A DNA stretch of 63,102 bases, counting the filler, from Collodictyon triciliatum (taxonomy: Eukaryota), in NCBI GenBank assembly GCA_043381765.1. It is 11 parts of 11 records of this genome, joined end to end, with 100 filler letters (N's around TTAATTAATTAA, not from the genome) between each part and the next. Parts side by side here need not be neighbours in the genome. Positions count along the whole stretch, not along the records: positions 46,754 to 52,490 come from JBHJMP010004987.1; 10 more parts are not named here. One strand, given 5' to 3'. The notes beneath the pieces were generated by a model, which did not search any database, had not been told where the DNA came from, and was given only the letters and a program-made list of their open reading frames with translations. Both the position numbers and the translations under genes were made by a program. Shown here in pieces: positions 1 to 63,102 of the stretch; within the stretch, counting starts at the first letter, position 1; the number at the start of each line of letters is the position of its first letter.

Positions 1-238
1 TCTTGTCTTCTCTTGTCTTCTCTTGTCTTCTCTTGTCTTCTCTTGTCTTCTCTTGTCTTCTCTTGTCTTCTCTTGTCTTCTCTTGTCTTCTCTTGTCTTG
101 TCTTGTCTTGTCTTGTCTTGTCTTGTCTTGTCTTGTCTTGTCTTGTCTTGTCTTCTCTTCTCTTCTCTTCTCTTCTCTTCTCTTCTCTTCTCTTCTCTTC
201 TCTTCTCTTCTCTTCTCTTCTCTTCTCTTCTTCTCTCT
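1..238. repeat. (TCTTG/TCTTC)n simple repeat at the scaffold edge
   Basis: Pentamer/decamer microsatellite read directly; it generates the spurious SSLVFSCLL ORFs. Confidence 0.95.
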
Positions 239-1657
239 CATCCACCGCATCTTCATATTTTGATATTTAATTCTAATGAAAGTCTGCATGAGAAAAACAA
301 GACCATTTAAGGGAAAAAAAGGAAAAAGGGAAAAAGCATTAAAATAAAAAATTAATACTTCAAAACATAAAAGATATTTAAAAAGAAAATGGTTTCGAAT
401 AAAATTTCTCATAAATAAAACAATGTGAAAATTACATTAATAATCAAAGTATAACTCTATAGATTATAGATAATCTGATTGAAAATATTCAGTTTATATT
501 TATTTAATCATAATTATAAACTTTTTGAGCTTATTCACTTATTAAAAGTGCTATTTAAAATTTTAAAAGCAAAAATTTTTTTACAACACAATAAGAATAT
601 GTATGATGAAATATTAATCAATCATATGAAAATTTTTCTTTAAAAACAATATTATTCACAACATAGGATTACGAAAAAGTGTTTAATTTGGAGATATATG
701 TTTAACGTCAAAAGCCACATATTGATTATTATGTAGATACTCCCTCATTTTATAAAAAGTCATTGAATGTTATGTCAAAATTTGATCATTTAAGTAATTA
801 TCTTCGGTAAACTTTTGATATTTTATAATGCTTATATCTAATTAAAAAGAAAAAATATTCAACCATACTACGATTAAAAATAAAATTTAAGACTTTTACA
901 ATAACAAAAAATAATGGGAAACCTTTAGATTATTCGAAAAACTTGATTTTGGAATTAAGATGTTATATTTTGTTTTGTAATTTTAAATTTTTGGTTTAAA
1001 TTACAGAGAAAATTTCATTTCTACGGATGAATAAGAACATCTGTATCATATCCCATTTGAGGAAATGATACATTCTGGAAGATTTGCATTTTGATTCGCA
1101 TTTAATTTTATAATCTGTTGGGTTTAAAGGTCACTCTTTTTTGTATTTGTGTATACAAATCATTATAAAATTCCCACAGTTTTTAAAATAATTTTTCAAA
1201 AATTTTTATTAAAGCAATATGTCATTTGTATTACTAAGTATATTTTTATTAATTTTTATAATTCTAACATGAAAATTCGATTTATAAACAATATTTTATT
1301 AATTGGGAATTTCCTCACTTTCAAATATTTTTTCTCTTAATGGAGCAATTTTCGATGAGAATTAAATTTATAAATATAAGAAGTATTGTCGATGCTACAA
1401 CATTTGATGAACATGATATTTTATTTAATGAATTATTAAGGGTTTATATTTTTTTGAATTTTAATTGAAAGCAATTTAATTTTGGATTTAGAGTAAATGC
1501 ATGAAAACCTACTCCCGGATATGATAAAATTATATAATTCATCTTTACAAAATAATAGAATGCAATTATATCAAACGATTCGCTACATACTCTATATCAA
1601 TATTTGATGAAAATTCCATATTTCGGTTCATTTAAAATAATTTTTATATTATAGAGA

Positions 1658-4600
1658 ATGAGATTTCTACCAAAATCTTCTTTGACCGTTTGCGTTCTGG
1701 GTAAAAAATTATGTAATGTTGAAAATTTTACTTTCTTTGTAACTATAATAATAATATTTAGGATTGATGATATATTTTCAAATATATGTCGCCGCGGGGA
1801 GCAATAATTCACTGATAAATACTCTAATTGGTCACACTGACTTTGTTTGGAGTGTAGCTATTTCTCCCGATGGTTCAAAAATCGTCTCTGGAAGTCAAGA
1901 TTATACAATTAAAGTATGGAATCTTGATGATGGATATTTGATTCGTACACTGAGGGGTCATAATTCAGCTGTTCGTGCTGTTGTATTCACCCCTGATGGT
2001 TCCAAATTTATTTCTGGTGCTGTTGATATCAAAATTTGGAATCTTTCTGATGGAACTTTGATTAAATCATGGATAGCCCATACTGGGGGTCTAAGCAGTA
2101 TTGCTGTTACTCCAGATGGTACCAAAATTGTTTCTGGAAGTAGTGATAAAAGTATCAAAATCTGGAATGCTTCTGATGGAAGTAATATACGTACGATTTC
2201 TAATGGTTGCTGTCTAGTTACAACTGTGGCTATTACTCCTGACGGTTCAAATATTATTTCAGGAGGAACCGAACCTCCTATAAAAGTTTGGAATCTTTTG
2301 GATGGAAAGTTATTTCGAACCTGGAACAGTGATTCTAGCAGTACTTCCTGTGTTGTTGTTACTCCTGATGGTTCCAAAGTTATTTCTGGGAGTGGTTTCA
2401 TCAAAATATGGAATATTTCTGATGGAACATTGATTAGAACCCTGACGGCAGGTGCTCGGGGCATCGCTGTTACCCTAGATGGTTCCAAAATTATCTCTGG
2501 AGGTAGCAGTGACACCGTTAATATTTGGAACCTTTCGGATGGAGCTTTGGTTCTGACACTAAATAGTCATACGGATGATATTCAAAGTGTTGCTGCTACT
2601 CCTGATGGTTTAAAATTCGTTTCTGGGAGTAGAGACAAAACAATCAAAATTTGGGGAAACTGGGAAATTTGTGATGCAGGATTCTTTTATAACACTACAT
2701 CGGGGTCATGTAATATCTGCCCACCCGGAAGCTATGCCATTTTTGGAAGTTTATCTTGTTCCCTATGTCCTACCGGGACACATAATCCATCAGCCGGCCA
2801 ATCATCATGTATTCCATGCAATGCTGGAACTTTCAGTCAATCACCTGGCCAAGCATTTTGCACCTCATGTAATCCTGGTACCTATAATCCGTATGCTGGA
2901 TCCAACAGTGCAGATGCTTGCATTCTTTGCGCTGTTGGAACTTACAATTCAAGGAAAGAACAATCAGCTTGTTTATTCTGCGAAGAAGGAACATACAACA
3001 ATAAAACAGGCCAAACATCATGCAAAAATTGTGAACCAGGAACTTACACAAATTTGAGAGGACTGACATCGTGCTTTGATTGTCCGACTGGTTTTTACAA
3101 TAAAGAATCAGGGAAAAAATTTTGCACACCATGCAGTCCAGGAACATATTCAAACTCTACTAAAGCAATTTCTTGTGATAAGTGCCAAACTGGTACTTTC
3201 AATCCAGATGTAGCATCAGCAAATATAAGCTCTTGTAAACCTTGTCCACCAGGGAAATTTTCATTAAAATCAGGTGAATCAACGTGTGAACTTTGTTCAT
3301 CTGGTACTTACAATCCATACTTAAGTCAAACTGGCTGCATAAATTGTACGGACGGAACTTACAACCCACGATTTGGCTCCAGTTCAAATACATCATGTAT
3401 TCAATGCCCAAAAGGAACGTATGGTAATGAAAAAAAATATGAATGTATAGCATGCCCAGCTGGTACGTATAACAATCAAACTGGCTCATTCGATGATTTA
3501 TCATGTACCCCATGTCCGAATGGAAGCTACAGCTCAGAGAGAAGCTCTTCATGCAGCTCATGTTTATCAGGATTCTATCAAGAAGGGGGAATTATAAAAG
3601 ACTCTAAATCGTGCTATGCTTGTCCAAAAGGCACATACAACTCAAAATCCGGCTCATATGGAAACAAATCATGTATTGAATGCCCACAAGGTACTTGGAA
3701 TGATAGACATGGTCAAGAATCATGCACATTTTGTCCAGCCGGTACATTTAACAATCAAACTTTCTCATTTGATCAATCATCATGTATCCCATGTCCAAAC
3801 GGAAGTTATAGCTCAGAGAGAAGCTCTTCATGCAGCTCATGCTTATCAGGATTCTACCAAAAAGAGGATATCAAAAAGAACTCAACATCATGTTATGCTT
3901 GTCCAAAAGGCACATACAACTCGAACTCCGGCTCATACGGATACACTTCATGCATCGAATGCCCACAAGGTACTTGGAATGATAAGGATGGTCAAGCGTC
4001 ATGCACATCATGTTCATCTGGAACATACAACAATCAAACTGGCTCATTTGATCAATCATCATGCATATCATGTCCGAATGGAAGCTACAGCTCAGAAAGA
4101 AGCTCTTCATGCAGCTTATGCTTATCAGGATTATACCAAAAAGAGAATGCCAAAAAGAACTCAACATCGTGCTATGCATGTCCAAAAGGCTCATTCAACT
4201 CGAACTCCGGCTCATACGGATACATATCATGTATTGAATGTCCACAAGGTACTTGGAATGATAGAGATGGTCAAGCATCATGCACATCGTGTCCAGCTGG
4301 TACATTCAACAATCAAACTGGTTCATTCAATGTATCATCATGCATTCCATGTCCAAATGGAAGTTACAGCTCAGCTGGAAGTGCATCATGCAGCTCATGC
4401 TTATCAGGATTCTATCAAAAAGATGGTGTCAAAAAGAACTCAACATCGTGCTACGCTTGTCCGAAAGGCACATTCAACTCAAAATCCGGCTCATATGGTG
4501 AATTATCGTGTATTAAGTGTCCACAAGGCACTTGGAATGATGAAAAAGGCCAGGAATCATGCACATCATGTTCAGTTGGTACATATAACAATCAAACTGG

Positions 4601-5749
4601 CTCATTTGATCAATCATCATGCATATCATGTCCGAATGGAAGCTATAGTTCAGAAAGAAGCTCTTCATGCAACTTATGCTTATCAGGATTCTATCAAAAA
4701 GAAGGTATCATAAAAGACTCACAATCATGCTATGCTTGTCCAAAAGGCACATTTAACTCACAATCCGGCTCATATGGTGTCTCATCATGCATTGAATGTC
4801 CACAAGGTACTTGGAATGATAAGGATGGTCAAGCGTCATGCACATCGTGTCCAACTGGCACATTCAACAACAAAACTGGCTCATATAATCAATCTCAATG
4901 CATTTCATGTTCAAATGGAAGTTACAGCTCAGAAAGAAGCTCTTCATGCAGTATGTGCTCATCTGGATTCTATCAAAAAGAGGGTATCATAAAAGACTCA
5001 AACTCATGCTCTCCTTGTCCGAAAGGCACATTCAATTCAAAATCCGGAACATATGGTGAATCATCGTGCATTGAATGTCCACAAGGTACTTGGAATGATA
5101 GAGATAGTCAAGCGTCATGTAAATCATGTTCATTTGGAACACACAACAATCAAACTGGCTCATTTGACCAATTAGCATGTATTGAATGTCCAGATGGAAG
5201 CTACAGCTCAGAAAGAAGCGCATCATGCAGTCTGTGCTTATCAGGATTCTATCAAAAAGAAGGAATAATAAAAGACCCACTTTCATGCTCTCCTTGTTCA
5301 AGAGGCACATTCAATTCAAAATCCGGAACATATGGTGAATCATCGTGCATTGAATGTCCACAAGGTACTTGGAATGATAAGGATGGTCAAGCGTCATGCA
5401 CATCGTGTCCAGCTGGTACGTTCAACAATAAAACTGGCTCATTTGATCAATCATCATGCATATCATGTCCGAATGGAAGCTACAGCTCAGAAAGAAGCTC
5501 TTCATGCACTTCATGCTTATCAGGATTCTACCAAAAAGAGGATATCAAAAAGAACTCAACATCGTGCTATACTTGTCCGAAAGGCACATTCAATTCAAAA
5601 TCCGGCTCATATGGTGAATCTTCATGTGAAGAATGTCCACAAGGTACTTGGAATGATAGAGATGGTCAAGCATCATGCACATCGTGTCCAGCTGGTACAT
5701 TCAACAATCAAACTGGTTCATTCAATGTATCATCATGCATTCCATGTCC
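1658..5749 (+). CDS. Secreted or surface protein: signal peptide, 7 WD40 repeats, long Cys-rich (GCC2/GCC3, ephrin-receptor-like) stalk; 3' truncated
   Basis: ATG at 1658, exon 1658-1700 and a 61-nt GT-AG intron 1701-1761 join in frame to the 1345-aa ORF, giving MRFLPKSSLTVCVLGLMIYFQIYVAAG. GH...SGSxDxTIKxW repeats follow, then CPxGTY/CxxC repeats to the scaffold end. Confidence 0.85.
3453..5749 (+). repeat. 279-bp (93-aa) higher-order coding tandem repeat, about 8 copies
   Basis: Unit of five Cys modules (20+16+20+20+17 aa); equivalent DNA positions 3511 and 3790 are 279 bp apart. Confidence 0.9.
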
Positions 5750-5849
5750 NNNNNNNNNNNNNNNNNNNNNNNNNNNNNNNNNNNNNNNNNNNNTTAATTA
5801 ATTAANNNNNNNNNNNNNNNNNNNNNNNNNNNNNNNNNNNNNNNNNNNN
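5750..5849. other. Artificial scaffold linker (44N-TTAATTAATTAA-44N). Identical linkers start at 11600, 17447, 23287, 29129, 34972, 40813, 46654, 52491 and 58351
   Basis: Same 100-nt structure each time, with a 12-mer that gives stops in all six frames. Confidence 0.97.
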
Positions 5850-6026
5850 AAAAACAAAAAAACAAAAAAACAAAAAAACAAAAAAACAAAAAACAAAAAA
5901 ACAAAAAAACAAAAAAACAAAAAAAACAAAAAAAACAAAAAAGAAAACCGTGCATAATCACATAAGGGAGATATGCTCACACTCCCAACACAGTAGAGGC
6001 ACCACCCACACCAAACACCCAGCAGC

Positions 6027-6680
6027 ATGAGCACACGCGAGCATGGACAAGCACCAACCACAGAAAGCGAAGGCCGCCCCACCCTGCGCATCTACAAAGC
6101 AGACGGAACTCAAAACATTGCTCTCGGAGTACGACGGCCTTCGCCCAGCGCCGAGCGCCTTGTCATCGACACAAACCCGTACACCTGCTGCTGCTGGAGC
6201 ACGCCCGAGGTCTTTGCAGACGAGGCCATTGCGCGGATTCCGGAGGCCGTCGCCAAAGCAGGTGTCGAAGCCTCGGCCTGGCAGCGCCACATGCAGCTTA
6301 TCCGCGAAGCCATGCAAACACACACGGTCTCGGTCATGAGCCAAGTCTGGTTCTACGGCTCCGTCCTGTTCATGTGCTACCCTTTGGCCAAGGCCCGCAA
6401 GGCCAACGAGGCTGTGCGCCACACAGTTGCAGAGTTCAACCGCGATGTTTTGGAGCCGTGCGGACTCTTCGCAAAGACGCAGAAGGGCGTGACTGGCGGG
6501 GGAAAGAATCGGCAGGAAATCACGTGGCTCTCGGTTGCGTTGACTCCGGCTGAGGCGCGTGTCTTGCGGGACGAGCCGCATATCTACTACTACAATTTTT
6601 TCAAGACCGAGTTGCATCCTTTGACAGAGGGTAGTTGCTGTGAAATGACTGAGTTGTGCGGCACGCCGATTGTCATATGA
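6027..6680 (+). CDS. Intronless 217-aa Cys-containing protein, possibly Erf4/GOLGA7/CHIC-like
   Basis: Clean ATG-TGA ORF with GC-rich codon use. Pattern IPEAVAKAGVEASAW, then a hydrophobic Cys segment, then VAEFNRDVLEPCGL resembles the Erf4 domain from memory. Confidence 0.6.
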   Translation: MSTREHGQAPTTESEGRPTLRIYKADGTQNIALGVRRPSPSAERLVIDTNPYTCCCWSTPEVFADEAIARIPEAVAKAGVEASAWQRHMQLIREAMQTHTVSVMSQVWFYGSVLFMCYPLAKARKANEAVRHTVAEFNRDVLEPCGLFAKTQKGVTGGGKNRQEITWLSVALTPAEARVLRDEPHIYYYNFFKTELHPLTEGSCCEMTELCGTPIVI

Positions 6681-6707
6681 TGTTAGTGATTAAAGAATCA
6701 TGTTGGA

Positions 6708-6808
6708 TGAGATGATGTGATGTGATGTGATGTGATATGATATGATATGATATGATATGATATGATATGATATGATATGATATGATATGATATGATATGA
6801 TATGATAT
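6708..6808. repeat. (GATAT/GATGT)n microsatellite
   Basis: Read directly. Confidence 0.9.
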
Positions 6809-6997
6809 GGTATATATTGTTTGCGCACAGGCGTAGTATAGTTGCTCTTGGGTGTTAACATTTTTTTTTCCATTTTCGACTATTTTTTTCTAGTCTATTT
6901 GCGTGGCATTTGGAGTTGTTTGGATATGATTGACTAAGTGCGGGCTGATGCCTTTGAACAGCAGCTGTCAAAAGCGTGCCGGGGTTTGTCCAGAGGG

Positions 6998-8446
6998 ATG
7001 GCGAGTGTGCGGCAGATGCTGATATCGGGACTCGCTACCGTGTTGGTCTTCCTGCTTGCGTCCAACTTGTACCTTACCGGGGTGATCGAAGGCCTGAATA
7101 GAACGGACTCGCCACTGCTGAGGGAATGGGGCAGAGTCCCACGAGAAGGACACAAAGTAACCACAGCCTCGAAGGCGGCAAGTTTGGTTTGTTCAGTCCC
7201 CACTTTGAAGCTCAGATGAGCGCTTTCTTTTTCTCTCCTCAGTGTTTTTCCACCTTGTTTTTTCTCTCCATCGCTGCCTGCATACATAATGTTGCTCGCG
7301 AATACCTAAGTTGTGCCTTTCAAGTCAACCATAACGCTGTGTAGTTTGTGCACGACAAGTGGCGCGGGCTCTCTGCTCTGGGTTTGTGTCTGATAACTGG
7401 CCATTTCCTCAAATCATGAAACCCCACTTTTTTTCTCTTCTTATTTTGTCCATATAGAACAAATATGTGTCATTTTGTTAGAGTAAAATATATATAATGC
7501 TCAATTTGCTTCAAAGTTTCTCCGATGAATAATTTTTACTTTTGATTATAATTTTTCAGATAAGAGCTTGATGCAGATGGCAAATTATTTTGAATGCGAC
7601 GGAGTTAACCAACCAATACGCTTGTTCAATGACGACTACTGCGACTGTAAAGATGGAAAAGACGAACCAGGTTATTGTAAAACTATATCTACATAATTAT
7701 TCTGATTTTTTTTAATTGTCTCGATTATTTTTATACATTTAGTTGGTTACTATCAGAGGCTTAGCCATTTTTCGTTTCATTCAAGCTCAGTTGAAAAGAT
7801 TACAATTTTTTTCTGTCTATTGGTTTCAAAGAAGAATATAAATCAAATATATCACTATAAATAAAGCTATGAGCGCACATTATAAGAACATTTATTGGAA
7901 TCATATTTTTGTACTTCTTAAATTCCTTTTCTATTGATTTTTCTTCACGTTCATTATTTTAAAAGGGACATCAGCATGTCCAAACGGTATGTTTGTTTGC
8001 GAGGATGGAAAATATTCCGTACACACATCGTTCGTTAACGATGGAATATGCGGTAATTATGTTTTGATGAAATTAATATAGTCTCGAATGATAAAAAATG
8101 ATAACCAATGACAGCCAATCATAACCAATAAAACAATTATATGAATTAATCGATTATAATTATTTGCTCTGTGTTTATCTAATTAGACGAAAATTGTATC
8201 GCATATTTAATAAAAAAGCTATAGTATCCTGACAACAGATTTCTATGCATTTTGCCTTCTCAATATTGTTGCATTTTCATAAATAATTAAAGAACATCGT
8301 CGAGCTATTTATTAAACATATTTTTTCTTTAGCTCTTTCTTCGCCACATTTACACATATCATTTTCCACCAGATTGCTGTGATGGCTCAGATGAAATGCC
8401 CGAGACTCGCAGCAAACCGAACTTGTTGCCATTTTGTAAAAAGTAG
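6998..8446 (+). CDS. Short glucosidase II beta subunit (PRKCSH) N-terminal-domain protein, about 4 exons
   Basis: Spliced exons give [26 protein letters not shown]...SFVNDGICDCCDGSDE, with a hydrophobic N-terminus and TAG at 8444-8446. The first donor site is uncertain. Confidence 0.75.
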
Positions 8447-10290
8447 AAGCTCCTGCCGCGGTGATTTCACTGATTAAAAATTTTCCCACAAGGATTACGC
8501 TTTTTTTTTAAAAGTATGACACACATAACAAACGATGTAACAATTAGATGACCAATAGATGGAAAATATGTGACAAACGATGTAAAAAAATAGATAACAA
8601 AAAGAAAATCAACATAACTCTCGCGGGATGTCTCTGAATCCCGCCCCCCGCACGGATCAAGGCGGATTTGCGTGGCTCCAAGAACGCCTGAGCTGACCTG
8701 ATTCCGCCCTTTTTTTTGGCTTGTCATCCTCCTGGAAAAGCATTAGTATCTGCTTATGGACACATCACTTAGTACCATATATGAAACATCGTCCTTTTTG
8801 GAGCACTTTACACATAAGCGGAATTACAAAAGCGGCGTTGTCATCCAAAAAGGGAAGTACTTTTGCGAAACTTTCGCTCGTAATGGAAGCAGACCACAGC
8901 ATGTCTACGTGTGATGACGACATGAAAGATGGTGATGCTCCATTTGGAGAATACAGACACGTGCTATGTCCAATTCAGGAAGAACCGTCCAGAAAAGACA
9001 GTTAACACACGACACACCACAATTGGAGTTTGGAAATGCATGAGAAACGCCAGTTCCATACAAGCGTTGGTTTCAATTTTTCTTCCTTAACTCGTCACCT
9101 CTTCCGACTTTGTCTCTGCGAAAGTGCAAGAGGGTTTGAAGTTGCGGGCATACTTGCGCTTGTGGGGGCGGATGGCATCAGAACAGAATCGAACAAAACA
9201 AAACAAAACAAAAAAAAAAAAAAACAAGGGTGCTGTGCTGCATCTGTGTTGTGAGCTTTTGAGCAAATATAATTAAATGCTTCCACAACCCAAATCGACT
9301 TGAGTCAGCAAATCATTAGTTGTGAGGTTGGACGCAATCAAACATACGACTCAGAGCTCGTTGATAGCAGCATTTCGATTACGCAGTGAAACCTATCAAA
9401 AAAAAAGAAAGGAAAAGTAATTGAAAAGACAGAAGAGAGGAACAAGATAGGAACACAGAACAATCTTTTCTATTCCTTTCCAACAAGATATGATTAATCG
9501 TTTCCACAGAAGCCTTGTAATCAAAGGCTGATACAACAAAGCGAAGTCTTGAGTAACTTACACCATCACTGTACGTTGTGGTTGGACTTACTGAGCGTGG
9601 CTTTGAGATCGACATTAAACAACTTTGATTTTCATTCATTTGCATAATAAATACCCACATTCGTTCTAATCAACTGAAGACATTTGCCCTGGTCACATAT
9701 TTTGTTTTACACTGAACATCCCACCTCAATTATAAGTACTTTGTTCTTTGAAGTAGGATACTATGACTATATGAGCACATGTTGATTTTGAGCTTTTTTT
9801 CTTCCTCTTTCTCTTGTTATTTTAGCCGACACTATCACCCGCACACAAAGTCTCTTTATTTTCAAAAAGGACCAGAACCCTTCTCTCCTTAAACAAAACA
9901 AGAGAATTGCCGCTTTCTCCTCTACAATATATATTTACACCCCTTAGTTCTCGCCAACGGAACGAATCGCATGTGCTCCTTGAAAGACTCGCATCGATTA
10001 AACCATAGGCGATGATCGAAGAGGATTCCTATTGGGCTCACACACCTTTTATTCTTAAAAAACATATATAAGCCAGGGCGATGCTAGATTATTACTTCGT
10101 GATTTCCTCTATGATTCTGACACCCAAAGTTGAGAAGCTGGCTCACCATTTATGCCCATCCTTCTGGTCTCTCACTCGAATCGATCCCAGTCATCTCCTA
10201 GTGCAATCAACTACCTGTTTTTATTCTCTAATGCGTATCCTTTTAAATGTTTCTTTTTGAAGACTTTTATTTATTTATTTATTTATATAT

Positions 10291-10325
<35 letters not shown>

Positions 10326-12069
10326 TTTCTTCTGATAAGAGTGCTGTCTCTTTTTCTGTTTCATCTCTACGCTCATACAATCGCTGTTGTGGCGATGCAA
10401 ACAATAAAGTTGGCTGGATGGAAACTACAAATATACATGTCAGTATCTTAGTGGTTCAATCGATTTTCTCTCCCATGGCTCTTTCTTTCGAGAGAACATC
10501 TGCATAACTTTTTCCAAAGACAAAGTATTACCAACAAAAACTTTTAAAAAAAATTTCTGTTGCTTCGTGGCCCTCTTTTTTCCTTTTAACTAAATCGCTT
10601 TCGTTTCCAGAGACTGAACCCATTATCTATCAATTACAATCTATGCAGAAGTGCCGCGCGTTGAAAAGAAGTGTATAGAGAGCGTCACTCTTTACAGTCG
10701 AATCTTCCACCCGAGAAACGAGCTACGCAGGTTAATATGTTATCCCTGCAATCCTCTTATTATTCTCGATCTTGTGCTCATAATGTTTCATTTATTTGAG
10801 GCGTTATTTCCTTATAACATTACTGTCTTTTGGATTTGTTAATGCCGTTCTCTCAATAACTCTGGAAGACTTTTCGACGTTTTGGTCCTTATGAAAAAGA
10901 AAAAAAAGGATATCATGAAATATTCATTTTCGCGTATTTTTTTTTATATTGCATATACATGAACCCAAAAGAACCAACCCATTAGCACAGTTCTTTTTGA
11001 ACCAGATTTTTTTTTTTCAATTGCGCCCCAAAAACTCTACAATTCATTTTTCTCAAACGAAACGAAAAAAAAAACAAAACAAAAAAAACAAAAAAAACTA
11101 CAGCTCTGCTCCCTGTCAGGCATATAACATGATCAATTAACTTTTTTTTCTTTGTTGAAAATAATCTTTTGATTATCAAAAAATTCATACCAATATCAAA
11201 TGATACGCCCAGACTCGACGCCTGTTTCTATAAAATAAGCAAAGCGATGTTTAGCCTGTCAGAGAGTTGTTTTCAGTGGTTGATGTACTTTTTTTTTCTC
11301 AATTGCGAATATTTGCCCTTGTATTAACATTCCAATATGATTTAACTTCCCAAATTCCTCGCGTAATGACGAAATAAAATATGAACATATTCTATCATGA
11401 AATGCAGTATTTGACACCCTCTTCATCAATTCATAGATAACCTCAATATTTCTCTTTCAATAAGTATATTGAGTAAAGAGCTCGCCAAAACACATAGACA
11501 CATGAAAATGCTAAACTAATCGAGCAAACCCCACTAACCATCCACCCAGACTAAAAATCGCTGATGCAACTAAATCTATGAGCGACCACCCACAAGAACN
11601 NNNNNNNNNNNNNNNNNNNNNNNNNNNNNNNNNNNNNNNNNNNTTAATTAATTAANNNNNNNNNNNNNNNNNNNNNNNNNNNNNNNNNNNNNNNNNNNNT
11701 TCTCTCTTCTTTCTTCTCTCTTCTTTCTTCTCTCTTCTTTCTTCTCTCTTCTTTCTTCTCTCTTCTTTCTTCTCTCTTCTTTCTTCTCTCTTCTTTCTTC
11801 TTTCTTCTCTCTTCTTTCTTCTCTCTTTTTCTCTCTTTTTCTCTCTTTTTCTCTCTTTAGTCATGTACTCCTATGTAGCTATTTACGCAATTACTCTATG
11901 TGTGCTGAGTTTGGTGTGTTTTAACACGGCAGTAAGACGCTATTGGGGCTTTTATTTTTGCTTTGCTCTTTGATATGACAAACGATTTTTAACACATGTA
12001 CCACCCCATGTTTCCTTAGTGTACTTGTTTATTCTGCTAACATTATTTTCTTGTTCGCCTTACTCACAG

Positions 12070-12270
12070 GCGAAGCGCGTTCTCGAAGAGTTCCAAAAGC
12101 TGGAGCGAAACAAAGAATATCGCGATTTGGTCTCTCAAGTCTCCATGGTTGTGCGGCTTTGTTCAGACCCGATGGTCTCACTGAAAAACGTCGAGCGCCT
12201 CATCGCTACCTGCGCGCCCATCATCCCAGAGATACGTTTCTTTAGCCTCCCTTGCCCGCCAGACCCCTGA
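12070..12270 (+). CDS. Terminal exon of a gene, EPG5-like C-terminus (5' part outside this scaffold)
   Basis: Polypyrimidine, CTAAC and CAG acceptor, then AKRVLEEFQKLERNKEY...DPMVSL...PEIRFF, resembling the EPG5 C-terminus as recalled (SKQY...HPGHCL...PEVHYL). Confidence 0.5.
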   Translation, partial: AKRVLEEFQKLERNKEYRDLVSQVSMVVRLCSDPMVSLKNVERLIATCAPIIPEIRFFSLPCPPDP

Positions 12271-13266
12271 GCCTCACACTTTGTGGCAGCAATGGTCGCG
12301 GCTGCCTGTTTTGCGCTCCGGGTTTGCCAGAACAATCCCCACATGGAGCGGCGCCAATCTCAGCAACTCCTATCATCAAATCCATATCCATTTCTTTGCT
12401 TGAAAACGGCCATAAAAGAAAAGAAAGTATCGTCCAACGTCGGTTGGTCTCACCAGGACGAGAGAACGGGGGTGAGGCTTTGTGCGAGCCGCGTTGATTT
12501 ATAGTCGTTGCAAGAAAAGCAGGCAACCTTGGGTGCTGTAATCTAAAACACTCGTCGAGCAATCTAATCGGGCGAGAGTAAAAGCTCGAGCGTAGGTGGG
12601 GAGCTTTGGGGTGGTGGATGGCATTCTATATTCGGCCGTTCGGAGTGAAACTTGCGTGGGTTGGTGTGCCTTATTTCTATTGTTTTCTTTGTTTTCTTTG
12701 TTTTCTTTGTTTTCTTTGTTTTCTTTGTTTTCTTTTTTGAAATCTGAATGTACACTGTGAGAGTGGGAGAACCGAAGGATGGGTAAGAGAGAGAAAGAAA
12801 GAGAGAAAGGAGAAGGTGGCATGTGTACCGAATCGAAGTAGAGGAGTCCTGAAGAATCCCTGTGATGAAAGAGAAAAGCACATGGTGAATTAATTCGTGA
12901 TGAGCTATACTTTATTTCTTTTAAGGTACGAGTTTAAGACAACGCGGGGTACATAAAGTAATCCCTTAGGGGATGAGTATTTACGGAAGGAAAAAGTTGA
13001 GTATGGGAGAGCAGTCTGAGAATGAGAATATTAAGTTCCCCAGACAGTCGTTCAAGTATTCGGTCGGTATTATAATCATATTTTTTTTCCAGCGCCCTTG
13101 TGTCTGAAGGTATAAAAAAAAAAAATTGTCTATGGTAGCGAGCTAGAGAATGGGAGAAAAAAAATGACAATCGCATCGGAGCAAATACCTCATGTTGCTG
13201 TATTTGCTTGGCTTTATCCTTGGTTTCTTGAAAGAAAGAAAAATAGCGCAGGTGACCTCCCATCAC

Positions 13267-16200
13267 CTAGTCAGACTGTTTTTTCTCTATTTTTTCGTTT
13301 GCCTCGAGATGAGTAGCCGGCAAACGTTTAGAATCCTCTATTGCCGTGGCAGTGGGCGGAGGTGCTACTTTTCCAATTACATTCGCGCCTTCTTCTTCGC
13401 TTGTGGTCTGCGTGTGCCTTAAAACCTGCTGGAATCCCTGACGATGAAGATCGTTCTGTAATTGGAGATGTGCTTCAATCCATCTCTCATTGGAGCCAAG
13501 AGGGTCACGTATCTCTGTAGAGTACGTTCCAAACGAGGTGCGCCTTAAAAACTCCACCTGTGGTGAGTTTGGGTTGCTTGCGTCGTCTGCATCATCTGAG
13601 TTTTGCTCTTGTTCCTCTCGAGCCTGGTGCACACTTGACAAAGAGAAAGCCCCATCCTTCTCAACTGCTCGCTGTGGTGAATTGCTTTGCATCTTTATGC
13701 TTGGTTGCTGGAATATTCCAATCAAATCTGCTCTGCTCCCCTTCCAGCTAGGATTTGCGTTCAAAAAATGAGGAGTTCCCGACTCTCCCCTTTTTCTGTA
13801 TGTTGGCGAGGCTGGTGCAGTTTCTCTATCTGCTTCATTTTTTGTAATGTCTATGATATCTATTTTGCGAGTGGGCTCCCCTTTAGAAATCATAGATGGA
13901 GATTTGTCTACCGAAGGTTGAACTGATTGACGAGACCCAATATCAGACTGAGTGGTATTTGTTTTGGGACTTGAAGAACTTTCCCCATGCACTACCGGGT
14001 CGCTGTGTATCCCAATTCTTTGTGCCTGGTTTGAGGTATTTTCAATAGTGATACCTCTTTTTTTTATGTGGGGTGTTTGTGTTTCGTTGACCTCAATTTT
14101 TTTCTCAATCTCATCGGCAAACAAGTCCTTGTATTGAGGTCGCTGAATCCTCTCTCCGTAATCCACCTCATGCTGAAGATAATTTTCCTTTGCGTCGCTT
14201 TCTTCATCCTCAAAGCATTTTGGTACTTTGTACTCTTCACTTGATAGATACTCTTCAGCTTCATAGTATACATCATCATCACTTCCGCTCATCTCGTAAT
14301 TACGGTCTGCTGCTTGGGTAGTATGTCTATTTGCTCCATCAGATACATCAGCTTGGTCTGAAATAGACTCTTTCTTCTCCCTGCGTGATTTCATTTCGTG
14401 GTATATGCGACGCCTTTCAGACAGCTCAAGGAGCTCTTGCTCTAATACCTTCTCATAATCAGCTCTCATTTGCTGGATGGAAGCCCCTGATAATGAGCCA
14501 CACCAGAACTTGGACCAACTTACCTGTATTTAATAGAGCGTGTGGTTTGAATTGAATGGCTCAATTATTCAGAACAAAACGAGTTTTTTTAAAGTAAATC
14601 CCCATCATTTGCGGTGTTTTTAATTCATATGCACCATTATTACTCAGAGAAAAAAATACGCGCACATTCCGTACAACAGAACAACACAGCAATGTTGCGT
14701 TTATTAGTCAATTAAAAAAACCTTAAATAAATGTTCCACATCAAAAAGCTTCTTTGGCTCATCTTTGAGTATCGAAATGATTTCGGCTGGAGTTTGGCTC
14801 TACAATTATGAAACCGTTGATGTGTGTGATTATAGAGATTCATCATATCTTATTTTAAAGCATAAATAAGGAGAGAGGTAGATAGTTGAATTTATAAATT
14901 AAAAAATGGAAGGAGGGGAAAAATGGTGCGCATATAATGAATGAGGGATATTTCATATATTTAAAAAAAACGATTAAATGAACATGATGAATACCGAAAG
15001 AATCTTCTTTTCGAGTATCTTCAAAATACCCAACGAAATTCTTAAAAGTATCTTGCTACCATCAAAAAACAGAATGTCCCAGATCCGCATACATGTCTGG
15101 TGGCAATAACAGTTGAAACGGAGAAATTATGAGTACAAGTACACAACCCTGTTACGATTTATGTTGGAAAGGAATCATCCATGATGCCAGTCATGTACAA
15201 ATCGATGAAAAGGGAACCTCGAACGGTAGTGTATTCAGGAACAAACACATCAACCACTGAAGTGTGACTGGTTCTATGGAGACTTTTAAAGTGTCAAGAT
15301 GCTCATGAACCTTAGGGGAAAAGAATACAAGGTTATAAATTGCCTTAGGATGATGAATCAGATAATTTGGTAATTAAAGATAAATGTACTAAAGGAAATA
15401 AAATATACATGCAAAATTTTATGTAAAATATGAATATTCGAATTATATATAGGCCGATGAGCCAAAAAAAAAAAAAAGAAGGAACTATTAGGTTTCGCCC
15501 TCTTTTTTTTTCTTTTGAAGAATAGGTAATATAAAATGAAAAAGAAAGCTCATGTTTGGATGAAACTGGGGACTGGGGTACCTTCGGTAATTTCTGGTGT
15601 ATCAGTCCTAAAAGAATCTTATTCTCAACTTGGACTCCAAAGAGATTGCTCGAGTAAAAATCTGGAGGGAGGATTGTCTCTATTATATTCCCTAGCATCC
15701 AAAAAGCCTCTTCCTCGGACATAAATAGCAAAAGTGTTCTAGGGTTTCATTCAAAATTAATATAAAAACAGAATGAGTGAAATTGGTATATTCACATATT
15801 CGAACAACCTAATATGTTGATATGATGTTGTAATCATTCATCCAATATTTACGCTGCTNNNNNNNNNNNNNNNNNNNNNNNNNNNNNNNNNNNNNNNNNN
15901 NNNNNNNNNNNNNNNNNNNNNNNNNNNNNNNNNNNNNNNNNNNNNNNNNNNNNNNNNNNNNNNNNNNNNNNNNNNNNNNNNNNNNNNNNNNNNNNNNNNN
16001 NNNNNNNNNNNNNNNNNNNNNNNNNNNNNNNNNNNNNNNNNNNNNNNNNNNNNNNNNNNNNNNNNNNNNNNNNNNNNNNNNNNNNNNNNNNNNNNNNNNN
16101 NNNNNNNNNNNNNNNNNNNNNNNNNNNNNNNNNNNNNNNNNNNNNNNNNNNNNNNNNNNNNNNNNNNNNNNNNNNNNNNNNNNNNNNNNNNNNNNNNNNN

Positions 16201-17183
16201 NNNNNNNNNNNNNNNNNNNNNNNNNNNNNNNNNNNNNNNNNNNNNNNNNNNNNNNNNNNNNNNNNNNNNNNNNNNNNNNNNNNNNNNNNNNNNNNNNNNN
16301 NNNNNNNNNNNNNNNNNNNNNNNNNNNNNNNNNNNNNNNNNNNNNNNNNNNNNNNNNNNNNNNNNNNNNNNNNNNNNGAAATCTTTCTCGATAGGCGGAT
16401 ATTACTGAGAAAACTTGCCATAGCTACAAAATTTTTTGGGAAAAAAATGAGGCATGGAATAAGTTGAAAGGGTATATAAGAAGAAAATAACATCACATTT
16501 GAATATGCAATGAAATTATTTGAATAGGTATATTTCTTTCGATGCCATTTTTCATTAAAACAAGCTAGTGAATATTGTCATCAATAAAAGCATTAATAAT
16601 TTGGCTTGTTAAAGTACCTGTCCTCTCAACTCCGTAGGAATACCGGAACGGACCATTTTTCGAAGAGATTCCGTTTTCTTTATTTTTTTGGAATCAAACT
16701 CCACACCTTGGATATATTGAGCCCAAACTATTCTTTGCTTTTTTACGCGAATTAGTTCAGCCTCTTGAGCTTTTTCGCGCATTGCAGCCTCATCTGAATT
16801 TAATGGGAATCCATACTCATCTACATGTACCACGTTTTGTTCTCCTCTAATTTTTCATCATATTTGAATATAGCAGAATCATAATCGACTTCCAAAAAAA
16901 AATTCAGTTTTTAGATGTATTTTTTTCCTTTATTCGATTCTGTTTTTAGATGTATTTAATAGATGATGATGAGGGGTATGTAACATAGGGAAATTTATCA
17001 ATGAACGACTAATTTATGATGTTGTCATCATATAAGAATACCATGATAGTATTTATTACAGTTCTGAGTGAAACTAATCGATGTACATAAAAGGAAAAAT
17101 TACGATTGAACTTCGTTATCAAATCCGTCCACTGATCCAGATAGTCTTCCTCCTTCCACCAATTTATGATGGTGTGGTATTGT
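13267..17183 (-). CDS. TBC-domain Rab GTPase-activating protein, multi-exon, 5' truncated, with an internal N gap
   Basis: Spliced motifs VDEYGF, LRKMVRSGIPTELRGQLW, LLLFMSEEEAFW, QWLMCLFLNTLPFE and RIWDILFFDGSKILLRISL, then a long low-complexity last exon. Confidence 0.9.
16907..16957 (-). mobile_element. 19-bp LINE 3'-end micro-insertion with 16-bp TSD, in a TBC intron
   Basis: GTTTTTAGATGTATTT at 16907-16922 and 16942-16957 flanks TTTTCCTTTATTCGATTCT. Confidence 0.75.
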
Positions 17184-17290
17184 CTGTAAGTGAGATGGAG
17201 GCCATGGGGTGAATAATGTTATTTTATTTGCATGAAGCCCAAAACCGATACAGGAGAAAAGACTATTTTTACTTATTTCTTTTTATGATG

Positions 17291-17446
17291 TGGTTTATGG
17301 TTTATGGTTTATGGTTTATGGTTTATGGTTTATGGTTTATGGTTTATGGTTTATGGTTTATGGTTTATGGTTTATGGTTTATGGTTTATGGTTTATGGTT
17401 TATGGTTTATGGTTTATGGTTTATGGTTTATGGTTTATGGTTTATG
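17291..17446. repeat. (TTTATGG)n heptamer repeat at the scaffold edge
   Basis: About 22 perfect copies. Confidence 0.95.
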
Positions 17447-17666
17447 NNNNNNNNNNNNNNNNNNNNNNNNNNNNNNNNNNNNNNNNNNNNTTAATTAATT
17501 AANNNNNNNNNNNNNNNNNNNNNNNNNNNNNNNNNNNNNNNNNNNNTTTGGTTTTTTTTTTTTTGGTTTTTTGGTTTTTTGTTTTAAAGCCTGCCTCTTC
17601 AGCTTGATTTATTAAGACCATCCATCAACGATATTTTTGTAATAAAAAAACTACGATTTTTTGCAG

Positions 17667-17815
17667 CTACGACCAGATAGAATTCAACTCACTGTTGGTG
17701 TTGTCCGTTTCACAACTCCGTTCAAAAGATTACGCACTGGTCTTTGCTCAAATTGGCTGGCTCAATTGACACCATCTCCAAGTATTAAGTCTCAATTTCT
17801 TGAAAATTTTACTTT

Positions 17816-17865
<50 letters not shown>

Positions 17866-18781
17866 GTTTATAGCGCGGTGAATGATGGATTTACGCGAAA
17901 ATAATCTCAAACATCAGCTATTTTTTTCTATGACACTATGTGTCTTTTATCTTATTATTTTTGTTTGTTTGTTTATTCTACCTGGAAAAAACAAGACTAT
18001 TGCGAAATAAGATTTAATTTTGTGACTATGCAACTCATGTTGTTCTGTACAACATATTCTCATATGAACAATAATGATACCAGGCACACTCATTGCGGTG
18101 GGGGTTAAAAGTGGGTCCATTCGCTTACCACAATCCCCGCACACACCAATAATCATGGTAATTTAACTTTCTTTATATTAAGAATTAAAACCCAAAAAAA
18201 AAAATCGAAAAATTGCAAATCTTATTGGTGCTATATTCAAACAAAAAGGTTGGGCCTGGGACAGGATGTGCACCTTTCCGTAGCTTTGTTGAGCATCTCT
18301 CTGCCTCCGGGACGAGAGGTTTTTATTTTATTTTACATAATCTATACAAGTACCGTTAAGTTTAGACGGGATAAGTCTCACTAATTAAGGTGTATTTATC
18401 ATGTTGCTTTTATTTATTCGTGAGTCGAAAATATCTAACAAAAATGATAAACTCAGGAGTTGCTCGTCTCTTCTTTTTCGGATGCCGATACAGCCAGAAG
18501 GACTGGATTTATGCTGACCAGATGAAGATGTCTCTTCAAATATACGCCAATATACATGAATATAAGTCATATGGCTACATAATTTTTTGGATTTTCTGGA
18601 GCTAATTCAGTTTTTTTTCTCTTCAAAACAGACTAGAGAAGGAAGGAGTGATAAGCAAATACGTTACAGCATTTTCAAGAGACTCTGAGAGAAAGGTTTA
18701 TGTGCAGCATCGAATGATGGAGGAGGCTGACGCTATTTGGAGCATCATTTCACAGGAAAATGGCATCTTCTATTTGTCTGG
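17667..18781 (+). CDS. NDOR1: NADPH-dependent diflavin oxidoreductase 1 (Tah18/NDOR1), FAD/NADPH-binding part, partial
   Basis: Five GT-AG exons give VGVVRFTTPFKRLRTGLCSNWLA, PIIMVGPGTGCAPFRS, FFGCRYSQKDWIY, AFSRDSERKVYVQHRM and GIFYLSG. Confidence 0.85.
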
Positions 18782-20185
18782 GTGAGGACTGAGCTGGCCT
18801 TTGACAGCATCTTGGNNNNNNNNNNNNNNNNNNNNNNNNNNNNNNNNNNNNNNNNNNNNNNNNNNNNNNNNNNNNNNNNNNNNNNNNNNNNNNNNNNNNN
18901 NNNNNNNNNNNNNNNNNNNNNNNNNNNNNNNNNNNNNNNNNNNNNNNNNNNNNNNNNNNNNNNNNNNNNNNNNNNNNNNNNNNNNNNNNNNNNNNNNNNN
19001 NNNNNNNNNNNNNNNNNNNNNNNNNNNNNNNNNNNNNNNNNNNNNNNNNNNNNNNNNNNNNNNNNNNNNNNNNNNNNNNNNNNNNNNNNNNNNNNNNNNN
19101 NNNNNNNNNNNNNNNNNNNNNNNNNNNNNNNNNNNNNNNNNNNNNNNNNNNNNNNNNNNNNNNNNNNNNNNNNNNNNNNNNNNNNNNNNNNNNNNNNNNN
19201 NNNNNNNNNNNNNNNNNNNNNNNNNNNNNNNNNNNNNNNNNNNNNNNNNNNNNNNNNNNNNNNNNNNNNNNNNNNNNNNNNNNNNNNNNNNNNNNNNNNN
19301 NNNNNNNNNNNNNNNNNNNNNNNNNNNNNNNNNNNNNNNNNNNNNNNNNNNNNNNNNNNNNNNNNNNNNNNNNNNNNNNNNNNNNNNNNNNNNNNNNNNN
19401 NNNNNNNNNNNNNNNNNNNNNNNNNNNNNNNNNNNNNNNNNNNNNNNNNNNNNNNNNNNNNNNNNNNNNNNNNNNNNNNNNNNNNNNNNNNNNNNNNNNN
19501 NNNNNNNNNNNNNNNNNNNNNNNNNNNNNNNNNNNNNNNNNNNNNNNNNNNNNNNNNNNNNNNNNNNNNNNNNNNNNNNNNNNNNNNNNNNNNNNNNNNN
19601 NNNNNNNNNNNNNNNNNNNNNNNNNNNNNNNNNNNNNNNNNNNNNNNNNNNNNNNNAAAATTTTTTTGGGAATAAAGATAACAATAAAGAGAGAGAGAGA
19701 CAAAAAAAAGGCACATGTTTGAGACAATCGTGGATGCGCTATGAACTGAAATAAGAGCTCGGCCGTCTTCCTTTCTACGCCACTGCGCCATCAAAAAATA
19801 AAAGCAAGAGAAAATCAAAGGCCTTCGGTCAAATAAATTGATTATCTTCTTCAGTCGAATGGGCTTCTGGCGTGCTTTCTAGCTTGGATATGCGGCGATG
19901 TGAGAACAGAAAGAGCTACAAGCATCATTTGCCGGTGGTATTTGGACATATACATTCCAATTTTGTCTTCTATCGGCCGAATCGAGAAGGTTGGTGGGAA
20001 TGAACGAGTCAGCCGACAAGGAACAACCCACAAAGACGGATGGAAAAGCCCGAACACAACGGAGGCTACAGAACTGAGAGAGGAAAGTGTCACGCACGAA
20101 TAAAAAAAAAAAATGAGTAGTACAATCTGCAAAGTTATTTTTTCTTTCTTTCTTTAACAAGCTGTACAGGAAGGAAACAGGAGCG

Positions 20186-21817
20186 ATGATGAGCAAGGAG
20201 GAATTCAAAGAGTTGCCTGCTGACCTTTGCGAGAACCGTCACAACCAAGTGGGACAGCGTTGCGATGACCGAACAGTGAGGCGTCAGAACATGTACAGGG
20301 GGGACGATCTAAGCAGCCCAGACCCAATCCCCAACCCGCTCACAAGCATTCGCGATGAAGGCGATACGACAAACACAATTGCAAACAAAACTTTCGGAAG
20401 AAGCCAGAAAGATCAAGAGAGGTGCGAAAGCGACGAGGTTAACGGTGCTAATGCGGTTGTACATCAGAGATGGACTGGGTTGGTAAAGGAAGCGTTTATC
20501 GTATGGTTGAAAGCGGTGCTGAAGGTATGGCCAGTCTTTTGTGCAAACTTGTTTTCCATATGGATATACTTTCTGCCGGCCGTAATCCTTTCTCCAAGTT
20601 TGCTAAATACTATCACGGAGATGCTATATGAAAAGGTCAGGAGCGCTATAAACTCGTGTACGTTCTGGGCATCCATTAGCTTTTCTGCTGTTGAGATTTT
20701 CAGTCTTCAATTCTCTTGGAATGCGTTATTTTATGCCTTGCTCCCTGGTTACATTCTTGACAATGTTTTCAACTTATGGCTCCAAGCAGACAGAAACCTT
20801 AACACCATCCTAGTGGCCAATTCACTATTGTGCATCGGACTAGGACTTTTCTTTATTTACAAGTCGAAGAAATTCCAAAACATGACTGGGGATGAAGAAA
20901 AATATTACAATGTGACGAAAGACGGGTCTGTATCTGCTTTATTGAGAGGTATTGCTATGTTCTACTTTCTGGTAATGTTTCTCTTTTACAATATTCTTGT
21001 CATTTATTTAAAATCATCCTTTTTCGTCCAGCTTGTATTTCGCTTTTTTGTTTTTCCGGTATGTTTTGGCTTATCTGATTGGATTCAAATGAAGTTAATT
21101 CACAATATGTCAAAAGAGCACATGGGAAGAAGACTGATAGTTCATAGACTTTGTAATCACTATATTCAACTGATTGGAAGAGTTTTGGTTTCAAACATAT
21201 CTGCAAGCAGCGCACTTTCAGTCGAGTTTATAGCAGTCAACTTTGCAGCGGCTTTGATTGAGATACTATCAACGATTTATTTCAAATATCGAGCAATAAT
21301 GGCGTTCAGAGCGCAAAATATAGTAGCACGATTCTATTCGAAGCTATCATTTACAGCGTGTTCGAATAAAACCGCGCCGGTGGCTGCCGAAGGTGAATTA
21401 CCAAACTCTGACAATGTCCCAGGAAATAGTATTGAAATGCCGACAAGCCTTTCCGAAAGAGAGGAAACATTTGTGCGAGAAGCAATATCCTTCAGATCAA
21501 AGTATATCTATGATGCCATCGTATCAGAGCTTTACTCAATCATATTGGCACCCTTATTGATGTATTTTGCTTTCCCTATTGTCGGGGAGTCGATATTTCA
21601 AACCATTGAAGAATTCACGGAGTGTTTTTATCAAATAATAATTCAGTTAATATTTGAGGTTTTTGCAGACATCGTAACTCTTTCCATCGATTTAAAAAGA
21701 GCCCAAATCAACAAAACTGACGTAGAAAAATGGAAACCCATGAACAGAATTATTTTGTTCGTATGGTCATCCAACTGCATTTTTGCAATATTCTGGCGCA
21801 TTATATACTACTCATAA
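20186..21817 (+). CDS. Uncharacterised multi-pass membrane protein, 543 aa, single long exon
   Basis: Long ORF with a hydrophilic N-terminus and roughly 9-11 hydrophobic segments; no family recognised. Confidence 0.75.
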   Translation: MMSKEEFKELPADLCENRHNQVGQRCDDRTVRRQNMYRGDDLSSPDPIPNPLTSIRDEGDTTNTIANKTFGRSQKDQERCESDEVNGANAVVHQRWTGLVKEAFIVWLKAVLKVWPVFCANLFSIWIYFLPAVILSPSLLNTITEMLYEKVRSAINSCTFWASISFSAVEIFSLQFSWNALFYALLPGYILDNVFNLWLQADRNLNTILVANSLLCIGLGLFFIYKSKKFQNMTGDEEKYYNVTKDGSVSALLRGIAMFYFLVMFLFYNILVIYLKSSFFVQLVFRFFVFPVCFGLSDWIQMKLIHNMSKEHMGRRLIVHRLCNHYIQLIGRVLVSNISASSALSVEFIAVNFAAALIEILSTIYFKYRAIMAFRAQNIVARFYSKLSFTACSNKTAPVAAEGELPNSDNVPGNSIEMPTSLSEREETFVREAISFRSKYIYDAIVSELYSIILAPLLMYFAFPIVGESIFQTIEEFTECFYQIIIQLIFEVFADIVTLSIDLKRAQINKTDVEKWKPMNRIILFVWSSNCIFAIFWRIIYYS

Positions 21818-22425
21818 TCCCCTCCTTGTCCAAAATCCACGTAACACTTGCCTTTATGTCTATCCATTCTATAAAAAAAAAAAAATATTTTGTTACGCGC
21901 TTGAATCAGACAAAAATAAAATGAACGGGTAAAAGGCATTATATCATGGCATCACGTTGTCATTCATTATAGTGACTGCTATCGCAAAATAACCAAAGCC
22001 TGAAATAGAAAAGAGGTAGAGGAAAGCATCGATCTCATCGATGTGGTATTCTTGCTCTACTGGCGAGACGGATATGATTAAACAGAGGGAAAAATAGTAT
22101 TGACAACAACAATAACATAATAATCAATATAACCATAATCATAATAATCAATATATAATAATCATCATCATAATAATAATAATAATAATCGAATGAACGG
22201 AAGAAGAAAATACTGATGAGGAAACGGCCATGAAGGTGAATGAAAGAAATAGGTAATATAATAGGGAAGAGAATTATCAAGGCTAGACTTTATGCTCTGA
22301 GCGCGATGAATGTAGCTGCGAGTTAACAAAAGCACGTAGCATAACCCAAGATTGCAATTTGGGAGCATATTACATCCCCATGCGCACCGCCAATAATCAA
22401 TGTCTTACATAACACATCTTTCTAG

Positions 22426-23286
22426 GCTTCGCAAGTTGCAGCCAGTTCTTCTGGTTCCAACGCTGGCGCGGAAAAACCCCGAGTTGCACGAAAGTCTAGG
22501 AAGACCCGTGCAAGGAAGCCGCCTGCAAATCTGTCTGAGCGGAAAGTATTTTTGCACGGGGTCGAGCAAGTCGTTTACAACAAGAACAAGGCCCGCAGGC
22601 TCACAGATGCGCTAACCTCCTTCTTGAAAGCGAACAAACTTTGGGAAGAGTCCATCCAACTGCGCTTACCTGATAGCGAAGGCCTTTGCCTGATCGCCTT
22701 CCGCACTGCAAAAAACACCCGAAAGTTTCCGTAACTGAGGCAGGTAAGTTTGAACGATATTAAAATCAGCTTCAGCAGAAATAAACCAACAGAGACTTCG
22801 TTGATGATCTACCAACTACCGCTGGACATGTGGCCGCAACTCCTTCGTGAGGAGCTGAAGCCGTTCAGACCGACCCACGTAGAGATAAAAAAGGAAAAGG
22901 CTTCTTCACAGACACGGCCGTGGTGAAGCTTCTTTGTCATAAGAACCAGCTCCCTGCAAAGTTTACGGTCATGGGAAAAAAGTGTCCAAAGCGCATCCTC
23001 AAAGAGCGTTCGCCAGCAGCGAACAACGAACGACAAGTAAAAGCTCCGCAAAAAGAATACACCTGCCAAGCAGACAAGCAGCAACGGGGTCAAGGAAGCC
23101 AAGGCCAGGCAACAACTGAGTCCGCAAGACTCACAGCAAATATGCGCATACAGCGACAGCGACGACGACATGGAAGGAAATCTCGGTTCCTCTTCAGAAT
23201 CCTCGCACTCGAGCCCTCCACCGCCAACACCGGACAAGCCCGTACATCGCAAGACCCAAGAGCAGCGCATCTTCAAACCCCGAAAG
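22426..23286 (+). mobile_element. Decayed LINE (L1/Tx1-like) ORF1 fragment
   Basis: Basic N-terminus, then an RRM-like stretch SLMIYQLPLDMWPQLLREELKPF / GFFTDTAVVKLL...LPAKFTVMGKKC. In-frame TAA at 22732-22734 and a frameshift near 22890. Confidence 0.5.
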
Positions 23287-24753
23287 NNNNNNNNNNNNNN
23301 NNNNNNNNNNNNNNNNNNNNNNNNNNNNNNTTAATTAATTAANNNNNNNNNNNNNNNNNNNNNNNNNNNNNNNNNNNNNNNNNNNNGGTTTTTTTTTTGG
23401 GTTTTTGGGTTTTTAGTTTTTTTGGTTTATTTTGGTTTATTTAGGTTTTTTTTTTTTTGGGTTTTTGGGTTTTTGGGTTTTTTGGGTTTTTTGGGTTTTT
23501 TTTTGGGTTTTTTTGGGTTTTTTTGGGTTTTTTTTTGTGTTTTTTTGGGGTTTTTTGGGTTTTTTTGGGTTTTTTGGTTTTTTTGTTACAGCAGATTCCG
23601 ATCTTGTTTGTTGGTTTGCTTCGAGCGATGATTGGTTGTGTGGTTTATCCCGAAGTCGTATGTCATACTTTCCGATGTGGCTATGTGAATTGCGTTTCGG
23701 AACAATATCTAAAATTGTCCAAAATCAATGTTTATTATATAAAATTTTCCGTTTTTATTTCTGTGGTCTTTATGTGTTATATGTGGAATTTATTAAATCA
23801 TTGTTTTGATAGTCGGTTGCAATCAAGAAGCCCTGATAATTGCAGATAATACCACACAATATACCAATTTTTGTGTTCAGAATGAGAATTACAACGGTAT
23901 CCCCGAACATTGTAGTCATCTTTAAAATTGAAGGCGACTGGCAGAGGTTTGCATTGGGTCGAGGTTGGGTGCTTGTGGCTCGTACTTGCGATGAAATAAG
24001 GTCAAACAGGCTTCATAGATTCATCAGTTTATTTTATACATAACTATTCTTACGATTGTGTAGATGGACACAGGAATATTCAGAGCACACCAACCAACTT
24101 AGCCAGAGTGGGAAAGGCATAGAAGGTGATGGAAAAAAAGAAAGACAGCGCGGTGTATTTGAAGACAAAACTTGAAAATGGCGTGATAGGCGAGCAAATG
24201 TTAATTTTCTTAGGAATCTTTTCGGGAGTGTTCCATAGGTAAATGCACTTGTAATAGCGAGGCTGTCTCATGTGTACTTCTTAGTTCGTGCTTTTCTTCT
24301 ATTTTCACATCCCGGGGATGTCTAAGGGCAAAGGCGAGCGATTCCGCTTTTCGCGCTCTGGCTGGATGATGACCTTCATGACCTTTTTCCAAAAGAAATC
24401 AAAGAAAAAACTTGAATAAAAGAGACGGGGTAAAATAGATGATTGCTAATCAAAATATGCAAAATAAAATAATTCATAACAAATAAAAAAACACAAGATT
24501 TATCTGATTGTATTATTCGCTTATATACTACAGTTGGTCGATAAGTTTAATCTGAATCATAATATCCCAATATAGAATTATATACATAAATTGATTGTAT
24601 ATGTGTTTATATTGTAAAAAAAAAAACCAATTCGATCAGCTGTGTGGCATCATCAAACTTTGTCACGAAGTGAACAACGGTATCTGGGTATTATTGGATA
24701 ATAAAAAAAAAATCGATAGCCAAATATCACTCTATGACTAATTCTAAAGACAA

Positions 24754-27644
24754 CTATAATAAATAAACTGTACCACTATATTCACTTTCTTGATGAAGCG
24801 GAGTCTGACGAGCCTTAATTTCAGCTAATCTTGGGGCCTTTTCGGGGTCTCTGAAGCAAAAATTTTCTATCTCTTCCCATTTTGAAATCCTTTGCTCTGC
24901 ATTAGAGCGGGCTCTGATTTATTTATTTAAAAAAAGAGATTGTTTTAGATTCTTTCCCCAACAGAGGAATCTTGACTTTTTCATTATTTGGAGATGTAAA
25001 AATTTGAGTCCACATAGATTAGCTTTACCTCAGCCTCCAATCTTCATACTCCCCATGACATTTCCGAAAAAACGCCTCATCAATGCTTGCGTAGAAGGCA
25101 AGAACATGCGACGAATAGCCTCTTATGTAGCTATTTTTTTGTGAGGACACTATTGACTTTTTTTCAAATAAACAATAATCCCTTACAGGAGCTAACAGCT
25201 AGTTTGGATAAGAATAAATAATAAAAAAAAATAATCATACTCATCCCAATGAGTTCTAATATTGCTCATCAACGGCGCGAATATTTTAGGCAGTACAACG
25301 GATCGATAGTCAGCAGTTATTTTTAAAAACTTTTCGTCATTCCAAAGAAACAATGCCTTTTCTGCAACCTTTAATATAATATACGATCCATAGTAGGGTT
25401 AGTATCGAATTAGTCCCAATACACGTTAAATGATTTTTTTTTTATATTTGCAAAGTTTTTTTTTTAAAAAAATCTCGTTTTCACTAACCAAGTGGTTTTT
25501 ACTAGAAATAGATTTTGCTACTTTAGTGATTAACCGAGATATGAGCTGGGAGATGGACTGGTAATCAATTTTTACTAAAGTCTGATAAGAAACATCAGTG
25601 ATTTTTATTCATAATTTTTTTCCTTTATTCGACTCAAAGTGTAGCGAGGTTATGCATTTTTATTCATAATTTTAATGGGATAACATTTGACAGTGACTTA
25701 CACATTGAATTATCTCAAGAAACTTTAGCTCCTTGACACTGTTTGCGACTGGCCAGTATCTCACAATCGCCGTTAGCAGCTATGTGAATATAGATTCAGT
25801 CATTAAAATAACGCTTTATCATTAAAATTTTGTGACCTATATACCATACCTTAATGGACAAGACCTTATATTTACCGACAAAGAGTTCAAGGCAATTGTT
25901 GAGATAATAGCAATACGAAACATATTGCTTCGGCTTGAGTAATAATAGCAAAATTTCTTCAAAGAATTTTACGTGCTCTTGTTTAAGCGGTAAAGAAAGT
26001 CCATCTATAATACTAAAAATCATCGATAGGATAAATTAAGTAATATACCACAAAATGGCGCTGTAAATTTTTACAGTTAGCATATAATATGAAATTACAT
26101 ACTTGCCAAGTATCTCTAACATATCACAAATTCCATAGTTTATATCGGTCTCGTAAACAAATTTAGAAATAGAATCACCGATAGCCTTTCTCAAGAGACC
26201 TCTCGTGGTAGATACCTGTTGTTTTTTCTTGATATTAACTCTACTGGCAACCTCAATAGCGAATGTTTTAAATTATTCACCTTACTATACAGATTGCGAA
26301 TCACAGACTTGACGTAATGTCGCTCTCTAGGGTCAGGACTTTCGAATAAATTAACAAACTAAAAAGAAAAAACTACTGTTTAACGGATATCAGTAATGCT
26401 AAAATCATCATTATAGTATTTTCTAATCGTAATATAAATTGAATTCGCCTCTACTATAAGTCACTTGTCACGCACTCGATGAAGTGATATGGAGAAGCAA
26501 AGGAAGTGCAAACAGCTCATAAAAAATAAAAAAAAAATACAGTGAACCAATAACCTGAGAGATAAAGATTTCGTCAAATTGTTTCTTGGAAATCTCAGAG
26601 TCAAAATGAGGAGAGCCCATAAAAACAAGGAGCAATTCATACACTAACTGAAATATTAGGGTATTGTCAATTAAGTTAAAGACAAATTTTAAATGGAATA
26701 TATTTACTGATATATGGGACCAGGCAGGATCGAGTGTTGCAGGCTCATCGAGCAGCTCATACGTCTCAGATTGTATTGTGGGACCATTAGAAAATGACCG
26801 AAATAAATTTGCTGATACCTTGCAATAAGAATATGTACTTCATTAATATTTATCAAGTTGTGTTACAATATATCTAGATATGATTCGTATAAACTTGCCA
26901 TTTGAATGAGATTGATGTAAACAGATTCTGGAAAAGGAGAGCGATGTTCTGGTATGAAAGAAATGAGTTCTTGCAGAGTTTGTGACTTTATTTCTTTGGA
27001 AAGAACGTCTGCTTTAGTGTCGTTCATATCAAAAACGAGGCAGCATTGACGCAATTTTTTTTGTAAAAGCGAAGTTCGATCAATCGCAAGAACATCTGTG
27101 TATTGATTTTTCTTTTAAGAAAACAGCATCATGTAATTTACAAGATGATAACACATACCACAAAATGGAGGAAGCCTCTCAATCTTTGATAAGTGTGGCA
27201 ATTGTTTTGGTGGGGGCATGCAAGTTCTCCTGTAATAGCCAGATGTGGTGAGGCATTTTGATGTGCTCTGAGTACCGCTGTCATAAATCACGGGTGGTGT
27301 ACATATTGGAGTCGGAATAGGGATGCCAGAGTTATCTGATGATGGTGTTTGCGCAAGGGAATCTACTGGTGGTAGGTGGACCTTTCCCCAAAGGGGTTGC
27401 TACGACAATAAAAGACAAGTATGAAGTATCGCCATTTTATGGAGAGACATGGCTCAAATTTGGAGTTTAGATTCTTTCAATTGTTTCAGTAAATCCCTTT
27501 TACAAACAGATATACTATGGAAACCTGTTTTTGCTCTGCTGTAGACCTCGAAAGCCCTATTTGAAAAGAACTCGAGCCGTTCGGGGAGCGTTGGATGGAT
27601 GGTAACAATGTGTTGCGTGAAGTGGATTTCGTGAGAGAAGGCAT
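24754..27644 (-). CDS. Protein phosphatase 2A regulatory subunit B' (B56) family, divergent, about 13 exons
   Basis: Spliced motifs KKLRQCCLVFD, MVSANLFR, DPAWSHI, LFESPDPRER, LEILGNIIDGLSLPLKQEH, RYWPVANSVKE, VAEKALFLWN and THW; stop at 24754-24756; start codon uncertain. Confidence 0.9.
25601..25673 (-). mobile_element. 37-bp LINE 3'-end micro-insertion with 18-bp TSD, in a B56 intron
   Basis: ATTTTTATTCATAATTTT at 25601-25618 and 25656-25673. Insert positions 25623-25655 match 53712-53744 at 31 of 33 nt. Confidence 0.85.
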
Positions 27645-28924
27645 CACTGTAACCGGCCGAATCCGTTCCTCTGGTGTCTGGGTGATGTGTAATTGCAAGA
27701 TATAGTCACTATGAATGAGCAGAGAAATTCAAACGCTAACAAGAAATCAATAGAAGAATTGTCAATAGCATATAGCTTGTCTCATTATATTTTAGCAGAT
27801 TTTTATTGGACAGTTTTTTCTTCAATACATATTGGTATTTTTATTTAAAATAAAACTTGAAAACCTTGCCATGCGACCCATTCAGAGACCTGTTGCCTTC
27901 AGCCTTGGATACTTTCTTAGCGGTGCTGCCTTTCAGAACCATTCCTGTCTTTTCAATGGCTAATCGTGACTTGTAATTCAGTACATGCCTTAATTTATGC
28001 ATACAATCTTATAATTTTTGTTTTTCTTTCGCAAAATGATATCTAGTTAAACTTTTGTAAAGGACAGTATTGAACCATTCCTGGCAGCAGGAATCATGTT
28101 GATGAGTTTGCTTCTGTCTCCACTCCCTTTTGTTTATTAGATTTATCAAATGGCTCTGAATGCACTCGAGTTTTGCTGAAATCATGTCCATGGTGGAATT
28201 GATTGCTTTGAGGCTTGGTATCTCATCCGCGTGAGCGATCTTTGTTTCGATCGGTCTCATATATATACCGTTGCTTTTGGATTTCTGCCGGTTTGGATTG
28301 CGGAGTTTTTCATCAGACACACTCACTCATTCCAAGTTCGGTAGATACATCATGCAATACTGAAAAAAAAAATAATGAAAAATCACGAAGGAAGAGAGAA
28401 GAAGTAGAAAAGTTTGGTAAGAAAGACAGGTCCGCTTTTAACAAAATGTGATGGTGCTCCTGACGTATTTATGAGCGGCCAGTGATGTCGAAAGGCGTCA
28501 TCACAGGTCAGTTTGGTCAAAGAGGGAGCCATTTATGAGTCCTGTTCATGTTATCTTCTGTCATGAGGTGCTGTCCAGTGCTATAACTGCCTTATTTGAA
28601 GAGCGTACCCTCGCTTGAATAAGATGATAATGACATCCGGTGTGTTGTAACTGCGTCATACATTATTCGTTTGCGCGACCGCACATATTCCTGAATAAGG
28701 TTATTCAAAGGCTCATATATGATTTTGTCATTTTAAGATATCTTGGATTCTATAAAATTAAGTCGGAGTGGATAGAAGGGTCTTTGTTGAGTCCGTGTGT
28801 GGCAGTGAAGTTGATATGTTATAATTTCCAAATATTGTGTGCATATATGGAATTTATATGAATATTAAACTACTTGTGGCAGTTTGGCGAGCCAAAATAG
28901 ATCTAATGAATCTGCACGTGATGC

Positions 28925-29128
28925 AAAAAACAACACAAAAAAACAACACAAAAAAACAACACAAAAAAACAACACAAAAAAACAACACAAAAAAACAACA
29001 CAAAAAAACAACAAAAAAACAACACAAAAACAACACAAAAAAACAACACAAAAAAACAACACAAAAAAACAACACAAAAAAACAACATAAAACAACATAA
29101 AACAACATAAAACAACATAAAACAACAT
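28925..29128. repeat. A-rich (AAAAAAACAACAC)n / (AAAACAACAT)n repeat at the scaffold edge
   Basis: Read directly. Confidence 0.9.
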
Positions 29129-29940
29129 NNNNNNNNNNNNNNNNNNNNNNNNNNNNNNNNNNNNNNNNNNNNTTAATTAATTAANNNNNNNNNNNNNNNN
29201 NNNNNNNNNNNNNNNNNNNNNNNNNNNNAAAGCCAAAACTCCCGACCTTGGTTGAGAGAGACACCAGGGAGTGGAAGCTTATAGCCATAGGTTTTGCAAG
29301 CAAGAGGGAGAAATCCCTTCGACAACCCCACTGAAAAGACCCTAATACGGTCTGGAAGGAGGTGAGTCAACCATGCAGAGAAGTCCTCTTTGCACTCGAC
29401 CTAGTGCTTATCAAACGAACCTCACTTCTCTTTTCACTATCCCTTTCGACACCTTGCGCCAACAAAGCAGTATTTCCCCCTCCTCCATCCAATCAATATC
29501 ACCCGTCCCTTTTTTTTTCTTTCTCATACTCGCGGGACACTATCACGCGTCCCCAAAAGAAATCCATGCGTCTCTTATCAAGCCTCAAGGACACCTCTTT
29601 TCCCTTTTTTTTCTTTTTTTAATATACCTGATTTTATTTTTCTATCTCTCACACATCCCCACCTACTTTGGAACTACTTGCCTGATGGTTGAATGAAAGA
29701 TTGTTGAGGCGGGCTCAACAGCTAAGATTATTAGAGAATACCCAATACCCAAGAACAAAACAAAATTACCAAAACCGACCAAACGACACGTCAAAAAAAA
29801 AAAACTAAACGGACGGACTCACGAATCGGCGCCATGTTCCCCACGCGTCCGCCCTCTTGTTGGGTTTGGAAGGACGCTGGCTTTCCGCTGAGAAGGTTGG
29901 ATTATGTAGAACCAGGAGTCGTCTTTTATTTCGAAGAGCC

Positions 29941-32790
29941 ATGCCGACAGTCTTGGTCACGGGCGCAGCGGGCTATGTTGGTTCTCATGTCGCTGCTGAT
30001 CTGCTTGCACATGGCTTTCGTGTGATCGGCACAGGTTAACCGCCTACGACCATTGCTCGGTTTTCTTTTTCCTACAACATCTTTGTTATGTGAATCTTTT
30101 CCTGGATCCTTTCATTTCTTTTCATCATTGTGTTTTTAATTCGTTTCTATATAGTTTTGTTTTTGTTATAATTATGTGGAATATTAGCAAAAGCGTCTTC
30201 ATTCATTCTATATTTTTTTCTTCTTCCCATAGTTCGCAGTCTCTCCGATGAGAAGAAGGTTGGGCATTTAAAAAGCTTGAGAAATGCAAACAGCCACTTG
30301 CAGCTGGTAGAGGCTGATTTGATGGAGCAAGGAAGCTTCACTCCATACGTCAAAGGTTTCATAATGATTTGTATTCATCTTTATAAATTTTATATTACGC
30401 AACAAGAGCGATGCATCTATATGTGCAAACGTAGGAATCTTTGTAGATATATTTAAATCATATTTAGCATCGCAGACACTGAAGTTTGTTTCTACTACAA
30501 ACAGATTGTGACTTCGTTTGCCACACTGCAAGTCCGTTTCGCATCAGCGGCGTGAAAGACCCGATGGTTTATATAGCATCAGATTTCATATATCAAACTG
30601 TCCACCTTTTAATAAAAAAAAAAATTCATCGGAAAAAGAATATGAGGGTTTATTAATGGTCAAGATTATGATATAATGAAAATGCGCTGATACGATCTTT
30701 CCATCTGCAGAAAACAATTGTAGAACCTGCTGTTGAGGGCACACGGAACGTCTTAAAATCAGTAGCCTTACACGGTTTGTTTTATCCCTTTCATTTTTTC
30801 TCTTTTGTATACTGATTTTTGGAGGCCATTCATGACGAGATCCGTTTTCTTCAGGCCGAAATATGTTTTTGCAGACAAAGGAAAATCACCATGAGTCATG
30901 GTTCTATAACCCAATTTTTTTTTGTGGAATATGCAATGACTGACCGACAAGTGTTGCTCTTGTTCAAGGCTCTCGGGTCAAAGTTGTGGTTGTTACGAGC
31001 AGTGTTGCTGCGGTCATGAAGCTGGGACGAGGAAACGAACTAGAGAAAGAATGGGACGAAGCTGACTGGAATTCAGACTCTACGCTCGAGAGTATGCATA
31101 GCAGTGTTTTTTTCATTTCCTGTGCGGGGCTTTACAATTTCGAAATAAATTTTTCTTTATATCTTAAAATATTCCTTTGAATTATTTCCATCAAGACGGA
31201 GCATATTTCTACAGCAAAGTTCTGGCAGAGAGGGAAGCATGGAAACTCAGTAAAGGGAAAACGTGAGAGCTGAACACATACTTGCGTATCAAATTATTTA
31301 GACCAACCCTCATGATATGCCAAATGAATCAACCCACATTCGCATCGGTGATATTGACAGTTTTTTTTTGACTTTTCTTGCTGACAACTTCTTAGATTCA
31401 AGCTCGTCACTATCAATCCAAACTTTGTTCTCGGCCCGACACTGTCATCCAGAGTGGATAGCACTAGGTTATCTTTTTTATCTTTTTAAATAAAATATTT
31501 CATACAAATATAGTTTCTACCTACATTTAGAAAGCGTCCATCCCGTTCATTTATTTAACACGAGAATTCAATATTTGAAAATATCATCTTTATTTCTTTA
31601 TCTTTATCTTTATTTTTATCTTTATTTTTATCTTTATTTTTATCTTTATTTTTATCTTTATTTTTATCTTTATTTTTATCTTTATTTTTATCTTTATTTT
31701 TATCTTTATCTTTATCTTTATCTTTATCTTTATCTTTATCTTTATCTTTATCTTTATCTTTATCTTTATTCATTCCCTCTCTCCCTTTCTTTCACTTTCT
31801 CTCTTAGTGTCTCGATGCTCATAGCCTTGCTTAGTGGGCGTTTCCAAAAGGGAGTTCCTGTTCGCGGTATTTTTTTATTTAATTATTATTCACTTTTATT
31901 TCAAGCCAAAGTATTTTAGTCAATACACCATCGGACAACATCACCTTTCATTCAAGATGATTCAACCTCCCCATATATACCCTGTTAATCTGCTGTATAT
32001 GATTGTTTCCAGTGTAGGCTTCTATTCTATTATTATTATTATTTTTTAATAATATAATCGATAAATCATTCTGCATATGCCAATCAGGACGCGGAGGAAT
32101 TGTCGATGTGCGTGATGTGGCCACTGCACACCGTTTGGCTTTACTGAACCCGCTGGCAAACGGACGGTGAGTCGACTTTGACATTGCGATGTAACGAGAT
32201 GCGTTGTTTATATATTCTTTCCAGTGGGACATAATATTATTCTAGTTCTTTTAGTAGCTTCGAATAAAAATAAGAATAAAAAAAAAGGGCGGGTATTGCT
32301 GTAATATTACTAAATGTTACATGCAATCATTATCAATTTGTGACCATGCGCGATACATGTTCCAACCTGAGCGGTTTCTTTTTCCCTTTTTCTTTCATCA
32401 TTGCATAAAGATATATCCTCAGCGCCCCGTCGCCCATGAACTATCTGGACATGGCTAACATCCTTCGTGAAAGATATCCCGACCGGGGACTTCCGACAAA
32501 AATGACACCAGGTGAGTCTGATAGATTCACAAGCAAATGAGAAACCATTATGGGCAGAGTCAGCGATAATGGCGCTGCAATAACTCACGCCGTGAATAAT
32601 TGACGTGATAACGATTTCAATCGCATGGGGCATAGAGGACGCAGAGGACTTCGATATCCGGGTGAACGGCTCCAAAGTCGTGCGTGAGCTGGGACTAAAG
32701 TACACAGACGCAAGAGACACGCTTCTGGACATGGCTGAGTCGCTGGTTCGGATGAAACTGCTTCCGCAGGCTGCTCAGGCTCGGCTTTAG
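29941..32790 (+). CDS. Extended SDR, cinnamoyl-CoA/dihydroflavonol reductase-like NAD(P)-dependent oxidoreductase; complete, 11 exons
   Basis: VLVTGAAGYVGSH, HTASPF, PAVEGTRNVL, VVTSSVAA, YFYSK (YxxxK), INPNFVLGP and VDVRDVA; ten GT-AG introns all preserve frame; ends QARL-stop. Confidence 0.92.
31585..31770. repeat. Intronic (TCTTTA/TTTTTA)n microsatellite
   Basis: Read directly; lies in intron 7 of the reductase. Confidence 0.9.
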
Positions 32791-33939
32791 TCCCCCAGCT
32801 TAACACGTGTCCGGGTCGGTTGTTATGGATGGTCAGGAATGGCGGCGCTATAAAGTGGAACAACCGACTTGAATGNNNNNNNNNNNNNNNNNNNNNNNNN
32901 NNNNNNNNNNNNNNNNNNNNNNNNNNNNNNNNNNNNNNNNNNNNNNNNNNNNNNNNNNNNNNNNNNNNNNNNNNNNNNNNNNNNNNNNNNNNNNNNNNNN
33001 NNNNNNNNNNNNNNNNNNNNNNNNNNNNNNNNNNNNNNNNNNNNNNNNNNNNNNNNNNNNNNNNNNNNNNNNNNNNNNNNNNNNNNNNNNNNNNNNNNNN
33101 NNNNNNNNNNNNNNNNNNNNNNNNNNNNNNNNNNNNNNNNNNNNNNNNNNNNNNNNNNNNNNNNNNNNNNNNNNNNNNNNNNNNNNNNNNNNNNNNNNNN
33201 NNNNNNNNNNNNNNNNNNNNNNNNNNNNNNNNNNNNNNNNNNNNNNNNNNNNNNNNNNNNNNNNNNNNNNNNNNNNNNNNNNNNNNNNNNGCGAGGATGT
33301 ATCCACATTGAGCGAACCAACCTTTGAAGAAAAGAATAAAGGGGGAGCATCGACAAGATAATAAAGTCTAGAAACCCAGACCCATTACCCGGTGCAGATA
33401 TTATTGCATATAAGAAAAAGAAAGACTAAAGATTGATGTTTCTTCGACAACGAACCTAGAGAGATGCACGAATAACTGTCGCAAAATTTTGATATATGAC
33501 GCGCAGAGACAATTAGAGAAACAAAATAAAGAAGTGAGGAGAGCCTTAGTCAGTAAATCATGGGATTGGGATATCTCAAGTGAATATGCTAAAGGAATAC
33601 GAAATAAGAGATAATACAAACAACAAATGTACATTATTTTTTCGTTTTATTCAGTTAGTAAAAAAAAAAAGGAATTTCAACAAACAGAAATGTCCAGATA
33701 GCCTTTGAATCCCTAAATCACTGTTGATTGTCTGTATGTTTTCTTCGATTGACAATCACACAATCCATGACAGTCCTCTAGATTTTGCGACTCGATTCCG
33801 AAAACTTGTCCCCGAGCTCGATATCCCTGGAAAGGAGCGTACACGAATGCACATTCAGAATAGAATAAGAAATTACATATACAAACATAGCAAAAAGCGG
33901 AATAATGAATATTTCGATTAGAAAGGCAGAAAAAGAACG

Positions 33940-34808
33940 TCACGTTGAGGAATCGAGTGGCTGATGGAATACCACAGACTTCATGAGAGGGCGGCTGGCG
34001 TCGTCCTCGGGCTGGGTAGACTTTTTGACGGGGGCCTGCTTGGGCTGCGGGCGAGTGGCCCACGAGTACATGCCACCGCCAATGAGGCTGATAATGAGGC
34101 CGACGATGCTGCCAACAGAGAGCTTGTCATTGAAGATGTATGCAGAGAGGACAATGACGGGGATCTTGTTGATGTTGTTGAGGGTGATCCAGGTGGTTGC
34201 AGAGAAGACCGTTTGAGCCCAGAAGCCGGAAGCACTGATTGCAAAGGCCATTCCGCAGCTGAGGACAACCCAGAAGGACTCGGCTTTGAAAAGGCGGCCG
34301 TCATCGTCGACCTTGAAGAGCATGTCTGTAAGGGCCGCCCAGTCTTCGCCGAGATAGAGCGAAACGAGCAGGAAAATCGGGGTGGATGAGACGTTGTTGA
34401 GATAGACCATTTCCATGGACGTGTACTTGATGGCCTCCGTCACCCATTTGACGTAGAGCGAGTATCCGCACATGGCTGCGATGTTGAGGAACGTCCAAAA
34501 GTATCCGACCGGATGGTATTCGATGTCCCAGTTTGCATATGCGAAGGCTCCGATGATAATCACAACCATGGCCCCCCATGTCTCGCGCGTAATCACCTTC
34601 TTGAGAAGCGCAATCTCGCCCAGTGCAACGGCCAGCGAGTTGATGTTGCGGAACACAATCACGGTCGGGATGGACACGTAGTACAGGGAGCGGAGGCTGC
34701 TGAAGAGCATGGTCATAAACAGGACCATGGCGGGAACGAAGGCGGCAAACTTGGCCTTGGTGATGCTGTCTGCTTGCTGAGGTTGGGCAGGGCTCTGGTT
34801 TTGGTTCT
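33940..34808 (-). CDS. Nucleotide-sugar transporter, GDP-mannose transporter (VRG4/GONST/SLC35D)-like, last exon, 5' truncated
   Basis: SLYYVSIPTVIVFRN, GYFW, EMVYLNN and SATTWITLNNINKIP motifs; multiple TM helices; TTCTCTCAG acceptor. Confidence 0.85.
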
Positions 34809-34840
34809 GAGAGAAAATAATACGTTTCAATTTTTAATTT

Positions 34841-34971
34841 GTTTTTATTCCGTTTTTTTATTCCGTTTTTTTATTCCGTTTTTTTATTCCGTTTTTTTAT
34901 TCCGTTTTTTTATTCCGTTTTTTTATTCCGTTTTTTTATTCCGTTTTTTTATTCCGTTTTTTTATTCCGTT
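34841..34971. repeat. 13-bp (TTTTTTTATTCCG)n tandem repeat at the scaffold edge
   Basis: About 10 copies read directly. Confidence 0.9.
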
Positions 34972-35548
34972 NNNNNNNNNNNNNNNNNNNNNNNNNNNNN
35001 NNNNNNNNNNNNNNNTTAATTAATTAANNNNNNNNNNNNNNNNNNNNNNNNNNNNNNNNNNNNNNNNNNNNAAAAAAGAAAAGAAAAAAAAGAACAAAGA
35101 AAAGAAAAAGGAAAGAAAAAGGAAAGAAAAAAAGAAAAGAGAAAAAAGAAAAAAAAGAAGAAAAAGAAGAAAAAGAAGAAAAAGAAGAAAAAGAAGAAAA
35201 AGAAAGAAAAGAAAAAAGAAAGAAAAGAAAAAAGAGAAAAAAGAAAAAAGAAAAAAAGAGAAAAGAAAAAGAAAAGAAAAGAAAAAAAGAAAAAAAGAAA
35301 AAAAGAAAAAAAGAAAAAAAGAAAAAAGAAAAAAAAAAGAAAAAGTAAAAAGAAAAAGAAAAAGAAAAAAGGATTCAACAGATCGATCAGCTATGCTTTC
35401 ATTTTTTATGGTTTTATTCTGATTTCATGGAGCGTCCTTGTGGAAAAAAGCGAAGGTCTTCTTGAAAAAACCCCAGAGAATCTTCCATCTAAAATGAATA
35501 TAGTTAACGAACATATATTAACATGCATTTACTATATTACTTACCTTG

Positions 35549-38500
35549 TTAAGCTGTGGCTTTCTGTCTCCACTCAGCAGCTTTCTCGGTGTCCTTCTCA
35601 ACACCCCATCCATTCTCATAGCATTCAGCCATCATTTGAGCCTGGAACTTGGTGAACTTGCCCTGCTCACAATGGGCAGCAAAGTCCGCATCAAAGGAAG
35701 CAGCACCGATAGAAAGTAGGAGGGATTTGTTGAATTGACTCAATCCCGTGACATTTCTGATTTGAATGCTTCCACCTTGCAGCTTTCTTGGGCCGATAAT
35801 CTGGACTGTCTTTGCATCTTGGATTCTATTGGTGTCAATCATGTTCATCGCGTCACTTGTTCTGTTGAATACTGCGAAGACTTCGTCCGGCTTTTCTTTG
35901 TTGACAAGGTATTTTCCTTGGGTGTAAGTCACTTCTGATTTTTGCACACTGTGTGTTTGACTTCCAGTGGCTACATCCCAAATACGTATAGTCTTATCAT
36001 CGCTTCCAGAAGCCAGCCAATTTTCACCATTCGGTCCTTGAATACTGCAAACACTATTGACCCAATTTGTATGTCCACGTAATGTTTTGATTTGGTTTCC
36101 TGTGGTTACATCCCAAATACGTATTGTATTATCATCGCTTCCAGAAGCCAACCACTTTTCACCATTCGGTCCTTGAATACTGCAAACACTTCTGACATAA
36201 TCTGTATGTCCTTCTAATGTTTTGATTTGGTTTCCTGTGGCTATATCCCAAATTCGAATTGTGTTATCACGACTTCCAGATGCCAACCAATTCTCACCAT
36301 TCGGTCCTTGAATACCGCAAACACTCATGACAGGTTTTGTATGACCTTCTAATGTTTTGATTTGGTGTCCTGTCGCTACATCCCAAATACGTATTGTTTT
36401 ATCATGACTTCCAGAAGCCAGCCAATATTCACCATTCGGTCCTTGAATAGTGCAAACACTCCTGACAGGATTTGTATGACCTTTTAGTGTTTTGATTTGG
36501 TTACCTGTGGCTACATCCCAAATAATTATTGTATCATCCCCACTTCCAGAAGCCAACCAATTTTCATCATTCAGTCCTTGAATACTGCAAACACTATTGA
36601 CTGGCTCTCTATGACCTTCTAATGTTTTTATTTGGTTTCCTGTGGCTACATCCCAAATATGTATTGTTTTATCATTACTTCCAGAAGCCAGCCAATTTTC
36701 GCCATTCGGTCCTTGAATACTGCAAACACTAGTGACAGGCCTTGTATGACCTTCTAATGTTTTTATTTGGTTTCCCGTGGCTATATCCCAAACACGTATA
36801 GTTTTATCTTCACCTCCAGAAGCCAACCAATTTTCATCATTCGGTCCTTGAATACTCCAAACACTATTAACACCATTTGTATGACCTTCTAATGTTTTGA
36901 TTTGGTTTCCTGTGGCTACATCCCAAATACGTATTGTTCTATCACCACTTCCAGAAGCCAGCCAATTTTCACCATTCGATCCTTGAATACTGCAAACACT
37001 AAAGACCCAATTTGTATGACCTTCTAATATTTTGATTTGGTTTCCTGTGTCTAAATCCCAAATACGTATTGTTTTATCATCACTTCCAGAAGCCAACCAG
37101 CTTTCACCATTCGGTCCTTGAATACTGCAAACACTATATACAGAACTTGTATGACCTTCTAATGTTTTGATTTGGTTTCCTGTGGCTACATCCCAAACAC
37201 GTATTGTTGCATCATCACCACTTCCAGAAGCCAGCCAATATTCGCCATTCGGTCCTTGAATACTGCAAACACTCCAGATAGGTCCTCTATGGTCTTCCAA
37301 TCTTTTGATATGGTTTCCTGTGGCTACATCCCAAATAAGTATTGTTTCATCACCACCCCCAGAAGCCAACCACTTTTCACCATTCGGTCCTTGAATGCTG
37401 CAAACACTCATGACAGCATTTGCATGACCTTCTAATGTTTTGATTTGGTTTCCCGTGGCTACATCCCAAATACGTATTGTATTATCATGACTTCCAGAAG
37501 CCAGCCAATTTTCACCATTCGGTCCTTGAATACTGCAAACACTATTGACAGAATCTGTATGACCTTCCAATGTTTTGATTTGGTTTCCTGCAACCACATC
37601 CCAAATACGTATTGTGTTATCACTACTTACAATAGAAGCCAGCCACTTTTCACCATTCGGTCCTTGAATGCTGCAAACACTCCTGACAGAACTTGTATGA
37701 CCTTCTAATGTTTTGATTTGGTTTCCTGTGGCTACATCCCAAATACGTATTGTGTTATCACGACTTCCAGAAGCCAACCAATTTTCACCATTTGGTCCTT
37801 GAATAGAGCAAACACTATAGACAGAACTTGTATGTCCTTCTAGTTTATCATGGGGAATTCCGAATTTCACATTATTCATATTCGCATTATCAAAAACACA
37901 ATCACCAAGCATCGAATTCGTGAAATCAACACCATCCAAGTTGGCACCAGTGAGCTTTGCACCATCAAGGATTGAGTTACTGAGATTTGCATGTGGAATA
38001 TTGATGTTTGATAAATCCATTCCACCGAACGAAACATTCATGAAATTCAAAAGTGTGATGGCATTAGATGCAGCCTTTGATTTGCTTTCATCAGTCTTTG
38101 ACATGCAGACAATGCTGAATAATGATACAATAATTTGTTCACGATTCCATTCCTCATCCAGCTTTGCATCATCAAGAGTTTCACAGATGAATTCCTTGAC
38201 TCTTGTAAAATCGACAGGCTCTTTGTTGATTCCGATTTCTTTTGAATGGACGGACAAGTATTCGCACGAGTTTAATGTTCTGGGGTGAATCCATCCGAGT
38301 TTATCAGCAAGTCTGTCTCTCATCTCATCCCAGAATGCCACTGCTTCGTCATGTAGCTTATTCTGTTTGCAGTATTGGTACGCTTTCTCACAAGCCACCC
38401 AGCAGTCCCAATTTTCATAGGATGACTTTTCACCATGTCTAACAGCAGCTGTTTTGTAAAGCTGAATGGCGGCTTCATGCTCTTTCTTGTCTTTCATGAA

Positions 38501-40812
38501 AAGGATAATGTTGTCAATCTGATGGGTGTCTTTCAGTGACATTACAGTGTGTGTCTCCTTTCTGATAGCAGCTGCCTTCTGGAAGTATTCCACGACTTGG
38601 TCCAATCTAAATGAAGGTATATTAGTTATTATTTATTCATATTTTGCAATTGTTAATCAAAATATTCGATTCATATAATAATAGAGAAATTTACCTTTGA
38701 AGCTCAAAGTTTGTTCGGCCAACATATTCCAGAAAGCCAGCATTATCAATATCCGAAACCGTAAATCCTTTCATATCGATGTTGAAATCCTCGACATCTT
38801 TGCTGAAGTCCAACAGGAAAACATTTGCCAGCCTTGTTCTCTCGTGAATCCATCCAAGTTTATCAGCGAATATGTCTCTCATATCAGCCCAAAATTCGAC
38901 GCCACTTTCATGTAGGTTGTTATCCTTGCAGTGTTGGTGTGCAGTCTCACAAGCCACCCAGCAGTCCCAGTTTTCATAGGAGGACTTCTCACCATGTCTG
39001 ACAGCAGCTGTTTTGTAAAGCTGAATGGCGGCTTCATGCTCCTTCTTGTCCTTCATGAGGCGGATAATGTTGTCAATTTGTGAGCCATCTTTCAGTGACA
39101 TGATGGTCTTGGTCTCCTTTCTGAACGCAGCTGCCTTTTGGAAGCAATCAACACATTGAGCAGAACTAGATGTATGTGCATTAGTTAATATTTATTGTTT
39201 TTACTGGTTTTAATAAAATATTTAATTTCTTTTAATATAAAGAGAAAAAAAACCTTTGAAGCTCAAAATTTGTTCGGCCAACATTCTCCAGGGAAGTCGC
39301 ATAATCAGCATGTTTTTCGCCCAGTGTTCTCACGCGAATATCCAGCGTCTTCGTATAGGCCTCCAAAGCACCCTTAAAGCTAGGATAATGTGAGTAAATA
39401 CATTATAGTTGCTTCAATTAAAAATATAAATAATTTATAGAAAGAGATACTCTTTCAAATCATAGCTGATGTCTCCAATCATTTCATAGCAGGCCACGAC
39501 ATTTGAATGATTTTCACCCAGGGCAAACATGAAAATATCCAGCGATTGCTTTAATGAGGATAAGGCCTCAGTTTTCCTATATAAGGTAAAAGTAATTGAT
39601 ATTTATATAATTAATTAGAATTATATGATGCATAATTTTAACCCCAAATAGAGTCCATACAATGAAACATATGAAGCCAAATATATTTTGCAAAAATTGA
39701 ATGAAAATTATTATTGTTTTATGAAAATATCTGTAATTTAGAAATTCAAACTTTCCACTGGCAAGATGAACGTTTGCAATGAACTGGATTGTCGAGGCAA
39801 CAGATGCATGCTTAGCTCCCAGCGATTTTTCAAGGATTGATTTTGCCTTTTCGTAGTTTTCAATAGACTCTTCATACCTTGGTGATTCAATCATATTAAT
39901 ATTTCTCATATTATAATCATATATAAAACCGCCATTAATGGATATATGTGCTACTTTTTCCCAGCCAGGGAGACATGGCCATAGTTCTGGTACGATGTTG
40001 CGACAAGAGGATGCTCGTTTCCAACTTTCTTTTGGCGGATTTCCATGGCCTTTGTGTATTCAACCAGAGCTTGCTCATTCCTATCATAAAAAATTGATCA
40101 GCATGCACATATTTACAAAAATAAAAAGCGGAATATTAACGTATATAGATGAATCAATTATTACTTTGACTGCTTCACATAGATGTCTCCAAAGCGGTCA
40201 TGTGATTGGGCCACTTGCAAGTCGTTCTCGCCCAGTTGTTTGATTCTCAATTCCAGTGATTTCTTGTATTCATCAAGAGCTTCATCAATCCTATTTCATG
40301 ATAAGCAAATCATAATAATTCCTTTTTGAAACATTATTCATAATTTATTTAACGATGGAAGAGAGCCTTACTTATCCTGTTGCTGGTAGATGATTCCCAT
40401 CTCTTCATGAATGGTAGCGATACGCAGGGAATCATCTGCATTTTTCTCAAGGGCATCGAGACATTTCTTGTAGTAGACCATGGACTCAGCCCAGCTGTTT
40501 TATTTTTATTTTATTTTAGAAAAGTTAGCATTATAAACATCATTTCATGTATTACTTTTAATCATTATTTTATTTTTATTTTTTTACTTTTGGAGGTTCT
40601 TGTAGACACGACCAAGATTCAGGTAATCAGCAGCCTTTGCATCTGTAATTTGATAAATTATTGAACGTATCCATATATAACTCATATTCATGACATAAAT
40701 TCTTCAAAAATACAATAAATTGCATACCTTCTGTCTGATGCTTTCCAAGACGCACATTCAGAACAGACAACAAGAACGAATTCTCAAAAGACTCCAAGAA
40801 AAATCCAACCAG
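35549..40812 (-). CDS. TPR array, duplicated helical module, pentapeptide repeats, 14 WD40 repeats and a SEL1-like tail; 5' truncated
   Basis: Six phase-2 TPR exons (39254-40494) splice in frame to exon 38695-39166 and then to the 1018-aa terminal exon: AASNAITLL...MDLSNINIPHANLS, WD40 x14, MAECYENGWGVEKDTEKAAEW. Confidence 0.88.
35960..37845 (-). repeat. 14 near-identical 135-138 bp WD40 coding repeats
   Basis: 45-aa unit GHTxxVxSVCSIQGPNGENWLASGSxDxTIRIWDVATGNQIKTLE. Confidence 0.95.
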
Positions 40813-40912
40813 NNNNNNNNNNNNNNNNNNNNNNNNNNNNNNNNNNNNNNNNNNNNTTAATTAATTAANNNNNNNNNNNNNNNNNNNNNNNNNNNNNNNN
40901 NNNNNNNNNNNN

Positions 40913-41034
40913 TGTATGTATGTATGTATGTATGTATGTATGTATGTATGTATGTATGTATGTATGTATGTATGTATGTATGTATGTATGTATGTATGTA
41001 TGTATGTATGTATGTATGTATGTATGTATGTATG
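40913..41034. repeat. (TGTA)n microsatellite at the scaffold edge
   Basis: Read directly. Confidence 0.95.
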
Positions 41035-41046
41035 CGTGAAATATAC

Positions 41047-42803
41047 ATTCTCTGTTCGATTAAGATTTTCCATGGAATCATCAGATAGTGTGGAGCGCTC
41101 AGTGGACGGTAAATCTATAGGCGGGAGTGACAATGCAATAGACTGGCGCTTATCCTAAAAAATATTAATGTGATAAACTTATGTCATATTGTAAAAAGAT
41201 ACTAGATTACAAGCCAACATCCCCACCATCTTGCACATAATTGAAATGAAGAATAAAAAAAAATACTAGATTACAAGAGGTTATTAATTTATACCTTTCT
41301 ACTTTTTGGAGAAGTAACAGGATTTGAAATGGGCTCAGGGTCGAGGCAGGTGTTTTCCCTGACGATGTCAGCACATATGTCGCCGCTCATCAAACGCAAA
41401 TGCTCCAATCCTATTTGACACAGTGACCATCCATAAATTTGCATTTCTATTATTATTATTATCATTATATATGTGATTGTAATGTTCGAAATACAAAAAC
41501 TTAATACAAACCAATGATTGCCTCAAGAAGGTCGTAGAAATAGTCAAAGTAAGGATGTCTCGTTAGGAAGCAATAGCAGACAGGAGAAAAGATACTATGC
41601 TTCCTCAAGGAGCTTTCTGAAGAATTATCCTTTATTTAAAGGATGCAAGTTTGTGAATTGAATCACCGATGAAATATTGTTTGCAAAAATAGAAAAAAAA
41701 AGCCAAATCTAAAAGAGTATAGAATATATTCGCTATTCAAGGACAAAAGTTACATACAGGTATGATATTCATGGTAGTGATGCAAATTCCATAAATATAT
41801 CCTTCCAGTGTATTCAAAACAAAAACATGGGATGATTGATTTCGAATTCCACGAGTGGATTGATAAACAAGCTCAAGAATGTTTGAAGCTGAAGGAGTCT
41901 TGCGAACAAAATGCAATTTTGCGCCGCTAGGAAAGCAGAATGGGGTTGCATCTGAGCCCAGAGAAGTTCTACATAGTCGAATAAGTAATGAGCATATGGT
42001 GGTCGGCCTGTTATCACTCTCTCTTTTTTATTTTAGAGAATCAATAAAGTCGCTCTATTGGAAAAATAAAACCGCAAAGTAAAATAAAATATAAAGTTGG
42101 GTTTGAGTGAGATAAAAGGAGAGATGGATTTAATATCACAGACTCTGTCGATGGATATTGGAAGAACAGCTTCGGCTCAAATGTTCTGTCCTTCACCATA
42201 GGATCATCGCGGTACTCGTCGATGGTCTCGTTTGGAACACCAACAACAAGGAATAGTTCGTAAAGATCCCCAACACCAATCTTTCGGCTGCGCAGTTCAT
42301 TTCGGTGAAGTAGGTAACTCTCACGCTTCTCTGCTGCCAGTGCCTCCGCCTGGAACCAGATGTCGCTATGGGGAAACAAGACAAAGATGTTTGGTCGTGA
42401 TAAAACTCTCATACTGCATTTCAAAAAAAACAACAACACAAAACAAATAAGCAAAAAGCAAAAATGAAACAAAAAACATGAATAAAATGCGTAAATAAAA
42501 AGAAAAAGAAAAAGAAAAAGAAAAAGAAAAAGAAAAAGAAAAAGAATAAAACAAGAAAGAAAAGTAAAAATAAAGTAATAAAGTAATAAAGTATAAAAAA
42601 GTATAAAAAAGTATAAAAAAGTATAAAAAAGTATAAAAAAAGTTTAAGAAAAGTTTAAGAAAGTATAAAAAGTATTAAAAAAATATAAAATAAAATAAAA
42701 CCTCTCACGTCGGTGTCTTCTGTTGAACTGTCGGGTGAAGCGCCTTTGATTGACACGCTGCCTCTCATACACGGACATCGCGAAGCAACTGAGCCTTCAA
42801 TAT
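41047..42803 (-). CDS. DENN-domain protein (Rab GEF family), N-terminal exons, 3' truncated
   Basis: LYELFLVVG, FEPKLFFQYP, PFCFPSG...KTPSASNILE, HVFVL...YGIC and CYCFLTRHPYFDYFYDLL in spliced exons; 5' exon structure ambiguous. Confidence 0.8.
41199..41277 (+). mobile_element. 49-bp poly(A)-tailed retro-insertion with 15-bp TSD, in a DENN intron
   Basis: ATACTAGATTACAAG at 41199-41213 and 41263-41277 flanks CCAACATCCCCACC...GAAGAATAAAAAAAA. Confidence 0.8.
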
Positions 42804-43123
42804 CTTAATAATGTTAGCATGAATCACAGGAGGACAAAACCCCCATAAGCCTGGAGCCGATCAAAGCGACAGTTCCCGTCCAAAGCCTCTGTCCATCTTT
42901 CCAAAAGGTATACGATCGCAGGAAAAGGAAGAGAGAACACGACAAACTGACCCACTGGCATTTGTGAATCAGCCCGGATATACCTGTCGCCTTTGACACT
43001 TTCATTGCCGTTGCGTTATCCTGTAAAAAGACAAAGACAAATACGCCAATCTCATCAATGCTCAACTAATCCCATCTTTATCAGAGCCCCATCAGCACCC
43101 ATGAAAGCAACGACACAGGGTAA

Positions 43124-45795
43124 TCAACGCACACTCTCCAGAGTCCTATCCGGGAAGGCCATCACAACCACCGAGATGTTATCAGTGGAGCCGTTTGCAT
43201 AGGCGGCATTCCTGAAGCGCCGCGCAAGCACACGCGGGTTGAAGTCTGGAGTCTGTGGGAGCGACGAGGGAGTCTGCCTAGATGAGCGACGGGACGATTT
43301 GCGGGACGGAGCCGGATGAAATGCCGGCCAGACCGAAGGCAGATGGGCGGGTTCGTAGGCATCCCAAAGCCCATCACAGGCCAACACAAGGACGCAGACA
43401 GAGCCAGGCGCACGAGCCAGCCGAATCGAGTCTGATTCCATCCGTGGCTGCACAGCTGGGCGCAGAATATGGTTTCCAAAGGCACGAGAGACAGCAAGAA
43501 TCCCATTCACACGGCCGTCACCAGACACAAACGCCCCGCCAGCCTCCACACGAGCCCGTTCTGCGGGGTCGCTCGGGCGCACACAGCGTGTCTCGTAGGC
43601 CAGCCGAATGTCGGATGCGAAGCCGTGCATCGGCGACGAGACAAAGCCAGAATCTTCCAGCGCCAGAGTCGGCTCGGAGAGCAGAGGCCCGCTTGGGGGC
43701 GAGTAGACATAAAGGGCTGCGCGGCAATCGCCAATCGCCCCCACGGCAATCTGGTGGATGTCTGGTCGCGGCTGCACATAAGCAAAGACGGCACAGGCGC
43801 CTCCAGGAACACGGGCATCGCGCATGGAGTCATCCACTTGGTCCACAGCGTCGTGCAAGGCTCGGCGCGGCTCGGCGCCAAAGCGGATTGCATCGCGGAT
43901 GGCAGATCCGATTCGCATGCTGACTATCTTGCTGCATGCACCGCCACCGCCATGGCCGTCAACAACGCCGACAAGGACGGTGGATTCCACGTGAGTTCCC
44001 TGCCGGATTTTTAGCGATGGGATGGGCGGGTTGGCAGGGTCTGGGATGCGTGTGAGGACAACGTGGTTCTCCATTTCCTTCCGCTTGCCTTGCATCTCGG
44101 CCACGCCCACGGAGATGTGCCATTCGTGTAGCTTTGCAGGGACAGCCGCCTCCGTCTCCTTTCGAGGCGGAAGGAGGGGCTCAGAGCTTCGCCGGATTTG
44201 CAGGAGGCGGTAGGCTACGATTGTGTCCCACTTCATGACTTGGCCGATGATGTCGTCCCACAGAATGGACGCGACAATGCGGTTGCGATCGAGTCGCGCC
44301 TGCCAATCGCCGCTGAGCAACTCAGATTGGTCAATCCTCTCATCTTCTGCTGTTCTACTGAAAGGCACGGCCGCTTGTTGGTCGGGTATTGTGGGTGGAA
44401 GAAGGGCTGGATGTAGGATAGAGAGAGGGATGTTGAGGCGATGCCCATCAGCGCGAAGAAGCACGTATTGGATGCTTGGTCGAGTGTCGAGAAGTGCAGC
44501 CACTGGCGAGTGGATGGACGGCACGATGGATTGTGGGATGCCTCGTAGGTCCAAGACCACCAGCCCGCTTCCAGATTGCGAGTGCAGTGATGAAAGCATC
44601 TGGACAATACCAGTGGTTGTTGCATCGGGCCCCACACAGCCGAGCCATCTAATCAGTGTGCGTGGTTTGGACTCGTCATGCTCTGAAATGACCTCGTCGG
44701 CCTCGCCAAGAAGCTTCCACAGTTCCGTTTTGGCTCGGCGAGCTTCCTCCGAATCCCCCGCGTCATGGCAGAAGCCTATACCGCCATGGACTCCCACACC
44801 CCACATTTTGCGCTTGTGAGCTGCTTCCATCACCCCAGCATAGCCCGTGGCGTCTAAGTTACACCCGCCCACAAAGATTGCCCCAATGGCCCCGACCTCT
44901 TCCAGCGCCTTCCAGATGATTGCTTTGCCATCTGATCCCAGTGGAATCCCGCTTTCATGGAGTTGCACATTGTGGTTTAATGTACCGCGATGGGAGAGTG
45001 TGATATGAAATGAAATCAGATAAAATGAAAGAAGAGTATTATTAAGAAGAATGAAATAAATGGATAACGAAGTCGATAGCATATTAGACATCAACAAAAA
45101 AAATTAAATAAAATATAGAAACCATAAAAAAGATAATAGATAAACAGATAAAAGATGAGATAAGAAGAGATAAGAAGAGATAAGAAGAGATAAGAAGAGA
45201 AAAAGAAGAGAAAAAGAAGAGAAAAAGAAGAGAAAAAGAAGAGAAAAAGAAGAGAAAAAGAAGAGAAAAAGAAGAGAAAAAGAAGAGAAAAAGAAGAGAA
45301 AAAGAAGAATAAAAAGATAGCAAAAGGTAGCAAAAGTAAAAGAGTAAAAAAAAATTGAAAATAACTTAATAGCAGTTCGACATAATGCATACACATACAC
45401 ATAAAAAAAAAAACATACGAGAGGTCCAACGAAAGGGTTTTCTGCTCCGGTGGAATTGATGAAAGCGTTTCTTGCAACCGACTCAGGATAGCATTCACGG
45501 TCACCGCTGCGTTCCCACCGCTCTGCGAGTAAACACGCTTCGACTCCTCCGCAACAACGGTGTAAAGATACTCAGCCACTGCCGTTTATCAAAACTTTTT
45601 TTGAGTTGACAGGCGGCAAAATAACATTGAAATGAGAAGAAGAAGAAAAAAAAAGACATGCGTTGGAAATCTGCTGGCGTGGGTAGGGCGCTGAAGTAAC
45701 AAAATATAAAAGTATAACTCATATACACAAAACACTGAACCAAAACCTGGGTTGGGGAACGGCGTGCGGTAAAAATACGAATATACTCCGCCCAT
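43124..45795 (-). CDS. PP2C (PPM) phosphatase with degenerate N-terminal LRR-like region and possible N-myristoylation; 4 exons
   Basis: MGGVYS start and three frame-preserving introns. GKRKEMEN, GVVDGHGG, IGDCRA, RVNGILAVSRAFG, LACDGLWD and GSTDNISVVV motifs; LSLDLSGIPLG and LVVLDLRG LRR-like segments. Confidence 0.85.
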
Positions 45796-46406
45796 CTTCC
45801 TGCTCCGATACTACTGTTCCCTTCTCTGCTGTTGTTTTTCCTTAGAAAGTTTTACTTTGTCACATACGATGAACAAGAAAAACCAAAGAACCGCCTCAAG
45901 CAGGCACCCTTTACTCCTGCCCACAGAGGCTCTGCAGCGAATCCTGATCACTAGTTGTGCATTCGCCATGAGCGCTTCATTCTCTGCTTCACCCAGCAGC
46001 GATCGGATTCATCAGGAGAAGCAGGTCGGCGCTGCTTTGAGCGTCTTTATTCGCGGCAATGCGAGTATGGCCGAAATGCAGACAAAAGCAATCAAGGAAG
46101 ATACATAGACGAAGGCGCGAGAGCAAGTCACGAGACACACAGAAAGGCCAAGACATGGGAAAGTGAGGCAAAGCGGAAGGGAATTGAGGCATCTGCAGGA
46201 ATCCAGTGGCCTGTTGGGTCTTCTGTCCAGCCTTCCCTCAACAGAAAACTGCGGAAGCCCTCTGCCTCTTCTCCGCCTCCCAACTCGCGGAAGCGAAGCT
46301 CTTTTGTCGGATTCCAAACACTCGGGCCACTTGTTCTTGGTGGCAACTGGGAAGCTGCAGGTGCTTCGCGGCTCTTATGGACCGGTTGATTTGTCGGTTG
46401 GCTTGT

Positions 46407-46605
46407 TGGACGAGCTTCTGGACGAGCTTCTGAACGAGCTTCTGGGCGAACTTCTGGACGAACTTCTGGACGAGCTTCTGGACGAGCTTCTGGACGAGCT
46501 TCTGGACGAGCTTCTGGACGAACTTCTGGACGAGCTTCTGGACGAACTTCTGGACGAACTTCTGGACGAACTTCTGGACGAACTTCTGGACGAGCTTCTG
46601 GGCGA
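46407..46605. repeat. 12-bp minisatellite (TTCTGGACGARC)n, about 16 copies
   Basis: Read directly; translates as RPEA/RPEV, QKLV or LDEL depending on frame. Confidence 0.9.
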
Positions 46606-48067
46606 TCTGTGTCGTGATTACTTTCGTCCGAGTCGCTGCTAAGATCCACACACNNNNNNNNNNNNNNNNNNNNNNNNNNNNNNNNNNNNNNNNNNNNTTA
46701 ATTAATTAANNNNNNNNNNNNNNNNNNNNNNNNNNNNNNNNNNNNNNNNNNNNCCGAACTCATGAAAACCTCTAAATGTTAATCATGACATCCAAGTAAT
46801 GCAGAAGCGTCCGAAAATCGATTTGTATTAACAGAATTCGTAGCATTTAAGTCAACTTAAAGAAAGTACATTATATTCCGGATTTGTGGTATAATTTGTG
46901 GAATTTACATGTTAATAGTAGTATTTTCATAATAATCAATCATCATGATATTATGTATATAATTTTCATTTACATATATAGCAAATATAACATTTGGTTT
47001 TGCCAATTAGTTTCCTTCCGTGATTTTGTCTCAATTTTGAAATAATAATATCTGTGGTGCTCTGTGCCTTTCAGCCGAACCCATCATGTTCCTTTGTTTG
47101 TTTGTTGCCTTCTTCGATCACAGCTGCGACAGACGGTGCCTCCTGTTGGCCTCGAACTTTTTTCTATGTTTCTTTTTCTTTTCCTTTTTCTTTTCTTTTC
47201 TTTTTCTTTTCTTTTTCTTTTCTTTTTCTTTTTCTTTTTCTTTTTCTTTCTTTTCTTTTCATATTGAAACGATTTTGCTTCAGTCTCGAGCTGATCTTTT
47301 TTTTTTATTGCACCTATGGAATGAAATTGGGTATTGATTATGATTTCATCCTTATCACTATTGTTTTGCGAGAGTCCACTTGATTTATTAGTATTTGTCA
47401 TCTCAACATCCGAAATGATATTATTCTTATTCAGAAATGGGACTATAAGCGATATATTTTTAACCAAATCGAACACAAAAATTGAATAAATGAATCAAAT
47501 ATGAAGAAATCGCACACCCAAGAAAAGACAATCTTTGTGCTACGATAAAAAGAGAGCGTGTAGGTTCGATCAAGAGCAAAGAATAAAAGCTTTGGTTTTT
47601 ATATCCAAAAGTGTAAGTCTGATAACCTGGCATAGTTGAATGGCTTAAATACCAATGAATTAAAAACTACTGAAAAGTATATCAAGACTCAGAAAAGAAG
47701 CATTTCACTAATGAAGGCATTATTAGTTGTGTCAAGAACGGGACGTAGTTGCAAGATGGTTTGTGCACTAACCTTAATGATTCAAACACATACAGCATTG
47801 CACACTATTCATTATGTGGATAATGCAAGTTTTTTTTTTTATATCTTTGATTTCTTTTTGCTTCCGAAGGTAAATGCTTGCATCAACTTGGTAGTGAAGA
47901 GGAGGACGAGCCATACTGCACAGCTCAGGTTACAACCAACTTTTGCTTTTTTTTATTTATCGTAACTTAAAAATAGCCATCACGCCTTCTCACGTCACCT
48001 AATGTAAAGAAAGACCGGCACCTTGAATAAGCTGAATAATCCTCAGTTTGGTGGAAGACATCCATTC

Positions 48068-51000
48068 ATGAGAACAGCACCACTCATGATGTTCCTGTTG
48101 GTGTTGTGCTCCCTTTTTGACTATTCCTTTGCGGGGTGAGCGCTATCTTTTTTAAAAAATACATCGCTTTCTTATGTCTTATTTTGTTCCTAAAATTTTA
48201 GAGCAAAGTGCTCATTTACAAGAGAGGAACTCTTATCCATGCATGTTGAAGACGCTTTCTGGATTCTGTTGGATTATTATGACCAAGAATGTAAAATCAA
48301 TACGAATGGCTCAGGTGGACCTCATCCACCACTCGGAATTACCTTACCTTGTTCGATTGACTACCCAAGAAAGCAAATGGGCTCCGATGAGAGATATGAG
48401 AATATCAATTACTCTACAGAATATACAAGTCTTTTCAAACGAAAAGATAACCCAATATTGAAAGGACTTGTGACTCGACAAAATACTCCAGACTATAAAG
48501 ACATTTCCATGAATGGCACATACAAAGAAAGTCAATATACTCTTTTAGTCCAGTTTTACAATTTGCTTGACGGAGACAACTGGTTGGAAAATAATGGTTG
48601 GAAAAATGAGGATATTCCAATTTGTGAGTGGTTTGGAGTGGGGTGTCTCGACACTTGTTCTGATGAGGAATACCGGGTAGGTCTCCATAATAATAGATTT
48701 GATATAATATGATTTTAAACTGATGGATAATTGCAGGATGACACTTGCCCAATAATTGAACTTTCCCTGCCAAAGAACAATCTTTACGGTGATATCGGGC
48801 GCTCTTCATACATCATGGAACAATTACCGTCTCTAAGAAACATTGATTTGAGCTCCAACTTGATTCATGGAGTCTTACCAGATTTCAATCTACCAAATTT
48901 ATTATCGTTGCAGCTATCTTTGAACCGAATAATAGGAACAATGCCTAATTTTCAAGAAATGCCAAAGATTGAGTATCTAGATATTGAAGGAAATATGCTG
49001 GAAGGTTCAATACCAGACTTCTTAGGAATGCCACTCCTTAATTATTTTTATGTTGGGGTCAGCAAGAAGTTGGCAGGTACAACCACCGTATTATAATGAA
49101 ATTGTCAGAAAATGAATGGTACCAAAAAAAATTGCGCATTAGGAATCTTGCCAGATTTCACAGGATTGCCTTCTTTGCAATTACTCTACATTTACGAAAC
49201 TAGTATATTTGGTAGAAATCCATTATAATTATGTGTATATATATGTGCCTAATTGTCACGCATACCAACTAGATAAGTATGTTAGAATATATAAGCTGCG
49301 CGAAACGAAAGGAGATTTTAATTTTGTGAAAATTCTGAGCCACTTTTTTTTTAAAAAAAAAAATAAAAAAAAATAAACCGGGTGCAATAGGAACTGTTCC
49401 AGATTTCAGCAACCTTCCGAGTATAATGGAATTTTACTTTTTCAACAACCAATTCACAGGTATTGATACGCACTTTTTTTCCTTTATCCGATTCAAAATT
49501 TTGATACACTTTTAATACTCTATTGTCTATATTTCCATTTCAAATTCAAATCAAACGTATCTGTCAATATAATTGATATATGTGTGGAAATAATTGATGC
49601 TATTTTATCATTCCAATTAATATTATAGGCACAGTCCCAAACTTTAGTAGAATACCTTTTGTGAAAAGAATTTATCTCTTCAGCAATCAACTAAGCGGTA
49701 ATTTGTTTGTTTGCTTGTTTGTTTGTTTGTTTGTTTGCTTGTTTGTTTGTTTGTTTGTTTGCTTGTTTGTTTGTTTGTTTGTTTGCTTGCTTGTTTGTTT
49801 GTTTTGATTCACATGCTCACATGATGTATTTTGTGTTTATTTTTCAAACCTTACTTAATTTTTCTTTTTTAGGAACGATTCCTGACTTTGATGGTATTCC
49901 ACTTGTCACTGATATCATTATCTCAAGCAATCAATTAATAGGTAAATTTGCATATATGACCAACTTTATAATATTTAGAGATATAATATAGTTTTCTTTA
50001 CTCAGGGACGATACCCGACTTTAAGAGTATTCCATACATCAGTCTATTATTTTCTAATAGCAATCAAATTAATGGTAAAACATTATGATTAAATTGCTTG
50101 TTTTGTAAGGAAATAGAATAAAATACGATAGGTATATTTTGTCTAAATTTAATTGTCTTCTTACAGGAACGATTCCAGACTTTAGAAGCATTCCTAATGT
50201 TTACATGTTTGGTTTTTCTAACAACCAACTGAGTGGTAATTGATTGTTGCTTGTGTTTTTGTTTATTCCAACTAATGGTGACTATATCTATGAAGGATTT
50301 ATGATATAGGCACTTAAACTATTTACTACAGGGACTATTCCAGAATTTAGTGGTACAAACACTGTGGATTATATCGATATTTCAAACAATAATATTTCAG
50401 GTCGATATAGAGCCATGCTATAATTTATATCATTGTTACAATATAGTACTGTTCAAACAATTATGTGGTAGAGTATTGATTCAACTAAAAATATAGGAAG
50501 TATACCTAACTTTAAGGGGTTTTCTAGAATAAGAGCGCTGGATCTCTCTAGGAACAATTTAACTGGTATTTTGGGTACATCTTTTGAATTCTATATGTCT
50601 AATTCTGACTGTAGGTATGCTAGGTACTATTCCAAATTTTTCAAGTCTTGCAACAATCGAATATCTGTCAGTTTACAACAACCAGCTCGAAGGAAGAATC
50701 CCGAACTTTGAAAATTGTCCAAAATTAAATGAAACTGTTCTATTTAGAAACAATCTAAGTGGTTATTTGCCTTCATTCAAACTGCCTTATCTAATTAATA
50801 TGGATGTTAGCGAAAATCTAATTATTGGCTCTATTCCAAATAACTGGGAAATTCCGTCAATACAGAGCATCGATTTATCAAGAAATAGGATGAGTGGCAC
50901 CGTTCCAGCTTATATCGAGGAGTTTTTGCAGCTGAACTCACTTACATTATCCCACAATCAATTCACTGGAAGTATGCCAGACTACTTCTGGAATCTGCCA

Positions 51001-52226
51001 AATCTTGTATCAATAGACTTAAGAAGCAATTCATTTTCTGGTGATGTGGGTATTTTTATTTCCCCAACTGACCCAGTTACAGAGAGGTATGTTTTCTTTT
51101 ACAAATTCCTCAACCTCGACGACAATGAACTTTCTGGAGAACTTAATTGGAGGATTTTTGGTTATGTACAAAATGTGAAAACAATCAGCCTAAGGAATAA
51201 TAAAATAACTAACCTTGGTGAGTTAATTAGTTTGGTTACATGGACCTATCTTGACCTTTCTGGTAATCCTATTGTTGGGAATATCCCTGATTCATACAAC
51301 CGATTTACCAAACTTGAATACCTGGGATTGAAAAATACATCCATGAGCCATGGAAAGACCAACTATCTGCCCCATTTTATGAATTACACAGACCCGTTCA
51401 ATCTAGAAGACGAATCAAAACGTTATCTTTGTCCATCAATCATATCCAATTCAAGTCTTGTTAAAGCAGATGTAGATTTGAGCCCGAGTTACTATGGCTA
51501 CCAATTTTGCAAATGCTTGCCTGGTTACTTTGGCTTTGGTAACAACTGCATCCAATGCCCCAGGGAGTGTGAATGCATAGACGGAATTACCTTGAACTAT
51601 TGTCACGCCTCACCAAACGTGATTCAAGTTCAACAAATTCTTCTATGTCCACGCCCAGATTCATGCAAAACATTTATTCCTTACAAATCAACCCAAAGAA
51701 ATACAACAGCCAAAGTCACAACTGTCTGCCAACCCGGATATGAAGGACATGCATGCTCAAAGTGTCAAGAAGGATATGGCATGCAAGGGAGAATCTGCGT
51801 GAAATGCAAAGATGAAACAATCTACTCGACAGTGTTTTTTGGCACCATGGGTTTCTGCTTGTTTTTGTCTCATCTTTACAACTCTGAAACATCGAAAACC
51901 GGTAATTCAAAAGTCATGTATCACTAAAATTAAATAAATTAAAATGAAATACTAATTATGGATAAAACGTAGCGGATATTCGAATCATTATGCTCCACAT
52001 GCAAACCCTATCCATTATTTCTGCCGGGCTTGTACAATCAGACGACACAAACAAGTTTCTTGGAGCTTCCTCTTCCATCGGTTCTATACAACTTCCAAAT
52101 CTTTCATGCACTTTTGGCCTAGACAATATGTTCGATTCTCTTTTGCTCAGTTTTGCCAGAATTCCCATTTTCATCGGTTTTGGCTGTGGTTTCTACTACT
52201 TTGGAGATAGGCATATCCAGAATAAG
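48068..52226 (+). CDS. LRR receptor-like protein: signal peptide, LRRNT cap, plant-type LRRs, Cys-rich/EGF-like region, multi-TM C-terminus; 3' truncated
   Basis: MRTAPLMMFLLVLCSLFDYSFAG, then W...CEWFGVGC cap and LxxLxLxxNxLxGxIP repeats, CKCLPGYFG and CQPGYEGHACSKC, then hydrophobic helices including IIMLHMQTL. Confidence 0.88.
49463..49513 (-). mobile_element. About 23-bp LINE 3'-end micro-insertion with imperfect TSD, in an LRR-gene intron
   Basis: TTGATACGCACTTTT (49463-49477) and TTGATACACTTTT (49501-49513) flank TTTCCTTTATCCGATTCAAAATT. Confidence 0.65.
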
Positions 52227-52590
52227 GTATTACATACGTTCATATGCGCTTTATCTAATATGATTCCGTTTCTTCCTTTTTTTTCTTTTTCTTTTCTTTT
52301 TTCTTTTCTTTTTTCTTTTCTTTTTTCTTTTCTTTTTTCTTTTCTTTTTTCTTTTCTTTTTTCTTTTTTCTTTTTTCTTTTTTATTTTTTATTTTTTCTT
52401 TTTTATTTTTTCTTTTCCTTTTTTTCTTTTTTTCTTTTTTTTCTTTTTTTCTTTTTTTTCTTTTTTTTTCTTTTTTTTCTTTTTTTTCTTNNNNNNNNNN
52501 NNNNNNNNNNNNNNNNNNNNNNNNNNNNNNNNNNTTAATTAATTAANNNNNNNNNNNNNNNNNNNNNNNNNNNNNNNNNNNNNNNNNNNN

Positions 52591-52752
52591 AGAGTGAGAG
52601 AGTGAGAGAGTGAGAGAGTGAGAGAGTGAGAGAGTGAGAGAGTGAGAGAGTGAGAGAGTGAGAGAGTGAGAGAGTGAGAGAGAGAGAGAGAGAGTGAGAG
52701 AGTGAGAGAGAGAGAGAGTGAGAGAGAGAGTGTGTGTGAGAGTGAGAGAGAG
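52591..52752. repeat. (GAGAGAGT)n / (GA)n microsatellite at the scaffold edge
   Basis: Read directly. Confidence 0.9.
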
Positions 52753-53711
52753 GGTTGAAGTCATAGTATCTACCACGAGATACAAAATTGAGTGAATTGC
52801 AGGTAAAATCCCCAATAATGTTTCTGCACGATCATGTAAAAACAACCCGATCAACGCACAACCCAGGATGTGACATGATCTTAAGGAGAATCGCATATAC
52901 TTAGAGCACCCCAGGTTGGCAAGCCACACTTTGCAGCATTAGTGCTAACGCGCGGGCTCACGCCAAAATGTCCTTTTCAATATTTTTCGGGTTCTTGGTG
53001 GAGAAAACAAAGAAAAGCATATGATTTTTGTACCCACTCGAACCCTGGGCATCCATCTTTCTCTGTGAGCCGACTGTGCTCGGTTTTCATGCCGCAGGCG
53101 GGTTGCTGGGTTGTCACACGCAAGGCAGTTTTAATTGCCAACTCAAAAGGACTCGCCCAGATTCGGATTATCCTTTTGTGCATTGGGAAGACTTCACCTT
53201 CTTTGGAGAATCGAAGCTATTACCAAATTTGGATAAAATGTGCATGCTTTTGAGGGCAGATGATGCTTTAGGCACCCACCAAAAAAATAATGTGCTGGAT
53301 GGTCTTTCCCGATGCCACCCACAGGCAGCCGCTAGAATATGAATCCGTCTTGCAGGCGAAGCCGTAAACTGCGAGCCAGCTCTGCCATACAGGGGAGATA
53401 AAGATGCAATGGTTTTCGAAGTGGGGGTTTCGCTTCTGCTTCCTCCTCTATTAACTCGCCTTAGATGCCCCGACGCCCTGCTGGCGAGTTCTTTGGGGGA
53501 CTAATGCTCATCAACCGAAGGAAGCTTCAAGGAATTTTATTTTTCTTCGCCCTAGGAAGTTTTTTTGGGGTGTAATTTATTGCATGAATCATGTCGACCT
53601 TGCTTGCATTCTTAACCGACAGCCGATTTTGACGTTGCTTTTCAGAGGAGTGGGAAATCATGTCCGCTTCACACCCTGGAGAGTGTGATAGGGTTATAGT
53701 TATTTTCCCTA

Positions 53712-55172
53712 CTTCATTCGATTCAAAGTGTAGCGAGGTTATGCCATACAAAGGGGCGGTATGGGAGCGCGTGGTAGAGAGCAAACGCGAGTAGTAAAAG
53801 ACACAACTATGGAGAGGCCAGTACTGCAAAGAAATCAGTGATAGCGAGTTGGTCGGGTGGTCGACCCAACTGGTTGATTGGTTGCGTGGGTAGCAGGGGT
53901 TGGATATGCTGTGGGAGATATCGCACGACACATTCCCACATCTCTCTTCGCTTGCGGTCAGAGTAGCGAAGAATGCGGGCGTGTTTCAGCAGGCTTTACA
54001 GCCTGGATACATTGATTTCTCGTTCGGATGAATCGTTGGAGCGAGAGAATGTACGCACACTTCATAAGAACCACAGCATATGTCCCCTTGTGACTGTCCA
54101 GAGTATTCTAGAGTCGTGGGTCATTTGGTATTGTGGGTCAAACAGAATGTCAGACGCGCTGAGATGGTTGGGAACATAATCAAGCTCAGAGAGCATCTCG
54201 TGGGTAGATTCTGTTACTTTTTGAGCCAGAGAGTACTCCACAAATGTATGTTCGATAGAGTCATCTCCACTATGGCACATGGTGCACTCTGGAGAGGTCG
54301 TTGTTGCATGGACTACACGCGCACCTATCCACAGCTCTCTGTTGGAGATATTGAGAAGTGGGGCGCGGTGTTTCGGGAGTAGCTGAGGTATACGGGCTTG
54401 CTTCCAGCTTTTTACTATCGGCGGGTCTTTAATGCCTATAGTTTCGGCCCAACGACTCATCTTCTCCGGTTTGTAGGGATTCGGACTGATGATTTTATAT
54501 TGATTGAACGTTTCAATACAAAATGTATCCATAAAAAAATCGACAAAGTATTGCAATCTAACACTTTGAATGCATACGCTGAACGAAGCTCTGGCGTGGG
54601 AAAATTGACCATTCATTCAGTGTTTATTCATGTGTGGGGCTGAGTGAAGCTTTAATTATTCCTTAGCAAGGTGCTTGTTGAGTAGCTGCTGCAGACTAGT
54701 GAGGGATAGCTGGGGCACGCCAAATACGCCCTGGAGTGTAGAATCACAGTTGATGGCACGACCTTGGTTGAGCTTGTTGGCCTTTGCATAATCCCAGCTG
54801 AATATCCCATCATAATATTAAGGTTACATAGTTAATGGCAATCTTTCGAGATTGATGGCAGATGAAAAAATATTAGTTCTTAATGAGGGTTCATATACGA
54901 AGGACTCCAACGCTATATCGTAGAAGTGACTAAGTAATCGAATGTGATGAATTTGGAGTGGCATTCTATTCCACTTAAATCGACGATGGGCCCGGAATAT
55001 ATAGTAAAAGCGATGCAGTTGCTTACATAGCCTTGGTTATCTCATGACGTGTTCCTTGCTCCTTCTGGACGAATTTACTAAGCTCAGGAGAGAGTATGTA
55101 GTTTGTCATCAATCGCTTGGCACGGGCCTTTGTGAGTCAGGGAAGGTTAGGCAGAAGCCACTTAGTCCTCGT
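53712..55172 (-). mobile_element. 5'-truncated, decayed L1/Tx1-clade LINE: ORF2 C-terminus (zf-RVT) plus 3' UTR
   Basis: SPECTMCHSGDDSIEHTFVEY (CX2CX7HX4C with the last Cys lost) and downstream LWFL. Broken GGxxLPNL-like motif near 55150; many stops and frameshifts; 3' end shared with the micro-insertions. Confidence 0.8.
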
Positions 55173-56319
55173 TTAGACTTTGCATTGTTGGTCTAGACAT
55201 GTCAAAGTGATATCATAGAGTATAATTTTTCTCACAGCATTGACGCTCATTTCTTTTCCTGGGTGATGGGCGTTTTCTTTTCTTTTCTTTCTAAAATAAA
55301 AAAAAATAACTGGTAAGGAGGAAGACGAAAAACAAAACAAAAGAAAAAGTATGAGAAAGGCAACAAGATATCCAGCTGCAGATCGCATCCCAAAATCCGA
55401 GGATGTGTCCTTCTTTTCCTCCTGTCTCTCACTAAATCTTTTCTTGCCGCACTTGTGCCTATTTGATTTCTAACTTGCACAATAGGCTAGAGAAGGTTGC
55501 GAAACTGGGGCGCCGAATGATTTTTTTTTTCTATGCATCATGGTGCTGGACTAACCATTTGCACGGAATATATGTGTTTTAAAGAGTTAAAAAAAATAAT
55601 TGTATTTTGCAGTATATTTGTACTGCTTCAGCAGGCGCTGTTGGGTAAATGAATCCTCGGCCGAGGGTTGAGCTCGCCTGGATGGGGAAGGGCGCCACCG
55701 ATTCTCATGTCGCGTTGATTCATCTGCTGGCGCGGGCGGTTGTTCTTTCCAGCGAATTAGATTACAGTTTATTTACTTGTGGAAATTAATTACAAATCGA
55801 TTATTTTTCAAGTAACTATCTCTTAAATCGATACAACCAGGATGGAAAGCCTTGTGCAATATAGCTTCCTGAACAGCTTGCTGAAATACATCCACATTCT
55901 TTGTTATCGCTACCGCAAGCAAATAGAGATGTGGGAATGATTTGTGCATGTATTTGTATTGTTATCATTCTCCCAGAAGCCACTCTGCCATCTAGTGACT
56001 TTTTTTTTCATCGCCAGGAATAGAAGTCATTGCCCTTACTTTTGCGATGAATGACTGATTGAACCTTCCAGATACTTGGAGTTTGTTTATGGGGCCAAGG
56101 AGGGTTTTCTAAAAATTAAAAAAAAATAACAATAATTATGAGATGAGAACCTGCAAACCACTGCAACGCTCCAGGATGGATATGAGGCGGGGAAAAGAGT
56201 TTTGGCAATGCTCTGTGCCTCTTTTTGAAGGGAAAACGAGCACAATACACCCCACTAACAACCCAACCGGGTGCGGCTGGAGAAATGTGACTTGTCTTCC
56301 ACCAAAATATAATCTGAAT

Positions 56320-56391
56320 TGCCACCAGCGTGAATCGAACACGCGATCCTCTGCTTACGAGGCAGATGCCTTGCCACTGGGCCATGGCGGC
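56320..56391 (-). tRNA. tRNA-Thr (anticodon CGT), intronless
   Basis: Folds as acceptor GCCGCCA/TGGTGGC, D arm GCCC-AGTGGCA-AGGC, anticodon arm TCTGC-CTCGTAA-GCAGA and T arm GCGTG-TTCGATT-CACGC; discriminator A; a T4 run lies shortly downstream. Confidence 0.92.
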
Positions 56392-56909
56392 CTTCCGTAC
56401 TTCCGTATGAGAGTCTATAATATATTATGTGATAAATCCTTGTCGGTTGTGTGATACATCATGAAGTAAAAATTCCTAGACTCTGTGTTATTCTGATGAC
56501 TTGTAATTCTTTGCCAGTATAATGATTTTACTGCGAGAGCAGCACCGCTGTTAAAGAACTGATAACAAATTTACAGCTCAAACACAGAGAAAAGATAAGA
56601 AAAGGTTCTTCTGAAGTATTTTATTGTGCCTTGCCCAATCAAGCGCGGAGCCGATTAAAGCACAAGCCTTTCCGCGACAGCCAACATCAGCCGGGAGTCA
56701 TCATCAAGACGGCAGAGTATAGCTGCAGAGCAACTGGGTTGCGAGGACTCCACTTTTCGTCTTCATCTTCATCTCCTTTGCCTTCTATTTCAGTTTGGTG
56801 GGCGACAGGCTGGCAAGAGAGTGGGATGGACGTCTTGGATGAAGAGACAAAGAAGCTGAAGAAAAAGAGAAGGGAAAAGAGACCTTCGCCAAATTGGCCG
56901 AGAAAATCC

Positions 56910-58076
56910 TTACTGCGGCTGGGGCTGCTGAGGCGGGTATGCGCACACATATTCCTGTGGCTGATAAGGCTGGGGCGGATGAGGCTGAGACGGATAAGGC
57001 TGAGGCGGATAAGGCTGAGACGGATAAGGCTGAGACGGATATTCCTGAGGCGGATAAGGCTGAGACGGATATTCCTGAGGCGGATAAGGCTGAGACGGAT
57101 ATTCCTGAGGCGGATAAGGCTGAGGCAGCTGAGCGGGGTGGGCGTAGGGATACTCGTGGGGCGGGGTGTGAAGCAGGCGGGTGTTTCCGACAAAGATGGG
57201 GAGGGCGACGTTGAGGTTGAGGACGAAGGAGGGCATGACGAGGACGGCGACGAGGGCGTAGGAGATGGTGAGGATTTTGGAGGCGAAGGAGGGGGTGAGC
57301 AGGGCGGGGAGGCGGGCGTCGCCGGCGAGGACGAGGGCGAGGGTGCCGGGGGCGACGGGGTCGGGGAAGTCGAGGAGGGCGTGGTCGGTGGTGGAGGCCT
57401 CGTGGGCGCCCTGTGCGCGGTAGTCGACCGTCTGGCGCAGCAGCACGCGGACGGCGGCGACGGGGCGGTCGGTGGGGTTGCTGACCGTGACGGTGGGGCG
57501 CACGACGTCGCCGGGGACGGCCCCCGTGGCAGGCAGGTGCAGGCGCGCCGCGATGGGCGGGGACGCGCAGCACAGGCAGCAGATGGTCTTTGTGTCGTGC
57601 GCCTCGGCCGGCATCAGCAGCCGTGCAGCCGCCGCGTCATAGACGCCCGCCACGCTGGGCCGCAGCTGCGCGGTGGGGTCCACCTGCCACGCCAGGTCGA
57701 TGTTGGCCTCCAGCCCGTAGCGGATGTACCCGTGCGCCCCTGCAAAGGCCGGCGGGTACTCGCGCCCGGCCTCCAGGCGGATGCAGAACGGGAACCGGTA
57801 CTCCCCCGGCGCAAGCGAGTCCCCCGCCCCCTGCGCGTGCGCCTCCCACACGTGGAACTTCTCCTCCAGGAACGTGCTTGTGGCCGAGTAGTGTCGCCGG
57901 CTGTCGCCGCTGCCCTTGGAGAAGCTTGCGTGCACCTTGCCCGTCAGCTCCACCTTGATCTTGCGCGGCTTGATGGTCTTGTGCACGACCACGTGCACGC
58001 TCCCCCGCATCTCCTGCCCCGCCGCATACTCCAGCTTCTCCCCCTCCATCTCGAACCGGATGTCGGCGTCCTTCAT
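56910..58076 (-). CDS. Alpha-arrestin (arrestin N and C domains) with Pro/Gln/Tyr repeat tail; intronless, very GC-rich
   Basis: YAAGQEMRGSV, LAPGEYRFPFCIRL, PPAFAGAHGYIRY, KTICCLCCASPPI, LLTPSF...ISYAL and LPIFVG; tail of (PPQEYPSQPY)n. Confidence 0.92.
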   Translation of the reverse strand: MKDADIRFEMEGEKLEYAAGQEMRGSVHVVVHKTIKPRKIKVELTGKVHASFSKGSGDSRRHYSATSTFLEEKFHVWEAHAQGAGDSLAPGEYRFPFCIRLEAGREYPPAFAGAHGYIRYGLEANIDLAWQVDPTAQLRPSVAGVYDAAAARLLMPAEAHDTKTICCLCCASPPIAARLHLPATGAVPGDVVRPTVTVSNPTDRPVAAVRVLLRQTVDYRAQGAHEASTTDHALLDFPDPVAPGTLALVLAGDARLPALLTPSFASKILTISYALVAVLVMPSFVLNLNVALPIFVGNTRLLHTPPHEYPYAHPAQLPQPYPPQEYPSQPYPPQEYPSQPYPPQEYPSQPYPSQPYPPQPYPSQPHPPQPYQPQEYVCAYPPQQPQPQ

Positions 58077-58233
58077 TCCTGCGGCCTGCGGTCCGTCGGT
58101 TGCTGTGCGTCTGCTGCGCGGGTTGTCAGGGTTGTGCTGAGAGTGCTGGGCGTGCGAAAGAAAAAGAAGAAGAAAAAAAAAGGAAAGAAGGAGAGGAGGA
58201 AAGGAGGAGGAAGGAGGTTGCTTGTGGCAAAGG

Positions 58234-58297
58234 GTGTGTGTCTTTGTGTGTGTCTTTGTGTGTGTGTGTGTGTTTGTGTGTGTGTGTTGTGTGTGTC

Positions 58298-58350
<53 letters not shown>
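58234..58350. repeat. (GT)n microsatellite at the scaffold edge
   Basis: Read directly. Confidence 0.95.
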
Positions 58351-58453
58351 NNNNNNNNNNNNNNNNNNNNNNNNNNNNNNNNNNNNNNNNNNNNTTAATT
58401 AATTAANNNNNNNNNNNNNNNNNNNNNNNNNNNNNNNNNNNNNNNNNNNNAAA

Positions 58454-58525
<72 letters not shown>

Positions 58526-58595
58526 ATTTTAAAAAAAAAAAAAAAAAAAAAAAACTCGTATCATTAATCATCCACGCTTTTTGACGTGCAAACAG

Positions 58596-61500
58596 GGATG
58601 GTACATGAGGATGTGGAAGCGCAGATGGTTCCGACTCTTGGGACACACGCTATACTACTACCAAAGCTCTTCAGATGACAGCCCCAAAGGAACCATCGAA
58701 CTGATTGATTGCATCATCATCCCTGTATCCGTCAGTATTTCCTTCCCAGAAATTATCACTCTGTCGCGTCCACATTGATTTCAGTTCAAAATGAAGTATA
58801 CGACGTCAATGTTAACGAGATGGTTTCGAATCCTTTCCTTCGTTCATGCACGATAATCATTCCCATATTCGATATATTTCCCCATGTTTGAATGCAGTCT
58901 GTCGACTTGAATACCGATGACGGGACCACTGCATCTTTTTGCTTTGAAATATGTGCATCTTTCTCTACCGAGACGCAGACAAGAAAGTCGTACATGTTGC
59001 GGTGTTCGTCCAGCTCGGACATGATTGACTGGATGATGACCATTCGAGAAGCTGTTGTTGTCAAGGTACCATCCAGGCCCTTTTCAACTTTCCATTTCCA
59101 TATATTTGTGCTTTATGTATTAATTTATGTATTTATCCTTAAAACAATGAGTTTTGTGACTTGTGACAGAAACCAAGATGTTACTTACCCTTATCTTAAC
59201 TATTGAAGAGGATTATATATCGGCAATGTCTCATTATTTTAATTTACTATATCTGTCGTTTGAAATCTTTTTTTTTTTTTAATAAAAAAAATGAAGGCCA
59301 GTACCATGCTTCGGCACTCTTTGGCTCCTCCGGAGCTACTGGGCGGATTGCTTGTTACCGTCCGTTCCGGCCGCTTTTTCCCCACAGACTGCGGCTTTAA
59401 TTTATCTCTCTCATTGGAAAATGAATTCTCACGTCAGCAGAAAATCACAAATTACCGGTCCAATGGGCCGGCACCAGATTGGAATGAGCACTTTACGTTT
59501 GTTGTCTGGTGTCTTGACTCCTTGCTCAACATTCGCCTAGCTGTCAGAAAGCGGTATATTCTATGTTATAGCAATTATGATGAATTCTTAGGTATCATCA
59601 TGACAATTCTTTCCTTCCCAGAAAAAAAGGGATATAATACGAGTATTTATGGAGATTAATAGCTGCTTTCACTTATATAATTGTTTATTTTAATTTTTTT
59701 CTTTCTCGCTTTGTTATTCTCGCTTTTCCTTTTCCTCGTCGCAAGGGCACTGCGCACACTATACCTCAGCGCTTCGACCCAAGTCTCTCTTGGACACAGC
59801 ATCTCACTCAAGTCTCTCGCAGAGGGAAACCGCCAAGTAGATGGTTGGTTCGAATTAACAAAGCAGCACCTTGATGGAGAGGAAGAGCATAGAACAACTG
59901 CAGCCAGCCGCCTAGACGTACGAAAATCGTCCTATTACGATCTGGAGCCATCCACAACCAGAGTGAACATGTCTATTGAGTTCCATGAAATACAAACAAT
60001 TGTACAGAGGGTTCTGGACAAGTAATTTATCATAGTTTTTTTTCTTTTTTTTTTTTGCCTCTCGCATTATCTTCATGTTGCAATCCTATAAGATCGCATT
60101 AGATGCCAAGAGTCTGCTTCTTTTTTTAACCACTGACTTCAATTTTGACTTTTAGAAAGGACAAAGCTGGATACACTAAATATATTTCCTTTTTTAATTT
60201 CTTTATTATTATCAATTTGAAATCGGCCTGTTGGGTAGTTATCAAACCCTAAAATCATTGATTATGTCAAACAAGTATGCCCTCGCACTCTTGTTGAGTC
60301 ACTCGATGATGTCCAAAAACGACGAGGTAGTATGCATTTTTCCAATCGCCCGGCCATACCAGATATTGAGAAAAACCATCCACAATATACAGTATTTTTC
60401 TTCTCGTTTGTCGAGCTCAATACAAAATATCGTTTCTCTTCTAAGATACTTTGGAATTCAGATTATTTATGCAGTCACAAGGATTTATCTATACGAGCGG
60501 AAATCATTATCGCTCATATCTTGGTTCCTTCATATCGAGCTTGAAAAGGCCAGCGACACAACAACGCTCTTTCGTGGAGACAGTATATTGACAAAACTCG
60601 TCTCCACCTATTGGTACGTGTAGAACAAATCTACTCACTTCGTTTATGACGAAAACATGAATTTTATCCATCTGTATCCCTCTCATCCTCGCCTATTTCT
60701 TTTTGTTTTGTTTTGTTCAAGAAAATAATACCCTGCAACCTTCAAATGTTAATCTCAAAATCAGACATTTATTTTTTCTTTCAATTTTTCCGTAGTCGTT
60801 ATTTGGGTTCTATGTACAGACGGAAAGTCCTGTGCGAGGTTTTATCGCACGTCTGCAAAGATAATACGTGCTATGAGATTGACGAGTCCCGAATGACTGA
60901 CTTGACTCTGATTGAAAAAAATGTTCAGATGCTGACGACAATATGCACAGACATTTTGGAATCTGTTTTATCAAAAGTAAGGCCAATGAAACCTTGCATT
61001 TGTGCATATGATTGAATCCGCTCGGATGCTCATTCATGTAGCACATTTGTTACCCTCGTATGGTATCTCCATGTATAGATATGTGTCCTTATATGAAACC
61101 CGTGTGTACTGTCAAATGTTTTGATTTCTTTGCAATTTACTATAGCAAAATGAGATGCCAGACGGAATTCAAATCATACTTCGTACTGTCCATGTTGCTG
61201 TTGCAACACGCTTCCCGGGATACTCTACATACAAAGCTCTATCTTCATTTTTCTTTCTGCGCTTCCTTTGCCCCTCGATTGTCGGCCCAAACTTGCTTTT
61301 TGTATGATGTTTATTCTCTTTTGTGCCATTATTTAGTACATAATTTTATTGTATCAAAAACATGTTTTTGTGTATGGAATTTTTTCTCCAGTTTATAGAG
61401 ATGAATAACAAACACTATTTTACCTTAACCTTCCCCAAAGGTAGAAGTAAGAGGGTGACTTAATTTACCAATCTATTCGAGGCAGGGACGCATACTAAGC

Positions 61501-62498
61501 AAAATCACAATTTTTTTGTCTTCAGGAAGATTCGCCAGTCGACAGTCCAGAAGAATTCAAGAAGGTCTCACCCAACACACGACGCACTTTGATTCTTGTT
61601 GGAAAGGTATTTCTTTTCTCTCAATCCCAGCGGTAGAAATAAGCAATATTATGCTGGTGCGCAAACACATCAAAAACAACAACTGATATTTGTGATTGCT
61701 ATGAAGATTTAACACGTTGAGATGTTTGGGATATTTATTATTTTGTGATATCTATCAACCATGCAGATTCTTCAAAGCCTCGTGAACGAAGCCGAGATAG
61801 GGCAGAAGGAGGCGTTTATGCTGCACTTTGACCACCTCATCGAGCACTATCGCGCAGAGCTACGCAGGTTTTATGACGCAATTGTATTCCCTAGAGAATC
61901 CCTCGAGGTCGAGTACGGGTCAACCCCCAACAGGCGAGGAGCCATCCGGAAATCGCAGGATTGGATGGATTCCTGGAACTACGAGGCAATTCGCTCCACA
62001 ATGTCGCACTACTCCGACCTGAAGGGAGTCTTTGATTTCCACCACCACATGAAGAAAAGCGACGTTTACAAAGATGCACACTTTGTCACAAACCGCACGG
62101 TGGCATACGACCTTGTTTCCATCCACCGTTTCTTGCTTGACTGCCCTTTCCCTCGAATCACCGGGTCCAGACTTTCAGTCTACGAGGCTTTTGGGACGGA
62201 GGAGTCGGAAAAGATGAAGATTCAAGGGGAGCAGATGTGGGCGCAGGTTCTCGTCCAGCTAAGGGAGGCGTTGATGGAGGAGGCTGTGCAGTTGTCGCGA
62301 ATCAACTTCAGATTGGATTCCAAGGGTGACCATCCTGTCTTAGAGCACTCCGCACCTGGCAGCTCCTCCCGCTTGCACATCCCGTCTCCAAGTCTCGCAC
62401 AACTGCAACTGCTCGTTTTTTCCATCAGACTCATATCGCCTTCAGATCCGTTGTCGATTTCACCACGCCTTTCGCTGTCGGATTATCGGACGGCTTAG
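58596..62498 (+). CDS. PH-C2-RasGAP protein, multi-exon, 5' truncated
   Basis: PH domain (WKRRWFRL...PKGTIEL...DWMMTIR), C2 domain (PDWNEHFTF, DGWFEL), arginine finger TLFRGDS, FLRFLCPSIVGP and RRTLILVGKILQSLVN. Confidence 0.9.
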
Positions 62499-63002
62499 CT
62501 ATGGCGGATCTTCCTGTCTTTCGATGCCATTTTCTTTTCTTTTCTCTTTTTTTTTTCTATTCAATCATTCTCTTGACATTTTTTTCTTTAATTTTTTTCT
62601 TACGTTTTATCGCATCTGCGTGTTTTTCCCATGGAAAATTGTTCGCTTGTTTGCTTTGAGTGTGTTTCTAATATGTACATCACGAGGCGATCTATTCAGC
62701 TCCCTATTGTTTTGCGTAGGAAAGTGAAATAAATACCAGTTCGTATGCTTTCTGGCCTGTCAATTCCGCCAATCTTTTCTACTTCTCCAAACACCATGCA
62801 AAGTTGTGCACCGAGGATGTCTTTGAGAAAAGAGCAAAAAAAAAAAAAAAACAGTAGATTTGGTTACTCATACCAAATAAGAAATCCTATTTTGGATTTA
62901 TTCTCGGAAACTTTTGTCGCTTCACGCACTAAAAGATGAATCACATTCCCAAGCCCAAGCAGATCGAAAAAAAAAACAAAAAACAAAAAAGAAAAACAAA
63001 AA

Positions 63003-63102
63003 ACAAAAAACATAAAAACATAAAAACATAAAAACATAAAAACATAAAAACATAAAAACATAAAAACATAAAAACATAAAAACATAAAAACATAAAAACA
63101 TA
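63003..63102. repeat. (AAAAACAT)n repeat
   Basis: Read directly. Confidence 0.95.

Follow-up and report, generated by a model that had tools for sequence, protein, structure and literature searches.

Three short inserts in a stretch of Collodictyon triciliatum DNA (sites A, B and C) are very probably three independent insertions of one L1-like LINE family of the APE-endonuclease type. All three end in the same sequence, which is the true 3' end of that family, and are followed by a short A-run and flanked by duplications of the target. Nicking at TT/AAAA, target site duplications of about 15 bp and 5' truncation are the signature of target-primed reverse transcription by L1. Sites A, B and C show the classical anatomy of this endonuclease-dependent process with 5' truncation, and the best reading of the three events is target-primed reverse transcription truncated after 14-34 nt.

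Results

Source sequence

The window, by which we mean the whole stretch of DNA analysed (63,102 nt), contains several loci and is made up of 11 pieces of about 5.75 kb each, joined by N44-TTAATTAATTAA-N44 spacers. Nearly every piece starts and ends with a microsatellite, and the structure of the pieces looks like that of small scaffolds from short-read assembly. Profile search detects eukaryotic genes in the window, namely those for B56, arrestin, PP2C, an LRR protein and WD40/ephrin-receptor-like repeats. Public sequencing runs that have words in common with the B56 scaffold all come from freshwater or aquatic metagenomes. Coordinates of all features are listed in Table 1.

Table 1. Positions of the insertions, the introns carrying two of them and the long LINE copy, counted along the window.
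Feature	Position	Strand	Description
Site A duplication copy, 3' side of element	25601..25618	-	18 bp
Site A insert	25619..25655	-	37 nt: 34 nt LINE 3'UTR end (25622-25655) + A3 (25619-25621)
Site A duplication copy, 5' side of element	25656..25673	-	18 bp, TT before it
B56 (PP2A regulatory subunit) intron with site A	25582..25701	-	GTAAGT...CAG, 120 nt
Site B duplication copy, 3' side of element	16907..16922	-	16 bp
Site B insert	16923..16941	-	19 nt: one extra A + 14 nt LINE tail (GAATCGAATAAAGG) + A4
Site B duplication copy, 5' side of element	16942..16957	-	16 bp, TT before it
Site C duplication copy, 3' side of element	49463..49477	-	15 bp, begins at intron position +4
Site C insert	49478..49500	-	23 nt: AAT + 17 nt LINE tail + A3
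Site C duplication copy, 5' side of element	49501..49513	-	13 bp, 2 nt shorter than other copy, TT before it
LRR-gene intron with site C	49460..49628	+	CAG/GTATTG ... TTATAG/GC, 169 nt
Degraded 5'-truncated copy of the parent LINE, about 795 bp	53705..54500	-	zf-RVT match; alignments of P0001 and L001

Anatomy of the three insertions

Each site was evaluated by a flank-shuffle control, in which the insert was held fixed and its own AT-rich flanks were permuted in 20000 trials. Site A (25601-25673) shows perfect 18-bp direct repeats, ATTTTTATTCATAATTTT, around a 37-bp insert, and none of the 20000 shuffles reached a repeat of this length. On the minus strand the sequence of the insert is GCATAACC...AATAAAGGAAA, and its A-run carries on into the AAAA that opens the duplication. 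The tail is identical at 33 of 34 nt to that of L001, a better-preserved copy of the element on a metagenome contig (see below). Compared with the LINE remnant of the window (53712-53744), the insert matches at 31 of 33 positions by hand count, with a 15-mer core in common. The target reads CCCATT/AAAATT in element orientation. The B56 gene was called from a PF01603 match on the adjoining exon, and exon frames and splice sites were read by eye. Within its intron, 19 nt separate the end of the 3'-side duplication copy from the 3' splice site downstream. Since the insert and one duplication copy account for 55 of the 120 nt, the intron measured 65 nt before the insertion. The element lies in sense to B56 and has brought an AATAAA into the intron in sense orientation.

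Site B (16907-16957) has perfect 16-bp repeats around a 19-bp insert, again reached by 0 of 20000 shuffles. Its tail is identical to the L001 tail at 14/14 nt, with the extra A at the 5' junction, and its target reads TCTATT/AAATAC in element orientation. The site lies upstream of an exon encoding a TBC domain, in an intronic or intergenic position.

At site C (49463-49513) the 23-bp insert stands between a 15-bp and a 13-bp copy, which agree at 13 positions when aligned with a 2-nt gap. The tail carries one change in 17 nt (CGGAT for CGAAT), AAT is found at the 5' junction, and the target in element orientation is AGTATT/AAAAGT. The gapped repeat scores 10, a value reached in 115 of 20000 flank shuffles (p about 0.006); the longest exact repeat is only 7 nt and is not significant (1531 of 20000). 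The element is antisense to the LRR gene, and the site lies 3 nt from the 5' splice site.

The three sites have several traits in common. Their templated 5' ends differ, lying 34 (A), 14 (B) and 17 nt (C) from the A-run. The A-runs measure 3-7 nt, of which 3-4 A's exceed those contributed by the target. A TT/AAA target is present at all three sites (n=3), as TT/AAAA, TT/AAAT and TT/AAAA; TTAAA occurs at 388 of 94864 positions (0.41%) in the AT-rich parts of the window. The target duplications vary in length, with 18, 16 and 13/15 bp at A, B and C. The 5' junction of site A is without microhomology, and those of B and C carry 1-3 untemplated bases. Allowing up to 2 mismatches, the motif TTCCTTTATTCGAYTC has three matches in the window against 0.15 expected, and none of 100 shuffles reached three. 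AAAGG followed by an A-run is found at 15 distinct places in the window, and only sites A, B and C run at least 14 nt into the LINE tail.

These results bear on a first-pass annotation of the same DNA. It had described the 37-bp insert between perfect 18-bp repeats in a B56 intron, its 31/33 match to 53712-53744, and shorter versions with the same 3' end at 16907-16957 and 49463-49513, which proved to hold 14 and 17 nt of tail. All of this can be read in the DNA as described, and so can the nick sites it gave as TT/AAAA, TT/AAAT and TT/AAAA. The flanking repeats go beyond the shuffled control at A and B and more weakly at C. That the inserts lie in introns is correct for A and C, both in GT-AG introns, and for B applies to one of two positions, intronic or intergenic.

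Two further repeat pairs were considered as retro-inserts and rejected: the 16-bp pair at 38693/39252 belongs to a tandem segmental duplication, and the spacer of the 13-bp pair at 8528/8573 has no A-run at either end. A fourth insert of 49 nt (41214-41262) is poly-A-ended and unrelated in sequence to the LINE tail; it may hint at such an abortive process acting also on other RNAs.

The parent LINE family

The window holds one long copy of the element, a remnant comprising the C-terminal part of ORF2, which carries a 27-bp deletion and frameshifts and ends at a stop near 53807. The 3'UTR behind it is about 100 nt long, and the shared tail (53712-53744) forms its end. The 3' end of this old copy is decayed (GAAGTAGGGAAAATAA), and no recognisable target duplication was found around the remnant. 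Its match to zf-RVT (PF13966; E 1.2e-4, 23.1 bits) is below the cut-off of 27.5. The environmental protein P0001, which is 60% identical to the remnant, matches zf-RVT above the cut-off with 34.1 bits.

A pattern scan for the tail in JGI metagenome contigs yielded a single, independent contig, L001, with a second copy of the element; the same scans of genome contigs and of viral contigs gave 0 matches each. The L001 copy is at least 1040 bp long, its 5' end being absent from the contig. It ends ...TTTGAATCGAATAAAGG, then A10, then unrelated DNA. This end corresponds to ...GAATCGAATAAAGG, the 14 nt of tail at site B, + A10. The 3' end of the element is an A-run after the 3'UTR (...AATAAAGG + A10 in L001), with the same end at sites A-C. 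Since the window remnant and L001 both end in the shared sequence, it is the 3' end of the LINE, as the first-pass annotation had stated for the remnant.

Among 144 window ORFs of at least 90 aa, Exo_endo_phos had 0 matches, and RVT_1 likewise matched none of the window ORFs; neither the remnant nor L001 reaches the 5' part of the element. A word search for protein relatives of the remnant returned one match, P0001, and no longer relatives. An exhaustive HMMER search found 16 relatives of P0001, all of them environmental metagenome sequences. The four that exceed 1200 aa all carry Exo_endo_phos, RVT_1 and zf-RVT in that order, the layout of an L1-type ORF2, and share 27-34% identity with P0001 over the C-terminal part. 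Judged from relatives at this level of identity, the LINE family may also encode an endonuclease and a reverse transcriptase. The label L1-like, already used in the first-pass annotation, fits the zinc knuckle and the domain order of the distant full-length relatives; together with the target motif these make the label a reasonable one. We take it to be an undescribed L1-like family of a familiar kind whose truncated copies include an unusually short class.

The LINE tail in environmental DNA

Four metagenome runs (X1-X4) were aligned on positions 23700-28850. They were found by shared words, three of them having 6-12% of the words of the scaffold and one being added from the same study; X1 and X2 come from one study and count as a single line of evidence. 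In the bin 25592-25763, summed contig depth was 69.5 in X1 and 73.6 in X2, and the other 29 bins did not exceed 10.4 and 21.4, respectively. Summed contig depth is no copy number and says nothing on the length spectrum. Of the 23 contig pieces listed, seven are confined to 25613-25655 with unlike sequence on one or both sides, including a 41-nt contig at depth 42.1. The LINE tail is thus repeated in the environmental DNA of two runs from one study. Some X2 contigs run past 25655 as the LINE does and represent longer copies; three X1 contigs, among those listed, leave the match at 25655 and continue into non-LINE sequence. Run X3 had depth 0 in the tail bin, though identical or near-identical 151-nt pieces of the scaffold were present, and in X4 three reads aligned, none of them on the tail. 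Among the contigs and reads listed none bridged site A, hence they show this site neither in its occupied nor in its empty state.

Discussion

Proposed mechanism and alternative explanations

On the best reading, the LINE endonuclease would act on AT-rich intron DNA, nicking its bottom strand at a site of TT/AAAA type, and the freed T-run would prime on the first few A's after the ...AATAAAGG end of the RNA. Priming at the very start of the A-tail is suggested because the A-runs are so short, with 3-4 A's beyond those of the target. Only 14, 17 or 34 nt of 3'UTR would then be copied, the short cDNA would be joined to the opposite end of the break, at a stagger of 13-18 bp, and fill-in would yield the flanking duplications. 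The 5' join would resemble end joining, since microhomology is lacking at A while B and C have 1-3 extra bases. One report ascribes the junctions of 5'-truncated de novo L1 insertions to end joining (PMC11702581). The sequence of steps, the pathway of joining and the cause of the early stop are inferred; candidates for the last are that the enzyme fell off, that the template was cut or that the break was repaired early. RNA structure in the last 116 nt of the 3'UTR gave no signal, this part folding no better than shuffles (z 0.4 and 0.2).

The same machinery may also have produced the inserts without frequent abortion by the enzyme, their shortness coming from the template or from later filtering. 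We regard this as quite possible, if somewhat short of probable. Run-off copying of 3' fragments of LINE RNA that were already cut or degraded would give short inserts, and tiny copies would be those that survive in introns of 65-170 nt and are read through by short-read assembly. The scaffolds of about 5.75 kb ending in microsatellites agree with such filtering, as longer repeats likely break the assembly. So does the closeness of A to a 3' splice site (19 nt) and of C to a 5' splice site (3 nt), since a long insert there would probably do harm. Copies of greater length were also seen: one of about 795 bp in the window, one of at least 1040 bp in L001, and those in the X2 contigs that extend past 25655. 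That the 5' ends differ (14, 17 and 34 nt) argues against a single template of one short length. Nothing here separates this explanation from the best reading; the inserts would be of the same nature under both, and only the cause of their shortness would change. A tail-only non-autonomous element, that is a very small SINE-like retroposon borrowing the 3' end of the LINE, is in our judgement very unlikely. The three listed X1 contigs stop at 25655, where the site A insert has its 5' end, and this would suit an end point common to several copies. However, the three window copies have different 5' ends, and with 14-34 nt of tail (19-37 nt in the whole insert) they are too short to hold a promoter. 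Moreover, the loose ends of the listed X1 contigs agree with each other at 0.74 only, near the 0.69 of the unrelated flanks on the other side.

Endonuclease-independent L1 insertions typically lack target duplications and the usual target motif and are often 3'-truncated. LINE RNA or cDNA captured in this manner, as filler in the repair of random double-strand breaks, would account for the lack of microhomology at A and for the 5' junctions of B and C, where 1-3 bases are untemplated, both marks of end joining. Against this, all three sites have duplications of 13-18 bp and a TT/AAA target, the A-run adjoins the duplication and the 3' end is intact, which makes such an origin highly improbable. 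Even less credit is due to the idea that longer LINE copies were later cut down by internal deletion, with the tail left behind. The remnant in the window does decay in this way, having a 27-bp deletion and frameshifts, but at 3/3 sites the full 5' duplication adjoins the tail, and each deletion would have had to end exactly at that boundary. Sites A and B are also young, as judged from their perfect duplications and the tail identities of 33/34 and 14/14. Truncated target-primed reverse transcription thus remains the preferred reading of all three sites.

How frequent such insertions are is a separate matter. The first-pass annotation proposed that the family often aborts after 20-40 nt, that its copies would be very many genome-wide and that introns are steadily lengthened, all of which are conjectures on the present data. 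The window yields three short copies to one long copy, from 11 short scaffolds. This tally is biased, because an assembly broken by repeats keeps only copies shorter than a read, and because short introns tolerate only tiny inserts. It appears rather doubtful to us that a scar of 14-40 nt with a target duplication is the usual product of the insertion attempts of this LINE, and that thousands of such scars make introns grow steadily.

Comparison with known LINEs

The 5' truncation of LINE copies is textbook knowledge. L1-like LINEs of the APE type end in an A-run after a 3'UTR, often with AATAAA, and have target duplications of variable length, about 7-20 bp. Among those of plants and algae, maize Cin4, Arabidopsis ATLN/Ta11 and Chlorella Zepp are examples in which ORF2 ends with a zf-RVT knuckle. 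With LINEs of this group the family described here has in common a poly(A) end and pronounced 5' truncation; the combination of APE endonuclease, reverse transcriptase and a zf-RVT-type knuckle is seen in our case only in the distant relatives. The likeness to 5'-truncated copies of human L1 extends to the TT/AAAA-type target, the 3' A-run, duplications that vary over about 13-18 bp, 5' ends that differ between copies, and 5' junctions at which microhomology is scant or a few bases have been added. Unlike in human L1, the A-runs of the window copies measure only 3-7 nt, and three of four window copies have 14-34 nt, whereas a median of 712 bp is given for de novo human inserts in PMC11702581. 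One human mapping method is reported to detect truncated insertions only down to 150 bp (PMC6407172). Among non-LTR elements of the Expander/Rex type in stickleback, a vertebrate with a compact genome, most fixed copies are severely truncated, similar to those described here, with a large fraction shorter than 300 bp, and truncated copies are close to neutral; in contrast to the copies reported here, they measure hundreds of bases, are found by repeat finders and owe their shortness partly to later deletions (PMC3381678). Narrow word searches of the literature turned up no LINE family described as consisting mainly of copies below 40 nt, which is weak evidence that none has been published. With 14-34 templated bases and intact duplications, the insertions are at the extreme end of the known spectrum of LINE truncation.

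Significance

At present the three sites stand as a well-documented curiosity within a known mechanism. They indicate that a LINE insertion can break off after as few as 14 templated bases, yet finish with a normal target duplication. Site A nearly doubled the length of the B56 intron and lies 19 nt from a splice site. Such tiny copies escape repeat annotation, and the activity of LINEs and their contribution to small insertions may consequently be undercounted, especially in the short introns of compact genomes. If a dominant class of copies below 40 nt held true genome-wide, this LINE family would be a natural system for the study of what ends reverse transcription during insertion.

Direct repeats and a fourth short insert

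Besides the short LINE-tail inserts at sites A, B and C, the window holds a further short retro-insert, in which 49 bp terminating in GAATAAAAAAAA are placed between two identical direct repeats of 15 bp, one at 41199-41213 and the other at 41263-41277. Its target, AAG/ATAC, differs from TT/AAAA. A second copy of its body was sought within the window and none was found. The insert could be a tail derived from a different LINE family or from an mRNA.

Three other repeated segments were considered (see table). The largest was rejected as a target duplication and is a segmental duplication, since the 16-bp exact repeat at the edges of its units extends further with mismatches. The two exact repeat pairs are probably small duplications.

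Features of the window
Feature	Position	Description
Short retro-insert, fourth in window	41199-41277	plus orientation; body unrelated in sequence to inserts at sites A-C
Tandem duplication	38693-39267	unit ~560 bp; part of gene adjoining large WD40 ORF
Exact direct-repeat pair	22116-22155	16 bp, 8-bp spacer; without A-run or LINE tail
Exact direct-repeat pair	8528-8585	13 bp, 32-bp spacer; without A-run or LINE tail
Very long ORF without introns	35552-38632	~1027 aa; tandem WD40 repeats, 135-bp units near-identical
Very long ORF without introns	1755-5750	1332 aa; WD40 and 26 ephrin-receptor-like repeats
Scaffold-end satellites (examples)	1-231; 17291-17446; 23393-23585; 28925-29127; 58257-58350; 63006-63102	

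Scaffold ends

Micro- or minisatellites are present at both the start and the end of nearly all 11 scaffolds in the window, which suggests that the assembly breaks at repeats.

Metagenome contigs at site A

In the freshwater metagenome run X1, at least three contigs match the B56 scaffold up to exactly 25655, where the insert at site A has its 5' end. Beyond this position they carry sequence unlike the LINE, with a mutual agreement of 0.74. These contigs could derive from further copies of the insert with an identical truncation point, or they could represent a single locus across several strains.

Follow-up and report, generated by a model that had tools for sequence, protein, structure and literature searches.

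Plants, brown algae, and animals are all known to have genes in which each LRR occupies its own exon. Such one-repeat-per-exon arrays are textbook evidence of domain growth through exon duplication, and in brown algae the proposed exon-shuffling immune repertoires are built on them. The LRR exons of ERECTA have 72 nucleotides, LRRs of the plant-specific (PS) class repeat with a period of 24 residues, and the membrane part of the LGRs is of the 7TM type. For Medicago SERK3, the accessible part of PMC3061892 describes putative splice variants lacking exon 3 that were inferred from PCR products. The brown-algal LRR exons comprise 72 bp and are in phase 2, several splice variants are reported for ROCO genes of brown algae in which each exon holds one LRR, and the LRR exons of the vertebrate glycoprotein-hormone receptors and LGRs are cited there as being all in phase 2 (accessible part of PMC11378527). 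The type I LRR exon of Ectocarpus runs from the Gly of G-x-x-P through L-x-x-L-x-L-x-x-N-x-L-x (accessible part of PMC3341825).

A comparable array is found in the freshwater protist Collodictyon triciliatum, in a gene for a large receptor-like protein. The window, the whole stretch of 63,102 nucleotides that was analysed, consists of about 11 contigs of about 5.7 kb linked by N44-TTAATTAATTAA-N44 and therefore does not represent one genomic region. The LRR gene model extends over 48068-52226 on the plus strand and has 13 exons with 989 codons in an open frame without a stop. The 3' part of the gene is absent because the contig of about 5.7 kb stops before the gene end, and the last part of the contig (52277-52490) is T-rich and of low complexity. 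The features are:

46754-52490, gene-bearing contig, bounded by N44-TTAATTAATTAA-N44 linkers at 46654-46753 and 52491-52590, the neighbours being other contigs
48068-48135, plus strand, exon 1: ATG and hydrophobic, signal-peptide-like N-terminus; phase 2 end, donor GT
48202-48676, plus strand, exon 2: N-terminal domain and LRRNT-like cap (C-x-W-x-G-V-x-C); aligns to Diphylleia homologues
48737-49076, plus strand, exon 3: 340 nucleotides, about five LRRs, phase 1 end; Pfam LRR_8, LRR_4, and LRR_1
49143-49211, plus strand, exon 4: 69 nucleotides, phase 1-1, one atypical LRR (…YIYETSIF)
49391-49459, plus strand, exon 5: 69 nucleotides, phase 1-1, one LRR (unit HMM)
49629-49697, plus strand, exon 6: 69 nucleotides, phase 1-1, one LRR (unit HMM)
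49702-49804, no strand assigned, (TTTG)n microsatellite in intron 6: TRF period 4, 25.8 copies
49873-49941, plus strand, exon 7: 69 nucleotides, phase 1-1, one LRR (unit HMM)
50006-50074, plus strand, exon 8: 69 nucleotides, phase 1-1, one LRR (unit HMM)
50167-50235, plus strand, exon 9: 69 nucleotides, phase 1-1, one LRR (unit HMM)
50332-50400, plus strand, exon 10: 69 nucleotides, phase 1-1, one LRR (unit HMM)
50497-50565, plus strand, exon 11: 69 nucleotides, phase 1-1, one LRR (unit HMM)
50624-51901, plus strand, exon 12: 1278 nucleotides; two 23-residue LRRs in the same register, irregular LRRs, 12-Cys module, first TM helix
51973-52226, plus strand, exon 13: 254 nucleotides, start of the multi-pass membrane domain; the alignment to Diphylleia P0305 (1270 residues) extends to its residue 994

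All 12 introns are of the GT-AG type. On read-through, 11 of them introduce an in-frame stop and intron 11 (58 nucleotides) a frameshift instead, and their G+C content is 0.20-0.33 compared to 0.38 in the exons. From the N-terminus onward, the model has a signal peptide and an LRRNT-like cap, followed by about 21 LRRs, a 12-Cys module, and transmembrane helices. Significant matches to LRR-clan profiles of Pfam place the gene among those encoding LRR proteins, with LRR_4 (1.3e-15), LRR_8 (6.8e-15), and LRR_1 (1.5e-14) in exon 12 and LRR_8 (1.3e-09) in exon 3. In exon 2 the cap motif is visible and the LRRNT_2 profile (PF08263) matches with E=0.0022 at 18.7 bits, which is under the curated cut-off of 20.7; the Diphylleia homologue P0014 has LRRNT_2 at 29.3 bits. 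Exon 12 has an alternative in-frame acceptor at 50615, nine nucleotides upstream, and the homologues agree with 50624. Opposite the 3' border of exon 2, the Diphylleia isoform P0287 departs from P0138 in a way that fits a retained intron. When the spliced model was searched with tblastn against the whole 63-kb stretch, all 21 HSPs fell into the gene itself on the plus strand, and no paralogue was found on the other contigs.

The first-pass annotation had described eight consecutive symmetric exons of 69 nucleotides between 49143 and 50565, each encoding one LRR, with the flanking LRRs in long exons, and the gene model bears this out. Each of the eight has 69 nucleotides, is preceded by AG and followed by GT, and encodes one 23-residue unit of the form G-[TS]-[IV]-P-[DNE]-F ... 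N-Q/N-L/I-x. Because all eight end in G and begin with G+N, each border falls behind the first base of a Gly codon, which corresponds to phase 1-1. The neighbouring LRRs are located in the 340-nucleotide exon 3 and the 1278-nucleotide exon 12. The atypical unit of exon 4 scores 29.3 bits with the unit HMM, which was built from these same units, and shares 11 of its 23 residues with the corresponding unit of P0305. The symmetry of the eight exons means that skipping would not disturb the frame, and deleting any single one of them or all eight indeed introduces no stop.

The gene belongs to a multigene family that includes unnamed LRR / Cys-rich / multi-TM proteins of Diphylleia rotans (EukProt EP00002, e.g. 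P0305, P0132, and P0001), which have the same architecture from the N-terminal motif to the membrane domain. These differ in being transcripts from another organism, and some paralogues have extra N-terminal domains (NIDO in P0003). In blastp, the model matches all 16 family proteins (e.g. residues 151-994 of P0305 and 30-996 of P0292), with colinearity that begins in the N-terminal domain, continues across cap, LRRs, 12-Cys module, and TM1, and reaches into the membrane domain. The earlier reading of an LRR / multi-TM, receptor-like gene is supported. Identities to 14 full-length Diphylleia homologues are 30-40% over 777-986 aligned residues, and the 12 Cys are invariant in alignment A1. The family is multi-copy, at least in Diphylleia rotans, where no fewer than 21 Trinity genes were found and the LRR number varies. 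Between 16 and 32 regular unit starts are present in 11 Diphylleia proteins compared to 21 in the window model, and a spacing of 23 residues is the commonest in ten of the 11, as it is in the model (11 of 20 spacings). The transcript-derived P0305 of Diphylleia rotans aligns to the spliced model over 848 residues with 40.2% identity and only four gap positions. The alignment is ungapped across all eight junctions, so that the eight units pair one to one and the unit counts are equal, which lends the gene model independent support.

The closest relatives of the window protein are short metagenome fragments with 50-57% identity. For two of these, P0139 (50%) and P0147 (56-57%), similarity to the model starts or stops at the borders of exon 12, which suggests that these borders are common to the metagenome relatives. 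A metagenome scan with A1 yielded 80 further loci, which cover only the generic LRR part at 23-38% identity and were set aside; the furthest-reaching alignment (L064) stopped at query residue 309, and none extended over the remainder of the Cys-rich module.

The membrane domain of the Diphylleia family has about nine TM helices. Pfam detects no Pkinase in eight Diphylleia homologues, in whole or C-terminal forms (the C-terminus of the window gene itself is missing), and no 7tm match in the Diphylleia homologues. The fungal-type TRP profile PF06011 reaches E=0.11 in one of four proteins, and DUF7630 is found under the cut-off in two of four. An AF2 model of P0289 (pLDDT 77.5) gave no Foldseek match at E <= 0.001, the best being E = 0.42 with solved GPCRs included. 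VIA-align of the same model gave at best Z 8.6 with an rmsd of 3.1-3.2 over 87-103 residues to designed or unrelated helical proteins, which is the noise range for helical bundles. Atlas feature matches are to clusters with 12% TRP and 48-78% Ephrin_rec_like and are leads only. A word-based search with residues 1025-1360 of P0001 retrieved only four proteins including the query, all of them EukProt Trinity transcripts.

Among the described systems, the type I LRR exons of ROCO and other LRR genes in Ectocarpus and brown algae likewise form tandem one-LRR arrays, with the same start and end and in one common, frame-neutral phase. The likeness noted in the first-pass annotation extends to the exon border itself, which lies at the Gly of G-x-x-P as in the type I LRR exon (accessible part of PMC3341825). 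The Ectocarpus exons have 72 nucleotides in phase 2, whereas those of the window gene have 69 nucleotides, equal to 23 residues, in phase 1. The Ectocarpus hallmarks covered by the accessible texts, namely intronic or antisense LRR pseudo-exons, near-identical copies, and traces of recombination, were not found in the window gene, and Ectocarpus ROCO proteins are cytosolic LRR-ROC-COR GTPases whereas the window gene would encode an extracellular LRR and multi-TM protein. With the plant LRR receptor kinases of exon-per-domain structure (SERK, accessible part of PMC3061892) the gene shares a signal peptide, plant-like G-x-I-P LRRs that would lie outside the cell, single-LRR exons, and possibly an LRRNT-type cap. 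It differs from them in the repeat period, which is not the 24 residues of the PS class but most commonly 23, in the about nine TM helices instead of one, and in the family lacking a kinase in the homologues scanned. The LGRs also combine in-phase single-repeat exons with an LRR ectodomain, a Cys-rich hinge, and a multi-pass membrane domain, but the window gene is in phase 1, its homologues have no Pfam 7tm match, and no sequence relation was seen.

With a probability of roughly 0.6, we consider the eight exons a preserved relic of tandem exon duplication that is constitutively spliced and not an active generator of diversity. In the ancestor of the collodictyonid-type receptor family, a primordial 69-nucleotide exon of phase 1-1 encoding one 23-residue LRR would have been duplicated in tandem together with its intron, and the copies would have diverged since then, nearly to saturation. 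All eight exons would now be included constitutively, resulting in a fixed solenoid of about 21 LRRs at the cell surface, which would have a Cys-rich stalk between it and the multi-pass membrane domain of unsolved fold and might have a role in sensing. Frame neutrality would then be a by-product of the duplication history, permitting gain, loss, and replacement of units over evolutionary time, and such changes are seen between paralogues of the family. The exons are old, as their mutual nucleotide identity is only 41-62% (mean 52%) and they resemble one another no more than they resemble the two following units that lack introns (42-62%).

The border identical to that of the Ectocarpus exon could also indicate that LRR exons are still duplicated, moved, and traded among paralogues at the DNA level to diversify ligand binding, as in the Ectocarpus ROCO genes. 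The large family with its varying LRR counts and one exon-sized replacement in the Diphylleia gene DN3242 would agree with ongoing shuffling or conversion. However, no near-identical pair was found among the eight exons, the maximum being 62% nucleotide identity, and a six-frame scan of this one 5.7-kb contig with the unit HMM did not detect LRR pseudo-exons above 0 bits in introns or antisense. Among its 23 rows, the ten full-length ones are the eight exons and the two downstream units, and all four minus-strand rows are below 0 bits. The introns are mutually unrelated (intron-intron alignments within the gene score at most 34, without real similarity), and the unit number equals that of P0305. 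The order is also kept in three contigs of strain DNA that come from two freshwater metagenomes at about 93-96% identity and are colinear over exon 3-intron 3-exon 4, exon 6-intron 6-exon 7, and intron 9-exon 10-intron 10. Over the first of these segments there are 17 differences, ten in the 66-nucleotide intron 3 and seven in 148 exon bases, and the microsatellite region of intron 6 is reduced to 20 letters in a related strain (DNA contig of run X1) compared to 116 here. Ongoing shuffling thus seems unlikely. The unrelated introns with their varied lengths (58-179 nucleotides) and the adjoining units of the same register without intron would also fit an array that grew intron-less and in which several units later acquired introns at one common G|G position. 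Similarity of old introns decays anyway, though, and eight separate insertions at one codon position would be unparsimonious. The exon 3' ends also do not show a clear MAG|R proto-splice site, only three of the eight ending in AG. Of five tails in the LRR domain of Diphylleia transcripts that resemble retained introns, four have a boundary precisely at a unit Gly (P0128, P0129, P0293, and P0318; that of the fifth, P0299, lies eight residues inside a unit). They indicate this intron position for four further genes, so that it is an old one. Parallel intron gain is accordingly the least probable of the explanations, and a very improbable one.

Regulated alternative splicing, in which the symmetric exons are skipped or mutually exclusive and the ectodomains vary in length or surface, would be permitted by every single skip and the all-eight skip remaining open and by the LRR solenoid, a fold generally known to tolerate the loss of units. 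Precedents exist in brown-algal ROCO genes (PMC11378527) and, as putative variants, in Medicago SERK3 (PMC3061892), as far as their accessible parts describe them. In one transcript pair of DN3242, one LRR unit is replaced exactly between two unit Gly residues, which could result from mutually exclusive splicing or from exon conversion, and P0121 lacks 12 residues from a unit Gly onward; splicing or exon choice at unit borders can thus vary. But the DN3242 pair, identical upstream of the replaced unit (706 of 706), differs at two of 1025 positions downstream, both two units on, and other DN3242 transcripts have two more local clusters of differences, a pattern expected of two alleles or of copies that arose recently. 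Among 75 isoform pairs of 19 Diphylleia genes there is not one whose length difference is 23 residues or a multiple thereof, although isoforms that Trinity assembled from short reads, compared within clusters of 90% identity, reveal the skipping of repeat exons poorly. Most of the variants are tails resembling retained introns. The closest full-length homologue, P0305, keeps all eight units. In RNA libraries, of which the runs were sampled in small shares (<=0.13 of words), two contigs from X12 and two from X13 match at 51033-51326 and 51529-51841, all inside exon 12 without crossing a splice junction, by which transcription is not proven; the uncovered stretches carry no weight either way. 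Because no RNA spans the junctions of the window gene, its constitutive splicing is deduced from the homologues only. Altogether, regulated splicing of the eight exons appears doubtful, to about the same degree as shuffling.

The proposal that the exons form a cassette that is skipped or shuffled to diversify ligand binding thus has partial support, from the frame-neutral exons, the multi-copy family, and a unit replacement in DN3242. Old exons, unrelated introns, missing pseudo-exons, and isoform pairs without change in unit number speak against it, and nothing in the analysis shows present-day skipping or shuffling of the eight exons. Excess divergence in their stretch was not found in the comparison with P0305 either, as 71 of 184 residues (38.6%) are identical compared to 40.2% overall. 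At the variable positions the signal is saturated: 25 of 112 are identical to P0305 in register and 11-23 of 112 in shifted registers, so that the matched units of P0305 are at most candidate orthologues. In the equally saturated per-unit comparison, the best matches of units 7 and 8 share their distance to the Cys module with P0288 and P0137, which is a hint only.

The same layout and border, in another phase and length, in a Diphylleia relative suggests a recurrent or very old architecture across eukaryotes, and indicates that a supergroup which has received little study has a strongly expanded receptor family still to be characterised. A literature search on LRR receptors of Diphylleia and Collodictyon retrieved no paper. 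For both D. rotans and C. triciliatum, genomes from single cells have newly been reported (accessible part of bioRxiv 10.64898/2026.06.11.730069), and RNA-seq data of D. rotans exist. The importance would follow only if the use or exchange of cassettes were demonstrated. As a speculative and rather improbable extension, the collodictyonids, a deep eukaryote branch within the CRuMs, might have a large and undescribed family of surface receptors with LRR / Cys-rich / ~9-TM architecture (at least 21 genes expressed in Diphylleia rotans), whose ectodomains are built from frame-neutral single-LRR exons and in which the recognition of prey or microbes is diversified by exon choice or by the replacement of a whole exon, as in DN3242. 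If true, this would be an independently invented exon-cassette recognition repertoire, parallel to the brown-algal ROCOs and connected to a membrane domain of unsolved fold.

The leucine-rich repeat (LRR) receptor-like gene could be modelled on both sides of the eight short exons, resulting in 13 exons and 2967 nt (989 codons) without a stop.

Exons of the gene model
48068-48135, +, exon 1, ATG and hydrophobic leader
48202-48676, +, exon 2
48737-49076, +, exon 3
49143-49211, 49391-49459, 49629-49697, 49873-49941, 50006-50074, 50167-50235, 50332-50400 and 50497-50565, +, exons 4-11, the eight 69-nt exons
50624-51901, +, exon 12
51973-52226, +, exon 13

All 12 introns have GT-AG borders, and their G+C content is 0.20-0.33 compared to 0.38 in the exons. 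Of the 12 introns, 11 carry a stop in frame, and intron 11 changes the reading frame; unspliced read-through is therefore unworkable. Downstream of 52226 the sequence is T-rich and of low complexity until the contig ends, and the 3' end of the gene is therefore missing. The exon anatomy described in the first-pass annotation is correct: each of the eight exons is 69 nt long, encodes one 23-residue unit, and lies between an upstream AG and a downstream GT (8/8). All eight end with G and start with G plus any base, which places the exon borders behind the first base of a Gly codon in every case. At the start of exon 12 there are tandem in-frame acceptors 9 nt apart (50606-50626, …tag|gtatgctag|gt…). 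The upstream one at 50615, if used, would add three residues (G-M-L) between two LRRs; the acceptor at 50624 is the one that fits the homologues. Read in register, the encoded array consists of about five LRRs in exon 3, the eight single-exon units, and in exon 12 two further 23-residue units followed by irregular LRRs. The Pfam matches in exons 3 and 12 are to LRR_1, LRR_4, and LRR_8, and a match to LRRNT_2 in exon 2 falls below threshold. Downstream of the LRRs follow a module with 12 invariant cysteines, a TM helix, and the beginning of more helices.

The gene belongs to a large family. A search among longer proteins gave three full-coverage matches (38-42% identity), and an exhaustive HMMER search with the 425 residues of exon 12 gave 17 representatives with a best stretch of at least 380 residues, in addition to shorter fragments. 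Of the 24 clusters inspected, 21 are Diphylleia rotans transcripts (EukProt) from 21 distinct Trinity genes, one is a generic LRR protein, and the nearest relatives are the metagenome fragments P0139 (50% identical) and P0147 (57%). The organism of the window is therefore probably a relative of Diphylleia and not D. rotans as sampled, although the gene may also be a D. rotans paralogue that is not expressed. Freshwater metagenomes contain DNA contigs 90-100% identical to the gene. In the full-length homologues, a signal peptide and a conserved N-terminal motif are combined with a cap, LRRs of 23 residues, the Cys module, and about nine hydrophobic helices; kinase and ROC-COR domains are absent from all of them. 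The number of regular unit starts per protein ranges from 16 to 32 (11 Diphylleia proteins counted). Each of the 16 family proteins tested is colinear with the model. The alignment to the transcript-derived P0305 covers 848 residues with 40.2% identity and four gap positions; none of the gaps falls across the eight junctions, and the unit number is thus equal. Some Diphylleia members carry extra N-terminal modules ahead of the LRRs (e.g. P0003, which has a NIDO domain with E=1.4e-32, and P0132). Stretches resembling these modules by eye are found in P0300 and, repeated, in P0317, and P0298, P0300, and P0303 have multiple LRRNT-like caps each. Among the titles and abstracts listed for Collodictyon leucine-rich repeats and the Diphylleia rotans genome, none describes this family.

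Several Diphylleia isoforms have divergent tails that, judged from the protein sequence only, resemble retained introns. Of the five tails of this kind within the LRR domain, four start or stop exactly at a unit Gly (P0128, P0129, P0293, P0318), and the fifth (P0299) lies eight residues inside a unit. Tails at the unit Gly are predicted by a phase-1 intron in this codon, since both G+GT and G (from AG)+GN read Gly. In addition, P0287 diverges at the position of window intron 2, P0128 and P0308 diverge at that of intron 12, and P0139 resembles the model from the exon-12 acceptor up to the exon-12 donor. Together, these tails and positions argue that the exon plan is a family trait.

The eight exons have been proposed to be cassettes that are skipped or shuffled to diversify ligand binding. 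This is possible in principle but has no support at this locus, where the exons are old, the introns unrelated, and the hallmarks of known shuffling absent. Nucleotide identity among the eight exons is 41-62% (mean 52%, adjacent pairs 55%), and 42-62% to the two intron-less downstream units. Intron-intron comparison gave no meaningful similarity (top local score 34, in low-complexity sequence). A six-frame scan with a unit HMM gave 23 rows. The ten full-length rows are the eight exons plus the two units downstream, and their 29-38 bits are circular because the HMM was built from the same ten units; no intronic or minus-strand row reached 0 bits. All 21 tblastn HSPs of the model lie within the gene on the + strand. 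In Ectocarpus, dynamic shuffling is characterised by LRR exons within introns and on the antisense strand, by copies that are nearly identical, and by recombination (PMC3341825). The contig of this gene shows none of these. Compared to P0305, the eight-exon stretch has 71 of 184 residues identical against the overall 40.2%, a divergence not above that of the rest. At 112 variable positions 25 are identical in register versus 11-23 when shifted, a margin too narrow to establish orthology of the individual units. Three strain contigs retain the local exon-intron order; one has 10 differences in 66 nt of intron 3 versus 7 in 148 exon bases, and another a shorter (TTTG)n tract in intron 6.

Concerning skipping, the claim of frame neutrality holds as a formal test: skipping any one of the exons, or all eight together, leaves the frame open. 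The RNA-library contigs matching the gene all lie within exon 12, and no pair among 75 Diphylleia isoform pairs (19 genes) shows a difference of 23 residues or of a multiple thereof. P0121 lacks 12 residues from a unit Gly onward, the pattern expected of an alternative acceptor. In the Trinity gene DN3242 (P0171, P0303, P0304) a whole unit, residues 707-729, is swapped from Gly to Gly for an unrelated one. P0171 and P0304 are identical over the 706 upstream residues and differ in 2 of 1025 downstream, both two units on. P0171 and P0303 differ in two further local clusters, as expected of co-assembled alleles or recent copies. The swap is therefore best read as the replacement of an exon-sized segment between two copies that are nearly identical (exon conversion), with mutually exclusive splicing as a serious second reading.

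The membrane domain gave leads only. For the 320-residue C-terminal fragment P0289, AlphaFold2 (13-row alignment) predicts about eight long helices and a small hairpin (pLDDT 77.5, pTM 0.72). Foldseek found no match to this model in the PDB at E <= 0.001, and the best VIA-align hit (Z 8.6) is within helical-bundle noise. In the membrane/Cys part of the family Pfam reports a single TRP (PF06011) match at E=0.11, and DUF7630 stays below cut-off. Atlas feature matches lead to uncharacterised clusters of eukaryotes, of which some carry Ephrin_rec_like or TRP.

The 63,102 bases consist of about 11 pieces of about 5.7 kb, and the LRR gene is on the one at 46754-52490. The ten linkers join separate contigs, and adjacency across them is therefore meaningless.

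Linkers and gaps
5750-5849, 11600-11699, 17447-17546, 23287-23386, 29129-29228, artificial linkers (44 N, TTAATTAATTAA, 44 N)
34972-35071, 40813-40912, 46654-46753, 52491-52590, 58351-58450, artificial linkers of the same make-up
15859-16377, 18816-19656, 32876-33290, ordinary gaps (three longer N runs)

Another giant repeat protein of this assembly is encoded at 1755-5749 (+) by a single uninterrupted ORF of more than 1,330 codons, which runs for 4 kb without an intron and is ended by the contig edge; it comprises a WD40 propeller, after which come 26 Cys-rich repeats of the Ephrin_rec_like type (PF07699, E=8.9e-152). The 1027-codon ORF at 35549-38632 (-) contains 14 WD40 repeats of near-identical units (…IQGPNGE-WLASGS-D-TIRIWDVATGNQIKTLEGHT…), whose sequence suggests recent homogenisation in contrast to the old LRR exons. 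Long intron-free ORFs on separate contigs encode a PP2C phosphatase (43124-45103 (-), E=1.7e-23) and a nucleotide-sugar (UAA/TPT-type) transporter (33940-34833 (-), E=1.2e-08). The contig at 56000-58350 has 57% G+C compared to 22-48% elsewhere and long overlapping ORFs on both strands; it may derive from another organism or compartment than that of the LRR gene.

ERECTA is a further known case for comparing LRR exon layouts. As excerpted from PMC3341825 and PMC11378527, the brown-algal ROCO and type I LRR exons have the same exon border as the gene described here but are 72 nt long, of phase 2, and actively shuffled. The parts of PMC3061892 on SERK genes describe one domain per exon as a tendency and putative splice variants without an exon from PCR products, and in-phase, phase-2 LRR exons of gonadotropin receptors are cited in an excerpt of PMC11378527.

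The most economical account is that a one-LRR exon was duplicated in tandem, together with its intron, in an ancestor of the family, that the copies then diverged over a long time, and that all eight are constitutively included today. Frame neutrality permits gain, loss, or replacement of units over evolution, and within the family both the number of regular unit starts and the DN3242 unit vary. The first-pass observation is confirmed and its interpretation partly supported. Published data now make it possible to test for cassette use or exchange in this large family of receptors from a deep-branching lineage.
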